64,000 nucleotides of DNA from Octopus vulgaris (taxonomy: Eukaryota). Every line of letters starts with the position of its first letter. Within the stretch, counting starts at the first letter, position 1. Below are positions 1-64,000 of this stretch, in pieces. The notes under the pieces are model-generated. The model did no database searches, was not told the DNA's origin, and was given only the letters and a program-made list of their open reading frames with translations. Made by a program: the position numbers and the translations under genes. The stretch covers positions 84,568,001-84,632,000 of the forward strand of contig OX597817.1 in the NCBI GenBank assembly GCA_951406725.2, in the 5' to 3' direction.

Positions 1-924
1 GATTTCCATTATTTTATTTAACACAATATTAGAGTACTTTTTAGTAATCTTATTCTCTTCAGTTTTGCCTGGCACATTTTTCTGAAGTGGGTTTCTCTTC
101 AGATTAAAAAAACACACACAACTTTTTACAGATTCCTGCTCTTCTTTAAAAACATATTACTCTTTACAATGTCCCTTCTCTTCCTTACAAACATATAACC
201 ATTTACGGTTTCCCTCCTTTTTTGACAAATATATTACCTTTTACAGCTCCCCTCCTCAACCGTACAAACTTATCATAAGTTGTGATGGTCATAATATGAT
301 CCTTCACAACTCCCTTTCTCTTCTTTTTAAAGTGAGGTGTTCAGGAATGAGAGAGTAAGAGAAAGGAACAGCCTGTTTTTGGTAGGTTTCTTTGGAAAAC
401 TTTTGGACATTGTATATACATGCATGTTTGTATGTGTATGCTTCATATATTCATAATACATACAAACATTTAACCAGTTTTGCATTAGAATATACACACA
501 GACATACTGTCGTACTTGCAAGCTGTATCTTAACATTACTCTCCTATGTAAACGTTTGCTTCAGAGATTTTATTTGGAATTTGGTAAGAAATCAAGTATT
601 CAGTTTTTCATTTCCTTCATTTAATTGCCCTTTCGTTTCTTTCATTAAAAATCAAAATGTTTTGTGTTATCGGGTATCCCGTAGTTTACTGTCTGAAATA
701 CGAATTTGTCATCATAACATAATAAGCTACTCAAGTCACTGAGCGAATGCACAAAAGGTACGTAACTCTTTCATTTTCGACATTTTGTAGAATAGAAATT
801 TCCGTTCCATCAGAAGTACAAATATAAAAAAAAACAATTCGTAAAATAGCAAAAATATAAAAGTTACGGGATACGGATTTGAAAAAGATGTATGTGCTTA
901 TATGTAGTTGAGTAATGTTTCTAT

Positions 925-1016
<92 letters not shown>

Positions 1017-1061
1017 ATACAGATGACACAGGAAAAATAATGGCTATGTTATGAACTTATT

Positions 1062-1130
1062 AGCTTACAGCTGTTTCTGCTATAAGATGCAGTGGATTGC
1101 TAGTTGAGTGCATACAGCTTCATCGGAGCC
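1062..1130 (-). ncRNA. Hammerhead ribozyme motif (Penelope-type, core U4->C)
   Basis: Minus strand reads GGCT-CCGATGA-A-GCTGTA...TATAGC-A-GAAA-CAGCTG-TA-AGCT. Stem I GGCT/AGCT, palindromic stem III ACAGCTGT, GUA triplet. The host element is bounded by (TA)n. Confidence 0.55.
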
Positions 1131-1255
1131 TCTGATATGAACTGCAATTCATTTCGGGGGAAAAGAATTACATTTGTGTAATATAAAGGGAAGGCATTAT
1201 CAGTGAGAATGTCATCACTGATATATATATAAAAAAAGTGTATGTCCAAAAAGAC

Positions 1256-1289
<34 letters not shown>

Positions 1290-1293
1290 TGTA

Positions 1294-1624
1294 TATAAAT
1301 TAGAGAAAAACTACCTTTTATATTTAAATTGAATTGATTTTAGTGTTATCAGTTTGAAATTATAGCTACGAAACACGTGTAGTCCATCTACCAATTATAT
1401 ACTTTTTATTTATTACTTTATACATTACTTAATTATTGGTATATGTTTTATTGTACATTTGATTTTTTTCTATGTGGCATAATTTGATTATATCATTGTT
1501 ATTTCATCGTTGAATAGATAAAAGGTGTTTTTTCTCTAATTTATACACATATATTATATATTGTGAAATTTGATTCAGTATTACTAAATTGAATTTTTCC
1601 CTGTAAGTTTGGAATAATATTCCC

Positions 1625-1626
<2 letters not shown>
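1294..1626 (+). mobile_element. Fold-back Penelope-like pLTR remnant with 3' tail
   Basis: Inverted arms at 1294-1322 and 1518-1545. A hammerhead 3' half GAAACACGTGTA starts at 1370. The ~80-nt tail is shared with 62940-63020. Confidence 0.5.
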
Positions 1627-1697
<71 letters not shown>

Positions 1698-1698
<1 letters not shown>

Positions 1699-1995
1699 TG
1701 TAGTTTTATTTTTATAGCGTGCTTTCACTCCACTACCGAGCGCAGCTCTGTGTGCCTTGGGTATGTGCTGTGATTTGTTGTGATGCTCTGATGGTTATTG
1801 TATGGAAAGTGTTCTGCGTAGGATGTGTGCAGTGCCTAGTAGTGCAATTTTCTGTATGTTATATGTGTTTGTAAGTCCTGGTGTTTTTGTTATGTATTTG
1901 TCTGAATATTTTTTATCATGCCTAATGCACCTACTATGATAGGAATTGTTTCTGTTTTCAGATTCCACATTCTAGTTACCTCTATTTCCAGGTCT
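1698..1995 (-). mobile_element. R4/Dong-type RLE non-LTR retrotransposon, 3' fragment
   Basis: RLE C-terminus DLEIEVTRMWNLKTETIPIIVGALGMIK plus 3' UTR, with (TTA)n on both sides. Confidence 0.75.
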
Positions 1996-2006
1996 ATTAT
2001 TACCTC

Positions 2007-2063
<57 letters not shown>

Positions 2064-2096
2064 TAGTATCATTATTATTATTATCATATATCTATA

Positions 2097-3500
2097 CAGT
2101 GTACCCCCAGCTTTTTTCGCGGTTTGGCATTCGTGGTCCCGGTTATTCGCAGAACTAATAATCGTTTGCAGAAACCATCGCATATTCGCGAAATCGTAAA
2201 TATCGTCCGCGACTTTTTATGCCATTTTTCTTGGCAATACATACTTTTTCACACTTTTTAAGGCTAAACTATTAATTATAGTGATTAGGATAGCCACGCA
2301 TCACTTCGCTTGATTTTGTTTTTAGATGCAAGTACACTGTATCTTGTATCTCTTATTCTTGCTTTCAACCAAAGTTTCCTAATTAGTATAGCGACTACTA
2401 GCGCTTTTTTTAAAAAACCATCGCTATATTTGATCATACACAAAGTTTATTTCAACAGGATAATTTTTAAGGTCGTGAGTCAATATAGCCTCATTCAAAT
2501 TAGGTTACTTGCTGGTCCCTCTCTCTCTCTCTTTCTTTCTTTCTTCCTTTCTCTGTTATTATTATAGTATAGATTACTGTATCTAGTGGTAATGCAAACC
2601 AAAATTTTCAAACCCATAGTTGCTTTTAATCTCTGTTCAATCCCCCATTGGTGGTATGCGCATATTAGACGCAATGAAGATTTTTAGCAGGATTTTTGGG
2701 TGGGGGACAGGGAAACAGCGTCCAGTAGCTATCTTCAGCATTTTGTTGAGTGCCGTGTTTTTCGCAGCGTTTTATTAAAGCCTTAAGATAACTCCCAAAT
2801 ACCCTACACCTTCTACGGCTTCTGGCAGTGAATCTAAGCGCCATAAAAAAGGTTATAACGGTCCATGAGAATGCTCAGCTGCTGGGTATGTTCCGGAAAG
2901 GTAAAAGTTATGCTGCAGTAGATCACTATTATCTTGTCAACGAAAGCACCATACGCTGCAAAAAATAAAAAGAACGAGATGGTGATCAGGATTACTGTAG
3001 CAGTACGTTTCTGTGAAAGTGCCAAAAAGATAACGATAGTGAGAAATAAGTACTTCGTCAGTATGGAATCTACTTTGGCATTGTGGATCATTGACTGCAA
3101 GAAGAAAAGCATCCCCTTGAGCGGTAACATCATCCGCGAGAAAGAGCGGAAATTATACCAGCAGTTCGACACAGGAGACGGAGCAGAAGGCACCGAAGAA
3201 CCGCAACCCGGACTATTGGCAGCACCGGAGCCCAAATATTTTCGAACCAGCAAGGGATAGTTTGACCGTTTCCTGAAACGGTTTAAAGTAAAGTGTGTTT
3301 CTCTGCATGGAGAGACAACATCAGCCGACAACAAAGCCGCCGAGAAGTACCTCGAGACCTTCAGGTAGATCGTCGAGGACAAAAGATACAAACCAGAACA
3401 GATTTTCAATATGCACGAGACTGGATTATTCTGGGAGAAGATGCTTTCCACAACGTACATCATGAAGGACGAAGCGGGAGCAACTGTTTTCTTGATGACA
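2097..3500 (+). mobile_element. Decayed Tigger/pogo DNA transposon
   Basis: TA|CAGTGTACCCC left end. CENP-B-type HTH (MESTLALWI..CKKKSIPLSGNIIREK..LY) followed by SKG*FDRFLKRF..SLHGE..SAD and the start of a DDE domain (QIFNMHETGLFW), with in-frame stops. Confidence 0.8.
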
Positions 3501-3683
3501 CATCTTGTCATAATTGCTCGAAATGTGGAGTAAAAACACACCCGACAACTGATGAAGGGTCGTTCTTTATGTTACTTGTCTTGTTTTCCATGTGTTTCTT
3601 TCTTTGTTCGCAAAAAAAAGTTCGTATTCCATGTTTCATATGGTTTACGGTTTATGACGTCCTGTACCCATATATGCATATGT

Positions 3684-3980
3684 GGAGGCACATGGCCTAG
3701 TGGTTAGAGCAGCGAACTCGCGGTCAAGGGATCGTGGGTTCGAATCTCAGACCGGGCGATGTGTGTGTTTATGAGTGATACATTTAAGCTCCACGCGACT
3801 CCGGCAGAAGATAATGGCGAACCTCTGCTGACTCTTACGCCACAACTTTCTCTCACTCTTTCCTCCAGCATCTTGCGGCTCACCTGTGTCGGACCGGCGT
3901 CCCATCCAGGTGGGGAACCTATACGCCACGAAACCGGGAAACCGGCCCTTATGAGCCAGGCATGGCTCGAGAAAGAACAA
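3684..3980 (+). mobile_element. tRNA-derived SINE (family A)
   Basis: A box TGGCCTAGTGG and B box GGTTCGAATC. The head and body are shared with 26731-27037. Confidence 0.8.
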
Positions 3981-4018
3981 CATATATGCATATGTATATA
4001 CATATATAAGTATGTACA

Positions 4019-4080
<62 letters not shown>

Positions 4081-4082
<2 letters not shown>

Positions 4083-4199
4083 TCCTGGTGTTTTTGTTAT
4101 GTATTTGTCTGAATATTTTTTATCATGCCTAATGCACCTACTATGATAGGAATTGTTTCTGTTTTCAGATTCCACATTCTAGTTACCTCTATTTCCAGG
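4081..4199 (-). repeat. 119-bp copy of 1874-1992 (RLE LINE fragment) inside (TA)n
   Basis: Identical by eye to 1874-1992. Confidence 0.8.
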
Positions 4200-4200
4200 A

Positions 4201-4285
<85 letters not shown>

Positions 4286-5064
4286 CGCCATTTAAATGGC
4301 GCCAGTAATGCTCTAAGCACTCAGCTCTGAAAGCAATGCTTCTTATAGCAGAAATGGTTGTAAGCTAATGAAAGTGAATGTTCTTTTGTCAGTCATTAAC
4401 TGTTATTACGTTCTGTATTTACTTGATGCTTTATTAAAAAATATAAGTGTATTGGGTTCTCACAACTGGTTATTAGCATCAATATGCCTATGTGAAATAA
4501 TACATGTGTTCGCGGGCATGTGTGTACGTAGATTGCATAAAAGAAAAATTCTGCATAGACTGTGAAACAAAATTATATAACTCCTCAATGACAAAGTAAG
4601 ATTGTCCACTAATTTTAGTGATAAAAAAAACTAACCACAAATGAAATATATAAAGCCTAAAGAAAATTATTTTCAAAAGATTACTTATTAGTAAAATTGT
4701 ACATGTCTCACTTGGTCTCAAATAGAGTTGCTATAATTACTGAAGAAATATCGTAATCTAAGTTTTAAAACAAAAAAATTATGCCCCAAATTGCTCCATC
4801 ATTTCTACACAGAACAAAACACAACTTAAAAGTTACTTGACAGCTTGCGCTCGAAATTGCTCCATAATTTTCATCACTTGCTGACTGCTTTTTTCTGTTT
4901 CTATGTGACTCTCTGTTTCTGCGTACATGTGTATGTGTGTAGTCCCGTCTGTACATACTGTCTGTAGTTGTACTGTATTTGCGATTGCTTCTCCGTATTT
5001 GTTGCATATGAGCTATGGCATACGAATGCCGTGTCACGAGACAGGTACATATAAGAGATTTTTA

Positions 5065-5262
5065 GAGCTGATATAATCTTTAGCGTGCTGAATGAAATGC
5101 TTAGCGGTATTTCGCCCGTCGCTACGTTCTGAGGTCCAATTCCACCGAGGTCGACTTTGCCCTTTATCCTTTCGGGGTCGATAAATTAAGTGCCAGTGAA
5201 ACACTGGGGCCAGTGTAACCCCTTCACCAAATTTCAAACCTTGTGCCTATAGTAGAAAGGAT
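5065..5262 (+). mobile_element. SINE family B
   Basis: Diagnostic GAGGTCGACTTTGCCTTT.ATCCTTTCGGGGTCGATAAATTAAG core, with many copies in the window. Confidence 0.8.
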
Positions 5263-5276
5263 TATTATTATTATGA

Positions 5277-5356
<80 letters not shown>

Positions 5357-5360
<4 letters not shown>

Positions 5361-5655
5361 CCTTTCCACAGCTTCTAAAGCTGGAGATGTTTTACAGTGT
5401 CAGTTCTTCACTACCAGTGAACAAAGGTAACACCTATTATTTTTCGAGCACCTTCCGGAATATTCGAGCGGTTCCAAGCAGTGCTGTTTTCTGAAAGTGA
5501 TCCACCCTTATTGCAACCTCTATTTGTTCCACGTACTTCTCGAGACTTTTGCTCGCTGTTCCCAGGGCTCCGACAATTATAGGTACTACTGCTACCTTTT
5601 TCATCGACCACAACTGCTTAACTTCCCAAGCTAACTTGTCATATCTCTCAACTTT
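5357..5655 (-). mobile_element. R4/Dong-type RLE LINE, 3' fragment (second family)
   Basis: Minus strand reads ERYDKLAWEVKQLWSMKKVAVVPIIVGALG...QKTALLGTARIFRKVLEK*. The 3' end abuts (TAA)n. Confidence 0.75.
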
Positions 5656-5682
5656 TTAAACATATTAAAGAACAGTAGTAGC

Positions 5683-6228
5683 TCAACATGTCGTGTATGT
5701 AAACAACAAAGTGAAACCATTGATCACGTTGTCTCCATCTACAGTCTTCTTGCGCCTACAGAGTATCTCAACAAGTATGATAGAGCAGCACAGTATATTC
5801 ACTGGGTAATTTGCAAAGACTTGGACCTGCCCCATGATAAAAACTGGTGGGAACACAAACCACCTCCAGTGCTTCAAAATAACCACAGCTCACTTCTTTG
5901 GAGCTTCACCATTCATACCGACAGAAAGATAGATGCAAATAGGCCAGGCCAGACATTATATTGAAGGACTTCAGACAAAAATCATGCCTCCTCATCGATA
6001 TGACTGTTTCAATCAACATAAACGTGTCTGTCAAAACGTAACAAAAACTAAGCAAGTATAAAAATTGAAATAAAAATTGGCAAAATGTGGAACCGCAAGT
6101 TTAAAACAATACCTGTTGTCATAGGTACCCTAAGAATGATAGCAAAAGGAGCTGATTGCGACCTGGCCCAAATACTGGAAGAAATTCCAAAACTGGAAGA
6201 AATTCCAAAAAATAGTGCTCATGGGAAC
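5683..6228 (+). mobile_element. R4/Dong-type RLE LINE fragment (CCHC + RLE)
   Basis: Homologous to 7900-8290 and retains the segment that is deleted in that copy. ANRP..DIILKDF...LIDMTV motif. Confidence 0.75.
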
Positions 6229-6473
6229 TACATAGACAATATTTCAAGTAAAGTTCCCCTGAAGTGTGAATACAAACGGAATAAAACAAGTTTCGTGTAA
6301 ATCGGACCAGTGGTTATTGAAATATTCGGCTTTTGGGGGTATAAATACCCAAAACGGTGCACAATGGAGAAATACTCCAAAAATAACAATCCTGAAAGGG
6401 AAGAAACTCTAACCTTTCCATTAGACATTATGATGGGTAAAATATTTTAAAGTGAAAACGACTTTAAAAATAC

Positions 6474-7399
<926 letters not shown>

Positions 7400-7663
7400 C
7401 AAGATAGGGACAGGCATGGGAATAGAAGGATCGATGAGACTTATAAAGCAAGAGCTGAGTGTCTGACGGAACAGAGAGAAAGAGACAGAAGCAAGAGAGA
7501 TCAGAAATCGGACACTTGAAGAGTTGAGCGTCTGGCGAAACAGGGAAAAAGAGAAAAGCAGAAGACGTCATGAGTCGGATGCTCATGTGAATATTCACAT
7601 AAATCGAACCACGGATTCCCGAGATACGCGGTTTTTCGGGTACCAATGGATTACGGTAGTCTA

Positions 7664-7664
<1 letters not shown>
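7400..7664 (+). mobile_element. Possible Helitron 3' end
   Basis: Subterminal hairpins (CCCGAG..TCGGG and TACC..GGTA) followed by CTAG|T. Confidence 0.35.
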
Positions 7665-7758
<94 letters not shown>

Positions 7759-7760
7759 CA

Positions 7761-10057
7761 TTCTATGTTTGACTTTTGCTTCACATTTGTACAAGTTTGA
7801 CTTTTGCTTTATATTTGTACAAGTTGGCTCCAAGTCTCACCCAGAGACCTCAAGAGACAAGTTGGAAGTTCATGTTGTTTTAAAACTTTAGATTACATAG
7901 AAAGTATTTTGCGTAGGATATGAGCAGTTCCCATGAGCACTATCTTTTGAATTTCTGCCATTTTGGGGGTTTCCTGGTATCTGAGTTAGGTAGCAATCAG
8001 CCCCTTTTGCTATCATTCCCAGGGCAGCTATGACAACAGGTATTGTTTTAGTCTTTAGGTTCCACATTTTGCTGATTTCTATTTCATGATCTTTATATTT
8101 GCTCAGTTTTTGGTAGGTCTTGACAGATACGTTTATATCGATTGGGACAGTCATATCAATGAGGAGGCATGTTCTTTGTCTGAAGTCTTTCAATATGATG
8201 CCTGGCCTATTTGGAGACAACACTGCACTTGGAGACAACATGATCAATGATTTCATTTTGTTCTTGACATACACGACATGTTGGGCTACTGCCGTTCTTT
8301 AATATGTTGGCCTGGTAGTTCCTTGTTGGTAGGCATTGATCTTGAGCTGCTATGTTAAACCCTTCTGTTTTAGATTTTAAGCCAGAGGCCATTAGCCATT
8401 GATGGGTCAGGGCTTTGTCAACATCTGCATTATTCGCTCTCTTTGGGTATTTGCCATAGAGAGGTTTTTCTTGCCATTTATCATTCAGAATATCTAAGGC
8501 AGCAGTTTTAGCACGGGTTTTCATGCGCTTAGCTTTTTCTGTGCTTGTTTCTTGTATGTCTAATTCCGAAATTTTTTGTATTCGGAATTCACTTAGATAT
8601 TCCTTTGCCTGTTTTGTTACTGAGTATGATGCTTTCTTGTTTTCATGCTTTGAGACAAGTTTTAACATCCAGTCCTCAGAGTTTTTCAGGTAAGTGTCTA
8701 GGCCAATTGTAGCAATCTTCATTGTTATTGCCAGTTGTAAAAGTCCACGGCCTCCCTCTTTTCTTGGCAGATAAAGTAGTTCTATATCTGCCTTAGGGTG
8801 GTGCATTCTATGCATTGTCAATAGTTTTCGTATTTTTCTGTCAAGATTACATATTTCAATAATTGGCCAGTTAACGATATTGAAACTGTAAGTCACGACT
8901 GGTATGGCTAATGCATTGATCGCTTCGATCCTGTTTCTCGTATTCAGCTCTGTCTTGAGTATTGCTCTTACTCTGCGATAACATTCTCTCCTGATCCTTT
9001 CCTTCATCACTGAATGCCTTATTCCGTCCCCTTCAATTACCCCTAGGTACTTGTAGCTCTCCGCTGGGTCTAATTCTTTTATGACATTCTGCTGGTCAAG
9101 GTTAACGTTAGATGTTTCTGTCATTTTTCCTTTGATAAAAGTAGCTTTTGTACATTTATCGAGGCCAAATTGCATTCTGATGTCATCACTGAATTGTTTA
9201 ACAATCGCTAGTAAGCCCTTGAGTTGTTGGTCATTTTTTGCAAAGAGCTTTAAATCATCCATGTAAATGAGATGATTTATATTTTTATCAAACATTTTAT
9301 ACCCGTACTGCGCGTCATTGAGCAATTTTGAGAGGTATTAAGGCTAAACAAAAGAGGAGTGGTGATAGTGAGTCACCCTGGAAAATGCCACATTAAATTT
9401 TTACTTCACCAGCATTTAGAGATTCATTGTAACTGTTCAAAGTTAGTGTGGTTCTCCATGATATCATACTTACAGACAAAAAGTTTCGCAGAGTAGGTGC
9501 TATTTTATACATTTCCAGGCATTTCTTAATCCAGCTATGTGGTAGGCTATCAAAAGCCTTTTTATAGTCTATCCAAGCTATTGATAAGTTTTTGTGTCGT
9601 TTGTGACAATCTTCTAAGATCATCTTATTGATGAGTAGTTGATCTTTACAACCATAGGATCCACGTTTACATGCTTTCTGTTCATTAGGGAATATGCTGC
9701 TGTCTGTTAAAAAACTATAGGTATATTCCGTCAGGACAGATGTTAGCGTTTTATACATAGTTGTTAAGCAGGTTATGGGTCTATAGATTTTTGGTTCATT
9801 TGTTTCTTCACTTTTTGGAAGCAGGAATGTTAACCCATTAACTAGCCAAGGAGGCATCCTACTAGGGTGTTGCAAAACATCATTGTAAAGTTCTGTTAGC
9901 AGTTCATAGCTCTCTGGGAAGGCATTCAACCAGAAGTAGGAATTTTATCCTTTCCTGGAGACTTCCATCTGCTTGACCTCCTGAGAGCAGATCTTATATC
10001 TTCTACCTTGACACCCTCCCACTTTTGCTCTTCTAAGGAGTCCAGTTCTGTAGATAT
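7761..10057 (-). mobile_element. 5'-truncated R4/Dong-type non-LTR retrotransposon (RT + CCHC + RLE), frameshifted
   Basis: YRPITCL, WIDYKKAFDSLPH, GIFQGDSLSPLLF, HLIYMDD, CRVC..DHVVSKC and NRP.IILKD..LIDMTVP motifs. The 3' end runs into (TAA)n. Confidence 0.92.
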
Positions 10058-10108
10058 TCTATCGATCCAGGGGCCCTTTTCTATGTGTGTTTTTTTCTTC
10101 TGCCCAAA

Positions 10109-10169
<61 letters not shown>

Positions 10170-10671
10170 GAGTGAGGGAGCTATGCATAACATCAGAGTA
10201 ACACTGGAATACAAATATACGAAGCCCAATATACCCACCAGGCACATAGATCACAACCATATATGTGCAACCTGGTGGCCTCATATCAAGATAAACAACG
10301 CATGACCATACAAGTGGGGCCCAGTAAAATAATCTTCAACTCGAGTAGCCCATTCTGCTCAAAAGGTTCCTGAATAAGGTTTGTTTAAAGATTATGAACG
10401 AAACACTCATGTTCCCAAGGGTGAATTATTCAAATCCCAAAAAGTTCCTTTTAACATATGGGTATGATACTTCCCCGCTATTTCTACTCGTGGTCAGAGA
10501 TGCGCATATTGTCAGCCACTAAGGGACATGCTCGACTGGTCAAGGTCAAACAGCTGATATGCAAATCTGTGGTACTAAGCAGAATATTAGCGGTAGCCCA
10601 TCTTCTTATACCAAGACAAAACATGTACATAATAACACTTTCAATCAGTTAAGATCAGAAGCCATGTGAGC

Positions 10672-10674
<3 letters not shown>
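10170..10674. mobile_element. Interspersed repeat embedded in (TTA)n
   Basis: Bounded by (TTA)n on both sides. A fragment recurs at ~51803-51862. Confidence 0.55.
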
Positions 10675-10722
<48 letters not shown>

Positions 10723-10924
10723 AAGTAGTAGTAGTAGTAGTAGTAGTAGTTGTAGTAGTAGTAGTAGTGATGCTTTAAGTTTTCCTGCTTATTTCCATTC
10801 CAAGATACCCGCCTTCTTTCTTTTGCATTCATTATTAAAAGGATAAAAAAAAGTCATCTTTATCATCATCATTACTATCATTATCAGCGTCATTATAATC
10901 ATCATCATCGTCATTATTATTATT

Positions 10925-10991
<67 letters not shown>

Positions 10992-10996
10992 GTAAC

Positions 10997-11050
<54 letters not shown>

Positions 11051-12396
11051 CATGCTACTATTATTACTCTGATATATTCTCTGGAAAAGCCTTTTCATGC
11101 TTTCTTTGTAGTTCAGGGATGTGTGTCATGTATGCATCACACACACACGCACATACACACACTCACGCACGCACACACGCGCGCGCGCGCGCGCAGGCAC
11201 ACTCTCTCACATGCAAACAATTATACATCTGTATGCATATATGTGTGTATATGATATGTGTAAGTGTGGTGGGGAGATCTGATCCACTTTTTTTTCCATT
11301 GAATAGAGTTTCACACGCCGCTACCGAGTTTATTATCAAAGAGGTATCATGTATTTCAATGTGCAACTATTTACAAGAGCGCCCGTAGCGACGAACGTGC
11401 AATATGAGCCCAGCTTTTGATCTTACAAAGAAGTGACATTTCTGCATTATTGTATTTTCTATTGGTGCTTTGAATCCACTGCTTTTCGAGTTTTCACACA
11501 TAACTACATACATACATACATACACACTCACGCATTCATATGTACATACAAGCATACGCACAAGCTTAAAGAGATACATGTATACGTGAATAAACACAAA
11601 AGTATGCATCCTTACATCATACAAGATGGCATCGTTGTTAACAGCAATGTAGGCGTAGAGAACCGTTTAAAACGTATGTTTAATTGTTTTCTTCAACAAT
11701 TGTGTTGAGCTAATTCATCTGAGGTCTGTAATCGGATTTTTTTTTCTGATGTAAATAAGAGAAACAGCGTTTACTAAAAATACAATAGCGTAATTCAGAC
11801 TGAATCATACAAAATATTTTCCATAACGCGACGATCGTAGCTTACACTGATAACAATACACCATTTCCGGTATTAATATTACAACCGAAGACGCATAAGT
11901 ATTCATGTCACTTCGTTTGATCGTTACGTTTAAATTAAGATTTACACCAATGCTATCGAAAACCCCTTGAAAATCTTTCTATTGGCCATATAGAAGGGAT
12001 TAAAAATTACTGATACGAGATTTTACCATATCTTAACCACATAATTTAAACAGCTTCGACATCATCTCATTTTTCGTTACCTAAGAAAATGGCTGTCAAA
12101 CAGGGAATTTTATTCTACTCTCTGTGTAGTGTGTCTATTTTCTGTAGACAACAACAGTCGAATGCTATTATAAAAAGGATTGATAAAATTCACAAATTTT
12201 CAACTTCATGACCATCATTATCATAACATTCAACACATCGATAGCATCGTGTCTTGCAAGGAACTGAAATCAAATCTACAACAAATTCTACTCGCCCGCA
12301 AATTTACATTCGAATCTACCAGTAGATATTGAGAACGAAGAGATACGTGACTGTTTGGATTCTCGCTGTTTGCGTCAAGCTCATGAATTATTCTTT

Positions 12397-12595
12397 TCTA
12401 CTCAAGGCACAAGGCCCGAAATTTTGGGGGAGGGGGCCTGTCGATTAGACCGACCCCAGTACTTAATTTATCGACCCCGAAAGGATGAAAGGCATGTCGA
12501 CCTCGGAGGAATTTGAACCCAGAACGTAAAGACAGGCGAAATACAACTAAGCATTTCGGCCGGCGTGCTAACGTTTCTGCCAGCTCGCCGCCTTC
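12397..12595 (-). mobile_element. SINE family B
   Basis: Reverse complement of the family B core with GGCGGCGAGCTGGCAGAA head. Confidence 0.85.
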
Positions 12596-13267
12596 AGGCC
12601 CATGAATTATTATCCGTTTGGAAGACATCAGCTCGCATCAGCAAATAACTTGTTTATTGATTTCTAGCCAGTATTCATTCGAGGGAAGCTTTGACTGAAG
12701 AAACACACAATAAGATCAAAATATTGAGGTGTCTCAAAGTCTCCTTACATCAATGAGTTGCATGTGGGGATGTTCTCCGATGACGAAATACAACAACGAT
12801 CAACATATTCACAATTGAATCTGCCGGCACGAATTGAGAATGGATAGATACATTAATATACAAGATAAAATAATAGCTACAATTGAATATATGTCAGAAA
12901 AGAAGAGAAGAAAGTCCCAGCTAGAAGACTCTCGACCAGTATGTACTCGTCACAAAGAGATATTTCTCAAAACGTGCGCGAAAGCCGTGGGAGAAGGACA
13001 GTCGCAACGAAGCTACATACAATGAACTCTGAGACACCCACATAGGTGCCTTAGAAAATCTTCAAAATTCACAAGCATCACCAAATAATATTTACAAATT
13101 ATACAGAAAAATACAATGGAGAAAATAACAGCACTGTTAGCAACAACAATAAATATTAAACTGCCAATGCTATCTCCATCTCAACTTCATATGTTCCCAT
13201 TAAATGCCTTTAAATGAACGTTTCACATTAAAAAAATAATAACTTTTGCAAAAAGGAGACAAAAAAT

Positions 13268-15030
13268 CTAAGAGTTCTGCAATTTAACTTTGGCATTAAA
13301 GCTGTTATCAAGGAAACAAAAGCATTTTATCATCACACACGACATTCACGATGACATTCACGCAACAATAACTCAGGAAATATATGTATATCTAGAACAT
13401 AAATTATATTTCCAAAATATTCATAAATCAAACTGAACAGACACTTCCTACATAGTTGTGGTCGTATAATACACATAAATTCTTGCATCCAGTATATTAA
13501 CATCGCAAATAGCGTTCGTGAATTGAAATGACAGCACATTATAAATATAGGCTTTCAAATTAAAAACAAATAACACGAATCACGTTGATATACTAAGCAT
13601 GTAGACCACTACCAAAACTCACCAATCGGCCGATCAGGGTACATACCCCATTTATACACCATAATTGGTTGAGAATTCAATCTAGGGAACATCCGGATTT
13701 CAAACCACATGGATAACACAAGAGATAACGCAAACAAAATTCCTTTAGATCCTAAGCAATTATCAAAACACTCGCATTTTCCATTTCAGATTGAACGGCT
13801 CTTCTCCATACATCACATTCTATTTCACACTTATCTAACATAACCACTTAAGAAACATTTTCCAATTTTCTTCGGACCACTTATCAACTATTATCACAAA
13901 TGAGTCGTACATTAATGAAGAAAGCGAACACTTTTACAAACCTCAAAAGGATACAATTGAAGAAATTTCATCTGGATACAGAATCAAGGTTTTCAGAATT
14001 CAATACCACGATCACCAACAGAGACACTGTAGAAAATACATTCACGAAGATAATTACAAATGATTCAAAAAAGTCACATCTCACTAAACCACAAAGAAAA
14101 CCTCTGTTACTCACCAAAAACAGCTAACCTCATATTAACTAGGGACAACCTTTGACACAATAAACCAAAATCACACATCCGGAATAAAATTCTATTTTAA
14201 ATAACTTAACAAATAAATAACAAAAAGTTGGTCGTACAAAAACAGAAAATTGATAAATTTCTGTATCCAGCATAAAGCATAAAATTTACTATAAGCCACA
14301 ATATAAATTAACAGTACTATTAACAACGGTCAAACAACACAGCACTCCCTGTCACAATAAGTGTGTTGAATGTAAAATACCTACGCTTAGAGAGTTTTTC
14401 GAAAATTAACCATCAAAATCACTCAAAGAAGGCAGAAACAGAACAAAAAATACACATCTTCCACATAGACTACGGTTTCTATCTCTCCGTCCCTCAGATA
14501 CCCATAAAACAAAACCTCAGGGACAGAGAAAATCACAAACATATGCCTAATATACCTCAGAATGAAGAATTCACTTTACTTACCAACATCTACACTAATT
14601 TCTAGAATCTGAAAGATAGAGAAATAACATAGCTAAAGGCTAGGTCAAGCCATACAGACCATCACTTACCTAAAAATCCTTGAAAGGCTACTTTTGGACA
14701 TAACTAACCCACACATCCCATTTCTCAACATCGCAACACAGATTCAGACCATTACAATCAACCCCATCATGTTACTCTCAAACATGATCTCCTCAACAAC
14801 AAATAACTGTTACATACACCATTCTAACTACCATCGATGTTAGCATAGCTTTTGATTTCATTCCCCTCTATCCACTTGCACAAAAAATACTGAAAACCAC
14901 CTTAAGAACAACACAAAACTTTGGTTAGCAAATGACTTACCAGGCTACATGACCAACTATTCCAAAACTTGAAAATTTCCGAATAGGTTACCACAGGGGT
15001 CTGTCCTCTTACCTACCTTTCCGCACTTTC
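13268..15030 (+). mobile_element. Highly decayed APE-type LINE (I/Jockey-like)
   Basis: Scattered motifs: LRVLQFN (endonuclease start), YRP, QHRFRP..ST, IDVSIAFD and LPQGSVL, with many stops and frameshifts. Confidence 0.6.
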
Positions 15031-15530
15031 CATAAAATGCTGCATTAACCCAGATTTTCGTGGTTAAGAAGCGAACTTCTTAACCATTCAACCGTTCTGC
15101 ATACACATTAGACAATGTAACCCTTGTCATACAAGAGATGCAGCAATGCAGCACATCGAAATTCCAGTCGCTATTTAAAATATATCCCGATTTTTAAATA
15201 GACCAGTATTTTAAAATGTATCAATATATTAGAATATATCAATGCCGCCAACGAAAGCCTACCTAAAAGATTTAATGCGGAAGAAAGAAAACTTCATTAA
15301 AAGAATGATACAAAATTTATTTCTTTGAGAAAAAAATCAACTAACCGCACAACCAACATACAGTTACAGATCGAAAACAACACAAACTTCTATTAACTTT
15401 CTTATTCAATCCTTCGTAAAAGATTTCCATATAACTGAAAAAAACATAATATTTTAAAAAATGCGAAAGTTAATCTCTAAACCTTTCCAGAAAAATCTCG
15501 ATGACACTATTGTTATAAAGAAGAACAATC

Positions 15531-16340
15531 ATGGGATCCTTTCCTTTTGAACGGCAGTTTTCAACACAATTTCTAGTTAACTAAACACTTTTAAATTTCG
15601 TATACTGGTAGAATGTGTCAAAATGAAACATTTTTTTTCTTTTGGCTTTCTTGAGTAAATTGTAATTTATAAGTTTAACGTAGTTTAATTTTTCGAATTT
15701 TAACCAATTGATGGCCTCTATTTAGCTAAAATCATTTGCTGCGTCTAAAACTGAGACAACATCCTGTCATTGACCCTAACCCTAACCCTAACCCTACACT
15801 AACCCTAACCCTAACCCTAACACTAACCCTAACCCTAACCCTAAATTTTAGCCTTTCGGTTGTTTTTTTTTCTTAATTGTTAAATTAATTTAATTGTTAC
15901 GCGTGTCTAAAATTATTCGTTTTGTTTTTGTTTTGAAATACACGTGTATTGTTTAAACTATTTTCCATTGCTTAAGAAAAAAAACGAAAGGCTGAAACGA
16001 AAGCAATGGAAAATAATATAAACAATTAACAAACAAAATAATTCTATAATTTTATACACACGCTTATTCATACAAACGTAACTGAGATGAAATGTGTCAT
16101 AAATAACAGTGACAAACGAAATATACACCGCCGGAAGTTGTTGTTGACAAACAACAGCAATAATTTTATTCAGCTGAATACACGTCATTGATTGCTTGAA
16201 ATTACCGAAATACGACAACTTTAACACGAAATAACTTTGAAAATACAAACTTTTCTCAACAACACTAAAAGTAAAAGATGTTTTATATGACACATTCTAC
16301 CAGTGTCCGAAGTTTGAAAGTGTTTAGTTACAAAAAATGT
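15531..16340. mobile_element. Inverted-repeat element carrying an internal (CCCTAA)n tract
   Basis: ~65-bp inverted repeats at ~15568-15635 and ~16273-16340. Telomeric-type tract at 15774-15844. Confidence 0.6.
15774..15844 (-). repeat. Interstitial telomeric repeat (TTAGGG)n, ~12 units with variants
   Basis: ccctaa repeats seen directly. Confidence 0.95.
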
Positions 16341-17539
16341 GCCCGAAATGATCTTTGGATACTTCCATGTTAGAAAGGGTTTTAATCAAAATATTTTAAT
16401 TGTATTATTATGTAAAATATTTAATTAGTTTAAATGTACACATGCATAAAAATGATTTTTAATTCCATTAGACATTCTAAAATACTATTAAATTTCATTC
16501 AATTTTAACAAAGGTAAAATCGGACAGACCTTATGGGATGACTTGATACAAATAAAAAAACCTCTGTGGTTAAAATATTCTTTTAACTTTTGCAAAAAAG
16601 AATTCCCCACCCAATCACAATTGCCACTAATTTTTAAATATGAACACAGATATCTCCTAATCAACCATCAAGTCTATACTTAATAAATATTTTGGTTAGG
16701 AAGTAGTATATTGCACATACTAAAACCACATAGTAATTTTCCTATTTTATCTTCCTTGGTCATTCGAATCATTCTGTCTGCCCACTTATCTCTTCGTCTT
16801 CCCTATCCATCTTCTAATTCTTCTTTCTCGTATAGCAGACTAATCTCTTAGTCCTTCAACATTAGATTTAGCCACCACGCACTACTTCAATAACCCTAAT
16901 AAGAAAACCACGATTTCCCTATTTGAATATTAAAATCATCCAACACTCCATACAACATCCACTCGCATGTCACACCGTACCAGCAGGGCAAAACGAAACA
17001 TGTCAAATTTGTACCAATAAATCATGTTATTCTCTAAACAAAGACATACATATATATGTGTAATATATATGTGTATGAGTGTGTGTGTGGTAATAGAACA
17101 GATAAAAGTGTTGTGAGAGATTAGATATTTATTCCAGTCGTTTACAGTAGTTTCATATTCTTGTTAATGTGTATATGTATTGCAGCAGTATTAACGCCAA
17201 GCAGTATTTAGGCATAAGCAACATTTAGGTTAGTTGAAATATGCTTGTGCCATATTTCAACTTCTAAAGGTAAATTCATTGCAGTTACCTTCGAGAAAAA
17301 TTTCTCTCTTATGGCAAAACGGTGTAAAAGCGTTTTGCCACAATAGTGGCTGTGTTTTAATTAAAGCTACGGTTTTAATTAAGTCTGTCCAGAGTTGCCT
17401 CTCTTCGGTATTTCCCATTGATAAAAGCTAAAGAGCTAGGAAGACGTCTGGGAATCCGACAGGGGGCACCACTGGACAGATGTGATGCTTTACATCCTTT
17501 TACCATAACAGAGAATTTTTTCCTCGCGGCAACTGCTGT

Positions 17540-19978
17540 GAATTTGCCTTTCGAGTGGTCCAGTCAGTACCTGTCAGACAATTGGAAACGTCTGAACAGA
17601 ACTTTGAGGCATTTACATCCCCTCCTATTACTATCTCTGCCCACGTAGTCTAGATTCGTGTCTAGGGTAGCGTTCCAATCCCCCACTAAAAGTAAAGATC
17701 GAGACGTTCTCAGGAAAACCTCTAGACGTCGAAAGAAATCTGGCCGACCTGTTAAGGACAGTGCATAAACTATTATCAGTCGAAAAGCACACTCAATGCT
17801 GCTATCGACATCTAAGACGACCAGCCTACCCTCCGGGTCTTGGAAAATTGCTCTTACTTTGAGGTCCAGACTCTTCCGAAGAAGCACCACGGTGCCACCT
17901 CCTCCCATTCTCGGCAGACACGGAGAAAAATAAATGTCGAAATGTGCGCCGAACATGTGCTGTAGTGCCCGCGGGCTTTGGAGTCTAGTCTCACTGATGG
18001 CTATGATATGCAGATTTTGTGACGATGTCGTTTAACAGGTAGCTTTGTTTCCAAGGTGACCTCAAGCCACGTACATTTATACTGCCTATTTTGAGCATGT
18101 TCCTATCCAAAGTTGTGTTTTATACACGAAAGGAAGACGAAAGAGAATGAGAGAGAGAGAGAGTCACTTACTGTTCGAAAGTTCTTTGTCCTTCATCTCA
18201 GTCTTCTTCCAGAAGGTTTTTGTACAGTTTTTTGGACAGATATTTTTGAAATCTCCCAACTACATCCGGGTAGAGAGGTTTCAGGGTGCTGTGTGTGTTT
18301 TGTGTTATGTGTATGATTTTAATGTGTTGTGGTGGTGCTGTGCGTGGGGGATTCTTTGTTTTGGTATCATTTTCTGTAATTTTGGTATTTGACTTAATGT
18401 ATCCCATTAGGTCTGGGTTGTTGGTGTTTATGGCTGTCAACATTGTTGGGGGTTTGGTGTTAGTGTGTTTGTGCTGATGTTTTTGTTTTCTGCGGGTGTT
18501 TTGGTTTCGGGAGTGGTAAACCTCCCTGCTTTGTTTGTCTGCTTCTCTATTCTTTTTCACCTACCCCCACCCCTGTGGCCATTTGCTAATCCTCTGTATC
18601 GTCTTCATCTGACGACATGTCGGAGGAATCAGAAGGTAGGAGGGGAAGGGTATTGGGGTCTATTTCTAAGTATGTTGACTTTGTTGTTGGTGGTGGTGGT
18701 TGTGGTGGTGGTGATGATGGTTTTGTTTCTGTTCTTGGTGGCGCTGGTAGCGGTGTTGTTTGGTTGGGACTGAATTGTTGGTTGCTGATGTTCCATCATT
18801 TGTTTGTAGAGCTTTTTAATTAGTTGTGCATAAGGCGATGTGGGTAGCAGTGCTGGTTTTTTGCACGGTTTTTTGTTTTCTTCTGGTTGTTCTTGTTTTT
18901 CATGATCTTGCTGTCGTTGTTGTTGCTGTTGTTTCTGTGCTAGTGGGCACGTAATTTGTAAGTGTGCTTTGCTACCACAAACGTAGCAACGTGGCTTTCT
19001 GCCTTCGACGGATTCGATGTGGATTTTTTTCGAAAATCATCGGATTAATTTGAGCAAGGATTTCTATTTCTTGGCCAATCCAGTTTTGCTGATCCACGAC
19101 AGCGATTTCCAAAATATGGATTTCGTCCTCGATGTCATAGCAAATGGCGGACACGAGCCATTTTATTTCTATTTCCTGAGGCACATTCTTTATTTTAATT
19201 TTTGTGACCTTACGACCAAGGTATGTAGGGATCATCAGTAAATTTTCAAATTGGAAGGACTTTGTGGAGAGGTCCTTGACTCTTTCTTCACTGTCGAATC
19301 GAACTTCGATTCTGGCAAATCTGTTTCGCCTCATGATGTAGTCTTTAAAGGTCCATATAGGCCTTAAACATTTTTCAACATTTTCTTGGGTGGCCTTTTC
19401 GTATAGCCTTGTTTTTAGGTTGAGTGTCCCGTGAATAATTGTTTTGTTGAGGTTTTTTTCGATTTTTTCCGTGTTGTTTTGTAGTGTCTATTTGTACACG
19501 GAGGTCGTCTTTTTTTAACATTGCTTTACATGCGAACAGTTCTTCTTTGGAAAAGCACATGACTGTTTTCTTCAACTTTAATGCTGCGGCAAAATTGTTT
19601 TCGGTATTCGTGTTGGTTGTGGTGGTGATGGCGGTAGTGGTGGTAGCAGTGGTTATAGTAGCAGAAGCATTCGTGCCTTCTAAGGCCTGTGTGCGTTCAC
19701 GCGGAACGACTTTACTTTCAGCCTCCTTCGCATCTAACGTTAGTAGAGGCGGGAAATCGGCCTCATGGCTTCGCTTAACCATATTTGTTTAGAAATTTGG
19801 CAAGGAAATCGAAGAAAATAGAAATGTAAATAGGTTTGAAACTGCCCCTAGGGGGTCAATTCCACACTTTGAAAACACACTCAAACGAAAGCTGGGTGCA
19901 AAATTTGAAACAAAATGTGCGCAATAAAAGGTCGAAAACAGGGGTTACCTGCGGAGCCGATGCGACATCACATTAGTC
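17540..19978 (-). mobile_element. Tx1/L1-type LINE, 5' half (5' UTR, ORF1 with zinc knuckle, ORF2 APE endonuclease)
   Basis: ORF1 starts at 19782 and is frameshifted, with a CYVCGSKAHLQITC CCHC knuckle near 18950-18990. ORF2 starts at 18098: MLKIGSINVRGL..ISETRL..GRLVVLDV..VYA..LVGDWNA. Confidence 0.85.
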
Positions 19979-21327
<1,349 letters not shown>

Positions 21328-21396
<69 letters not shown>

Positions 21397-21397
21397 T

Positions 21398-21483
<86 letters not shown>
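21328..21483 (+). repeat. (GATA)n microsatellite
   Basis: Seen directly. Confidence 0.97.
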
Positions 21484-22231
21484 GCCTATTTACCTTGAAA
21501 GAAATAATTCACACTTTGAATGTCTTTAATCATAATTGTACTTAATCGAATCTCTCAGAAACGAAATACATCGAACACTTATTTTTTAAATGTCGGTTTG
21601 TTTTAATAAATTATGACCTCGTGAACTAATTTTCACATAAAGCACTAAAATTATTTCCTCAGATTAAGGAGAACAAGAGTGCTCATCTCCCCGAGAGATA
21701 TATTTTTGTGGAGTACACATTATATATGTATTATACTGTGCTTTACTCTAGAGATTAGATTAAAGTAGCACCCGGAAGGCACAAATTGTAGCAACGTAGC
21801 TATTGAAATACAATAGAATCGCTTCACTCTCTTATATACTGTTCTTCACACTTCTATACTGTTCTTTACACACCATGACGACACTCCGGCACTACTGAAC
21901 TTCTCTGTATCAGACGAGCTATCGAGGGATACTCTAAACAGTTATTCGACATGCTAGAAATAGTTGCTAAATCTCCCCTAAATCATATCCCATACTACCT
22001 TAAAGAAAGGTGCATTAGAAAATGTTTCGGTGAGCTATCGAGGGAGACTCTACGCAATTATTCGATGTGCTAGAAATAGAAGTCAAATCTCCCTCGGAAA
22101 GATATATTAGAAAATGTTTCGGTGGTTCTCTGCCGTTCAGTTGTTTCATCAACTGAAATATCTACTTCTGACTTAACGTGTAATTGTACATTCCACAGAA
22201 TATTAAAACAATTTCTCATTACTAAATTTGA

Positions 22232-22310
<79 letters not shown>

Positions 22311-22314
<4 letters not shown>

Positions 22315-22609
22315 GGACGAGGTCATTTGACCTTGTTATCTCCCCTACTATCCCTCTTGCGTCTAACGTCTGATCTCTGACTTCTGGTCGAAATCAGACC
22401 GCCATGTTGATTTGTTAGCTCCTGCACGCCTTTTTTTCTCTCCTTGTTTCTCTCCGTGTTTCTTTTCTGTGTATCTTTCTGTTGAAGAGCGTAGGCTCGA
22501 AACGTAAAAGACTTGTTTTATTTCTATTCCTGAGCGCCATACTAATACAATTGTTTGTTTGTACTCCACCTGCCTTCGTCTTTTGTTTATTTTCGTAAAG
22601 CTTCCTGTT
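22311..22609 (+). mobile_element. Short Penelope-like pLTR element inside (TA)n
   Basis: Contains a hammerhead-like motif. Homologous to 59845-60025 (minus). Confidence 0.6.
22474..22511 (+). ncRNA. Minimal hammerhead-like motif with variant core (CUGUUGA)
   Basis: TCTTT-CTGTTGA-A-GAGC-GTAG-GCTC-GAAA-CG-TA-AAAGA. Perfect stem I and stem II, palindromic stem III ACGT. Confidence 0.6.
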
Positions 22610-22689
22610 ATATATATATATATATATAAGTTCTTCTATGCAAATTCTCTGTGACTTCCTCAGTTTCTTGTTCCTTTATTTAGTTGGGT

Positions 22690-23640
22690 TTATTTACATT
22701 TTGCATTTGACAAGTCTATTAGTCACTTCCAATGTTCACTTTGGTGACAGCCGTCACGTCCGGGACTATATTTCGATTGCTTGATAGTATGAAATCAATT
22801 TCATTTCTCATTCTGTCTCCAGGACTTTTCCATGTCCATTTTCTAGCACTTCTTTTAGTAAAAAGACGATATTTTCTATTCTCATTTTTTCATAGGATAC
22901 AAATTCAATTAGTCTTTTTCTTCTTTCCTCCTTCATTTCTTACCTCGTATCCATATTTTCCGGTAACATTTTCACTTTATTATTCCTAATGCCCACTTTT
23001 GCGTTAAAATCCCCTATCACTAAAGTATACTTCACTTTCTCTTCTTTGATGGCACTGCCAACTTACCTGTAAAATATTTCAGTCTCTTCAACATCACAGT
23101 CACTAGTTGACGCATATACTTGGATAATGCCAATTTTGTAATTTTTGTTCAGCTTGATGGTTATTTTGATTATCCGCTCATTTAATGATTTGTAATAGAT
23201 AACATTTCCACCAGCTATATCTTCATTTATTAAGACTCCTAATTTATCAAAAATCCTACGCCTATTTCGCTTATATTTTCTTTACCTTTCCAGAAAAAGT
23301 GTGACCGCTTTTTAGAATGAGTTTGCACTTTCCCTTTCTTTTCACTTCACTGAGACCAACGATATTCCAATGTATATTGTCTAATTCATGTTCCAAGTCC
23401 AAGATTCAAGTGTCATCCATGATACGTACGTTATGCGTAAATATAGTCAGGTTCCAAAAGTGCCCTGTTCTAACCCAGAGATCCTTAGCACCTCCTGCTC
23501 TACTATTGCTCATACCGCCACCGTAGTATGGGATTGTATTGCTGCTGGGGACTGTAGGCCTGGATTGGGGTTTGAGATCATACTGTCATGATGAGCGTAC
23601 TCTGTCACACTGGCTCGACATGGCTTAGCAGAAGGATGCA
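22690..23640 (-). mobile_element. RTE LINE 5' region and APE endonuclease (inverted relative to its RT)
   Basis: GGAKDLWVRTGH..HNVR..LEHELDNIHWNIVGLSEVKR..IIQVYAST..VIGDFNAKVG. Confidence 0.8.
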
Positions 23641-25430
23641 GTTTATACCCGGAAGAATGTAAAACAAAACGGACAAAACTCAGTGAAAATAAAAGAAAGT
23701 CAAGTATGGAGATGATTAAGGAAACAATTGAAGGCAACAAAAGACTTTTGAAAGTTAAGCAAAAGATTACTATAGAACTTAACACAATCATTAGCCTAAA
23801 TTGCAAAGACAGAAAACAGCTTACAGAAAATGTACAAACATTAGAAAGAATAAAAGAATTCAATGAAAACCTAATTCTATGAAAACCTATAACAATCACA
23901 CAAAGAAGTTTCTCAAACAGTAAATTCAAAGGAAGGGATCCCAGGTATTTTGGAAGCAGAAATTAGAAATGTTATAAAGGAAATGAAAACCAATAAAATT
24001 GCAGGTCCAGACAGGGCTGAAATAGTTATAATAAAAGTGGTTGGACCAAGCACAGAGAAGGAACTAGCTAAACTATATATAAACCACCTACATGGACATA
24101 AGATACTGAATATGTTGGAAAATTCCGAACTGACCCTTCTTTATAAAAAAAGGGGGGATGCCAAAGATCTAAAGAATAACAGACCAATCAGTTTACTATC
24201 ACACATCTACAGCATCTTCTCAAAAATCATATCAAAAAGAATTGAGAGAAAACTGGATAAGAACACTACAACAGAACAGGTAGGCTTCAAGAAAAAGCAC
24301 AGTAAACCACATATATGTTATAAATTAATTGAGGGGAAAATGCCAAACTTACAACATAACCATTATACTTAAGATTTGTAGATTTTGAAAAGGCTTTTGA
24401 TTCCGTGGAAATTGATGATATACTTCTTAGTATATCATCAATTTCCACGGACTACGTGAAGCTATTAGAGAATGTGTACACTAACTGTAGTACTACAGCA
24501 ACAATAAACAACAAAGCGATTTATATAAAAAATGGTAAAGGAGCCAGACAAGGAGACACCGTATCACTCAAATTATTCCCATCTGTATTTGGCCAAGATA
24601 GGTTTTTTAAAATTTGTTTGTCAGCTAAAGGAATAAATATAAACGGATGCATCATAAATCATCTCAAATTCGTTGATGATATTGTACTCATTTCCAGGAG
24701 CACTAAATAAAGAACTGAAATGCTTAGAAAACTAAAAGAAGAAAGCAAAAAATGCGGACTCAGAACTTTTAGTAAAACGAAGATAACCGCCAACCATCTA
24801 ATCACACCTAGAAATGTGATAATAGATTATGAAATAGTTGAACATGTAAACCAGTATACCTATCTTGGCCAAATAATCTGCCTAAAGTATAAAAATCAAA
24901 CAATAGAAATTGAACGATGAATACAATTAGGATGAGCAGCCTATGGTAAATTGAATCACATCATGAGCAGCAATTTGCCTAAATGTCTAAAAAGAAAGGT
25001 CTTCAACCAGTGTGTGCTGTCTACCATTACGTATGCATCAGGAACATAGACTACCGACAAGAGCATTGAAAATAAATAAAGAGTCATGGAAAGGAAAATG
25101 CTGACAATTAACAAAGTGGATAAGTTGAGAAACAACAAGATAAGAGTGGCAACAGATTTAACGGATGTTATCTGGAAAATAAAACACTGAAATGGTCTTT
25201 CGCGGGACATGTGTCTAGAAGAAAGGACAATAGATGGAATAGAAAATTGACAGAGTGGACACCACGTCCATAAGAAAAGGAGGGGAAACCATTCAAAAGT
25301 TGAAACGAAGACTTTTTACATACTTCGGCATCCCTAACATGTATGAGGAAAACATCAGACCGTGACGAGTGGAGGGAATATACTGAGGCCTTCGTCCAAT
25401 TGTGGACTCAAGATATGCAAGGATAGAGCA
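23641..25430 (+). mobile_element. RTE LINE reverse transcriptase and 3' end, decayed
   Basis: IAGPD, NNRPISLLSH, FVDFEKAFDSVE, GARQGDTVS, NHLKFVDDIVL and W.FAGHVSR motifs. Confidence 0.88.
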
Positions 25431-26141
25431 AAGTATACCCACTTCTTCACGAAGTTATATCTCAACATTTTATCTAACTAGAACATTGATTTATAAAATG
25501 GTAGGCCACTAGAATTGGTGCTTTGCGATCTATGGTTAAAAGTTTTTTTTAATACATCCAGTGGGATTATCGGTTCACTACACACATCTCTACGAATATT
25601 GAACCTACGTCTAGACGCATCTTAGCTTTTCATAAATTTCTATGCAAAAACGTCAGGAAATGCAAATAATCAACAATAATTAAAGTGTCTGTTTAAAGTG
25701 ATGAAGTCAAGAAAGAAACATTTTCATGTTTCCGTCTAACTAAACTAGTAAATTCACCTGCCGTTTTTATTTGCAAAACAACTACTTCAATTAAATGATA
25801 AGATTTACTTCACCTGCTTTTCCCATTTCCTGCTTGTTTTTATTCAGAAACAAGGCCAGCAACACGATGACATCACTGTATTCTGTTGTTTGTTTTAATG
25901 CAGAGGTACAAATTAACAAACATAAACTTGGTCATATGGGCACATAAAAACACGCGCCCATTTACAAACAATACATACATTTATACATAAATATATAGCT
26001 ACATAAATACATAGTGTAAGAAACAATAAATATTGCAAAGAAGAACATAAGAACAAAGTTTTACAAATATGGTATTAGTTTGACACTTCAGAGGGAGAGA
26101 GAGCGGGAGAGAGAGAGCGGGAGAGAGAGAGCGAGAGAGAG

Positions 26142-26213
<72 letters not shown>

Positions 26214-26689
26214 TGTGTGTGTGTTTTAACGTTTCCGACATTATTTCCTTCATCAAAACGAAAGAGAAAAACATGGGGAAATTGAGAAAGAAAAATGGCG
26301 AGTATATATAAAAGGAGGAAGTACAGATGAGAAAGGTGAATGGCTAGAAACAAAAGGAGTGTTATTTTATTGGGGAGTGAAGAAGCGGGGAGGATGCATA
26401 CCAGTATACGAGGGAGTGTTGTGTATGTGTGTGAGTGTTACAGTATGATGCATGCATGTGTATAGTGCATGCAAGTATGGTGATGCTGGCTAGTGAGGAG
26501 GAGAAAAGGTGTCTACGTGTGTACATGAAATCGTTAGAAAGAGTGTGTGAAGGCATTTGTGAAGACATCTATTTACTGCATACTTACATATATACATATA
26601 CATACTTGAATTATGTGTACATACATATATACATATATACAGACTTATGTATATATATGTATATATATAAATATATATGTATGTATGTG

Positions 26690-26730
<41 letters not shown>

Positions 26731-26732
<2 letters not shown>

Positions 26733-27037
26733 AGGCGTAATGGCCTAGTGGTTAGGGCAGCGGACTCGCGGTCGTAGGATCGTGGTTTCGATTCCCAGAC
26801 CGGGCGTTGTGAATGTTTATTGAGCGAAAACACCTAAAGCTCCACGAGGCTCCGGCAGGGGGTGGTGGCGGTTCCTGCTGTACTCTTTGGCCGCAACTTT
26901 CTCTCACTCTTTCTCCTGTTGGCCTGCTCGCTTAGTCAGCGGGGTGGCATCAGTTGAAGGCTAAAACAATGCGAAGCGCATTGTGACCAGCGATGTGTAG
27001 CAACATCTGATAGCCTGGTCAGTCACGTGATCTCGGG
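26731..27037 (+). mobile_element. tRNA-derived SINE (family A head, alternative tail)
   Basis: A and B boxes. Matches 3684-3865, then diverges. Confidence 0.8.
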
Positions 27038-27045
27038 ATATATAT

Positions 27046-27119
<74 letters not shown>

Positions 27120-27399
27120 CATACATATATATTCTATTTGAAACAGCATCCCCGCAAAAAAGACTTTCATCATAAACGAAAGAAAACACTACGTAAGGAA
27201 TATTAGAGGAACATTCCTGTCAAAATTTCTCACCAAATACAAACATAACAGGTTTGAAATAGTTATTCAGGACAGAAAATATTCAAATACAATTATAGAT
27301 GTCAGCGGGTGGCATCAGTTGAAGGCTAAAACAATGCGAAGCGCATTGTGACCAGCGATGTGTAGCAACATCTGATAGCCTGGTCAGTCACGTGATCTC

Positions 27400-27493
<94 letters not shown>

Positions 27494-27673
27494 CATACAT
27501 ATATATTCTATTTGAAACAGCATCCCCGCAAAAAAGACTTTCATCATAAACGAAAGAAAACACTACGTAAGGAATATTAGAGGAACATTCCTGTCAAAAT
27601 TTCTACCAAATACAAACATAACAGGTTTGAAATAGTTATTCAGGACAGAAAATATTCAAATACAATTATAGAT
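26935..27673 (+). repeat. ~365-bp tandem duplication
   Basis: 26935-27300 is repeated at 27301-27673. Confidence 0.9.
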
Positions 27674-30599
27674 GTTAGCTGCTCTTCAGATATAAACATC
27701 TCTTCCATAATCAACAATAAGGTGAATATCTATCAGCAACCGCTTCGAAACATATGGCACCTCTGCCCTGATTATAAGCTTACATTTATACCAATAACAC
27801 TGGGGAACATTTTTGAAAAAATATTTAATTGTTTTGCTTTTTTACAATTAATCCTACCTAATTTGGTGTGGTGACGTTTGGAAATGCCTTCAGAAATACT
27901 TTTTGTTAAACAAGAATTCATTTTTTACCAAAAAATGTCAATTTTGCCATTAAATGCAATACTGAAGTAAGAAACTAACACAAATCAGACAGTACTTTTT
28001 ATTGTTTAACAAAATTACACAAAATGTTTAATTTCACATATTAGGATAGATATTTCTGACAAACTAGAATTACAGTTACTTCAAGGAGTTAACTTTCTCT
28101 TTGGCGCCTTGCGTGAATAACTTGCATCGCGACTGTTTCTTTGCAGACACCACCAGTAGTCAGTCATCATGCTTGTGTTCCACCTGGCTTAATACCTAGT
28201 CTCCATGGTCTTGATACCTTGGCAGAGTCATTCTCTTTGATCATCACTCATTACACTATGATTTTCAAGTCTTTATCAAAATAAACGACACTGCTGAAAC
28301 CTTTATATAGATGTGCTCGAATGCCTTAAAATGCTTTTGTACCCTTAACCAACCATAGTGCATTAAAAATGATCACAGGTTTGACTATGAAAAACCTAAT
28401 ATTTCTGCTTTCTCAGTTATAACCTGCTTATAGATTCCAATGCATTCACATTCGTCGTATTCAGGTTCAATGATATATCAGAAATATCTACAATAAAATT
28501 CTTCTTATTATTTTTTTTAGTTTCCACACGGTCATGAAGCAATTTTTGTACATATGCATTTGTACATACTAACACAGTGTATATGCTTATATATGATTTT
28601 ATTATTTTTTATTTATTAAAATTCTTCGTAGAAGGAATGAATTGATTTCTAACAAAGGAATAGAATTCGCTAGAATATGGATAAATACAAAGATAAGAGT
28701 TACTTGCTGAATTTTAGGTATGTTTTGCATATTTTTCCTGTTCCACTTAAAGATTCTGTTTGTAAAATGAGTGTTAGTCAGTCTCTTTCTTTGCTTGGAA
28801 ATCCTAGCTTTTCAAGATTGCCATTAAGACCCGGTATTGTCAACATTTTAAAGGATAAATTTGGCTTCATCAAATATAGACCTATGTATGGACCTTGACA
28901 TAACTTTGAAAACATAATTCTTCAATGTAATTTAAAGTAAATGCAACTTCAGAAGTGAAAAAAAAAATTATATTATAATTTGGTATTATGTAGTGACATC
29001 CATTTCGAGATTAGTATGTATTTTCTCGTTCAAGATTTCTTCGAGTGTGAAAACCCAGTGTACGCTTTATATTATTTTTTTTTATTTCATGGCTTAATTT
29101 CGATACCGTCCTCAAACAATTAGATTTTATTGATTGCTATTACTTTATCACGTTTTCAGAATGATTAAAGAGCTCATCTGAAATATATTCTTACGTTTCT
29201 GCTTCTGTTCTACGATGAAATTTATGTCTCCAGTTCGACGCAATTCGATTGTTTTCATCTCCGATCATCAGGTATCTTCTTCCAGAAAGATGCATCAGTG
29301 ACCAGTAAGTGAGAGTGATATTACATTTTGTTTATAAATATGGTTTCTTAGTTTGAGCCCAATCCAAAACCAAGATCAACCTGATCGAATGGAATTGTAG
29401 ATGGGAATGTTGAAGCAATTTCTCCTCACCAAATTTCAAGTCATTTCTCCGAAAATTGCAATCTTAATAATTAAAAATGCATCATAAAAAGTTTTATATA
29501 CTTTCGAGAGAACGTGAAATAATTCCTTTTTTTTTTTAATAGTATATCTCGAAGCACACATATAGAGCTACAACTAATAGCATGTAAATATTGTGTTGAA
29601 GAACACTTTTGGATAGAAAAAGTCGATGGCAGCTTTCAATTTTTTCTACCGAATAGCGTTTTCAAAACAATATTTAGATGCTATTAATTATAGATTTATA
29701 TGTGCACTGCGAGATATACTATTCCAAAAAGGAATTAATTAAAAGTACGTCACCGAATTGGTTACTCGTGTTCAATATGGATTTATAAATTATGCGCTCA
29801 TCTCTTTCTCATTTGTAATCAGGGCCTTTTTGCGTACCTCCTTCCTACCGAGACAAATTTTCTGCCTGAATTCCTTTCCAACTTCTTCAGGATTACCAAA
29901 TAAAAATGATTGGAACTCCAGTTAAAACCTTATCTTTATATTACCATAAGCCAAGTATTTATAAAGATACAGTAACACAAGGCCACCTATTAGAAAACGG
30001 GTGGCCATTATTCTCTTTGGATTCTAGTGATTATATTCATTTATAGAAATAGCGTTGCATCGACACATTAAAAGGAATTTCGTAATTTCTTAGCAATCTT
30101 CTGTGGTTTAAGCGTATTCTTTACTTGGAGGTGTAACATTATACAGGCCAAAGTACAATGGTGTAATAGATATGGTAATAATGTCCAGCTAAAAGTTACG
30201 TTATTTATTCTTGTTCTCTGTTCAATAATAAACTGAATTCAGTTTGGTTTACTATATTTATTCACTACGAAATTACGGTTTCTTGTCAGTGTTACGAATC
30301 AATAATCAACAGCTCAGAATTTGAACCCTCATCACCCACTCTGCTTTTAAGCATTAGAACAAACCAACGAGGGAGATTCTACAGGATTGCTTGACATGCA
30401 AGAAAAACCAACCAAATCTCTTTGGAACCACATCCTGCAGGTTAAAAAGGAGAAGCACACCGGATAAATGTAGTCCAACTGCATGTTTGAAAAATACGGA
30501 GTGGTCATAATTGGAATATCTTTGTCGTAGATTTACTTCATTTTGTTTGAACTGGGGTTGCATAGAGATGACGTACACGTGCATATATATATCTATATC

Positions 30600-30721
<122 letters not shown>

Positions 30722-30734
30722 TACATATGTGTGT

Positions 30735-31420
<686 letters not shown>

Positions 31421-31528
31421 GTTTCTCAAAGAGGAGGCCTATGGGACGGTCGGACAAGTTGTTTTGAGAAAATTTGGTTTAATGTTTGACAACTCAACAC
31501 CGTCCATTGGACGGAGGGCGTTTTGCTC

Positions 31529-31575
<47 letters not shown>

Positions 31576-31599
31576 CATATATATGGGTGGGTGTATAAA

Positions 31600-31927
31600 G
31601 GTTTAAAGACCCCTTTCGGTCATGAATGACCATGGGATTGCCCCTACAAAGTTATCCTCCGAGGCACAACCGGGAAAGTTTGTTTTTGTGCAAGGCCAGC
31701 AGTCACTCATGCATACCACGCCACTGATGTTAGCCAAAGGAAAGGCAAAGACCGATACAGCTTGGCACCAGTGACGTCGCAACTCGTTCTTACAACTGAG
31801 TGAATTGGAGCAATGTGTAATAAAGTGCCTTGCTCAAGAACACAACACACAGCCCGGTCCGGGAATCGAACTCACTACCACGTGATTGAGAGCCCGACAT
31901 TCTAACCACTGAGTCATGCGCCTTCAC
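31600..31927 (-). mobile_element. tRNA-derived SINE (family C)
   Basis: Minus strand has A box TGACTCAGTGG, B box AGTTCGATTCC and TTGAGCAAGGCACTT body. Confidence 0.8.
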
Positions 31928-32305
31928 ACACACACACAAACACACGCACATACACACATAGGTGTGTATGCATGTATGTATCTATGTATCCATCCATCTA
32001 TGCACGCGCACATTATACAATACAATTGAATAGTCATGCATTAGACCATATTCCTGAACACTTCGAATTCGTCTTATTGTATAACGTTGCGTCTGCGCAT
32101 ATATATTGTATATGTTCCTAGGCATTAGAGTTAATGATGTAACCCTGAGTAAATTCTGAAACAGCTGTAACGGAAACTATTCTGCGTATCACATTTCCTG
32201 TGGATTTCTTGTTTTTACAGACGCGCGCGCACGCAGATAGACAGACAGAGATAAATATACGTACGTACGTACGTACATACATGCATATATATAAATATGA
32301 AAGTA

Positions 32306-32338
<33 letters not shown>

Positions 32339-32769
32339 ATACACACACACGCACGCACACACAAACAAACACACACACGCAAATATTGTATATTACGGTA
32401 TGGAAGCCGCATGGGATCAACGGGCTGGTAGTAGTAGTAATCAGCTGTTATTAGCTGGTCAACGTTGGCGAGTGTGTAAACGATCACCATGATGCGTCGC
32501 ATTAACAATCGCAGAGGACATAAAGCAAAGATTATATTTTTGTGTACTACAATAATACTCGGTAGCACCCTACCATGTAGGAGGCCATTGTCCGGTGATT
32601 TCATTCAACGACGGTAGGAGCACCAGTTTTATATAACAGATACTTAGCGCATGCCCGCTAGAGAGTGCCTAATTATTTTGATGGAGTTTTCTTAGCTATA
32701 AAAGCGTTTTTCCAAGAATTGTATTTCCCAAATTTGAGTGCATTTTTCACGATGAATCGTCTACCAAAC

Positions 32770-33320
32770 CGCAAAATACAGAATTTTTAAATAAACATTT
32801 CCCAGCAAACCACAAATACAGGAAGATTTTGTATAGACACTTGTACAACCACAGGTCTTCCTTCAGGATTCCGGAAAGACGATTCGTCACATCCCTGGCC
32901 AGCGACGTGTGATGCCTCAAAGATGAAGGGGCCCCCATACAATATCAAGTAGAGAATCTTAGAGCGGCCGGGACCCTACACAAACGGGAGCGAAAGCTGC
33001 AAGCTTTGTATAGCTGAGTGAGTAAGGATATTCAAAGACTCCCTGAAACCTGAATCACTGAACACTCGCCAGGAAATTTACATTCTTTGCATCCATTTCA
33101 AACGCTACCTGCTGCAAGCATGGGATTCCTCGTTCTCCGATCAGACCCGGGAGGGTCCTCACGATCCAAGAGCAGCCCAAGAGATAAATCCCTTGTTCCC
33201 CCGCTTTTGGACCACGAAAATCCTGGTCTAAGAGAAATAACCCGTCCTCACAGATCCCGGGCTATTCTTTGGTGACTAACTGACCAAATGACCGTAACGG
33301 AGACCTACCTCCCAGAGGTG
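32770..33320 (+). mobile_element. Penelope-like element fragment (GIY-YIG C-terminal part)
   Basis: FLNKHFPANHKYRKIL..YNHRSSFR..TSLAS.V*CLKD..PYTNGSESCKLCIAE..LNTRQE..CIH. Confidence 0.8.
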
Positions 33321-33527
33321 AAGAGTTACATTTGTATTTGGTTTTAGAATTTTACGATAAGTTCACAGGGCTAAGGCCTTTGTAGATCCAAAACCATTGG
33401 TCACCTTATGACCGGACATAGATTTAACTCCATATAGATATATTACTACTCTATGCTTTTGAGTGTGCGTCTTTTTCGGATATATGATATACTGACGATA
33501 TATATATATACTGTATGATGCGTTTAC

Positions 33528-33672
33528 TTCAGTTTCCCTCCACCAAATCCAATCGCAAGACTTTGGCCGTCCCGATGCTAGGACAAGAAGACACTTGCCA
33601 TAGGTATCACGCAGAAAGATTGAACCCGGGACCATGTGGTTAGAAAATTAACCGCTTACCACACAGCCACGT
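33528..33672 (-). mobile_element. tRNA-derived SINE (family D), 5' part
   Basis: Minus strand GTGGCTGTGTGGTAAG..GGTTCAATC..GGCAAGTGTCTTCT. Related pieces at ~37520-37780, 44305-44420, 50345-50725, 52330-52440 and 52700-52985. Confidence 0.7.
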
Positions 33673-33999
33673 GTAAAAGTTCGCCCGCTCTATTATTCTA
33701 TATTAATATATTTTTATATTATGAAATATTAAAAATAGTATGTCGGCTTATGATCAATTATCAGTGCTACAACACTGTATATTATATATGATATTATAAG
33801 AACTTTTCGAAACAGTTTAGGCACCTAAATGAAAATGTGTGTTATATACATTAACTTAAATTCAGTAAAGTGGACTACATACAGTAACTGATTATTATTT
33901 CATTAGTCTATCACACTAGACATAGCTCAACTTTGTAAATGTTGGAAGCGTCACAAATAGTGAATGGTTGTTAAGTAAAGCTGCTGCTACTGCTACTGT

Positions 34000-34215
<216 letters not shown>

Positions 34216-36535
34216 GTTCTGGGTCAATTCTAATCTAAAAGACAAAAGCATTTCAGTCATGACCATCCCGACTTTATGCAGATTTATTCTTCTTTTATAA
34301 GACGGTACGGTGTGGTATGAGGGACAGTTGGCTAATGCTTTAGCTGGCCAAACGACAATGAAGCGGATGGCTCGTTTCTTAATGTCGCTATTGTAATTTT
34401 TTTATTATTTCGACCCACATCAATCCTGACTTATGATTAAATGCATTCCAGCCGTTGCCAACCAATGTTTTAAGATACATTACTATATGTCATTGTCTTA
34501 CATTAGTCGATATCAGACCCAACGAGGGGTATCCAAGATAGGGTTATTATTAGTTGAAAACTATTGAAAACATAGAGGATTTGTGGGAGATTTGATTGCT
34601 ACTTCTAGCAGATCATGGTTATAGCTTGTTGAAAGCTATTGAAGATAATAAGATATGATTGCTGCTGCCATTGCTACTATTGCTGTTGATGCTGTTGCTG
34701 TTGTTGTTGTGATTGTTGTTACTGTTACTACTGCTGGAAGTGGTGGTTGGCATAATGGTGGTGTACAAGACGTGCCAAAGTAGACGTCTTCACAGCGACG
34801 CTTCTCTGAATTCTACAAATTCTGTCCAATGAATCAATAGTTGTGTTATGCTGTAAATTTAGTTCATGCCTACCTGACTAGACAGAGTCACGATAACTAG
34901 AAAACAAACAATACTAACCAGGTGTGAAACTCTCTACAGTATTAAAATAAGTAATATGACGATTTCTGAGCCATGCTTGTATTGTTTCACATAGAAATAA
35001 ATTAATTAATTTGTTCTAGTCTTTAAGCAATTAGCTTAATTAATTAAGTGGTTAATTGACAAGAAAACTGCCGTTGTCAAACAAGAATACGATGTTATCA
35101 GGTAAATTAGGAACTGGATACTTAACCATTCTTTCTGTGGTTCAGTTACACATAACTAGAAGAATAGATAAGATCGTCAGCAATGCATTGTTTTGGGCAA
35201 AAATGGTTAATTGCTGCTATTTAAATCCTTGAAATAAAGGGTAGAATGAGAAAGTAAACTATTGTTGTTGTTTTTGCTTCTACTCTTGTTGTTATTTGGT
35301 TTTGTTGTCGTTTAGGCCCCGGTCCGTCCTAAACGCGTAAATTTGAAGTTAAAACGACGTTGTACCCATGCCCATCACGTCTATTTTTCTTCGACCATAC
35401 GATAGCTAGAACATGGGTCAGCAATTAGTTGATGCAGTCTACAAGAAAGTCATTGAGGTGTTTTAGTGTGCATCCAACCAATCTTTTAAATTTATATTTT
35501 TAAATTGAATGTATCTGTGGACCAGTTGAGCAGCTGTTGAATGTTATATTAGGTGCGATAGGAAAACTTCATATTTCAACGACCATTGGTGTGCTGCGAG
35601 TGAACCTAGGCAGGTGGTAAGGGTGTCTTCTTGTATATAATGTATGTAGTTTCTTTGAGTGGAGTTGGGGTTACTGCACCATCTATAGACCTCTGTGTCA
35701 CAAATTGTTTAATTCTTGTGCACAATAAACACTGACATTGATAGTAATGGCGGAATGCGCGAGAATAATTGTATATTTGTATGAGTACAATATAAAATAC
35801 ACGGGGAAAGAATGAAAAGTGAACCATTATAAAATGATGTTATTCATTTAGAACTACATTTTTCAAACTACTTTTCTTCTTTAAAGACAATAGGGCAATT
35901 GTTCCCAAGCAGTGTTTCGCACGTTGGTGAGTGGAAAGCAGTGATGGCTTAAAGCTGCAATGGGTGTTGTAGCATCGAAGCCCAAGAAGGGGACACAGTT
36001 TAACATGAGTAGAAGGAGAGGCCTACTTCATCGGGACAGCATACTGGCATTGGAACATCTAAAGATAATTCTGGATGCAATTCTAGGTACACCGCGATTT
36101 TTAAAAAAATATTATTTAAGGCTTTTGAAAAACCATATCGGTGACACTGCCAGGTCAAAGATACCTGAAAATTATCCATTGGCCCTGGCCGAAAGTCCAC
36201 CGGAATAAACCAGCTAGTTGATTCCCGTCGACGTCCAGAGTTTACCCAAGAACTTACCTTCTACTAAGTACCAGTTGAGCGCTGGGGTCGATGTAATCGA
36301 TTTAAGACCTCCTGGTCTTGTGCCAAAATTTGAAACCAGTATATACAAAAAGTGAATACAACTATGTGTGTGTGTGCGTGCATGTATGTATGTGTGTGTA
36401 TGTGTGTGTGTACGTGTGTTTGTGTGCGCGTGTGTGTGTTATGGGGACGGGGTGGAATGGCAACAAAGAAACTTCAACGATGTACGTATTTCTGTTCTCA
36501 GATAAACTTGCTTCCCAAACAAGTACAACACCTTT

Positions 36536-36955
36536 TATTTCTTTTTTTTTATTTCTTTATTGCCCACAAGGAGCCAAGCATAAAGGGGACAAACAAGGAC
36601 AAAGGGATTAAGTCCATTACATCGACCCCAGTGTGTGACTGGTACTTATTTAATCGACCCCGAAAGGATGAAAGGCAAAGTCGACCTCGGCGGAATTTGA
36701 ACTCAGAACGTAACGGCAGACGAAATACCTACTTCTTTACTACCCACGGAGGGGGGGGGCTAAACACAGAGGGGACAAACGGGTTAAGTCCATTACATCG
36801 ACCCCAGTGCATAACTGGTACTTATTTAATCGACCCCGAAAGGATAAAAGGCAAAGTCAACCTCGGCGGAATTTGAACTCAGAACGTAACGGCAGACGAA
36901 ATACCGCTAAGCATTTCGCCCGGCGTGCTAACGATTCTGCCAACTCGCCGCCTTC
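36536..36955 (-). mobile_element. SINE family B, two partial copies in tandem
   Basis: The core occurs at ~36605-36730 and ~36783-36955 with CpGs intact. Confidence 0.85.
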
Positions 36956-37934
36956 TATTCTTACTCCATGTCTTCACTTATTTTTGAAACTATATTGTAT
37001 TTGTTTAATTTAATTAATCAATTCTTCCGTGTTTGTTTCCCTTTTGTTTTAGTTTTTTGTTCCATTGCACGTAGTAGAAAAGTAAATGAAAATAAAATCT
37101 GTACATTGCGTTATATATATATATAACTTTATATATTATATCTACTTTATTAATAGTAATAGTACGACAACAGAAGAATGAATGAGACCTCGACATTATA
37201 TAAATAGAGGAATTTATCTGTAAAATATGTGACAATTATTAGATTGCTATAATAAAACTCCGAGTTTCGGATGTCGGGGCAAAACAAAAATGCTATGAAA
37301 ATGACCGTTAAACAAAGGGAAATTACTATGAAGTTTACCGTTATTAAGACAAACAAAAGAGGTATTAGAATGACCGTTAAATAAAGGGAAAAAACCGGAA
37401 AGGGGAGAAAATAAAAACTGCTCATAGGATTCGCGTATGCGCGCATGTACATACATACACATGCGTGCACGTGCACCCACATACATGTGCATATATACAT
37501 ATGCTCACTCACACACGCGAGCCGACCAAAGCCTTGTGAGTGGATTTGATAGACGGAAATTGAAAGAAGCGCGCGCGCGCGTATGTGTTTGTGTCTGTGA
37601 TTGTCTCTCACCACCGGTTGACAACCGGTGTTGGTGTGTTTACTTATTGTTTTCGGCAGAAGAGACTGATAGAATAAGTACTAGGCTTTAAAAAAAAATC
37701 CTGGGGGTCGATTTATTCTACTAAAACTCTTCAAAGTGGTACCTCAGCATGACCACAATCAAATAACTGAAACAAATAAAAGATATCTTTGGAACAGTAG
37801 ATCTTGAACTACATAAAGCTATAAATAATAATATATAATAATATATAAATATCGGATTAGAAAAAGTCGAAGGACGCGAACTCACATTTCCAAAAGGGTT
37901 TTTCATCTCAATATTTACGTGCTATCAAAGTATT

Positions 37935-38300
37935 GAGTTGGCAGAACCGTTAGCACACCTGGTAAAATGCTTAGCAGCATTTCGTCCGTCTTTACGTTCT
38001 GCGTTCAAATTCCACCGAGGTGGCCGACTTCGCCTTTCATCCTTCCGGGGTTACTAAAATCAGTACCAGTTGAGCACTGAAGTCGATCTACCCCTCCCCC
38101 AAAATTGCTGGCTTTGGGCCAAAATTTGAAACCAATACTTACGTACTATCAAAGCCATGGGAACACAGAACCGTTGGCACGGCGAGCATTTCGCCCGTCT
38201 TTACATTCTGCCTTCAAATTCGACCGTGGTCAACTTCGCTTTCCATCCTTTCTGACCCCTCTTCCGAAATTGCTGGCCTTATGCCAAAATTTGAAACTAA
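37935..38300 (+). mobile_element. SINE family B, two decayed copies
   Basis: Core similarity at 37935-38135 and 38167-38300. Confidence 0.7.
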
Positions 38301-38689
38301 TATTTACATTTTATTATAGTTTTAAGTATTTCGAGATCCACTGTTCTAAAAAAAGGTGTGGTGTGCGTGTGTTTGTGTGTGTGTGTAGGACATGACATGA
38401 TATTTATGTGTATGGATTGCATGCTACAGTGACTATGGAGTGAATATAATACCTTCATAATAATAAGGTAAATGAACTAGATCATTACTTAACCTAGCAA
38501 TATATGACAGATTGTAACAAAACTATATAAGATATAAAGAATGTACTTTGATGTCGATGCATTTTTAAATACTAGTTTCAGTTAATTTGTTTTAAAATAG
38601 CATCATTTTTTTGACACGGGTATACTAATGTATGTGAGTGTGCGTATGGAGGGGGTGTAATCAACAAAAATAATTTTTTATTTATAAAT

Positions 38690-38901
38690 CCAAACTTCTT
38701 CCAGAAAGCCGATCTTAAAAACCAAAAAGATCGCGGGTTCCCCTCTCATCATCTATATCGCTGTTTTGACCGCTTGTTCTTAACAAACAGCAGTTATTCG
38801 GTAAGTTTCTATAGAGACGCTTCGTAACAGTGAAGTAACTGGTAAATATTTTAAATGCAAAAGATGTTATATCAAGGGAGATAACTACAGTTCGCTTTCA
38901 G
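38690..38901 (+). promoter_or_regulatory. Putative promoter, non-coding exon 1 and 101-nt intron of the PIGBOS1-like gene
   Basis: CpG-retaining, repeat-free stretch. Consensus donor CG|GTAAGT at 38801 and acceptor TTCGCTTTCAG| ending at 38901. The TSS cannot be placed. Confidence 0.6.
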
Positions 38902-38912
38902 ATTCGTCAATT

Positions 38913-39086
38913 ATGCGAATTCTTCCTCGTCGTCGACTGAGCTGGGACCAAATAATTGTTGCAACCGTAATCGGCGTGCTTGGTGGAATATATATTTGGA
39001 AACCAAATTTTGAAAAATACAATGAAGAAGTATTGAAGAAGCAGGCGTGCACTAATACTGAGGAATCAAAATCAGAATCGGAGTAG
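38913..39086 (+). CDS. PIGBOS1: PIGBOS1-like single-pass (mitochondrial outer membrane) microprotein, 57 aa
   Basis: Manual translation gives MRILPRRRLSWDQIIVATVIGVLGGIYIWKPNFEKYNEEVLKKQACTNTEESKSESE*. The RRL-x3-Q-x3-AT-V-x-G-x2-GG-x-YI-[FW]-x-P-x-FE-x-Y pattern and acidic tail match human PIGBOS1 as I recall it ([32 protein letters not shown]...). A splice acceptor (ttcgctttcag) ends 12 nt before the ATG. Confidence 0.82.
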   Translation: MRILPRRRLSWDQIIVATVIGVLGGIYIWKPNFEKYNEEVLKKQACTNTEESKSESE

Positions 39087-39599
39087 AAGCAGCTACACGG
39101 ATTAAACTTAACCCCACCTCAAGGTTATTCCAGAACTTATTGATATTTTAGTCTTGAATGCCTCACGTTTTTAAATTTTAGTATTCAAGTCTCACCAATG
39201 GCTCCGCCGAAGTTAAAGATTTTTGGTTATACGTCAATAGTTGTTGTATCTGCTGGCTTTTTTTACGTCATGTATGATGTATATTCCAAGGCTAAACACC
39301 GTACTATCGAGAAAGAAGCTCGTTTGCTCTACCAAAAACGTTCTAAGAGTCAGTATGACCTCTGAGAAAACTTTATTTGTCTATGTCATGAACTCTTTGA
39401 TAGTCACTGTTCTTTTGTTTTCTTCTTTTTACGATTATATAAGTTACTAACAGTGGAAATATTTTATATAAAAAGAAATGCCATTTGATATTTTATGTTT
39501 TTACTTTTATTTTCATTAAATTATTATAGTTATTAAGTATATCAAGATCTCAAGAATTTGAAGGTAACGGAGATGTATCAATGATTTTTTTCCTTTCAG

Positions 39600-39651
39600 A
39601 TATCTACATACCGGTGTAAAGATTTCAAGTTACATTTCAGATTACCGACCG
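39600..39651 (+). other. Candidate 52-nt non-coding exon downstream of the microprotein ORF
   Basis: Strong acceptor TTTTTTTCCTTTCAG| ending at 39599 and donor CG|GTATGA at 39652. Confidence 0.35.
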
Positions 39652-40354
39652 GTATGAAACCAGGGGAGGCAACACTGTATTGATTTATTTACTGTTGTCA
39701 TAAAACAGACGTTATTTCCCCTGAACGTTTTTTTTATCGTTATTATTTGATTTGCAAGATTCTGAATGTGAACTCGTGTATTGAAACAAATTTTGTATTT
39801 TCAGGGAGAGCGGTCATTTTACCTATAATAAACACACGCGCTGGTTCTTTTTTGATTTTTTATTATTCATCAATTGATTTACTTTTTAAAATCATTCAGT
39901 TATGTTTGTCGAAGTCCTTTTCTCTCCAATTATGCGACCTCTTCAATGACATGCTCTCTCTCTCTACTGTAGGTCATCTTCGGCTCTGAGATTGTTTTGA
40001 CTAGCCAAATAATTAATCGAGCATTCATAGTTAAATAGTAAACCAATTGTCGAATGATAAAGAACTGAAATAAAACTAGTGTTTATTATTGGCCTAACGA
40101 GCTACCGAGGTACCACTTAAATTGTTGGAAACTATTAAGCATGTTTTGTTGTTTAACCGTAGGACAGCCCTAACTGATCTATGACGTTGCAGTAATGGCC
40201 ATCCCATCTTTTTCTCATCATCATCGTTTAACGTCCGTTTTCCGTGCTAGCACGGGTTGGACAACTAGCACTGGGCTACATCATTCTTATTGCCACTTTT
40301 TATTGCATGTTGTTATTTTCATTGGTCCTTTTGATTTGACTATATATTATAACA

Positions 40355-40560
40355 CTTGTTTCAAATGTTGGTCCATGGCCAGCAATTTTAGGAGGAGGGA
40401 AGTTGTTCGATTACATTGACTCTTAGTATTTGAATGGTACTTTATTTTATTGACCCCAAAAGGATGAAAGGTAGAGTTGAGTTTGGAGAAATTTGAATTC
40501 AAAATGTAAAGATACTCAAATACCACCAGGCATTAACGATTTTGCCAATTCACCACCTTG
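40355..40560 (-). mobile_element. SINE family B, CpG-decayed
   Basis: ATTGACCCCAAAAGGATGAAAGG core with CG->TG/CA changes. Confidence 0.7.
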
Positions 40561-40719
40561 AAATTGGAAGAAGTAATGAAGATATTATACAGGATGTGCC
40601 TAAAGTCTGGACACATAGGCAAAATGTATATTTTCAAGAAATAAATGCAAAATCTTCAACATTTTATTCAATTGGAATATTAACAAATAATATCTTCAAT
40701 ATGATTTCCTTCATTTTGC

Positions 40720-41548
40720 GCTGGTAGACGACTCCGCTGGTATAGTCATGTGTTGCGAATGGATGAGGACAGCTGTGTGAAAAAGGGTCACACCCTAGCA
40801 GTTGAGAGAACCTGTGGAAGAGGTAGACCCAGGAAGACCTGGGATAAGGTGATGAAGTACACCCTTCGAACATTGTGCCTCACCAAGGCAAGAGTTAGTG
40901 ACTGAAACCTTTGGAGATATATTGTGCTTCAGAAGACCCGACAAGCCAAGTGAGACCATAACTCATGGCCTATCCCAGTGGTGTACAATCAGCCCACTTA
41001 TGAGTACCCTTCATTCATTGGACAATAAACTTTGCTTGCAAAGACCTGTTGAGGAAAGTGAAATCAAAATCGCTGATTGGCCGATGACAGTACCGCCTGA
41101 TAGGCACTCATCCGCCAGTGGAATCTTAAAAGCACCATCTGAGCATGATCATTGCCAGGGCCGCTGACTGGCTCCCATGCCAGTAGCACATAAAAAGCAC
41201 CATTCGAGCGTGATTGTTGCCAGCATCGCCTTACTGGCACATGAAAAACAACATTCAAACGTGGTTGTTGCCATTGCCGCCGGACGGGCTTCCATGCAGG
41301 TGGCATGTAAAAAAACACCTTTTGAGCATGGTCGTTGCCAGTACCACCTGACTGGCCTTCATGCCGGTGGCACGTAAAAAGCACCCACTACACTCTCAGA
41401 GTGGTTGGTGTTAGGAAGGGCATTCAGCTGTAGAAACTTTGCCAGATCAGATTGGAGCCTGATGCAGACTTCTGGCTCGCCAGTCCTCAGTCATGCCGTC
41501 CAACCCATGCCAGCATGGAAAGCAGATGTTAAACAATAATGATGATGT
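40720..41548 (+). mobile_element. RTE LINE 3' end and 3' UTR, apparently interrupting a Tc1/mariner remnant
   Basis: WYSHVLRMDEDSCVKK..GRGRPRKTW and a (GAT)n tail. Flanks carry a TA|CAGGATGTGCC end (~40588) and a mariner-like C-terminus (41550-41680, minus). Confidence 0.8.
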
Positions 41549-42329
41549 GACGCAAAGGTCAATGCACTTTGCAAATTTTACATGAACCCGATGCAATAAC
41601 TCCACACTGTCGTTAATTTGGGCATATTCACTCTTTATGCATTCCATTAAGTGCATTGCATCTGTGATTTTCATTGAATATAAAATATATAGGTAAAATA
41701 TCACATATAAAATATATATAGCATATATATATAGGTTAAAAATATATAGTTAATGAGATTTCTTGTGTTCAGACTTTAAGGACAACTTGTATATGTATTC
41801 ATATGCAGTAGGGTATTTTTTTTTATTTTGTTTCATGTTGAAATGCTTAGTAATGATATAGAAGTGTCTCTTCTTTTTCAAATTGGTAGGGCGTAATTTA
41901 ATTTCTATTTCTAACAATTGGAGCAACATATAAGAGCTCTGTTGGTTCATTAAAGGATATGCTTTTGATTTATATTGACATCATCTCATTGAAATAAGTT
42001 GGAATCTATATTATTTATTAAAACATTTCACTAGATGTTTACTTTTCTATGAGGTCACTCTATCTGCTACAAACAGCAGCCAAGTCTCTCACATCATATT
42101 CTGAATTTTAAAACCAAAACCTAAAACAAGAAATATTCCTATATACTGATAAAGTCTAACTGCATAGGGCTGACACTTACCATATTAGTGTGGTTGGATG
42201 GTCAGGTGGAACCAACTGACCATGTGCCAGAATTCTTCAACTATTGTCAAAGATTACACACTTCCTTCCATTTATAGACAACAGGCCTTGAAAATCAGGC
42301 CATCTACTACGAGAACCTCGGTTGTAGCT

Positions 42330-42990
42330 ATCAAGTTTAGCACGATGAAAGGTAGATCTTGTGTGATTATAAAGCTGATCAGAGATGAGTAGATGTGTAA
42401 TCCTAGCAAGAAATGAGAGGGAGAGGCACCTCAGCCAGATAACCCCATAGGCAAAGAACACAAATTCAAATTTTTATGGGTAGGTAAAAGAGAGGTAGTT
42501 TTACTTGTGACAAAGAAGCCAAGTACATAAAGTAACCAAAATCAAGGAAAATCAAGATTAAATCATTTGTAAGTAGCACAATGGAAACTCTACTTATGGA
42601 TTAAGACTGACTGATATGAAAAGAATTGCTTTGAGATTCTGTAACAAAAAATATCAATAATAAATGACAACACATTTTCATAGCTGTATGGACATGTCAG
42701 GCAGCCATGATGGCTACTCTGGAGTATACAGTTGTTATGAAATATGGTTCTAGGAATGTTGAGGAGTCACAGTGTTTGAATTTCTGTGATGCAAATAAAC
42801 TAATTCTCTGTAACATAAATTTCAAGAATTCAGTCAGACATTTGATTACCTTTGAAACAGGTGAACATGCAAGGACTTGAGATAAACAGATGGTTGTAAA
42901 TACTTAGTCCTTCCCTTCTTTCATAAAGAATGTACCACTCAACATAGGTTACTGGTAAGTGACTTCCAAATAAGAGACAAAGAAAGATGT
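42330..42990 (+). mobile_element. Decayed RTE endonuclease region
   Basis: STMKGRS..VDV..QEMR..FKFLWVG..EFCDANKLILCNINFK..HLITF. Confidence 0.6.
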
Positions 42991-43113
42991 GGTAACTGAA
43001 ATATTCTAATACTTGTATATAAGGTTTAATTTTTAAAATATTGTAAATAGCGAAAGCATGGTATAAGTCAGATAATAGTTATTTTCTTAGCAAGTTTAGA
43101 GAGATAATATTTA

Positions 43114-43735
43114 TGCCCACTTAAACATGCATGTATTATTAGAGGAAGCTATACTGCAGTAGTTACCATGAGAGAAACTCTCAAATTGACTTTTGGGGGG
43201 CACAAATGCACTCTTGTTTATGCACTCTTATAAACAAGAGTGCATTTTGCACCAAAAGCCAAATCTGCCACGGTATAGTAAAGTTTATTTGCCAACATAA
43301 TGTGGCAGTCCTATACAAGGATGATGTTACTGTCTTTTATCCCCAGGAAAACATATTTTCCTGTTGGCTATTGGCACACAGTTTGTGCCCTTCATCACTA
43401 GCCACTGATTACCTCACACTGAGGACAGGTAACCACTCAGAAACCTAGGTCTGTGAGTATCATGTAAGGCTAGATATGGGAGCGATTACCTCCCTTGCAT
43501 ATACTATACGGGCACAAACTGTGTGCCAATAACCAACTGGAAAAGATGTTTTCCTGGGGCTAAAAGACAGTAACACCATCCTTGTATAGGACTGCCAAAT
43601 TATGTTGGCAAACAAATAAACTTTACTATTCAGTACTGTTACTGCATATCTCTCACTCAGAGATTTAAAACAAGTCGTTTTTCTCTTTACCACACTATAG
43701 TTTATTCTAACAAAACATCCATGTTTAAGTGGGTG
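43114..43735. mobile_element. Fold-back / MITE-like element
   Basis: Inner arms 43275-43390 and 43510-43629, outer arms ~43115-43178 and ~43677-43734. Confidence 0.75.
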
Positions 43736-44689
43736 TGATCTCGGTATCAATACTGCTTCTGTTGCTAATATATATATTTAGAGGATTTAGAATTTCATAC
43801 CATTTTTTAATTTGGAACCATAATTAAATATCAGACACCATCTACTCCAGAATGATATTAGTTTTGCCCAAATAAAGTCATTAGCTTTATAATCATCCCT
43901 CCATTTTCTTCCACTATTCCTGGGAGAGTCATGAGGGTAGAATCCTCAAGCACCTCCCCTTTAAGTTCCTATCAGAAGCAACCATCATTACACTTTTTTG
44001 ACTAGATTCCCATGTGTGGCCATCACAGACTATGGATATTATCCAACTGTTTCATTCTTGGTCTATCCCTGTGTCTCCTGCCTGTTGGCTAGACTTGAAA
44101 AATCCACATGTGATTCTTTCATGTGACATTATAACACATGTCTGTAATACCAGATGTCTCAATATAGAAAAGTAAAGGTCCAACCTGGAGAGATTTCCTG
44201 ATCTCTGAGATATACATCATGTCAAGTAACACTACTCCAGAGATCCTTCAGAGGAACCCAATTACCTTACAATTTACATTCACTTATTCAATCATTGTAA
44301 GTATAGGCATGTGATGAAGAAGCTTGCATTGCAACCACATAATCCTGAGTTCAGTCCCATTGCAGAATATCTTGAGTAGTTAGTTATCAACTATGATGGA
44401 AATTTTCATTGATAGAAATTTACATTGGTTGGGTCATGTACATAGGATGAACAACAGACTCCCCAGATAAATCCTTTACTCCCAACTATGCAAGGGGAAA
44501 AGAAACCTTGGAAGACCTAGACTGAGATTCAAAGATTTGCAAAAAGGAAAATGAAGAGGAAAGGAATCGATCATAATAAATGGCAAACCCAAACAAGGTC
44601 CAATGCTTGAAAAGAACTCAGCCTTTTTGCCTCTGTGAGGCCCAACACTCAAAAGGTGCTCTTTACGCACCACTAACACAGATGCCAGT

Positions 44690-45160
44690 TACATGACACC
44701 AGCATCAGCCATAACTATGATTTCACTTGGCTTGACAGATCTTCTCAAGCACAGTGTATCACAGAGGACTTGTCACTAGTCATTGCCTTTGCGAGATTCA
44801 AAGTTCAAAGATCATACTTCACCACTTTGTCCAATGTCTTCCTGGGTCTATCTCTACCACAGGTTCCCTCCACAGTTGGAGATCAGCACTTCTGTACACA
44901 GTCATCCTCATCCATGTGCATCACATAACCAAACTAGCGCAGTCATCCCTCTTATGCCTAACTATTCTCTCAAGATGCTTACACTCTGTCAAACATGCAC
45001 ACTGACATTGCACATCTAGCGAAGCATACTGGCTTAATTTCTTTCAAGCCCAACCATGTCCTCAACTGTCACAGCCCATGTTTCACTGCCATATAGCATA
45101 GCTTTTCGTACACAGGCATCATACAATCTGCCTTTCACTCTGAGAAAGAGGCCCTTTTTT
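44690..45160 (-). mobile_element. RTE LINE 3' fragment
   Basis: KGRLYDACVRKAMLYGSETW..LERN and GRDRPRKT motifs. Confidence 0.75.
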
Positions 45161-45199
45161 GCCAGCAGCAGCAGCAACAGTGGCAACAACAACAATAAT

Positions 45200-45860
45200 A
45201 GGTACAGTTCCGAGATCTCACGTCCACAGTAATATATTGGTTGTACTGAAAATTCATTCAAGAAACATTTTTCCTACCATCAATCCTCCCTCAGAGTCCC
45301 GGAAAGGAGATATGTAACATCACTGGCCATCCATGTTTGGCAACTAAAAGACAATGGAGTACCACACTTGATCTCAAGAAAAATCCTCAAAAACCCATGC
45401 CCCTACATCGATGGGACGAACACTGCAAGTTATGCATAGCTGAAGACATGAGAATCCTAAGGGACTCACTTGAGCCAGGGACTATACTTAACTCCAGAAT
45501 AGAGATTTTGAGGCCATGTTTGCACTTTAGGAGATTTCTCTGCTGGCCTTTTGGGAACCACCAGAAGTTGATAGCTAATGGGAGAGGCAGATAATCCCCT
45601 ATCATTTACTCTCACAGCTGATCAATGACAGTGCAGCCAGAAGTCAATAGCCATTGGCAAAAGGAGATAATCCAGACTTTCTCCTCCATATTTTAAAGAG
45701 CTCATAGGTCAACAGGTCTTGGGGTCTGACGATATGCCATAAAGTTAAACCCTTTATGGATGGGAAACCCAGGGTAACCCCATAAACTGGCCTTCACCAG
45801 GGAAAAATATAGACTGCTCTACTTCTAAGAGTGTGCTTCTCTGGATTTATGTTTTTCTAA
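45200..45860 (+). mobile_element. Penelope-like element: GIY-YIG endonuclease remnant + pLTR with hammerhead
   Basis: YIGCTENSFKK..YHQSSLR..TSLAIHVWQLKD..CKLCIAE..LNSRIE..CLH, followed by a hammerhead. Confidence 0.85.
45721..45781 (+). ncRNA. Hammerhead ribozyme (type I, canonical core)
   Basis: GGGGT-CTGACGA-TATG-CCATAAAG-loop-CTTTATGG-ATGG-GAAA-CCCAGGG-TA-ACCCC. Stem I GGGGT/ACCCC, GUA triplet. Confidence 0.8.
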
Positions 45861-46075
45861 AACTTATATATATACATATATATATATTATATTATATAAT
45901 TAGGGCTCAGTAAAATAATTTACTTTACCACATACTGAAACTTTTAGAAATAGCAGCCAAAAAGTTTTTTAGCCATTTCTTCTACTATAAGAAAAGTCTC
46001 CCAGATAGTGTTTACTCAAAAATAATTCCCGTAGATATGGAGGGGAAAACAAAATATCACATGTACAAAGATCAT

Positions 46076-46138
46076 TTGAGAACGTTAACGTTTCTAGATT
46101 AGTCGAATTAAAACTCGACATTTCTTTCGTCAGCTCAA
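46076..46138 (-). ncRNA. Hammerhead ribozyme (canonical core)
   Basis: TTGAG-CTGACGA-AAGAAATGTCGA..TCGACTAATCTA-GAAA-CGTTAACG-TT-CTCAA. Stem I TTGAG/CTCAA, palindromic stem III. Confidence 0.78.
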
Positions 46139-46345
46139 CATTTCTTAATTTGGATTTGAAAGCACTAAAAATTGAACATACCCGTCTGATATGAGTAACC
46201 TCAGACAAATCATCTCCAAACTGCCAGTGCCAGCAAATTCAAAAAGTACGAGTGAAGATTGGCTGCTATTTCTAAAAGTTTCAGTATGTGGTAAAGTAAA
46301 TTATTTTACTGAGCCCTAATTATATAACATAATATTTTGAATATA

Positions 46346-46650
46346 CATCATCATCGTCATTGTTCGACCGTGGTCGAGACAATGGAATTTACCATGCTAC
46401 GCCAGACTTCACGGTCCATCATGGCATTACGGAGGTCCTGTTGCTGGATGCCTGTATCCCTGGAGATTACATCAGGGTAGGAGAGTGTGCGCCCTCTGGT
46501 ATTGCGAGTAGATGGCTTCCAGAGGAGAAGAGTAGAAATTACTTCTTTTTCAGCTCTACAACAATGTCCAGCAAACTGGACTCTCCTACCTTTCACAAGA
46601 GATGACACAGGTGGTAGTTTCCCATATATTTGCATTTTGGTTGGATGGCG
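46346..46650 (-). mobile_element. RTE LINE 3' end nested in the pLTR array
   Basis: RRVQFAGHCCR..LLLWKP..RGRTLSYPD..DREVWR with a (GAT)n tail. Confidence 0.8.
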
Positions 46651-46936
46651 CTTTTACATACTGAACACTACTTGGTGAAATTAATTAATAATTAATTGAT
46701 TTTACCCTTTTATTATTGATAATACAATTCCTTTCTCCCTGTTCTTTACTGCGGTTCTCACCGTAATAATCTGTTTACTCTATAACTCACGTGGATGGAA
46801 GCAGGAAGAATACGAATCTTCACTCATACTTTTTGAATTTGCTGGCACTGGCAGTTTGGAGATGATTTGTCTGAGGTTACTCATATCAGACGGGTATGTT
46901 CAATTTTTAGTGCTTTCAAATCCAAATTAAGAAATG

Positions 46937-46998
46937 TTGAGCTGACGAAAGAAATGTCGAATTTTAATTCGACAATCTAGAAACATTAACGTTCTCAA
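46937..46998 (+). ncRNA. Hammerhead ribozyme (second copy, one stem III CpG decay)
   Basis: TTGAG-CTGACGA...GAAA-CATTAACG-TT-CTCAA. Confidence 0.72.
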
Positions 46999-47283
46999 AT
47001 GATCTTTGTACATGTTATATTTTGCTTTTCCCTCCATATCTACGGGAATTATTTTTCAGTAAACACTATCTGGGAGACTTTTCTTATAGTAGAAGAAATG
47101 GCTAAAAAAACTTTTTGGCTGCTATTTCTAAAAGTTTCAGTATGTGGTAAAGTAAATTATTTTACTGAGCCCTAATTATATAACGTAATATTTTGAATAT
47201 ACCTTGAATGGTCCTTTTACATACTGAACACTACTTGGTGAAATTAATTAATAATTAATTGATTTTACCCTTTTATTATTGAT

Positions 47284-47318
<35 letters not shown>

Positions 47319-47321
<3 letters not shown>

Positions 47322-48919
47322 TATTATAAAAGGCAGATTTTATCTGCCTCCCTTTGGGAGTTATACAAATCTACAATATAGGATTTCTTCAATTACAATT
47401 TACCTAGCATTTTTAAGAGTACAATGCATCGCGTCATGCCAGGTCCAGTTTTTAAAATTTAAACTCCAATTAAGCAAAATTTACAGAAAACTCACATTCT
47501 GGTGTGTGCGTCAAATGCTTTTCTTAGTCTGGTTTACACCACACGCAAACGCACACACACAGTGTGCAACGAATAAAATGAAAGTAAATAGCGACAGTGA
47601 TTTGAGGAAGACTAAACTGAAAGTATTTAAACCACTACTCAAAAAATAAAAAAACACAGCAAACAGAAACAAATAAATACATAACCATTTACTCCTCACA
47701 CAATTTCTTCAATTAGAATTTACCTAAGATTTTTCAGAGTACTTCAGTGGGTGATGCCATAAAAAATTTCTTTCAATTTTACCACCAATTAAGACAAAAT
47801 TCGAGAAAACTCAATATTTTAACATATCACTCCGAAAGCATTGATGTACATGTGTGCGTGAGTGAGTGTGTGTGTGTCATTCCTCACACACATGCATACA
47901 CATACATATACAACTACATACACATACAACTACATACAAACACGTGTGTGTTTGTTATTAGTAAAAAAGGCGCCAAATCACAACTCACTTATCATTCCAA
48001 CACATTTGCAAAGACACACGGACGGACAGAAAAGGTAAATTGGTTTTTATTTTACTCTGTATATATTTTATTATATAATATTATATATAGATATATGTAT
48101 ATATAATTGCAGTATGAAACAGTGTTTATGTATAAACAGACGACACTTATATATAGTTATTATAATAAGAGATTAATAAATGTATGCATCCGTTTAACCC
48201 TTTCGTTACCAAGCCGCCCGAATTTACCTATTCATATTTAAATGAGAATATCAGAGCAAATCTCTTTAGTACATTCGTGAAAACACGTATTATACTTCGT
48301 AAACACTTCAACTACAGTTTTGTACAAAAATCGAAGTGTAATTTTAATTCCGTGAATTATGGGAGATTTTTTTCCGAAATTTGTTCCTATTGTGTTTTCA
48401 AAATTTGTAATTCTGACAAAAAATGGATACGAATTTCATTATATCAAGCAGCGAGTCAGAATTCGAAGGATTTTCTACTGAAGACCTTCATAAATCTAAC
48501 TCTATGACTGAAAAAAAAAAAGCATCTTTATATAAGAGTGAAGTTGTGTGTCTGTCTACTACGATTTAGATTCCTAACTACTCCCACATTTTGCGGTGCA
48601 GTTTAACCAAAAGCGGGTATCTTATAGTCGTGATTCATATCGAGCCCTTCTGGGTATTAGCGTGCGTCTACGATGAGTCTACGATTTAAAAAAAATTTAC
48701 CATCATATTTTTCCATTTTAATGCATTTTGTTCGCTTTTATATAAGGGAAGTAACTCTCTAAAAATATCTACGATGTGTCAACGATTTAAAAAAAAATTT
48801 ACCTTAATTTTTTTTCAATTTTTAATGCATTTTTTTGCTATTTTTTGGCTATAACTCTCTAAAAATGCTTATATAGTTATTTCCCTTACAACCCGAGCAA
48901 CGCCGGGCGATACTGCTAG
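47319..48919 (+). mobile_element. Non-autonomous composite Helitron
   Basis: A|TC 5' end, 3' hairpin CCCGAGCAACGCCGGG (48892-48907) and CTAG|T. Second TC-type head at ~48525 and internal direct repeats. Confidence 0.75.
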
Positions 48920-49094
48920 TATATATATATATGTATGTATATATATTGCACAAAAACAAAACAGGTAGTGAATTAATTTCATAAAAAAGAAAAGAAAAGA
49001 AAAGCAAAAACTAGTTTAGTCATGTGTAAAGTAAGTAACTTTATCTTGTACAAGGCATATTAGATTTTTGTGATACACCAAGTGTCTTTGAGAC

Positions 49095-49428
49095 AATTTA
49101 CCAGAAATATAGCATCAGTGGTGCTTCTCCCTGGCACAAAACTAAACTGCATCTCGTCTAAGCTAACTCTCTCCCTAATTAGTTGGGCTATGACTCTCTC
49201 TGTAACTTTCATCACCTGATCCAACAATTTGATACCTCTGTAATTATTTCTGTCTAAGGCAGCACATTTACCTTTGTAGCAGGTGATTATAGTGCTGCTA
49301 TACCAATCATTGGGAATGACTCCTTTGTGAACCAGCTGATTTACAATACGGGTGACTAGACCATAACCTACACCACCATATATTTTAAGCAATGCAGCAG
49401 TGATTCCTGATGGGATGGGGGATTTCCC
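49095..49428 (-). mobile_element. RTE RT internal fragment flanked by ~150-bp direct repeats
   Basis: GKSPIPSG..IPNDW..YKGK..NYRGIKLLDQ..QFSFVPGRSTTDAIF. Confidence 0.8.
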
Positions 49429-50210
49429 TATATATATATATCGCACAAGAACAAAATAAAACATGTAGTGAATTAAATTCATAAAAAAGAAAACAACTAA
49501 AACTAGTTTAGTCAAGTGTAAAGTAAGTAATTTTATCTTGTACAAGGCATATTAGATTTTTGTGATACACCAAGTGTGTCTTTGGTACAGTCTTCAAGAC
49601 AATTTGGCTGTTTTCTGACAAAAAGAATACAATTTAAACATTTTATTTTTTTAATTTTGAAGAAAATAACAGTATACAATTTCATAATGATTGTCAAAAA
49701 GAGTTATTGAGATTCTATAATGTTTTGTTGGTCTGCTTTTTTTATTTATTTTTTTTTTTTGTTAATATATTGAATTTCTTTGCTTGTATCTAAACTTCAT
49801 AATAAAAAGAAAAGGTTGGAGGTTTATATAATAAGCTTTCATTGAAGATATTCTTTTTTAAATTTTCTTGTCCATGTTTTTGACTGCTTTTTCAGTATGA
49901 GCTTGTTTGCACTTATATATATATGCACACACAGAGTCTGTATGTTGAATCATAAAACTTAGTATATATTTTACAAATATTTTACATTAAGATAAACTGT
50001 AAAGTTAAATACAATAGCCATTTCATTCAGTAACATTTCTTAACTGTTATCTCATCTTAATTAGTTAATAAACATTTTTTAGAAAGGTGGGATGGTCTGA
50101 AATATAAATAAAATAAATGGTGAGTTGCATTATTTCTAAAAGATTGTATTTTAAAATTTCTCAAGCTGACACTCAAGCCTTTCATCGTTGACTTCCTACA
50201 TATACATACA

Positions 50211-50248
<38 letters not shown>

Positions 50249-50806
50249 TGTGCATGCATACATATATATTTATGCATATATATATGTGCGTACATACCTA
50301 TATTTATTCATAGACAGATAAATGTAGATACATACAGGCAGGCAGGCAAGTGTCTTCTACTATAGCCTTAGGTCAACCAAAGTCCTGTAAGTGGATTTTG
50401 TAGACAGAAAGTGAAAAAGTCCCTCCTATATATGTGCGGTGGTGATGGTGGTGGTAGGTGTATGTGTGTATCCCTGTATTGACATCATGTGATGACTCTA
50501 AATGAGTATCTTCATCATACAAATGTGGTTGTTCATTTCCAGTCTTCCATGAAAAAAACATCTCTGGCCATGGGGAAATATTACCTTGCTTGGAAAATGC
50601 AACAAAGGTTTGGCAACAAGAAGGACATCTCACTGGCTCCCTGGCTGAAGGATATCTACCTCAACAAACTCCATCTGACCAATGCAATGAATATGATAAA
50701 GTGGACATTAAGCGTCTGTGATGATGATAGGTTTTCTACTCACTAGACAGCCTGGCAGATGCTAACACTGCTTTGTTGTTTTCATTCATTCAGGGATTAA
50801 AAGAAT

Positions 50807-51238
50807 AACCCTTTGACATTTAACCCTTTCGATACCAACCTGGCTGAAACCAGCTCCGACTCTGAGTACAAATGTCTTGTTTTCATAAGTTTTGAATTAA
50901 AATCTTCCACCAAACTTGAGTCACAATTTATGTTCCTAATACTAGCTGAATGATAACTAAGTTATTTTACTAAATTCTTTGTTATTAAAGTAATTGAAAG
51001 ACACACAGAGCATCTCAAAATAAATACAGTAATGAATGGGTTAAACCAGCCATATTCATCCCACCTGTTTTATATCCAAACTGACTAGATCTAACCTCTC
51101 AAACCTACCCCACTATGTCCTTCTAGTAATAAACAGTCACATTATCAAAGTCTCAAGACTTTGAAATAATAAATTAATTCAAAATAATGTAAATAAATAA
51201 GCATTACATTTGACAGAGTAATCTGAATGCTAAAGGTC
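50807..51238. mobile_element. Nested piggyBac-type MITEs
   Basis: Inner element TTAA|CCCTTTCGATAC..GTAATGAATGGG|TTAA (50824-51040) sits inside an outer CCCTTTGACATT..AATGCTAAAGG element. Related decayed copies at ~54330-54662. Confidence 0.65.
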
Positions 51239-51239
51239 A

Positions 51240-51660
51240 CTTTAGTTCTGGTAGTGACTCAGCTATTAGAGCAAGGTCATTAGCATAGAAGAGCTTTTAG
51301 GGGCAGCCTGTCTTGAATTCCTCTGTTATTGCCTGGAGGACTATGATGAATAAGAGAGGGCTGAGGACTGATCCTTGGTGAGCCCCTACATCTACCCGGA
51401 ATTCTTCACTATAATCATTGCCAATCCTCACCTTACTATCAGCGTCCTTGTACATGGCTTGTACGGCTCTTACTAACCACTCATCTATCCCTACTTTCTG
51501 CATTAACCACCAGATAAGGGATCGGGGAACCCTGTCAAAGGCTTTCTCCATGTCAATGAAAGCCAAGTACAAAGATTTATCTTTGGCTAGGAATTTCTCC
51601 TGCAGCTGTCTTACCAGAAATATAGCATCAGTGGTACTTCTCCCTGGCACAAACCCAAAC
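51240..51660 (-). mobile_element. RTE RT fragment
   Basis: GFVPGRSTTDAIF..AFIDMEKAFDRVPR..GAHQGSVLSPLLF. Confidence 0.85.
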
Positions 51661-53560
51661 GCACACATATAATTATACACACATATTTACTCTATCCTTG
51701 TACTTTGAGGGTACTTCCTAACACCTCATCACCATCTTTTTCTCTATCTTTTCAGCAGATGTAAAGATAGTAATAAATAAAGAAGATACTGTAAAGGATA
51801 TACATGGTTAAGGTCAAGCAATTGACAAGCAAATCAGTGGTATTGAGCAGAATATTAGCTACAACGATAATTCTGCTTCAGCAACTCAGTACTGAATCTG
51901 TGTGAAATGTAATGCAAAGTAGGTCAGTTTCAAAATATTGATGTCCAGGTCACAAAAGCAAAGTTTGAAAGAAATAATACGTCATTTCCTTTAATTTCTA
52001 AACAGAAGTAAATAGGAAATAACACTTACTGACCAAAGACAAGAAAAATTAAAATTTTGTTATACTGTGTAATTTCACCAAGGTATCGATGAGAAAAGGT
52101 TTCAAGTCCTACACAGCTTTCACATTTTAAAAATATTTTTATTCCTTTCCATAGGAGATGTCATTGTATTAGCATATTTTACTTTGTTTAAAAATATGAC
52201 TACTCTTCACTCCCTCCAAATGTAACCAATGGTCTATTCAATTTAATTTAACTTATTTATTCGAGCTAAAAACTAGTATAACGCTATTTGCAATATGTCC
52301 CTTACAACCTATCACCAGAGGCTATTTTCCAGTTTCCATCTACTAAATTCACTCACATGGTAATGGGCAGCATACAGTGGAACTGAACCTGAAACCATGT
52401 GACTGGGAAGCAAACTTCTTAAGTACACAGCCATACCTGGATGTTATCAAATGGTTAACCAAATAATCAACTAAATAAAATTAAATGTCTAATTATCTCA
52501 CAGAGGTAAATATGTAAGAAATACAGTTGCTAAGTTAAGTATACTTATTAAGAAGCAATATAGTAAATAAAGAATAAATGAAAGCTTTAAATTAATTTCA
52601 TAGAATATTTCTGTAAGTTTTCACACCAGAACTTTGAAGAAAATTACTGCTGAAAAATTTGAGAAATTTTAAAAACTTTTTAATATTATTATTAATTTTA
52701 ATGTTCACTTTGTCATGCTTGCATGGGTTGGATAGCATTTATTGAGACAGATTTTCTGTGGCAAGGTGCCAACTTTCATTTATAGCTAAGTAAGGTAATA
52801 TTTTCCCCATGGTCAGATATGTTTTTGCAGAATACTAGAAATGAATGACATTCATTTGTAGCCCACAAGGCTTTGGTGAGCCTGGGAATACAATAAAAGA
52901 CACTTGCCCAATGTGACACACAGTAGGACTGAAACAATAGAGTTGAGAAGCAAACTGCCTAACCACAGGACCATTCCTGTGCCTAGTCATATAACTATGA
53001 TGAGAGTGTAAAGTTGTTTCTTTTAAATACCAATATAAACCAACAATTGTAATAAGTTACAACTAGAAATACATTCTTATAGTTTATTTTTAAATCACAT
53101 GTTAAAATGGTTTTTAAACTTTTTAAATTTATTTTTTAACTTATATTTCCCCAAAATGTCAGATAATATATTATATAAGATAGGTAACATTGTATAGCTT
53201 CATATGCTATAATGTGTATATTATGTGCAATATATACATCCATACACACACACAGTTCTGTTCACTTGTTGATAAGATCAGCAAAAGCAGTACTCAATCC
53301 AGCAAGAGATGAATATCCTTTAATAAATAAAAAAGTTATTTATACATGAGCTACCTCAAGTTTTATGCTCAAATAGTGCAGTAACTTAACAGTAAAAGGC
53401 AGCTTGTATAGCATAGCATGCAGGATTCAGCTATTGTTCAGGCTTGCAAAAAACATTTGAGCCTGAATAATTTTCAAATGATGCACAGCACACTATACAA
53501 GCCTGTATACAATTAATGCACTAACCAACCATGAAACTTGATATAGATTACATATAATTC

Positions 53561-53630
<70 letters not shown>

Positions 53631-53839
53631 AATTACTAAATAATATAATTAAATAATTTTTATTGAAATTCACCGGTGAACTGTATTGTTAAAAATACAA
53701 AAGTTCTTTCTCAAAAACTTATTAATCAATGACTAGTGTGCAGGGTTTATTGTGTGTGTGTACATTTTAAAAATAAAATACAGATGAAAATACAGAAAAA
53801 GGATGATGATAATAATAATAATAATAATAATAACAACAG

Positions 53840-54037
53840 TTTCAATTTTTGGCACAATGCCAGCAATTTCAGGGAAGGGGCTTAGTCAATTACATCAACC
53901 CCAGTGCTCAACTAGTACTTGTCTTACCAACCTCAAAAGGATGAAAGGCAAAGTTGACCTTGGCAGAATTTGAACTCAGACGAGATGCTGCTAAGCATTT
54001 TGTCTGGCATGCTAATGGTTCTGCAAGCCCACCACTT
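53840..54037 (-). mobile_element. SINE family B, CpG-decayed
   Basis: AAAGGATGAAAGGCAAAGTTGACCTTGGCAGAATTTGAACTCAGA. Confidence 0.75.
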
Positions 54038-54814
54038 TAATAATAATGATTATTATTATAATAAATAAAATACATTATGTCTGTTAATGTCAACTTTAAA
54101 TGTCTTATAAACAGAATAATTTACAAAAGAATAAGAAATTTAAACAGCGTCTGATGGAAAATATCAAAAATGGAAAATACACAAAAATTTATGAATTATT
54201 TTGTTTTTATGAATACTTTTTAAATATTAGATACAGTTTTTTTTTCTTTTATAAACTGTTTGGAAAGAAAAGAAGTAAAATGAAGCAATAAATACATTTT
54301 GTTTTAAATAGATATTCCAAGCGTGATGTGAACTGTTTTAAAGTGATCTAAAAAAAAAACCTTTCATCAAAATTTCATGTAATTTATGTTCTTAACAAGG
54401 GCTTAATAATGAAATAGTTATTTTACTAAATTCTTCAATATCTTCAAAATTAATGGAAACAAAGATAGTGAATGGCCAACAGAAATATGATAATAAAAGT
54501 GTTAAAACTATCAAAACTGAGACTGTCTTGAGAACTTCATGCTAATCTATGTTCTAAACACCAACTTAAAAATGACAAAATTATTTTACTAAATTCTCCA
54601 ATACTTTCAAAATGAATTGAAACAAAATGTATTTCATCAGAAACATGGTAACAAAAGGGTCAATCTTATACCCAGAAGAACAAATGAATTATGTATAGGA
54701 GAGTGAATGGATAGATTTCATTTTTGTGAATATGACTTTGAATACATATATATATACATACATATGCATAGCATGGAAAACAGATGCTAAATGATGATGA
54801 TGATGATGATGATG

Positions 54815-54855
<41 letters not shown>

Positions 54856-55190
54856 TATATACATATATATACATATATATACATATACATACATATACAT
54901 ACATACATATATATACATATACATACATATATATACATATACATATATATACATATACATACATATACATATATATATACATATACATATATATATATAT
55001 ACATATATATATACATATATATACACATATACATACATATACATATATATACATATACATATATATAAATATATATACATATATATACATATACATACAT
55101 ATACATACATATACATACATATACATATATATACATATACATACATATACATACATATACATACATATACATATATATATATATATATAC
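54815..55190 (+). repeat. (TA/TACA)n compound microsatellite
   Basis: Seen directly. Similar tracts at 60025-60303 and 60790-61060. Confidence 0.95.
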
Positions 55191-55657
55191 AATTATAATT
55201 AGGGTTCAGCTAATTGCTTCACCACATACCGAATTTAGAAATAGGAGTTAAAATTCCTTTTCTGCTACTATAAGAAACTCCATGATGGTAAACATACTTT
55301 TTTACAAATGCAAAGAGAGAAAACAATGAATCAACATGACCAGGATTAATTATATATGCGTTTCGAGATTAAAGTAATTTAAATTAAATTACTTTGATCT
55401 CGAAATGCATATATAATTAATCCTAGTCATGTCGATTCATTGTTTTCTCTCTTTGCATTTGTAAAAAAAACTATGTTTACCGTCATGGAGATTTTTATAG
55501 TAGCAGAAAATGAATTTTAACTCCTATTTCTAAATTCAGTATGTGTTGAAGCAATTAGCTGAACCCTAATTATAATTATGCGGATAATGTACTGATCTAC
55601 TTGGTAAAATTATTAATTAATTAATTAATTTAATTAATAAGTATTACCCTTCTATTA

Positions 55658-55660
<3 letters not shown>
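55191..55660 (+). mobile_element. ~390-bp palindrome + tail (fold-back Penelope-like pLTR)
   Basis: 55191-55380 mirrors 55386-55578. Terminus and tail are related to 45893-47285. Confidence 0.75.
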
Positions 55661-55699
<39 letters not shown>

Positions 55700-56606
55700 A
55701 CTGGGTATGCATGTTATATGTGTATGTAATAAACCACCATCACAAATGAACACTGTAGGTTTTCTGTTTAAGTAAGACATCAATACTGTTCACATGGTTT
55801 CAGTTTTAACTTAGATGATAATATATCATCTTTGAAATATTCTTTAAAAAAAATACTTTCCCTAACATTAAACAATAATTTAAAGTTAACATAAAGGTGA
55901 ATTTGTTATAGAAGGAGAGCAAAAACAATGTGGAGGGGAGGAAAGAATTCAATGAATTACAGGTTAATAGTTTTATTTTTGTTTGATTTTTTTTTCATAT
56001 GTTTCAAATATGAGATCATTTGTTAATCAAAATAAACTAAATCCACTGAAAGATGTTTTCAGAGGTTAACAAAGATATAAACATTTTCAAGTTTAAACAT
56101 TAGAATAGAAAACACTGAAATTTCTTTTGTGCACATTTAAGTCTCTTTTCTTTTCTTTTTCTTTTGGAAGGACAAGTACTCCTGTTGAAGAGTACTTATA
56201 ACATCAACTGTCAGGAATAACAAATAAAACAGAACCATTTTTTTTTAAACTGGGTATGTGTGTATGTGTTGAAGTTGCAATTCCTTATAAAGGATTAGTA
56301 ATTTCAAACAAGGCTGAAATATTCAGTCGTCAATTCAATCAACATTCACCAACCTGCAATAAACAAACCAAGGATAAATTAATAAATAATAGATTTTTGA
56401 ATACAATAGATCAAAAACAAAAATTCTGACACAATTAAAGAAAATTATTGCTAATTTGTTGTTGTTGCTTATTCCTAGCTCAATCCTTATCAAGATACAA
56501 CCAAAAGTATTCCAGCCATGGCCACTCTGTCTTTTTAGGGATACATCTATGAACATTGTACATTATTTACATTTGACAGATATTTGTCCTCATCTTGTTT
56601 GTTGTT

Positions 56607-56652
56607 AACACAATGTTTCAGCTAATATACTCTCCAACCTTCATCAGGTGTC
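56607..56652 (-). ncRNA. Hammerhead ribozyme motif, CpG-decayed
   Basis: GACAC-CTGATGA-A-GGTTG..TAGCT-GAAA-CA-TT-GTGTT. Stem I GACAC/GTGTT. Confidence 0.55.
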
Positions 56653-56699
56653 TTGGGGAAATTTTGAACCTAGGTTCTCATTTCTAAGGTATTTTTTTC

Positions 56700-57400
56700 T
56701 ATCAGTCCAACACCAGGCTAAAATCAGAATTCATTGGACCAGAAGGTAGTATGATCCCAGAGTCAGAGTTGGTGCATGACCTGAGGGTTCACATGAGCAA
56801 TGATGCAACATTCCACACACATATTACCAAGATAGCAACACTGTGCAGGGAAGTGGCTGGCTGGATTCTGAGGACATTCAGAACCAGAAAAAGGGAAGCC
56901 CTGCTACCCCTATGGAAGATTTTTGTTCTCAGCTGATGGACTGCTGCTCCCAACTATGGTCTCCAGAAAGTGTGAAACAAACTGTGGAACTTGAACCAAT
57001 CCAGTGCCAATACACAAAGAAGATTGACTCGATCCCAAAGATGGGCTACAGGGAGAGGCTAAAGGAGCTGAGTCTCTATTCCTTGGAGAGATGAGAGAGA
57101 TATGCTGTGATATATATTTGGAAGATCTTGGAGGGTTTAGCTCTCAATTCTGGAATTGACAGCTATACCAATCCTTGAACTGGACAGCATTGCATCATAC
57201 CAAAGATCCTGTCTTCTCAATCTAAAATAAGGACACAGTACAGCAACAGTTTGGGTTTCAAAGCCCCACAATTGTTCAACATCCTTCCAGGCAACCTTCG
57301 TTAGTGTTAATTTGTAAGTTTTCATGGAACATCTGGACAGGTTTCTATCTGAGATACATGCGGCAGGAAACACAAAGAAGAGCAGCTCCATCCAACTCGG
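56700..57400 (+). mobile_element. CR1-type LINE 3' fragment
   Basis: VHDLRVHMS..GWILRTFRTR..CCSQLWSP..YRERLKELSLYSLER. Confidence 0.8.
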
Positions 57401-57411
57401 TATACATATAG

Positions 57412-59808
57412 ATATAACTTTGATAGGTTTCAGCCAGTATAGGCCCAGGCCATGTCTAACTTAATAGCACCACCTGGTAAAGTCTTTTAGTCATATATGG
57501 GGTACCATAGCCCACTCTAGCAAAGAGTTATTATTGTTGGAGACATATCCAGGTGTAGGAGGCTAGTCTGGGATTTTTGGAGGAAAGTGGTCCACTGAAC
57601 ATTTGAATTTTATGGAATCCGTTTCTGTTTTGACATATTTTGGTATGGTATTAAAGAGAGCTGGACCAGTTGAGATAAAGTAATTGTGACATAATGTTGC
57701 TATGTGTACTGAGTTTGATTTTTGTAGTGGGCGGATAGCACTGGGGCCAAGTCTTGGATGGATTTTAAAATTGATGCCAAAATCATTTGTGCAATATTGA
57801 TGGAATATTTTCTACATAACACAAATGATGTAGCACTCCCAGTGGCATTACTGAGAGTAGAGATTGAGTTTTTTTAGTTGACCCCAATAATCAATGCCTC
57901 TCATGCTGTCTATCTTTCTTGTTATTGACCACTGAAGTGCTTCTACTTTCATAATAAGCTGCTTCGTATGGGGGGCGGTGACCACAGTGGGCAACAGTAT
58001 TCAAGGTGGAGTTGGGCAAAAGTAGAATAAAGAAGGATGATGGTGTAGGCATCTCTAGACCAGAAAGTTCTCAGAATCCAGGTGCACATCTTGCTGTTTA
58101 CGTGGGAATTCCAGCTTAGATTGTTATCAACAATTACTCCAAGGTCTCTGGTTTTGTTGGATGACACTAGAGAGTCACCTGAGGGAAGAGCATATAGTAA
58201 TTTCAGAGTTTCCTCTTTTCCAAAGTGGACCAAATCAAACTTATTTTCATTTAAAAGCATATTGTTTTTTTCTGCCCATTAGACAATAGCAACCAGATCT
58301 GACAGAAGGTATGTTCGGTCTCTCATGCTGTTTGTGGCTTTCTGGAGTTTGGAATCATCTTCATAGATTTTCAATGTAGAATGTTTGATGACATCTATGT
58401 TGTTGATGTAAATAATGAAGAGGAGTGGGCCCAAAACAATACCTTGTGCGACACCACTACTGACTTTGGCTGAGCTGGATTGTATTCTCTCAAACACAAC
58501 AAGTTGGGTTCTGTTCATCAGGAAACACTTTATCCACTGCAGCAACTTTCCACGAACTCTAATGTTGGACAGCTTCTTCAGCAGGATTTTGTGGTCCACT
58601 CTGTCAAATGCCTTGCTGAAATCAAGGTATATGACGTCAGTTTTGGAGCTCTCTCCCAATGCTTTTAAGATGTCGTCAAAATGGTGCAGAAGCTGCGACA
58701 GTAAGTCCCTGCCATCATGGAAACCATGCTGGTCGGGGTTCAGCAGATTGTTGTCTTCGAGGAAGTGAGTTATTTGCGATCTCACCACCCTCTCAAATAC
58801 TTTAATGATATGAGAAGTGAGTGAAATCAGACGGTAGTTCACTGCAAGAGATTTCTTTCCGTTTTTGAAGACTGGAAAAGACTGGGAAAGAAAATGATCA
58901 GGAATGTAGCCTGCATCAAGTGAGTTTCTCCAAAGCTCAGCTAGAGGGGGTGCAATTTGATGTCGACATCTTCAGGACAGTGACCGGGAACTTATCAGTA
59001 CCTACTGCTGAGTTGTGCTTGATCTTATCTATTTCTGTTAGGGTATCAGAAGCACCAAGTGTTATATCAGATATGGTTAGTTGAGAATTTACATCACTGT
59101 TACTAGCCAGATCAACCGCATTAGCATTACTGAAGACAGAGCAGTATTGTCTCTACAGTATCTCATACATGGATTTTGCATCATCATGAAGAGTGTTATC
59201 CTCATCAACCAGACGACCAACAGTGGAAACAGTGTCTTTATGTCTTTTTTGCAAATGAAAAGAACAGTTGGGGACTGAGTTTTATTTTCTCAATAACCCA
59301 ACTCTCCTCATCTGCTCTTTGACTATTAATGATGGTCATCATGCTTTTTTGGAGGTCATGTTTTTTCGATTTGAGTGATCCAATGGCAGTCAAATGAGCA
59401 TATTGCTGCAGGCAGTATTTCAGTTGGTTGATTTTCTTGTTAATTCTTTTTATTTTTCTGATAATTGCTCTTCTATTTCTAGGGATTCTGCACTTAAATT
59501 TGTATACTGATCTTAATGGAGTATGTTTTGCTCATATATTTGTCACAGTATCTACAAATGACTGTCATGATGTGTTTATGTTGGAGGGGGAGTGTGCATG
59601 CATGAAGACTGAATCAACTTGTGAAAGATCATGATTGATCGCATCCGACTCTGCGTTATGAAGATCCATAGTGTCAAATGGATGGACTGGATTTGATCTT
59701 TGGGTGGTAGAATCTCAGATCACAGTGAACCATGTCCTGGTCTGAGAGTAGTGGTGTTTTTTACACTGCAATATTGAGGATAGTGTCAGTGTGGTTACTG
59801 AACACCAG
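57412..59808 (-). mobile_element. CR1-type LINE (RT + 3' end), decayed
   Basis: NYRLISLTSH, QHGF, YLDFSKAFDRVDH, SGVAQGIVLGPLLF, YEDD, RDLGVIVD and HLEYCCPLWSP motifs. Confidence 0.9.
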
Positions 59809-59931
59809 GTATATATGTACATACATACATATATATATACATATAGGGAGAATTCATAAAAACAAAAGACGAAGAATGATGGTGTAGACAACAAACAGAT
59901 GTATTAGTTTAACACTCGGGAAGTGAAAAAG

Positions 59932-59969
59932 ACTTTAACATTTTGAGCCTACGATCTTCCACAGAAAGA
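59932..59969 (-). ncRNA. Decayed copy of the variant minimal hammerhead (CUGUGGA core)
   Basis: Minus strand TCTTT-CTGTGGA-A-GATC-GTAG-GCTC-AAAA-TG-TT-AAAGT. CGAAACG has decayed to CAAAATG. Confidence 0.45.
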
Positions 59970-60025
59970 AACAAGGAGCGAAAATAAAGAATGTGTAGTG
60001 GCTAGCGATCTATCATGGCGAACGT

Positions 60026-60068
<43 letters not shown>

Positions 60069-60213
60069 TATATACACATATATATATACACATATATATA
60101 TACACATATATATATACATATATATATATACACATATATATATATACACATATATATATATACACATATATATATACACATATATATACACATATATATA
60201 CACACATATATAT

Positions 60214-60316
<103 letters not shown>

Positions 60317-60789
60317 CAATGATAAAAAAGAAATCCAGACAATTTTTTGAAAAGTGACATTTTGCCCCCCTTGGAGTAAACAGCCTGACCAGCTACAAAG
60401 AGATCAACAAAAAAGTTTTTTTCTTTTTTCTCTCCCTTTCCTTCCTTTCCTTCTTTTTCTTTAACACTTCCTTCAGATACATACAAACACACACACACAC
60501 ACACATGCTCTCTCTCACTTTCTCCCCATTCATCACCCTCTTGTACTAGCTTATATCTCTCCCCACCACTACACACTCAATAACACTATAAAAATATTCA
60601 AATTTTCCCCAAGAACTTAGTTCAATTTGAAAACTCCACTAGAATGGACGAAAGTGCTAATATATGATATATGATATATAAAAACATGTAATATACAAAT
60701 AAATATCTGTATATATAAAACCATCCGAATTTCTGAGTACCTCATTTCTTCTAATATAAAATACCTGTACATCATCTCCAAACCTTCTA

Positions 60790-60846
<57 letters not shown>

Positions 60847-61179
60847 TATATATATATATATGCACACATACATATATACACATATATATATATACACATA
60901 CATATATACACATCTATATATACACATATATACATACATATATATATATACACACACATATCTATATATACACATATATACGTACATATATATATATACA
61001 CATATATATACACACATATATACATACATATATATACCTATATATATACATATATATATATCAATGTTATGAGAGGTAATGCTGAGTAAGTGCTATAGAC
61101 AGACTGCAATCCAACATACTTTGGATAGGCTGTGGTTTCTATGTGAAGCTGATGCAGGAAACAGCCATGGACTCATGTT

Positions 61180-62110
<931 letters not shown>

Positions 62111-62587
62111 ATAGATATTCAAGTATCTATACATTTGAATATACTTTGCAACTGCAAAATAAAAACTATGCAGAATATTCCATAATTTTTTTCACCTACA
62201 GTATCATTACCACTTATTTACTTTCACAAAAGATGTCTTGTATATGAGGTTCAAATTTATCCTCATTCAGTTTCAATGTAATTGAGCTGTACTTCATGCA
62301 ATATTTACCAACTGTTTTTTACCTTGTTGTGATCAAAGCAATTCAATAGCATAAATCTTTTTTAATGAATTTAAGCAATTTAGATGTTTATAAATAATTA
62401 ACAGGAGATGGAACTCAATGCTTTGTTGCCAATACGCTTCCCAAAATGCAAACAACCCTAACTTACAAAGCAAAATAACCTTAACTTGAAAACAAAAGAA
62501 AGTAATGGGGTCACTTACCAGATAACATAATAGTATATAAATATATACATATAATACGTATATGTGTGTATATGTGTGTGCATATAA

Positions 62588-62621
<34 letters not shown>

Positions 62622-62706
62622 CATGTGTGTATGTATACATATAAATATATATAACATGTGCATATATATATATATATATATACATATATGCATATATACA
62701 TATATA

Positions 62707-63020
62707 TGAGAAATAACCTCTATTAAGTAATTAGAAAAAATTTAAATATACTATAATAAATATTATTCAAAAATGACTGAATTAAATAAACATTAATTTG
62801 ACAATGTCAATATAATGTTTATTTAATTTAGTTATTTTTTTAATAATATTTATTATAGTATATTTAAATTTTTCTATATAATATAGATAATGTCTTTCAC
62901 TATTGAATTACTTAATAGAGGTTATTTGTCTTAATTATATACATATATTATATATTGTGAAATTTGATTTAGAATTTCTAAATTGAATTTTTCCCTGTAA
63001 GTTTGGAATTATATTCCCTA
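62707..63020 (+). mobile_element. Palindrome + tail (same tail as 1546-1626)
   Basis: Arms centred at ~62803. Tail TTGTGAAATTTGAT..TTTTTCCCTGTAAGTTTGGA..ATTCCCTA. Confidence 0.7.
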
Positions 63021-63042
63021 CTATTATTATTAATAATAATAT

Positions 63043-63088
<46 letters not shown>

Positions 63089-63099
63089 TATCTTTTACT

Positions 63100-63625
63100 G
63101 GTTTCATTCCAGGGCTGAGGTCATGTTGGAGCACCACCTGTAGTAACTCGGTGTTCTTTTTGGTATTGTTCTTGGTGAAATAGCAAACTGGACAGAGCTA
63201 CTCCTCTTTGTGTTTTCTGCCACAGTGTGGGTTCATCTGGTATCTCATAGAAACCTGTCCCGACATTTCTTGAAAACTTGCACAACAACACCATGTAGAT
63301 CTCTAAGGTTGCCTGGCACGATGGTGAGCAATCGCAGGCCCTTCAAACAGAGACTATTGTAGTATTGTGTCCTTATTTTAGATGAGTAAGACAGGCTGTT
63401 TGGTACGATACAGTGCAATCCAGTTCAGGGATTGGTATAGCTCTCAATTCCACAATGGGAAACTAACATCATCCAATATATATAACACCGCATTTAACTC
63501 ACATCTTCACCTCTGGGAATAGACACTCAGGTCCTGCAGCCTCTCCCAGTAGGCTATCTTTTGCATCGAGTCAATCTTCTTTGTCTTGGTGCTGGATTCC
63601 AGAGAGTTCCACACTTTCTTTCATA
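63100..63625 (-). mobile_element. CR1-type LINE 3' fragment
   Basis: Homologous to 57000-57330 (YWERLQDLSVYS..). Confidence 0.65.
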
Positions 63626-63665
63626 TTACAAATACATATATCCATCTATCTATCTATCTATATAC

Positions 63666-63900
63666 ATCATCATCGTTTAACGTCCGTTTTCCGCGCTAGC
63701 ACGGGTTGGACGGTTTCGACCGGGGTCTGGGGAGCTCGGGACTGCCCCAGGCTCCAGTCTAGTCTGGCAGTGTTTCTACAGCTGGATGCCCTTCCTAACG
63801 CCAACCACTCCGCGAGTGTAGTGGGTGTTTTTTACGTGCCACCTGCACAGGTGCCAGAGGGGTCTGGCATCGGCCACGTTCGGATGGTGCTTTTTATGTG
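63666..63900 (-). mobile_element. Young RTE 3' UTR / RTE-tailed SINE
   Basis: CATCATCGTTTAACGTCCGTTTTCCGCGCTAGCACGGGTTGG end with CpGs intact. Confidence 0.7.
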
Positions 63901-64000
63901 GGGGGGGGGTGCAGAAATATAGGGGAGCACCAGTGGGGAGGGGTGGTTCAGAGAAATGATGACAGGTTCTAGGCAAGTAGAACGTAGGATATCGAGAGAG

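Follow-up and report, generated by a model that had tools for sequence, protein, structure and literature searches.

The question raised by this locus is whether it encodes one microprotein or two. The window (the whole 64,000-nucleotide stretch of Octopus vulgaris DNA that was analyzed) had received a first-pass annotation in which a PIGBOS1-like gene ending at 39086 was taken to encode a single protein; a second single-helix ORF lies beyond that end, at 39198-39365, and points instead to two ORFs in one transcribed unit. A further invertebrate PIGBOS1 would be ordinary, as the family already has a Pfam model and a studied fly member, and it is the second frame (ORF2) that counts. The reading favored here, with moderate confidence, is that one spliced messenger yields the PIGBOS1-family ORF1 and ORF2 as separate proteins, both predicted to reside in mitochondrial membranes; that location would follow for ORF1 from its family and for ORF2 from its layout and neighbors. 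The features on which the argument turns are as follows.

38740..38800, plus strand: predicted non-coding exon 1, with no ATG, ending at a GTAAGT donor; 38740 is the boundary given by the first-pass annotation, and the exon lies outside the three putative RNA contigs
38801..38901, plus strand: predicted GT-AG intron of 101 nt within the 5′ leader; 38842 is another possible donor, and one putative RNA contig starts exactly at 38902
38913..39086, plus strand: ORF1, PIGBOS1-family microprotein of 57 aa (Pfam PF23670; homolog P0001 84% identical; no listed change in sequencing run X19)
38940..38999, plus strand: residues 10-29 of ORF1, its one predicted transmembrane segment (from hydropathy; P0001 differences inside it are I/V swaps)
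39087..39197, plus strand: spacer of 111 nt, with ATTAAA at 39101, a 7-codon ORF at 39158 and acceptor-like AGs ending at 39133, 39151 and 39181
39198..39365, plus strand: ORF2, predicted single-pass membrane microprotein of 55 aa and of no catalogued family (from a layout test, X19 changes and ESM)
39219..39275, plus strand: residues 8-26 of ORF2, its predicted transmembrane segment (hydropathy mean of 1.63 for the best 19 residues)
39366..39725, plus strand: 3′ UTR; CATAAA at 39699 is a variant poly(A) signal, and untemplated A residues follow 39725

The description of ORF1 as a 57-codon frame with one hydrophobic segment between a basic N-terminus and an acidic tail holds: the frame is present at 38913-39086, its best 19-residue Kyte-Doolittle mean is 1.52 (starting at residue 10) while that of the tail is -1.74, and its net charge is +4 ahead of the segment and -2 behind it. 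The proposed likeness to PIGBOS1 was borne out by profile search, in which hmmscan against Pfam matched ORF1 to PF23670 (PIGBOS1) with an E-value of 6.9e-14 and 52.2 bits against a cut-off of 27, aligning residues 6-54 on model positions 2-51 of 54. The sequence thus compared supports ORF1 as a new member of the PIGBOS1 family. The single homolog, one candidate designated P0001 (57 aa, also a PF23670 match), comes from read assemblies and is 84% identical to ORF1; the nine differences comprise three I/V swaps in the helix and six changes in the tail, a pattern of coding constraint on ORF1, and the two proteins are identical from right after the helix through residue 39. When compared ungapped and by eye with the fly PIGBOS sequence as printed in PMC12740097, 19 of the first 39 residues are identical. 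The exact ORF1 sequence is absent from a collection of ~15 billion proteins, which fits an unannotated gene and agrees with the earlier supposition that this one had been overlooked. A two-sequence profile (ORF1 with P0001) recovered P0001 alone and no further PIGBOS1 relatives, and none of 592 pattern matches from a metagenome search for such relatives proved to be one.

ORF2 is laid out like ORF1: a brief basic stretch leads into a single hydrophobic segment near the N-terminus, and a long charged tail follows. The net charge of ORF2 is +2 before the segment and +4 after it. This layout was quantified with a signal-anchor test that asks for hydropathy of at least 1.5 starting within the first 16 residues, followed by a tail of at least 15 residues with a mean of -1.0 or less. 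The two strands of the window together hold 141 ATG ORFs of 45-80 aa, of which only three pass, namely ORF1, ORF2 and one microsatellite artefact, and none of 5000 dinucleotide shuffles passes for either of two stretches. This shuffle result is flattered, since the hydropathy threshold began at 1.8 and was brought down to 1.5 once the real ORF had failed it. Length by itself is much less telling, as shuffling the UTR yields an ATG ORF of at least 50 aa in 771 of 5000 cases (and shuffling the second stretch in 253 of 5000). GC content by codon position is 33-45% within ORF2 versus 25% just after it. ESM Atlas recognition of ORF2 is 2593, where 2300 is reached by 9 of 100 shuffles, and its ESM neighbors are small eukaryotic proteins that include DUF4748, SMIM20, CEBPZOS and UQCC3 clusters (0.82-0.89; leads only).

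Comparison with run X19, a large DNA-like run that carries another organism label, gives 12 listed changes over 38400-39539, with two more counted but unlisted. No listed change falls in ORF1, and both of those in ORF2 are synonymous, so that neither protein is altered by them where 3.7 replacement changes would be expected for the two ORFs together under neutrality (P 0.025). For ORF2 alone 1.8 replacement changes are expected, and the P value of 0.16 (or 0.06 with the rate taken from 38700-39539) makes this a weak signal.

Searches for relatives of ORF2 gave nothing comparable to P0001. No Pfam family matched at E-values up to 10 with HMMER filters on, PF23670 and PF15932 included; no homolog was found by word search at 30-97 aa or in the PDB; and of 306 pattern matches in metagenome contigs none was confirmed. 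A search of 1.84 billion representatives likewise gave no homolog, and its one match, P0002 (a fungal protein of 1455 aa, E 6e-5, with no passing stretch), was rejected as BLASTP gives no alignment. The lack of a homolog is weak evidence, because ORF1 too is missing from the collections. An overlapping 58-aa ORF at 39274-39450 was set aside: it has weak sub-threshold Pfam matches only, both X19 changes alter its protein, and it fails the layout test. ORF2 is judged with good confidence to be a real, presumably translated, protein.

The next consideration is whether the two ORFs belong to one transcribed unit. Of 24 listed sequencing runs, 20 hold at least half of the sampled words, and none is on record as RNA. 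Four were aligned, comprising X19 and three runs from three studies that were guessed to be RNA. Each of these putative RNA runs, whose RNA label is a guess, provides one contig with 0 differences (38907-39803, 38902-39483 and 38921-39725), and in all three the two ORFs and the spacer are crossed without joints, though a contig over two ORFs does not prove one transcript. The contig that spans 38921-39725, from run X14, ends with 8 A residues that are absent from the genome, 21 nt past CATAAA. The spacer is in frame with both ORFs and is closed by a second stop, TGA at 39141-39143; its predicted RNA fold is unremarkable (z 0.01). Between the starts of ORF1 and ORF2 there are only two ATGs, which open 4- and 7-codon frames, where 5.2 would be expected (a mild scarcity). 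The ORF1 ATG, with A at -3 and C at +4, sits in a middling context; the ORF2 ATG has C at -3 and G at +4.

Upstream of ORF1 the first-pass annotation had placed a clean GT-AG intron, a claim that stands for the sequence signals but not for the splicing itself. A 101-nt intron with a GTAAGT donor (G38800|GTAAGT) and a TTTCAG acceptor ending at 38901, 11 nt ahead of the ORF1 ATG, is present; the chance of a GTAAGT within 300 nt is ~9% at the rate of the window. Its removal would take out the ATGs at 38855 and 38864, the sole ATGs between 38647 and the ORF1 start. The 38800-38902 joint is, however, not listed in the three putative RNA runs, where exon 1 and the intron have no cover; neither point is taken to speak against the intron. 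The DNA-like run X19 continues upstream through the intron, whereas each of the three putative RNA contigs has its start at the acceptor or shortly past it; these contig starts are a weak hint in support of splicing. The contig that starts at 38907 carries 21 further letters that do not align on the intron. The last five bases of exon 1 (38796-38800) are the same as the first five of exon 2 (38902-38906), a repeat that can blur placement of the junction and may bear on the contig that aligns only from 38907.

The window is rich in repeats and in AT, as fits an animal genome. The surroundings of the locus had been described as a short, repeat-free island that retains CpG. The locus is indeed single-copy: blastn within the window finds no second copy of 38400-39740, TRF reports one weak 2-copy array only in the same interval, and X19 depth is at a single-copy level of 5.7-9.9 over the covered part of 38400-39538, compared with 2036 and more than 1,000,000 in bins just beyond. 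CpG is also retained, with an observed/expected ratio of 1.26 at 38% GC around the locus, but this is less special than described, as 99 of 1274 windows of the same size score as high and retention spans the whole of 36.5-40 kb. The more notable feature is the border with a CpG-poor domain that begins at ~42 kb; from 42000 to 60000 the CpG ratio is ~0.03-0.3 in most 1-kb bins, versus 0.4-1.35 in the first 40 kb. This domain looks like a methylated gene body just downstream, so that the start of a long gene, or else its end, may lie close by. Strong sites of acceptor type end at 39599 and 39972, and no exon that Pfam recognizes was found in the frames scanned. A Pfam scan of 112 selected frames of the window revealed no host or neighboring gene, giving three transposon-type matches and a weak DUF5464 match, and Rfam has no match in 38400-40400.

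Several repeats were observed in the window. Past the 3′ end, 39744-39803 and 40204-40264 are short and hugely abundant repeat pieces (X19 summed depth ~2,000 and more than 1,000,000), probably SINE-type elements, and 37930-38330 holds two partial copies of a dispersed repeat with more copies at 5.1, 12.5, 36.7, 36.9, 40.4 and 53.9 kb. RVT_1 frames lie on the minus strand at 58279-58971 (E 7.6e-23 for 58282-58971) and 49060-49551 (E 0.0014 for 49063-49551); a further minus-strand reverse-transcriptase frame at 8207-9944 was recognized by eye alone. On the plus strand, 2922-3260 is a Tc5 transposase DNA-binding piece (E 1.2e-4). A near-exact tandem duplication of ~365 bases, real or an assembly artefact, surrounds a TA microsatellite (26958-27206 and 27323-27580).

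With these elements in place, two proteins could arise from a single message as follows. With the non-coding exon 1 spliced to 38902, the first start on the message would be the ORF1 ATG, which lies 11 nt into exon 2, and ribosomes that skip ORF1 (leaky scanning) or resume after it (re-initiation) would reach ORF2, since the ORF1 start is middling and only two ATGs intervene. For making both proteins, leaky scanning or re-initiation on one mRNA would be the simplest route. Few animal mRNAs naturally encode two proteins, and the proteins so paired often function together. The bicistronic arrangement would work like a kind of gene already known from Drosophila sloth1-sloth2, orthologs of SMIM4 and C12orf73, for which leaky scanning on a bicistronic transcript is shown by reporters (PMC9681215). 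The likeness consists of two single-helix microproteins of ~55-80 aa that share a transcript, on which leaky scanning can give access to the second; the differences are that sloth1-sloth2 belong to other families, that their spacer is 5 nt versus 111 nt here, and that bicistronic translation in the octopus is a deduction from the layout of the message. Among the matches listed in a literature search, which covered little of subscription papers and figures, no description was found of a two-ORF PIGBOS1 transcript or of a PIGBOS1 exon with a second membrane microprotein.

Both proteins could instead be real with ORF2 made from an mRNA of its own, exon 1 being spliced to the acceptor ending at 39181, 39151 or 39133, such that one promoter would give two single-protein messages. 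An acceptor-like TAG does end at 39181, which leaves 16 nt to the ORF2 ATG; 9 of the 14 bases upstream of this TAG are pyrimidines, and no other AG competes with it. The ATTAAA at 39101 could terminate an ORF1-only message; and short 5′ branches are dropped by assembled contigs. Such a joint is, however, not listed in the three putative RNA runs, whose contigs cross the spacer unbroken, and with nine acceptor sites of like quality in 1.2 kb the motif is cheap in AT-rich DNA; we regard this account as unlikely. A somewhat different objection is that the gene is an ordinary single-protein PIGBOS1 and ORF2 a chance frame in its 3′ UTR, as might be argued from the failure of every search to find an ORF2 homolog, from the 771 of 5000 UTR shuffles with an ATG ORF of at least 50 aa, and from the description of human PIGBOS1 with one ORF in PMC6814811. 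Yet the combination of helix and charged tail occurs in 0 of 5000 shuffles, both X19 changes are synonymous, ESM recognition is high, and absence from the collections says little when ORF1 is absent likewise, so that a chance frame appears quite improbable.

Fusion of the two ORFs into one two-helix protein as in fly, through read-through or a small intron that removes the stops, is suggested by their shared frame and by the single 129-aa chain of fly PIGBOS given in PMC12740097, but is very improbable: two different stops intervene, no donor of at least 7/9 consensus lies within ORF1, and no joint is seen in the three putative RNA runs. Read-through fusion in particular was rejected on account of the two stops. 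As to origin, ORF2 might be an old tandem duplicate of PIGBOS1 that has diverged past recognition rather than a counterpart of the C-terminal half of the fly protein. The two ORFs share size and layout, their alignment score of 27 is reached by 72 of 2000 shuffles, and related ORFs occur in 44 of 196 fly bicistronic genes according to PMC9681215. Against this, ORF2 has no PF23670 match at E-values up to 10 (HMMER filters on), it lacks the glycine-rich core seen in the ORF1 helix, and the score may reflect shared layout alone; a duplicate origin therefore carries a low probability.

The favored reading of two separate proteins from one message leads to the question of what they might do. On the model of human PIGBOS, ORF1 would sit in the outer membrane as a signal-anchored protein whose tail faces the cytosol. 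The likeness to human PIGBOS1 as set out in PMC6814811 extends to length (54 aa versus 57 aa for ORF1), a single N-proximal helix, a charged tail and the PF23670 match; it would also take in the two-exon plan, in which a non-coding exon 1 (predicted here) precedes an exon 2 that holds the entire ORF. The difference is that the octopus exon carries a second membrane-type ORF. In that paper Chu et al. (2019) report no human paralogs of PIGBOS1. Among the 112 selected frames (part of the frames of the window, in which short exons can be missed) PIGB was not found. Vertebrate PIGBOS1 is the opposite-strand neighbor of PIGB. The Pfam family of CLCC1 has invertebrate members. In human cells PIGBOS modulates the unfolded protein response and has CLCC1 as its binding partner; PIGBOS residues 30-36, right after the helix, are required for that binding (PMC6814811), and a 2026 preprint adds calcium handling to this role. 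ORF1 might act in the same way, binding a CLCC1 ortholog where ER and mitochondria meet and so adjusting the unfolded protein response and calcium flow, as would agree with a PF23670 match over the whole model and with identity of the post-helix stretch (that of CLCC1 binding at human 30-36) between ORF1 and P0001 through residue 39. This is doubtful, however, as CLCC1 orthologs are said to be absent from invertebrates (PMC10313822) and CLCC1 has 0 occurrences in the fly PIGBOS paper (PMC12740097). Transfer of the human CLCC1 and unfolded protein response function to ORF1 is thus uncertain; the only known partner of PIGBOS is reported missing from invertebrates, and a partner of ORF1 other than CLCC1 is likely.

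Comparison with the fly protein suggests where such a partner might be sought. According to PMC12740097, Drosophila PIGBOS (CG34310) has 129 aa and two predicted helices, of which the first is PIGBOS1-like and the second is called unique to Drosophila by the authors. Each half alone reaches mitochondria there, whereas puncta and self-association are seen with the full chain only, and mitochondrial clumping requires it (same paper). In the fly protein a second helix with a charged tail comes after the PIGBOS1-like N-terminal half, the position and layout that ORF2 has in octopus; the fly has one chain, while here two ORFs are split by two stops. By eye and ungapped, ORF2 residues E38, A41, L44, Q46, S51 and Q52 align with fly E104, A107, L110, Q112, S117 and Q118, but the hand-summed BLOSUM62 score of ORF2 against the fly second half is ~25 in each of two registers, a value that lacks significance and does not exceed that of ORF1 against ORF2 (27). 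Position and layout therefore suggest a common origin of ORF2 and the fly second half, a homology that the sequence does not show. By analogy with the two fly helices in one chain, ORF2 may be a co-expressed partner of ORF1 in organizing mitochondrial contacts; complex prediction for ORF1 with ORF2, run without an alignment, gave a score of 0.02 that counts neither for nor against an interaction.

DUF4748 (PF15932) provides a further comparison, being the family of the top two feature neighbors of ORF2 (0.89 and 0.87), which come from mostly arthropod clusters of 56 and 63 aa and are thus of similar length. Both values are below 0.9, shared features number 159 and 156 (the guide value is 170), 2 of the 10 best family-bearing matches agree, and hmmscan gives no match, so that a relation of ORF2 to DUF4748 is a lead only. 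DUF4748 proteins in Pfam are typically ~114-139 aa, which as a lead would fit a fused insect form. The literature search, made mostly without subscription papers, found no mention of DUF4748.

These comparisons allow a broader and more tentative proposal, namely that PIGBOS1 possibly had an ancient partner microprotein in invertebrates, encoded as two ORFs on one mRNA here, fused in the 129-aa protein of Drosophila, and lost or separated in vertebrates. If this is true, ORF2 is the free form of the supposedly unique second helix of the fly protein; were ORF2 that unit, the published view of the helix as a fly invention would be revised. A co-encoded membrane microprotein is moreover a direct candidate for the PIGBOS partner in invertebrates, and ORF2 would, on the same proviso, name the missing non-CLCC1 partner through which PIGBOS organizes mitochondria.
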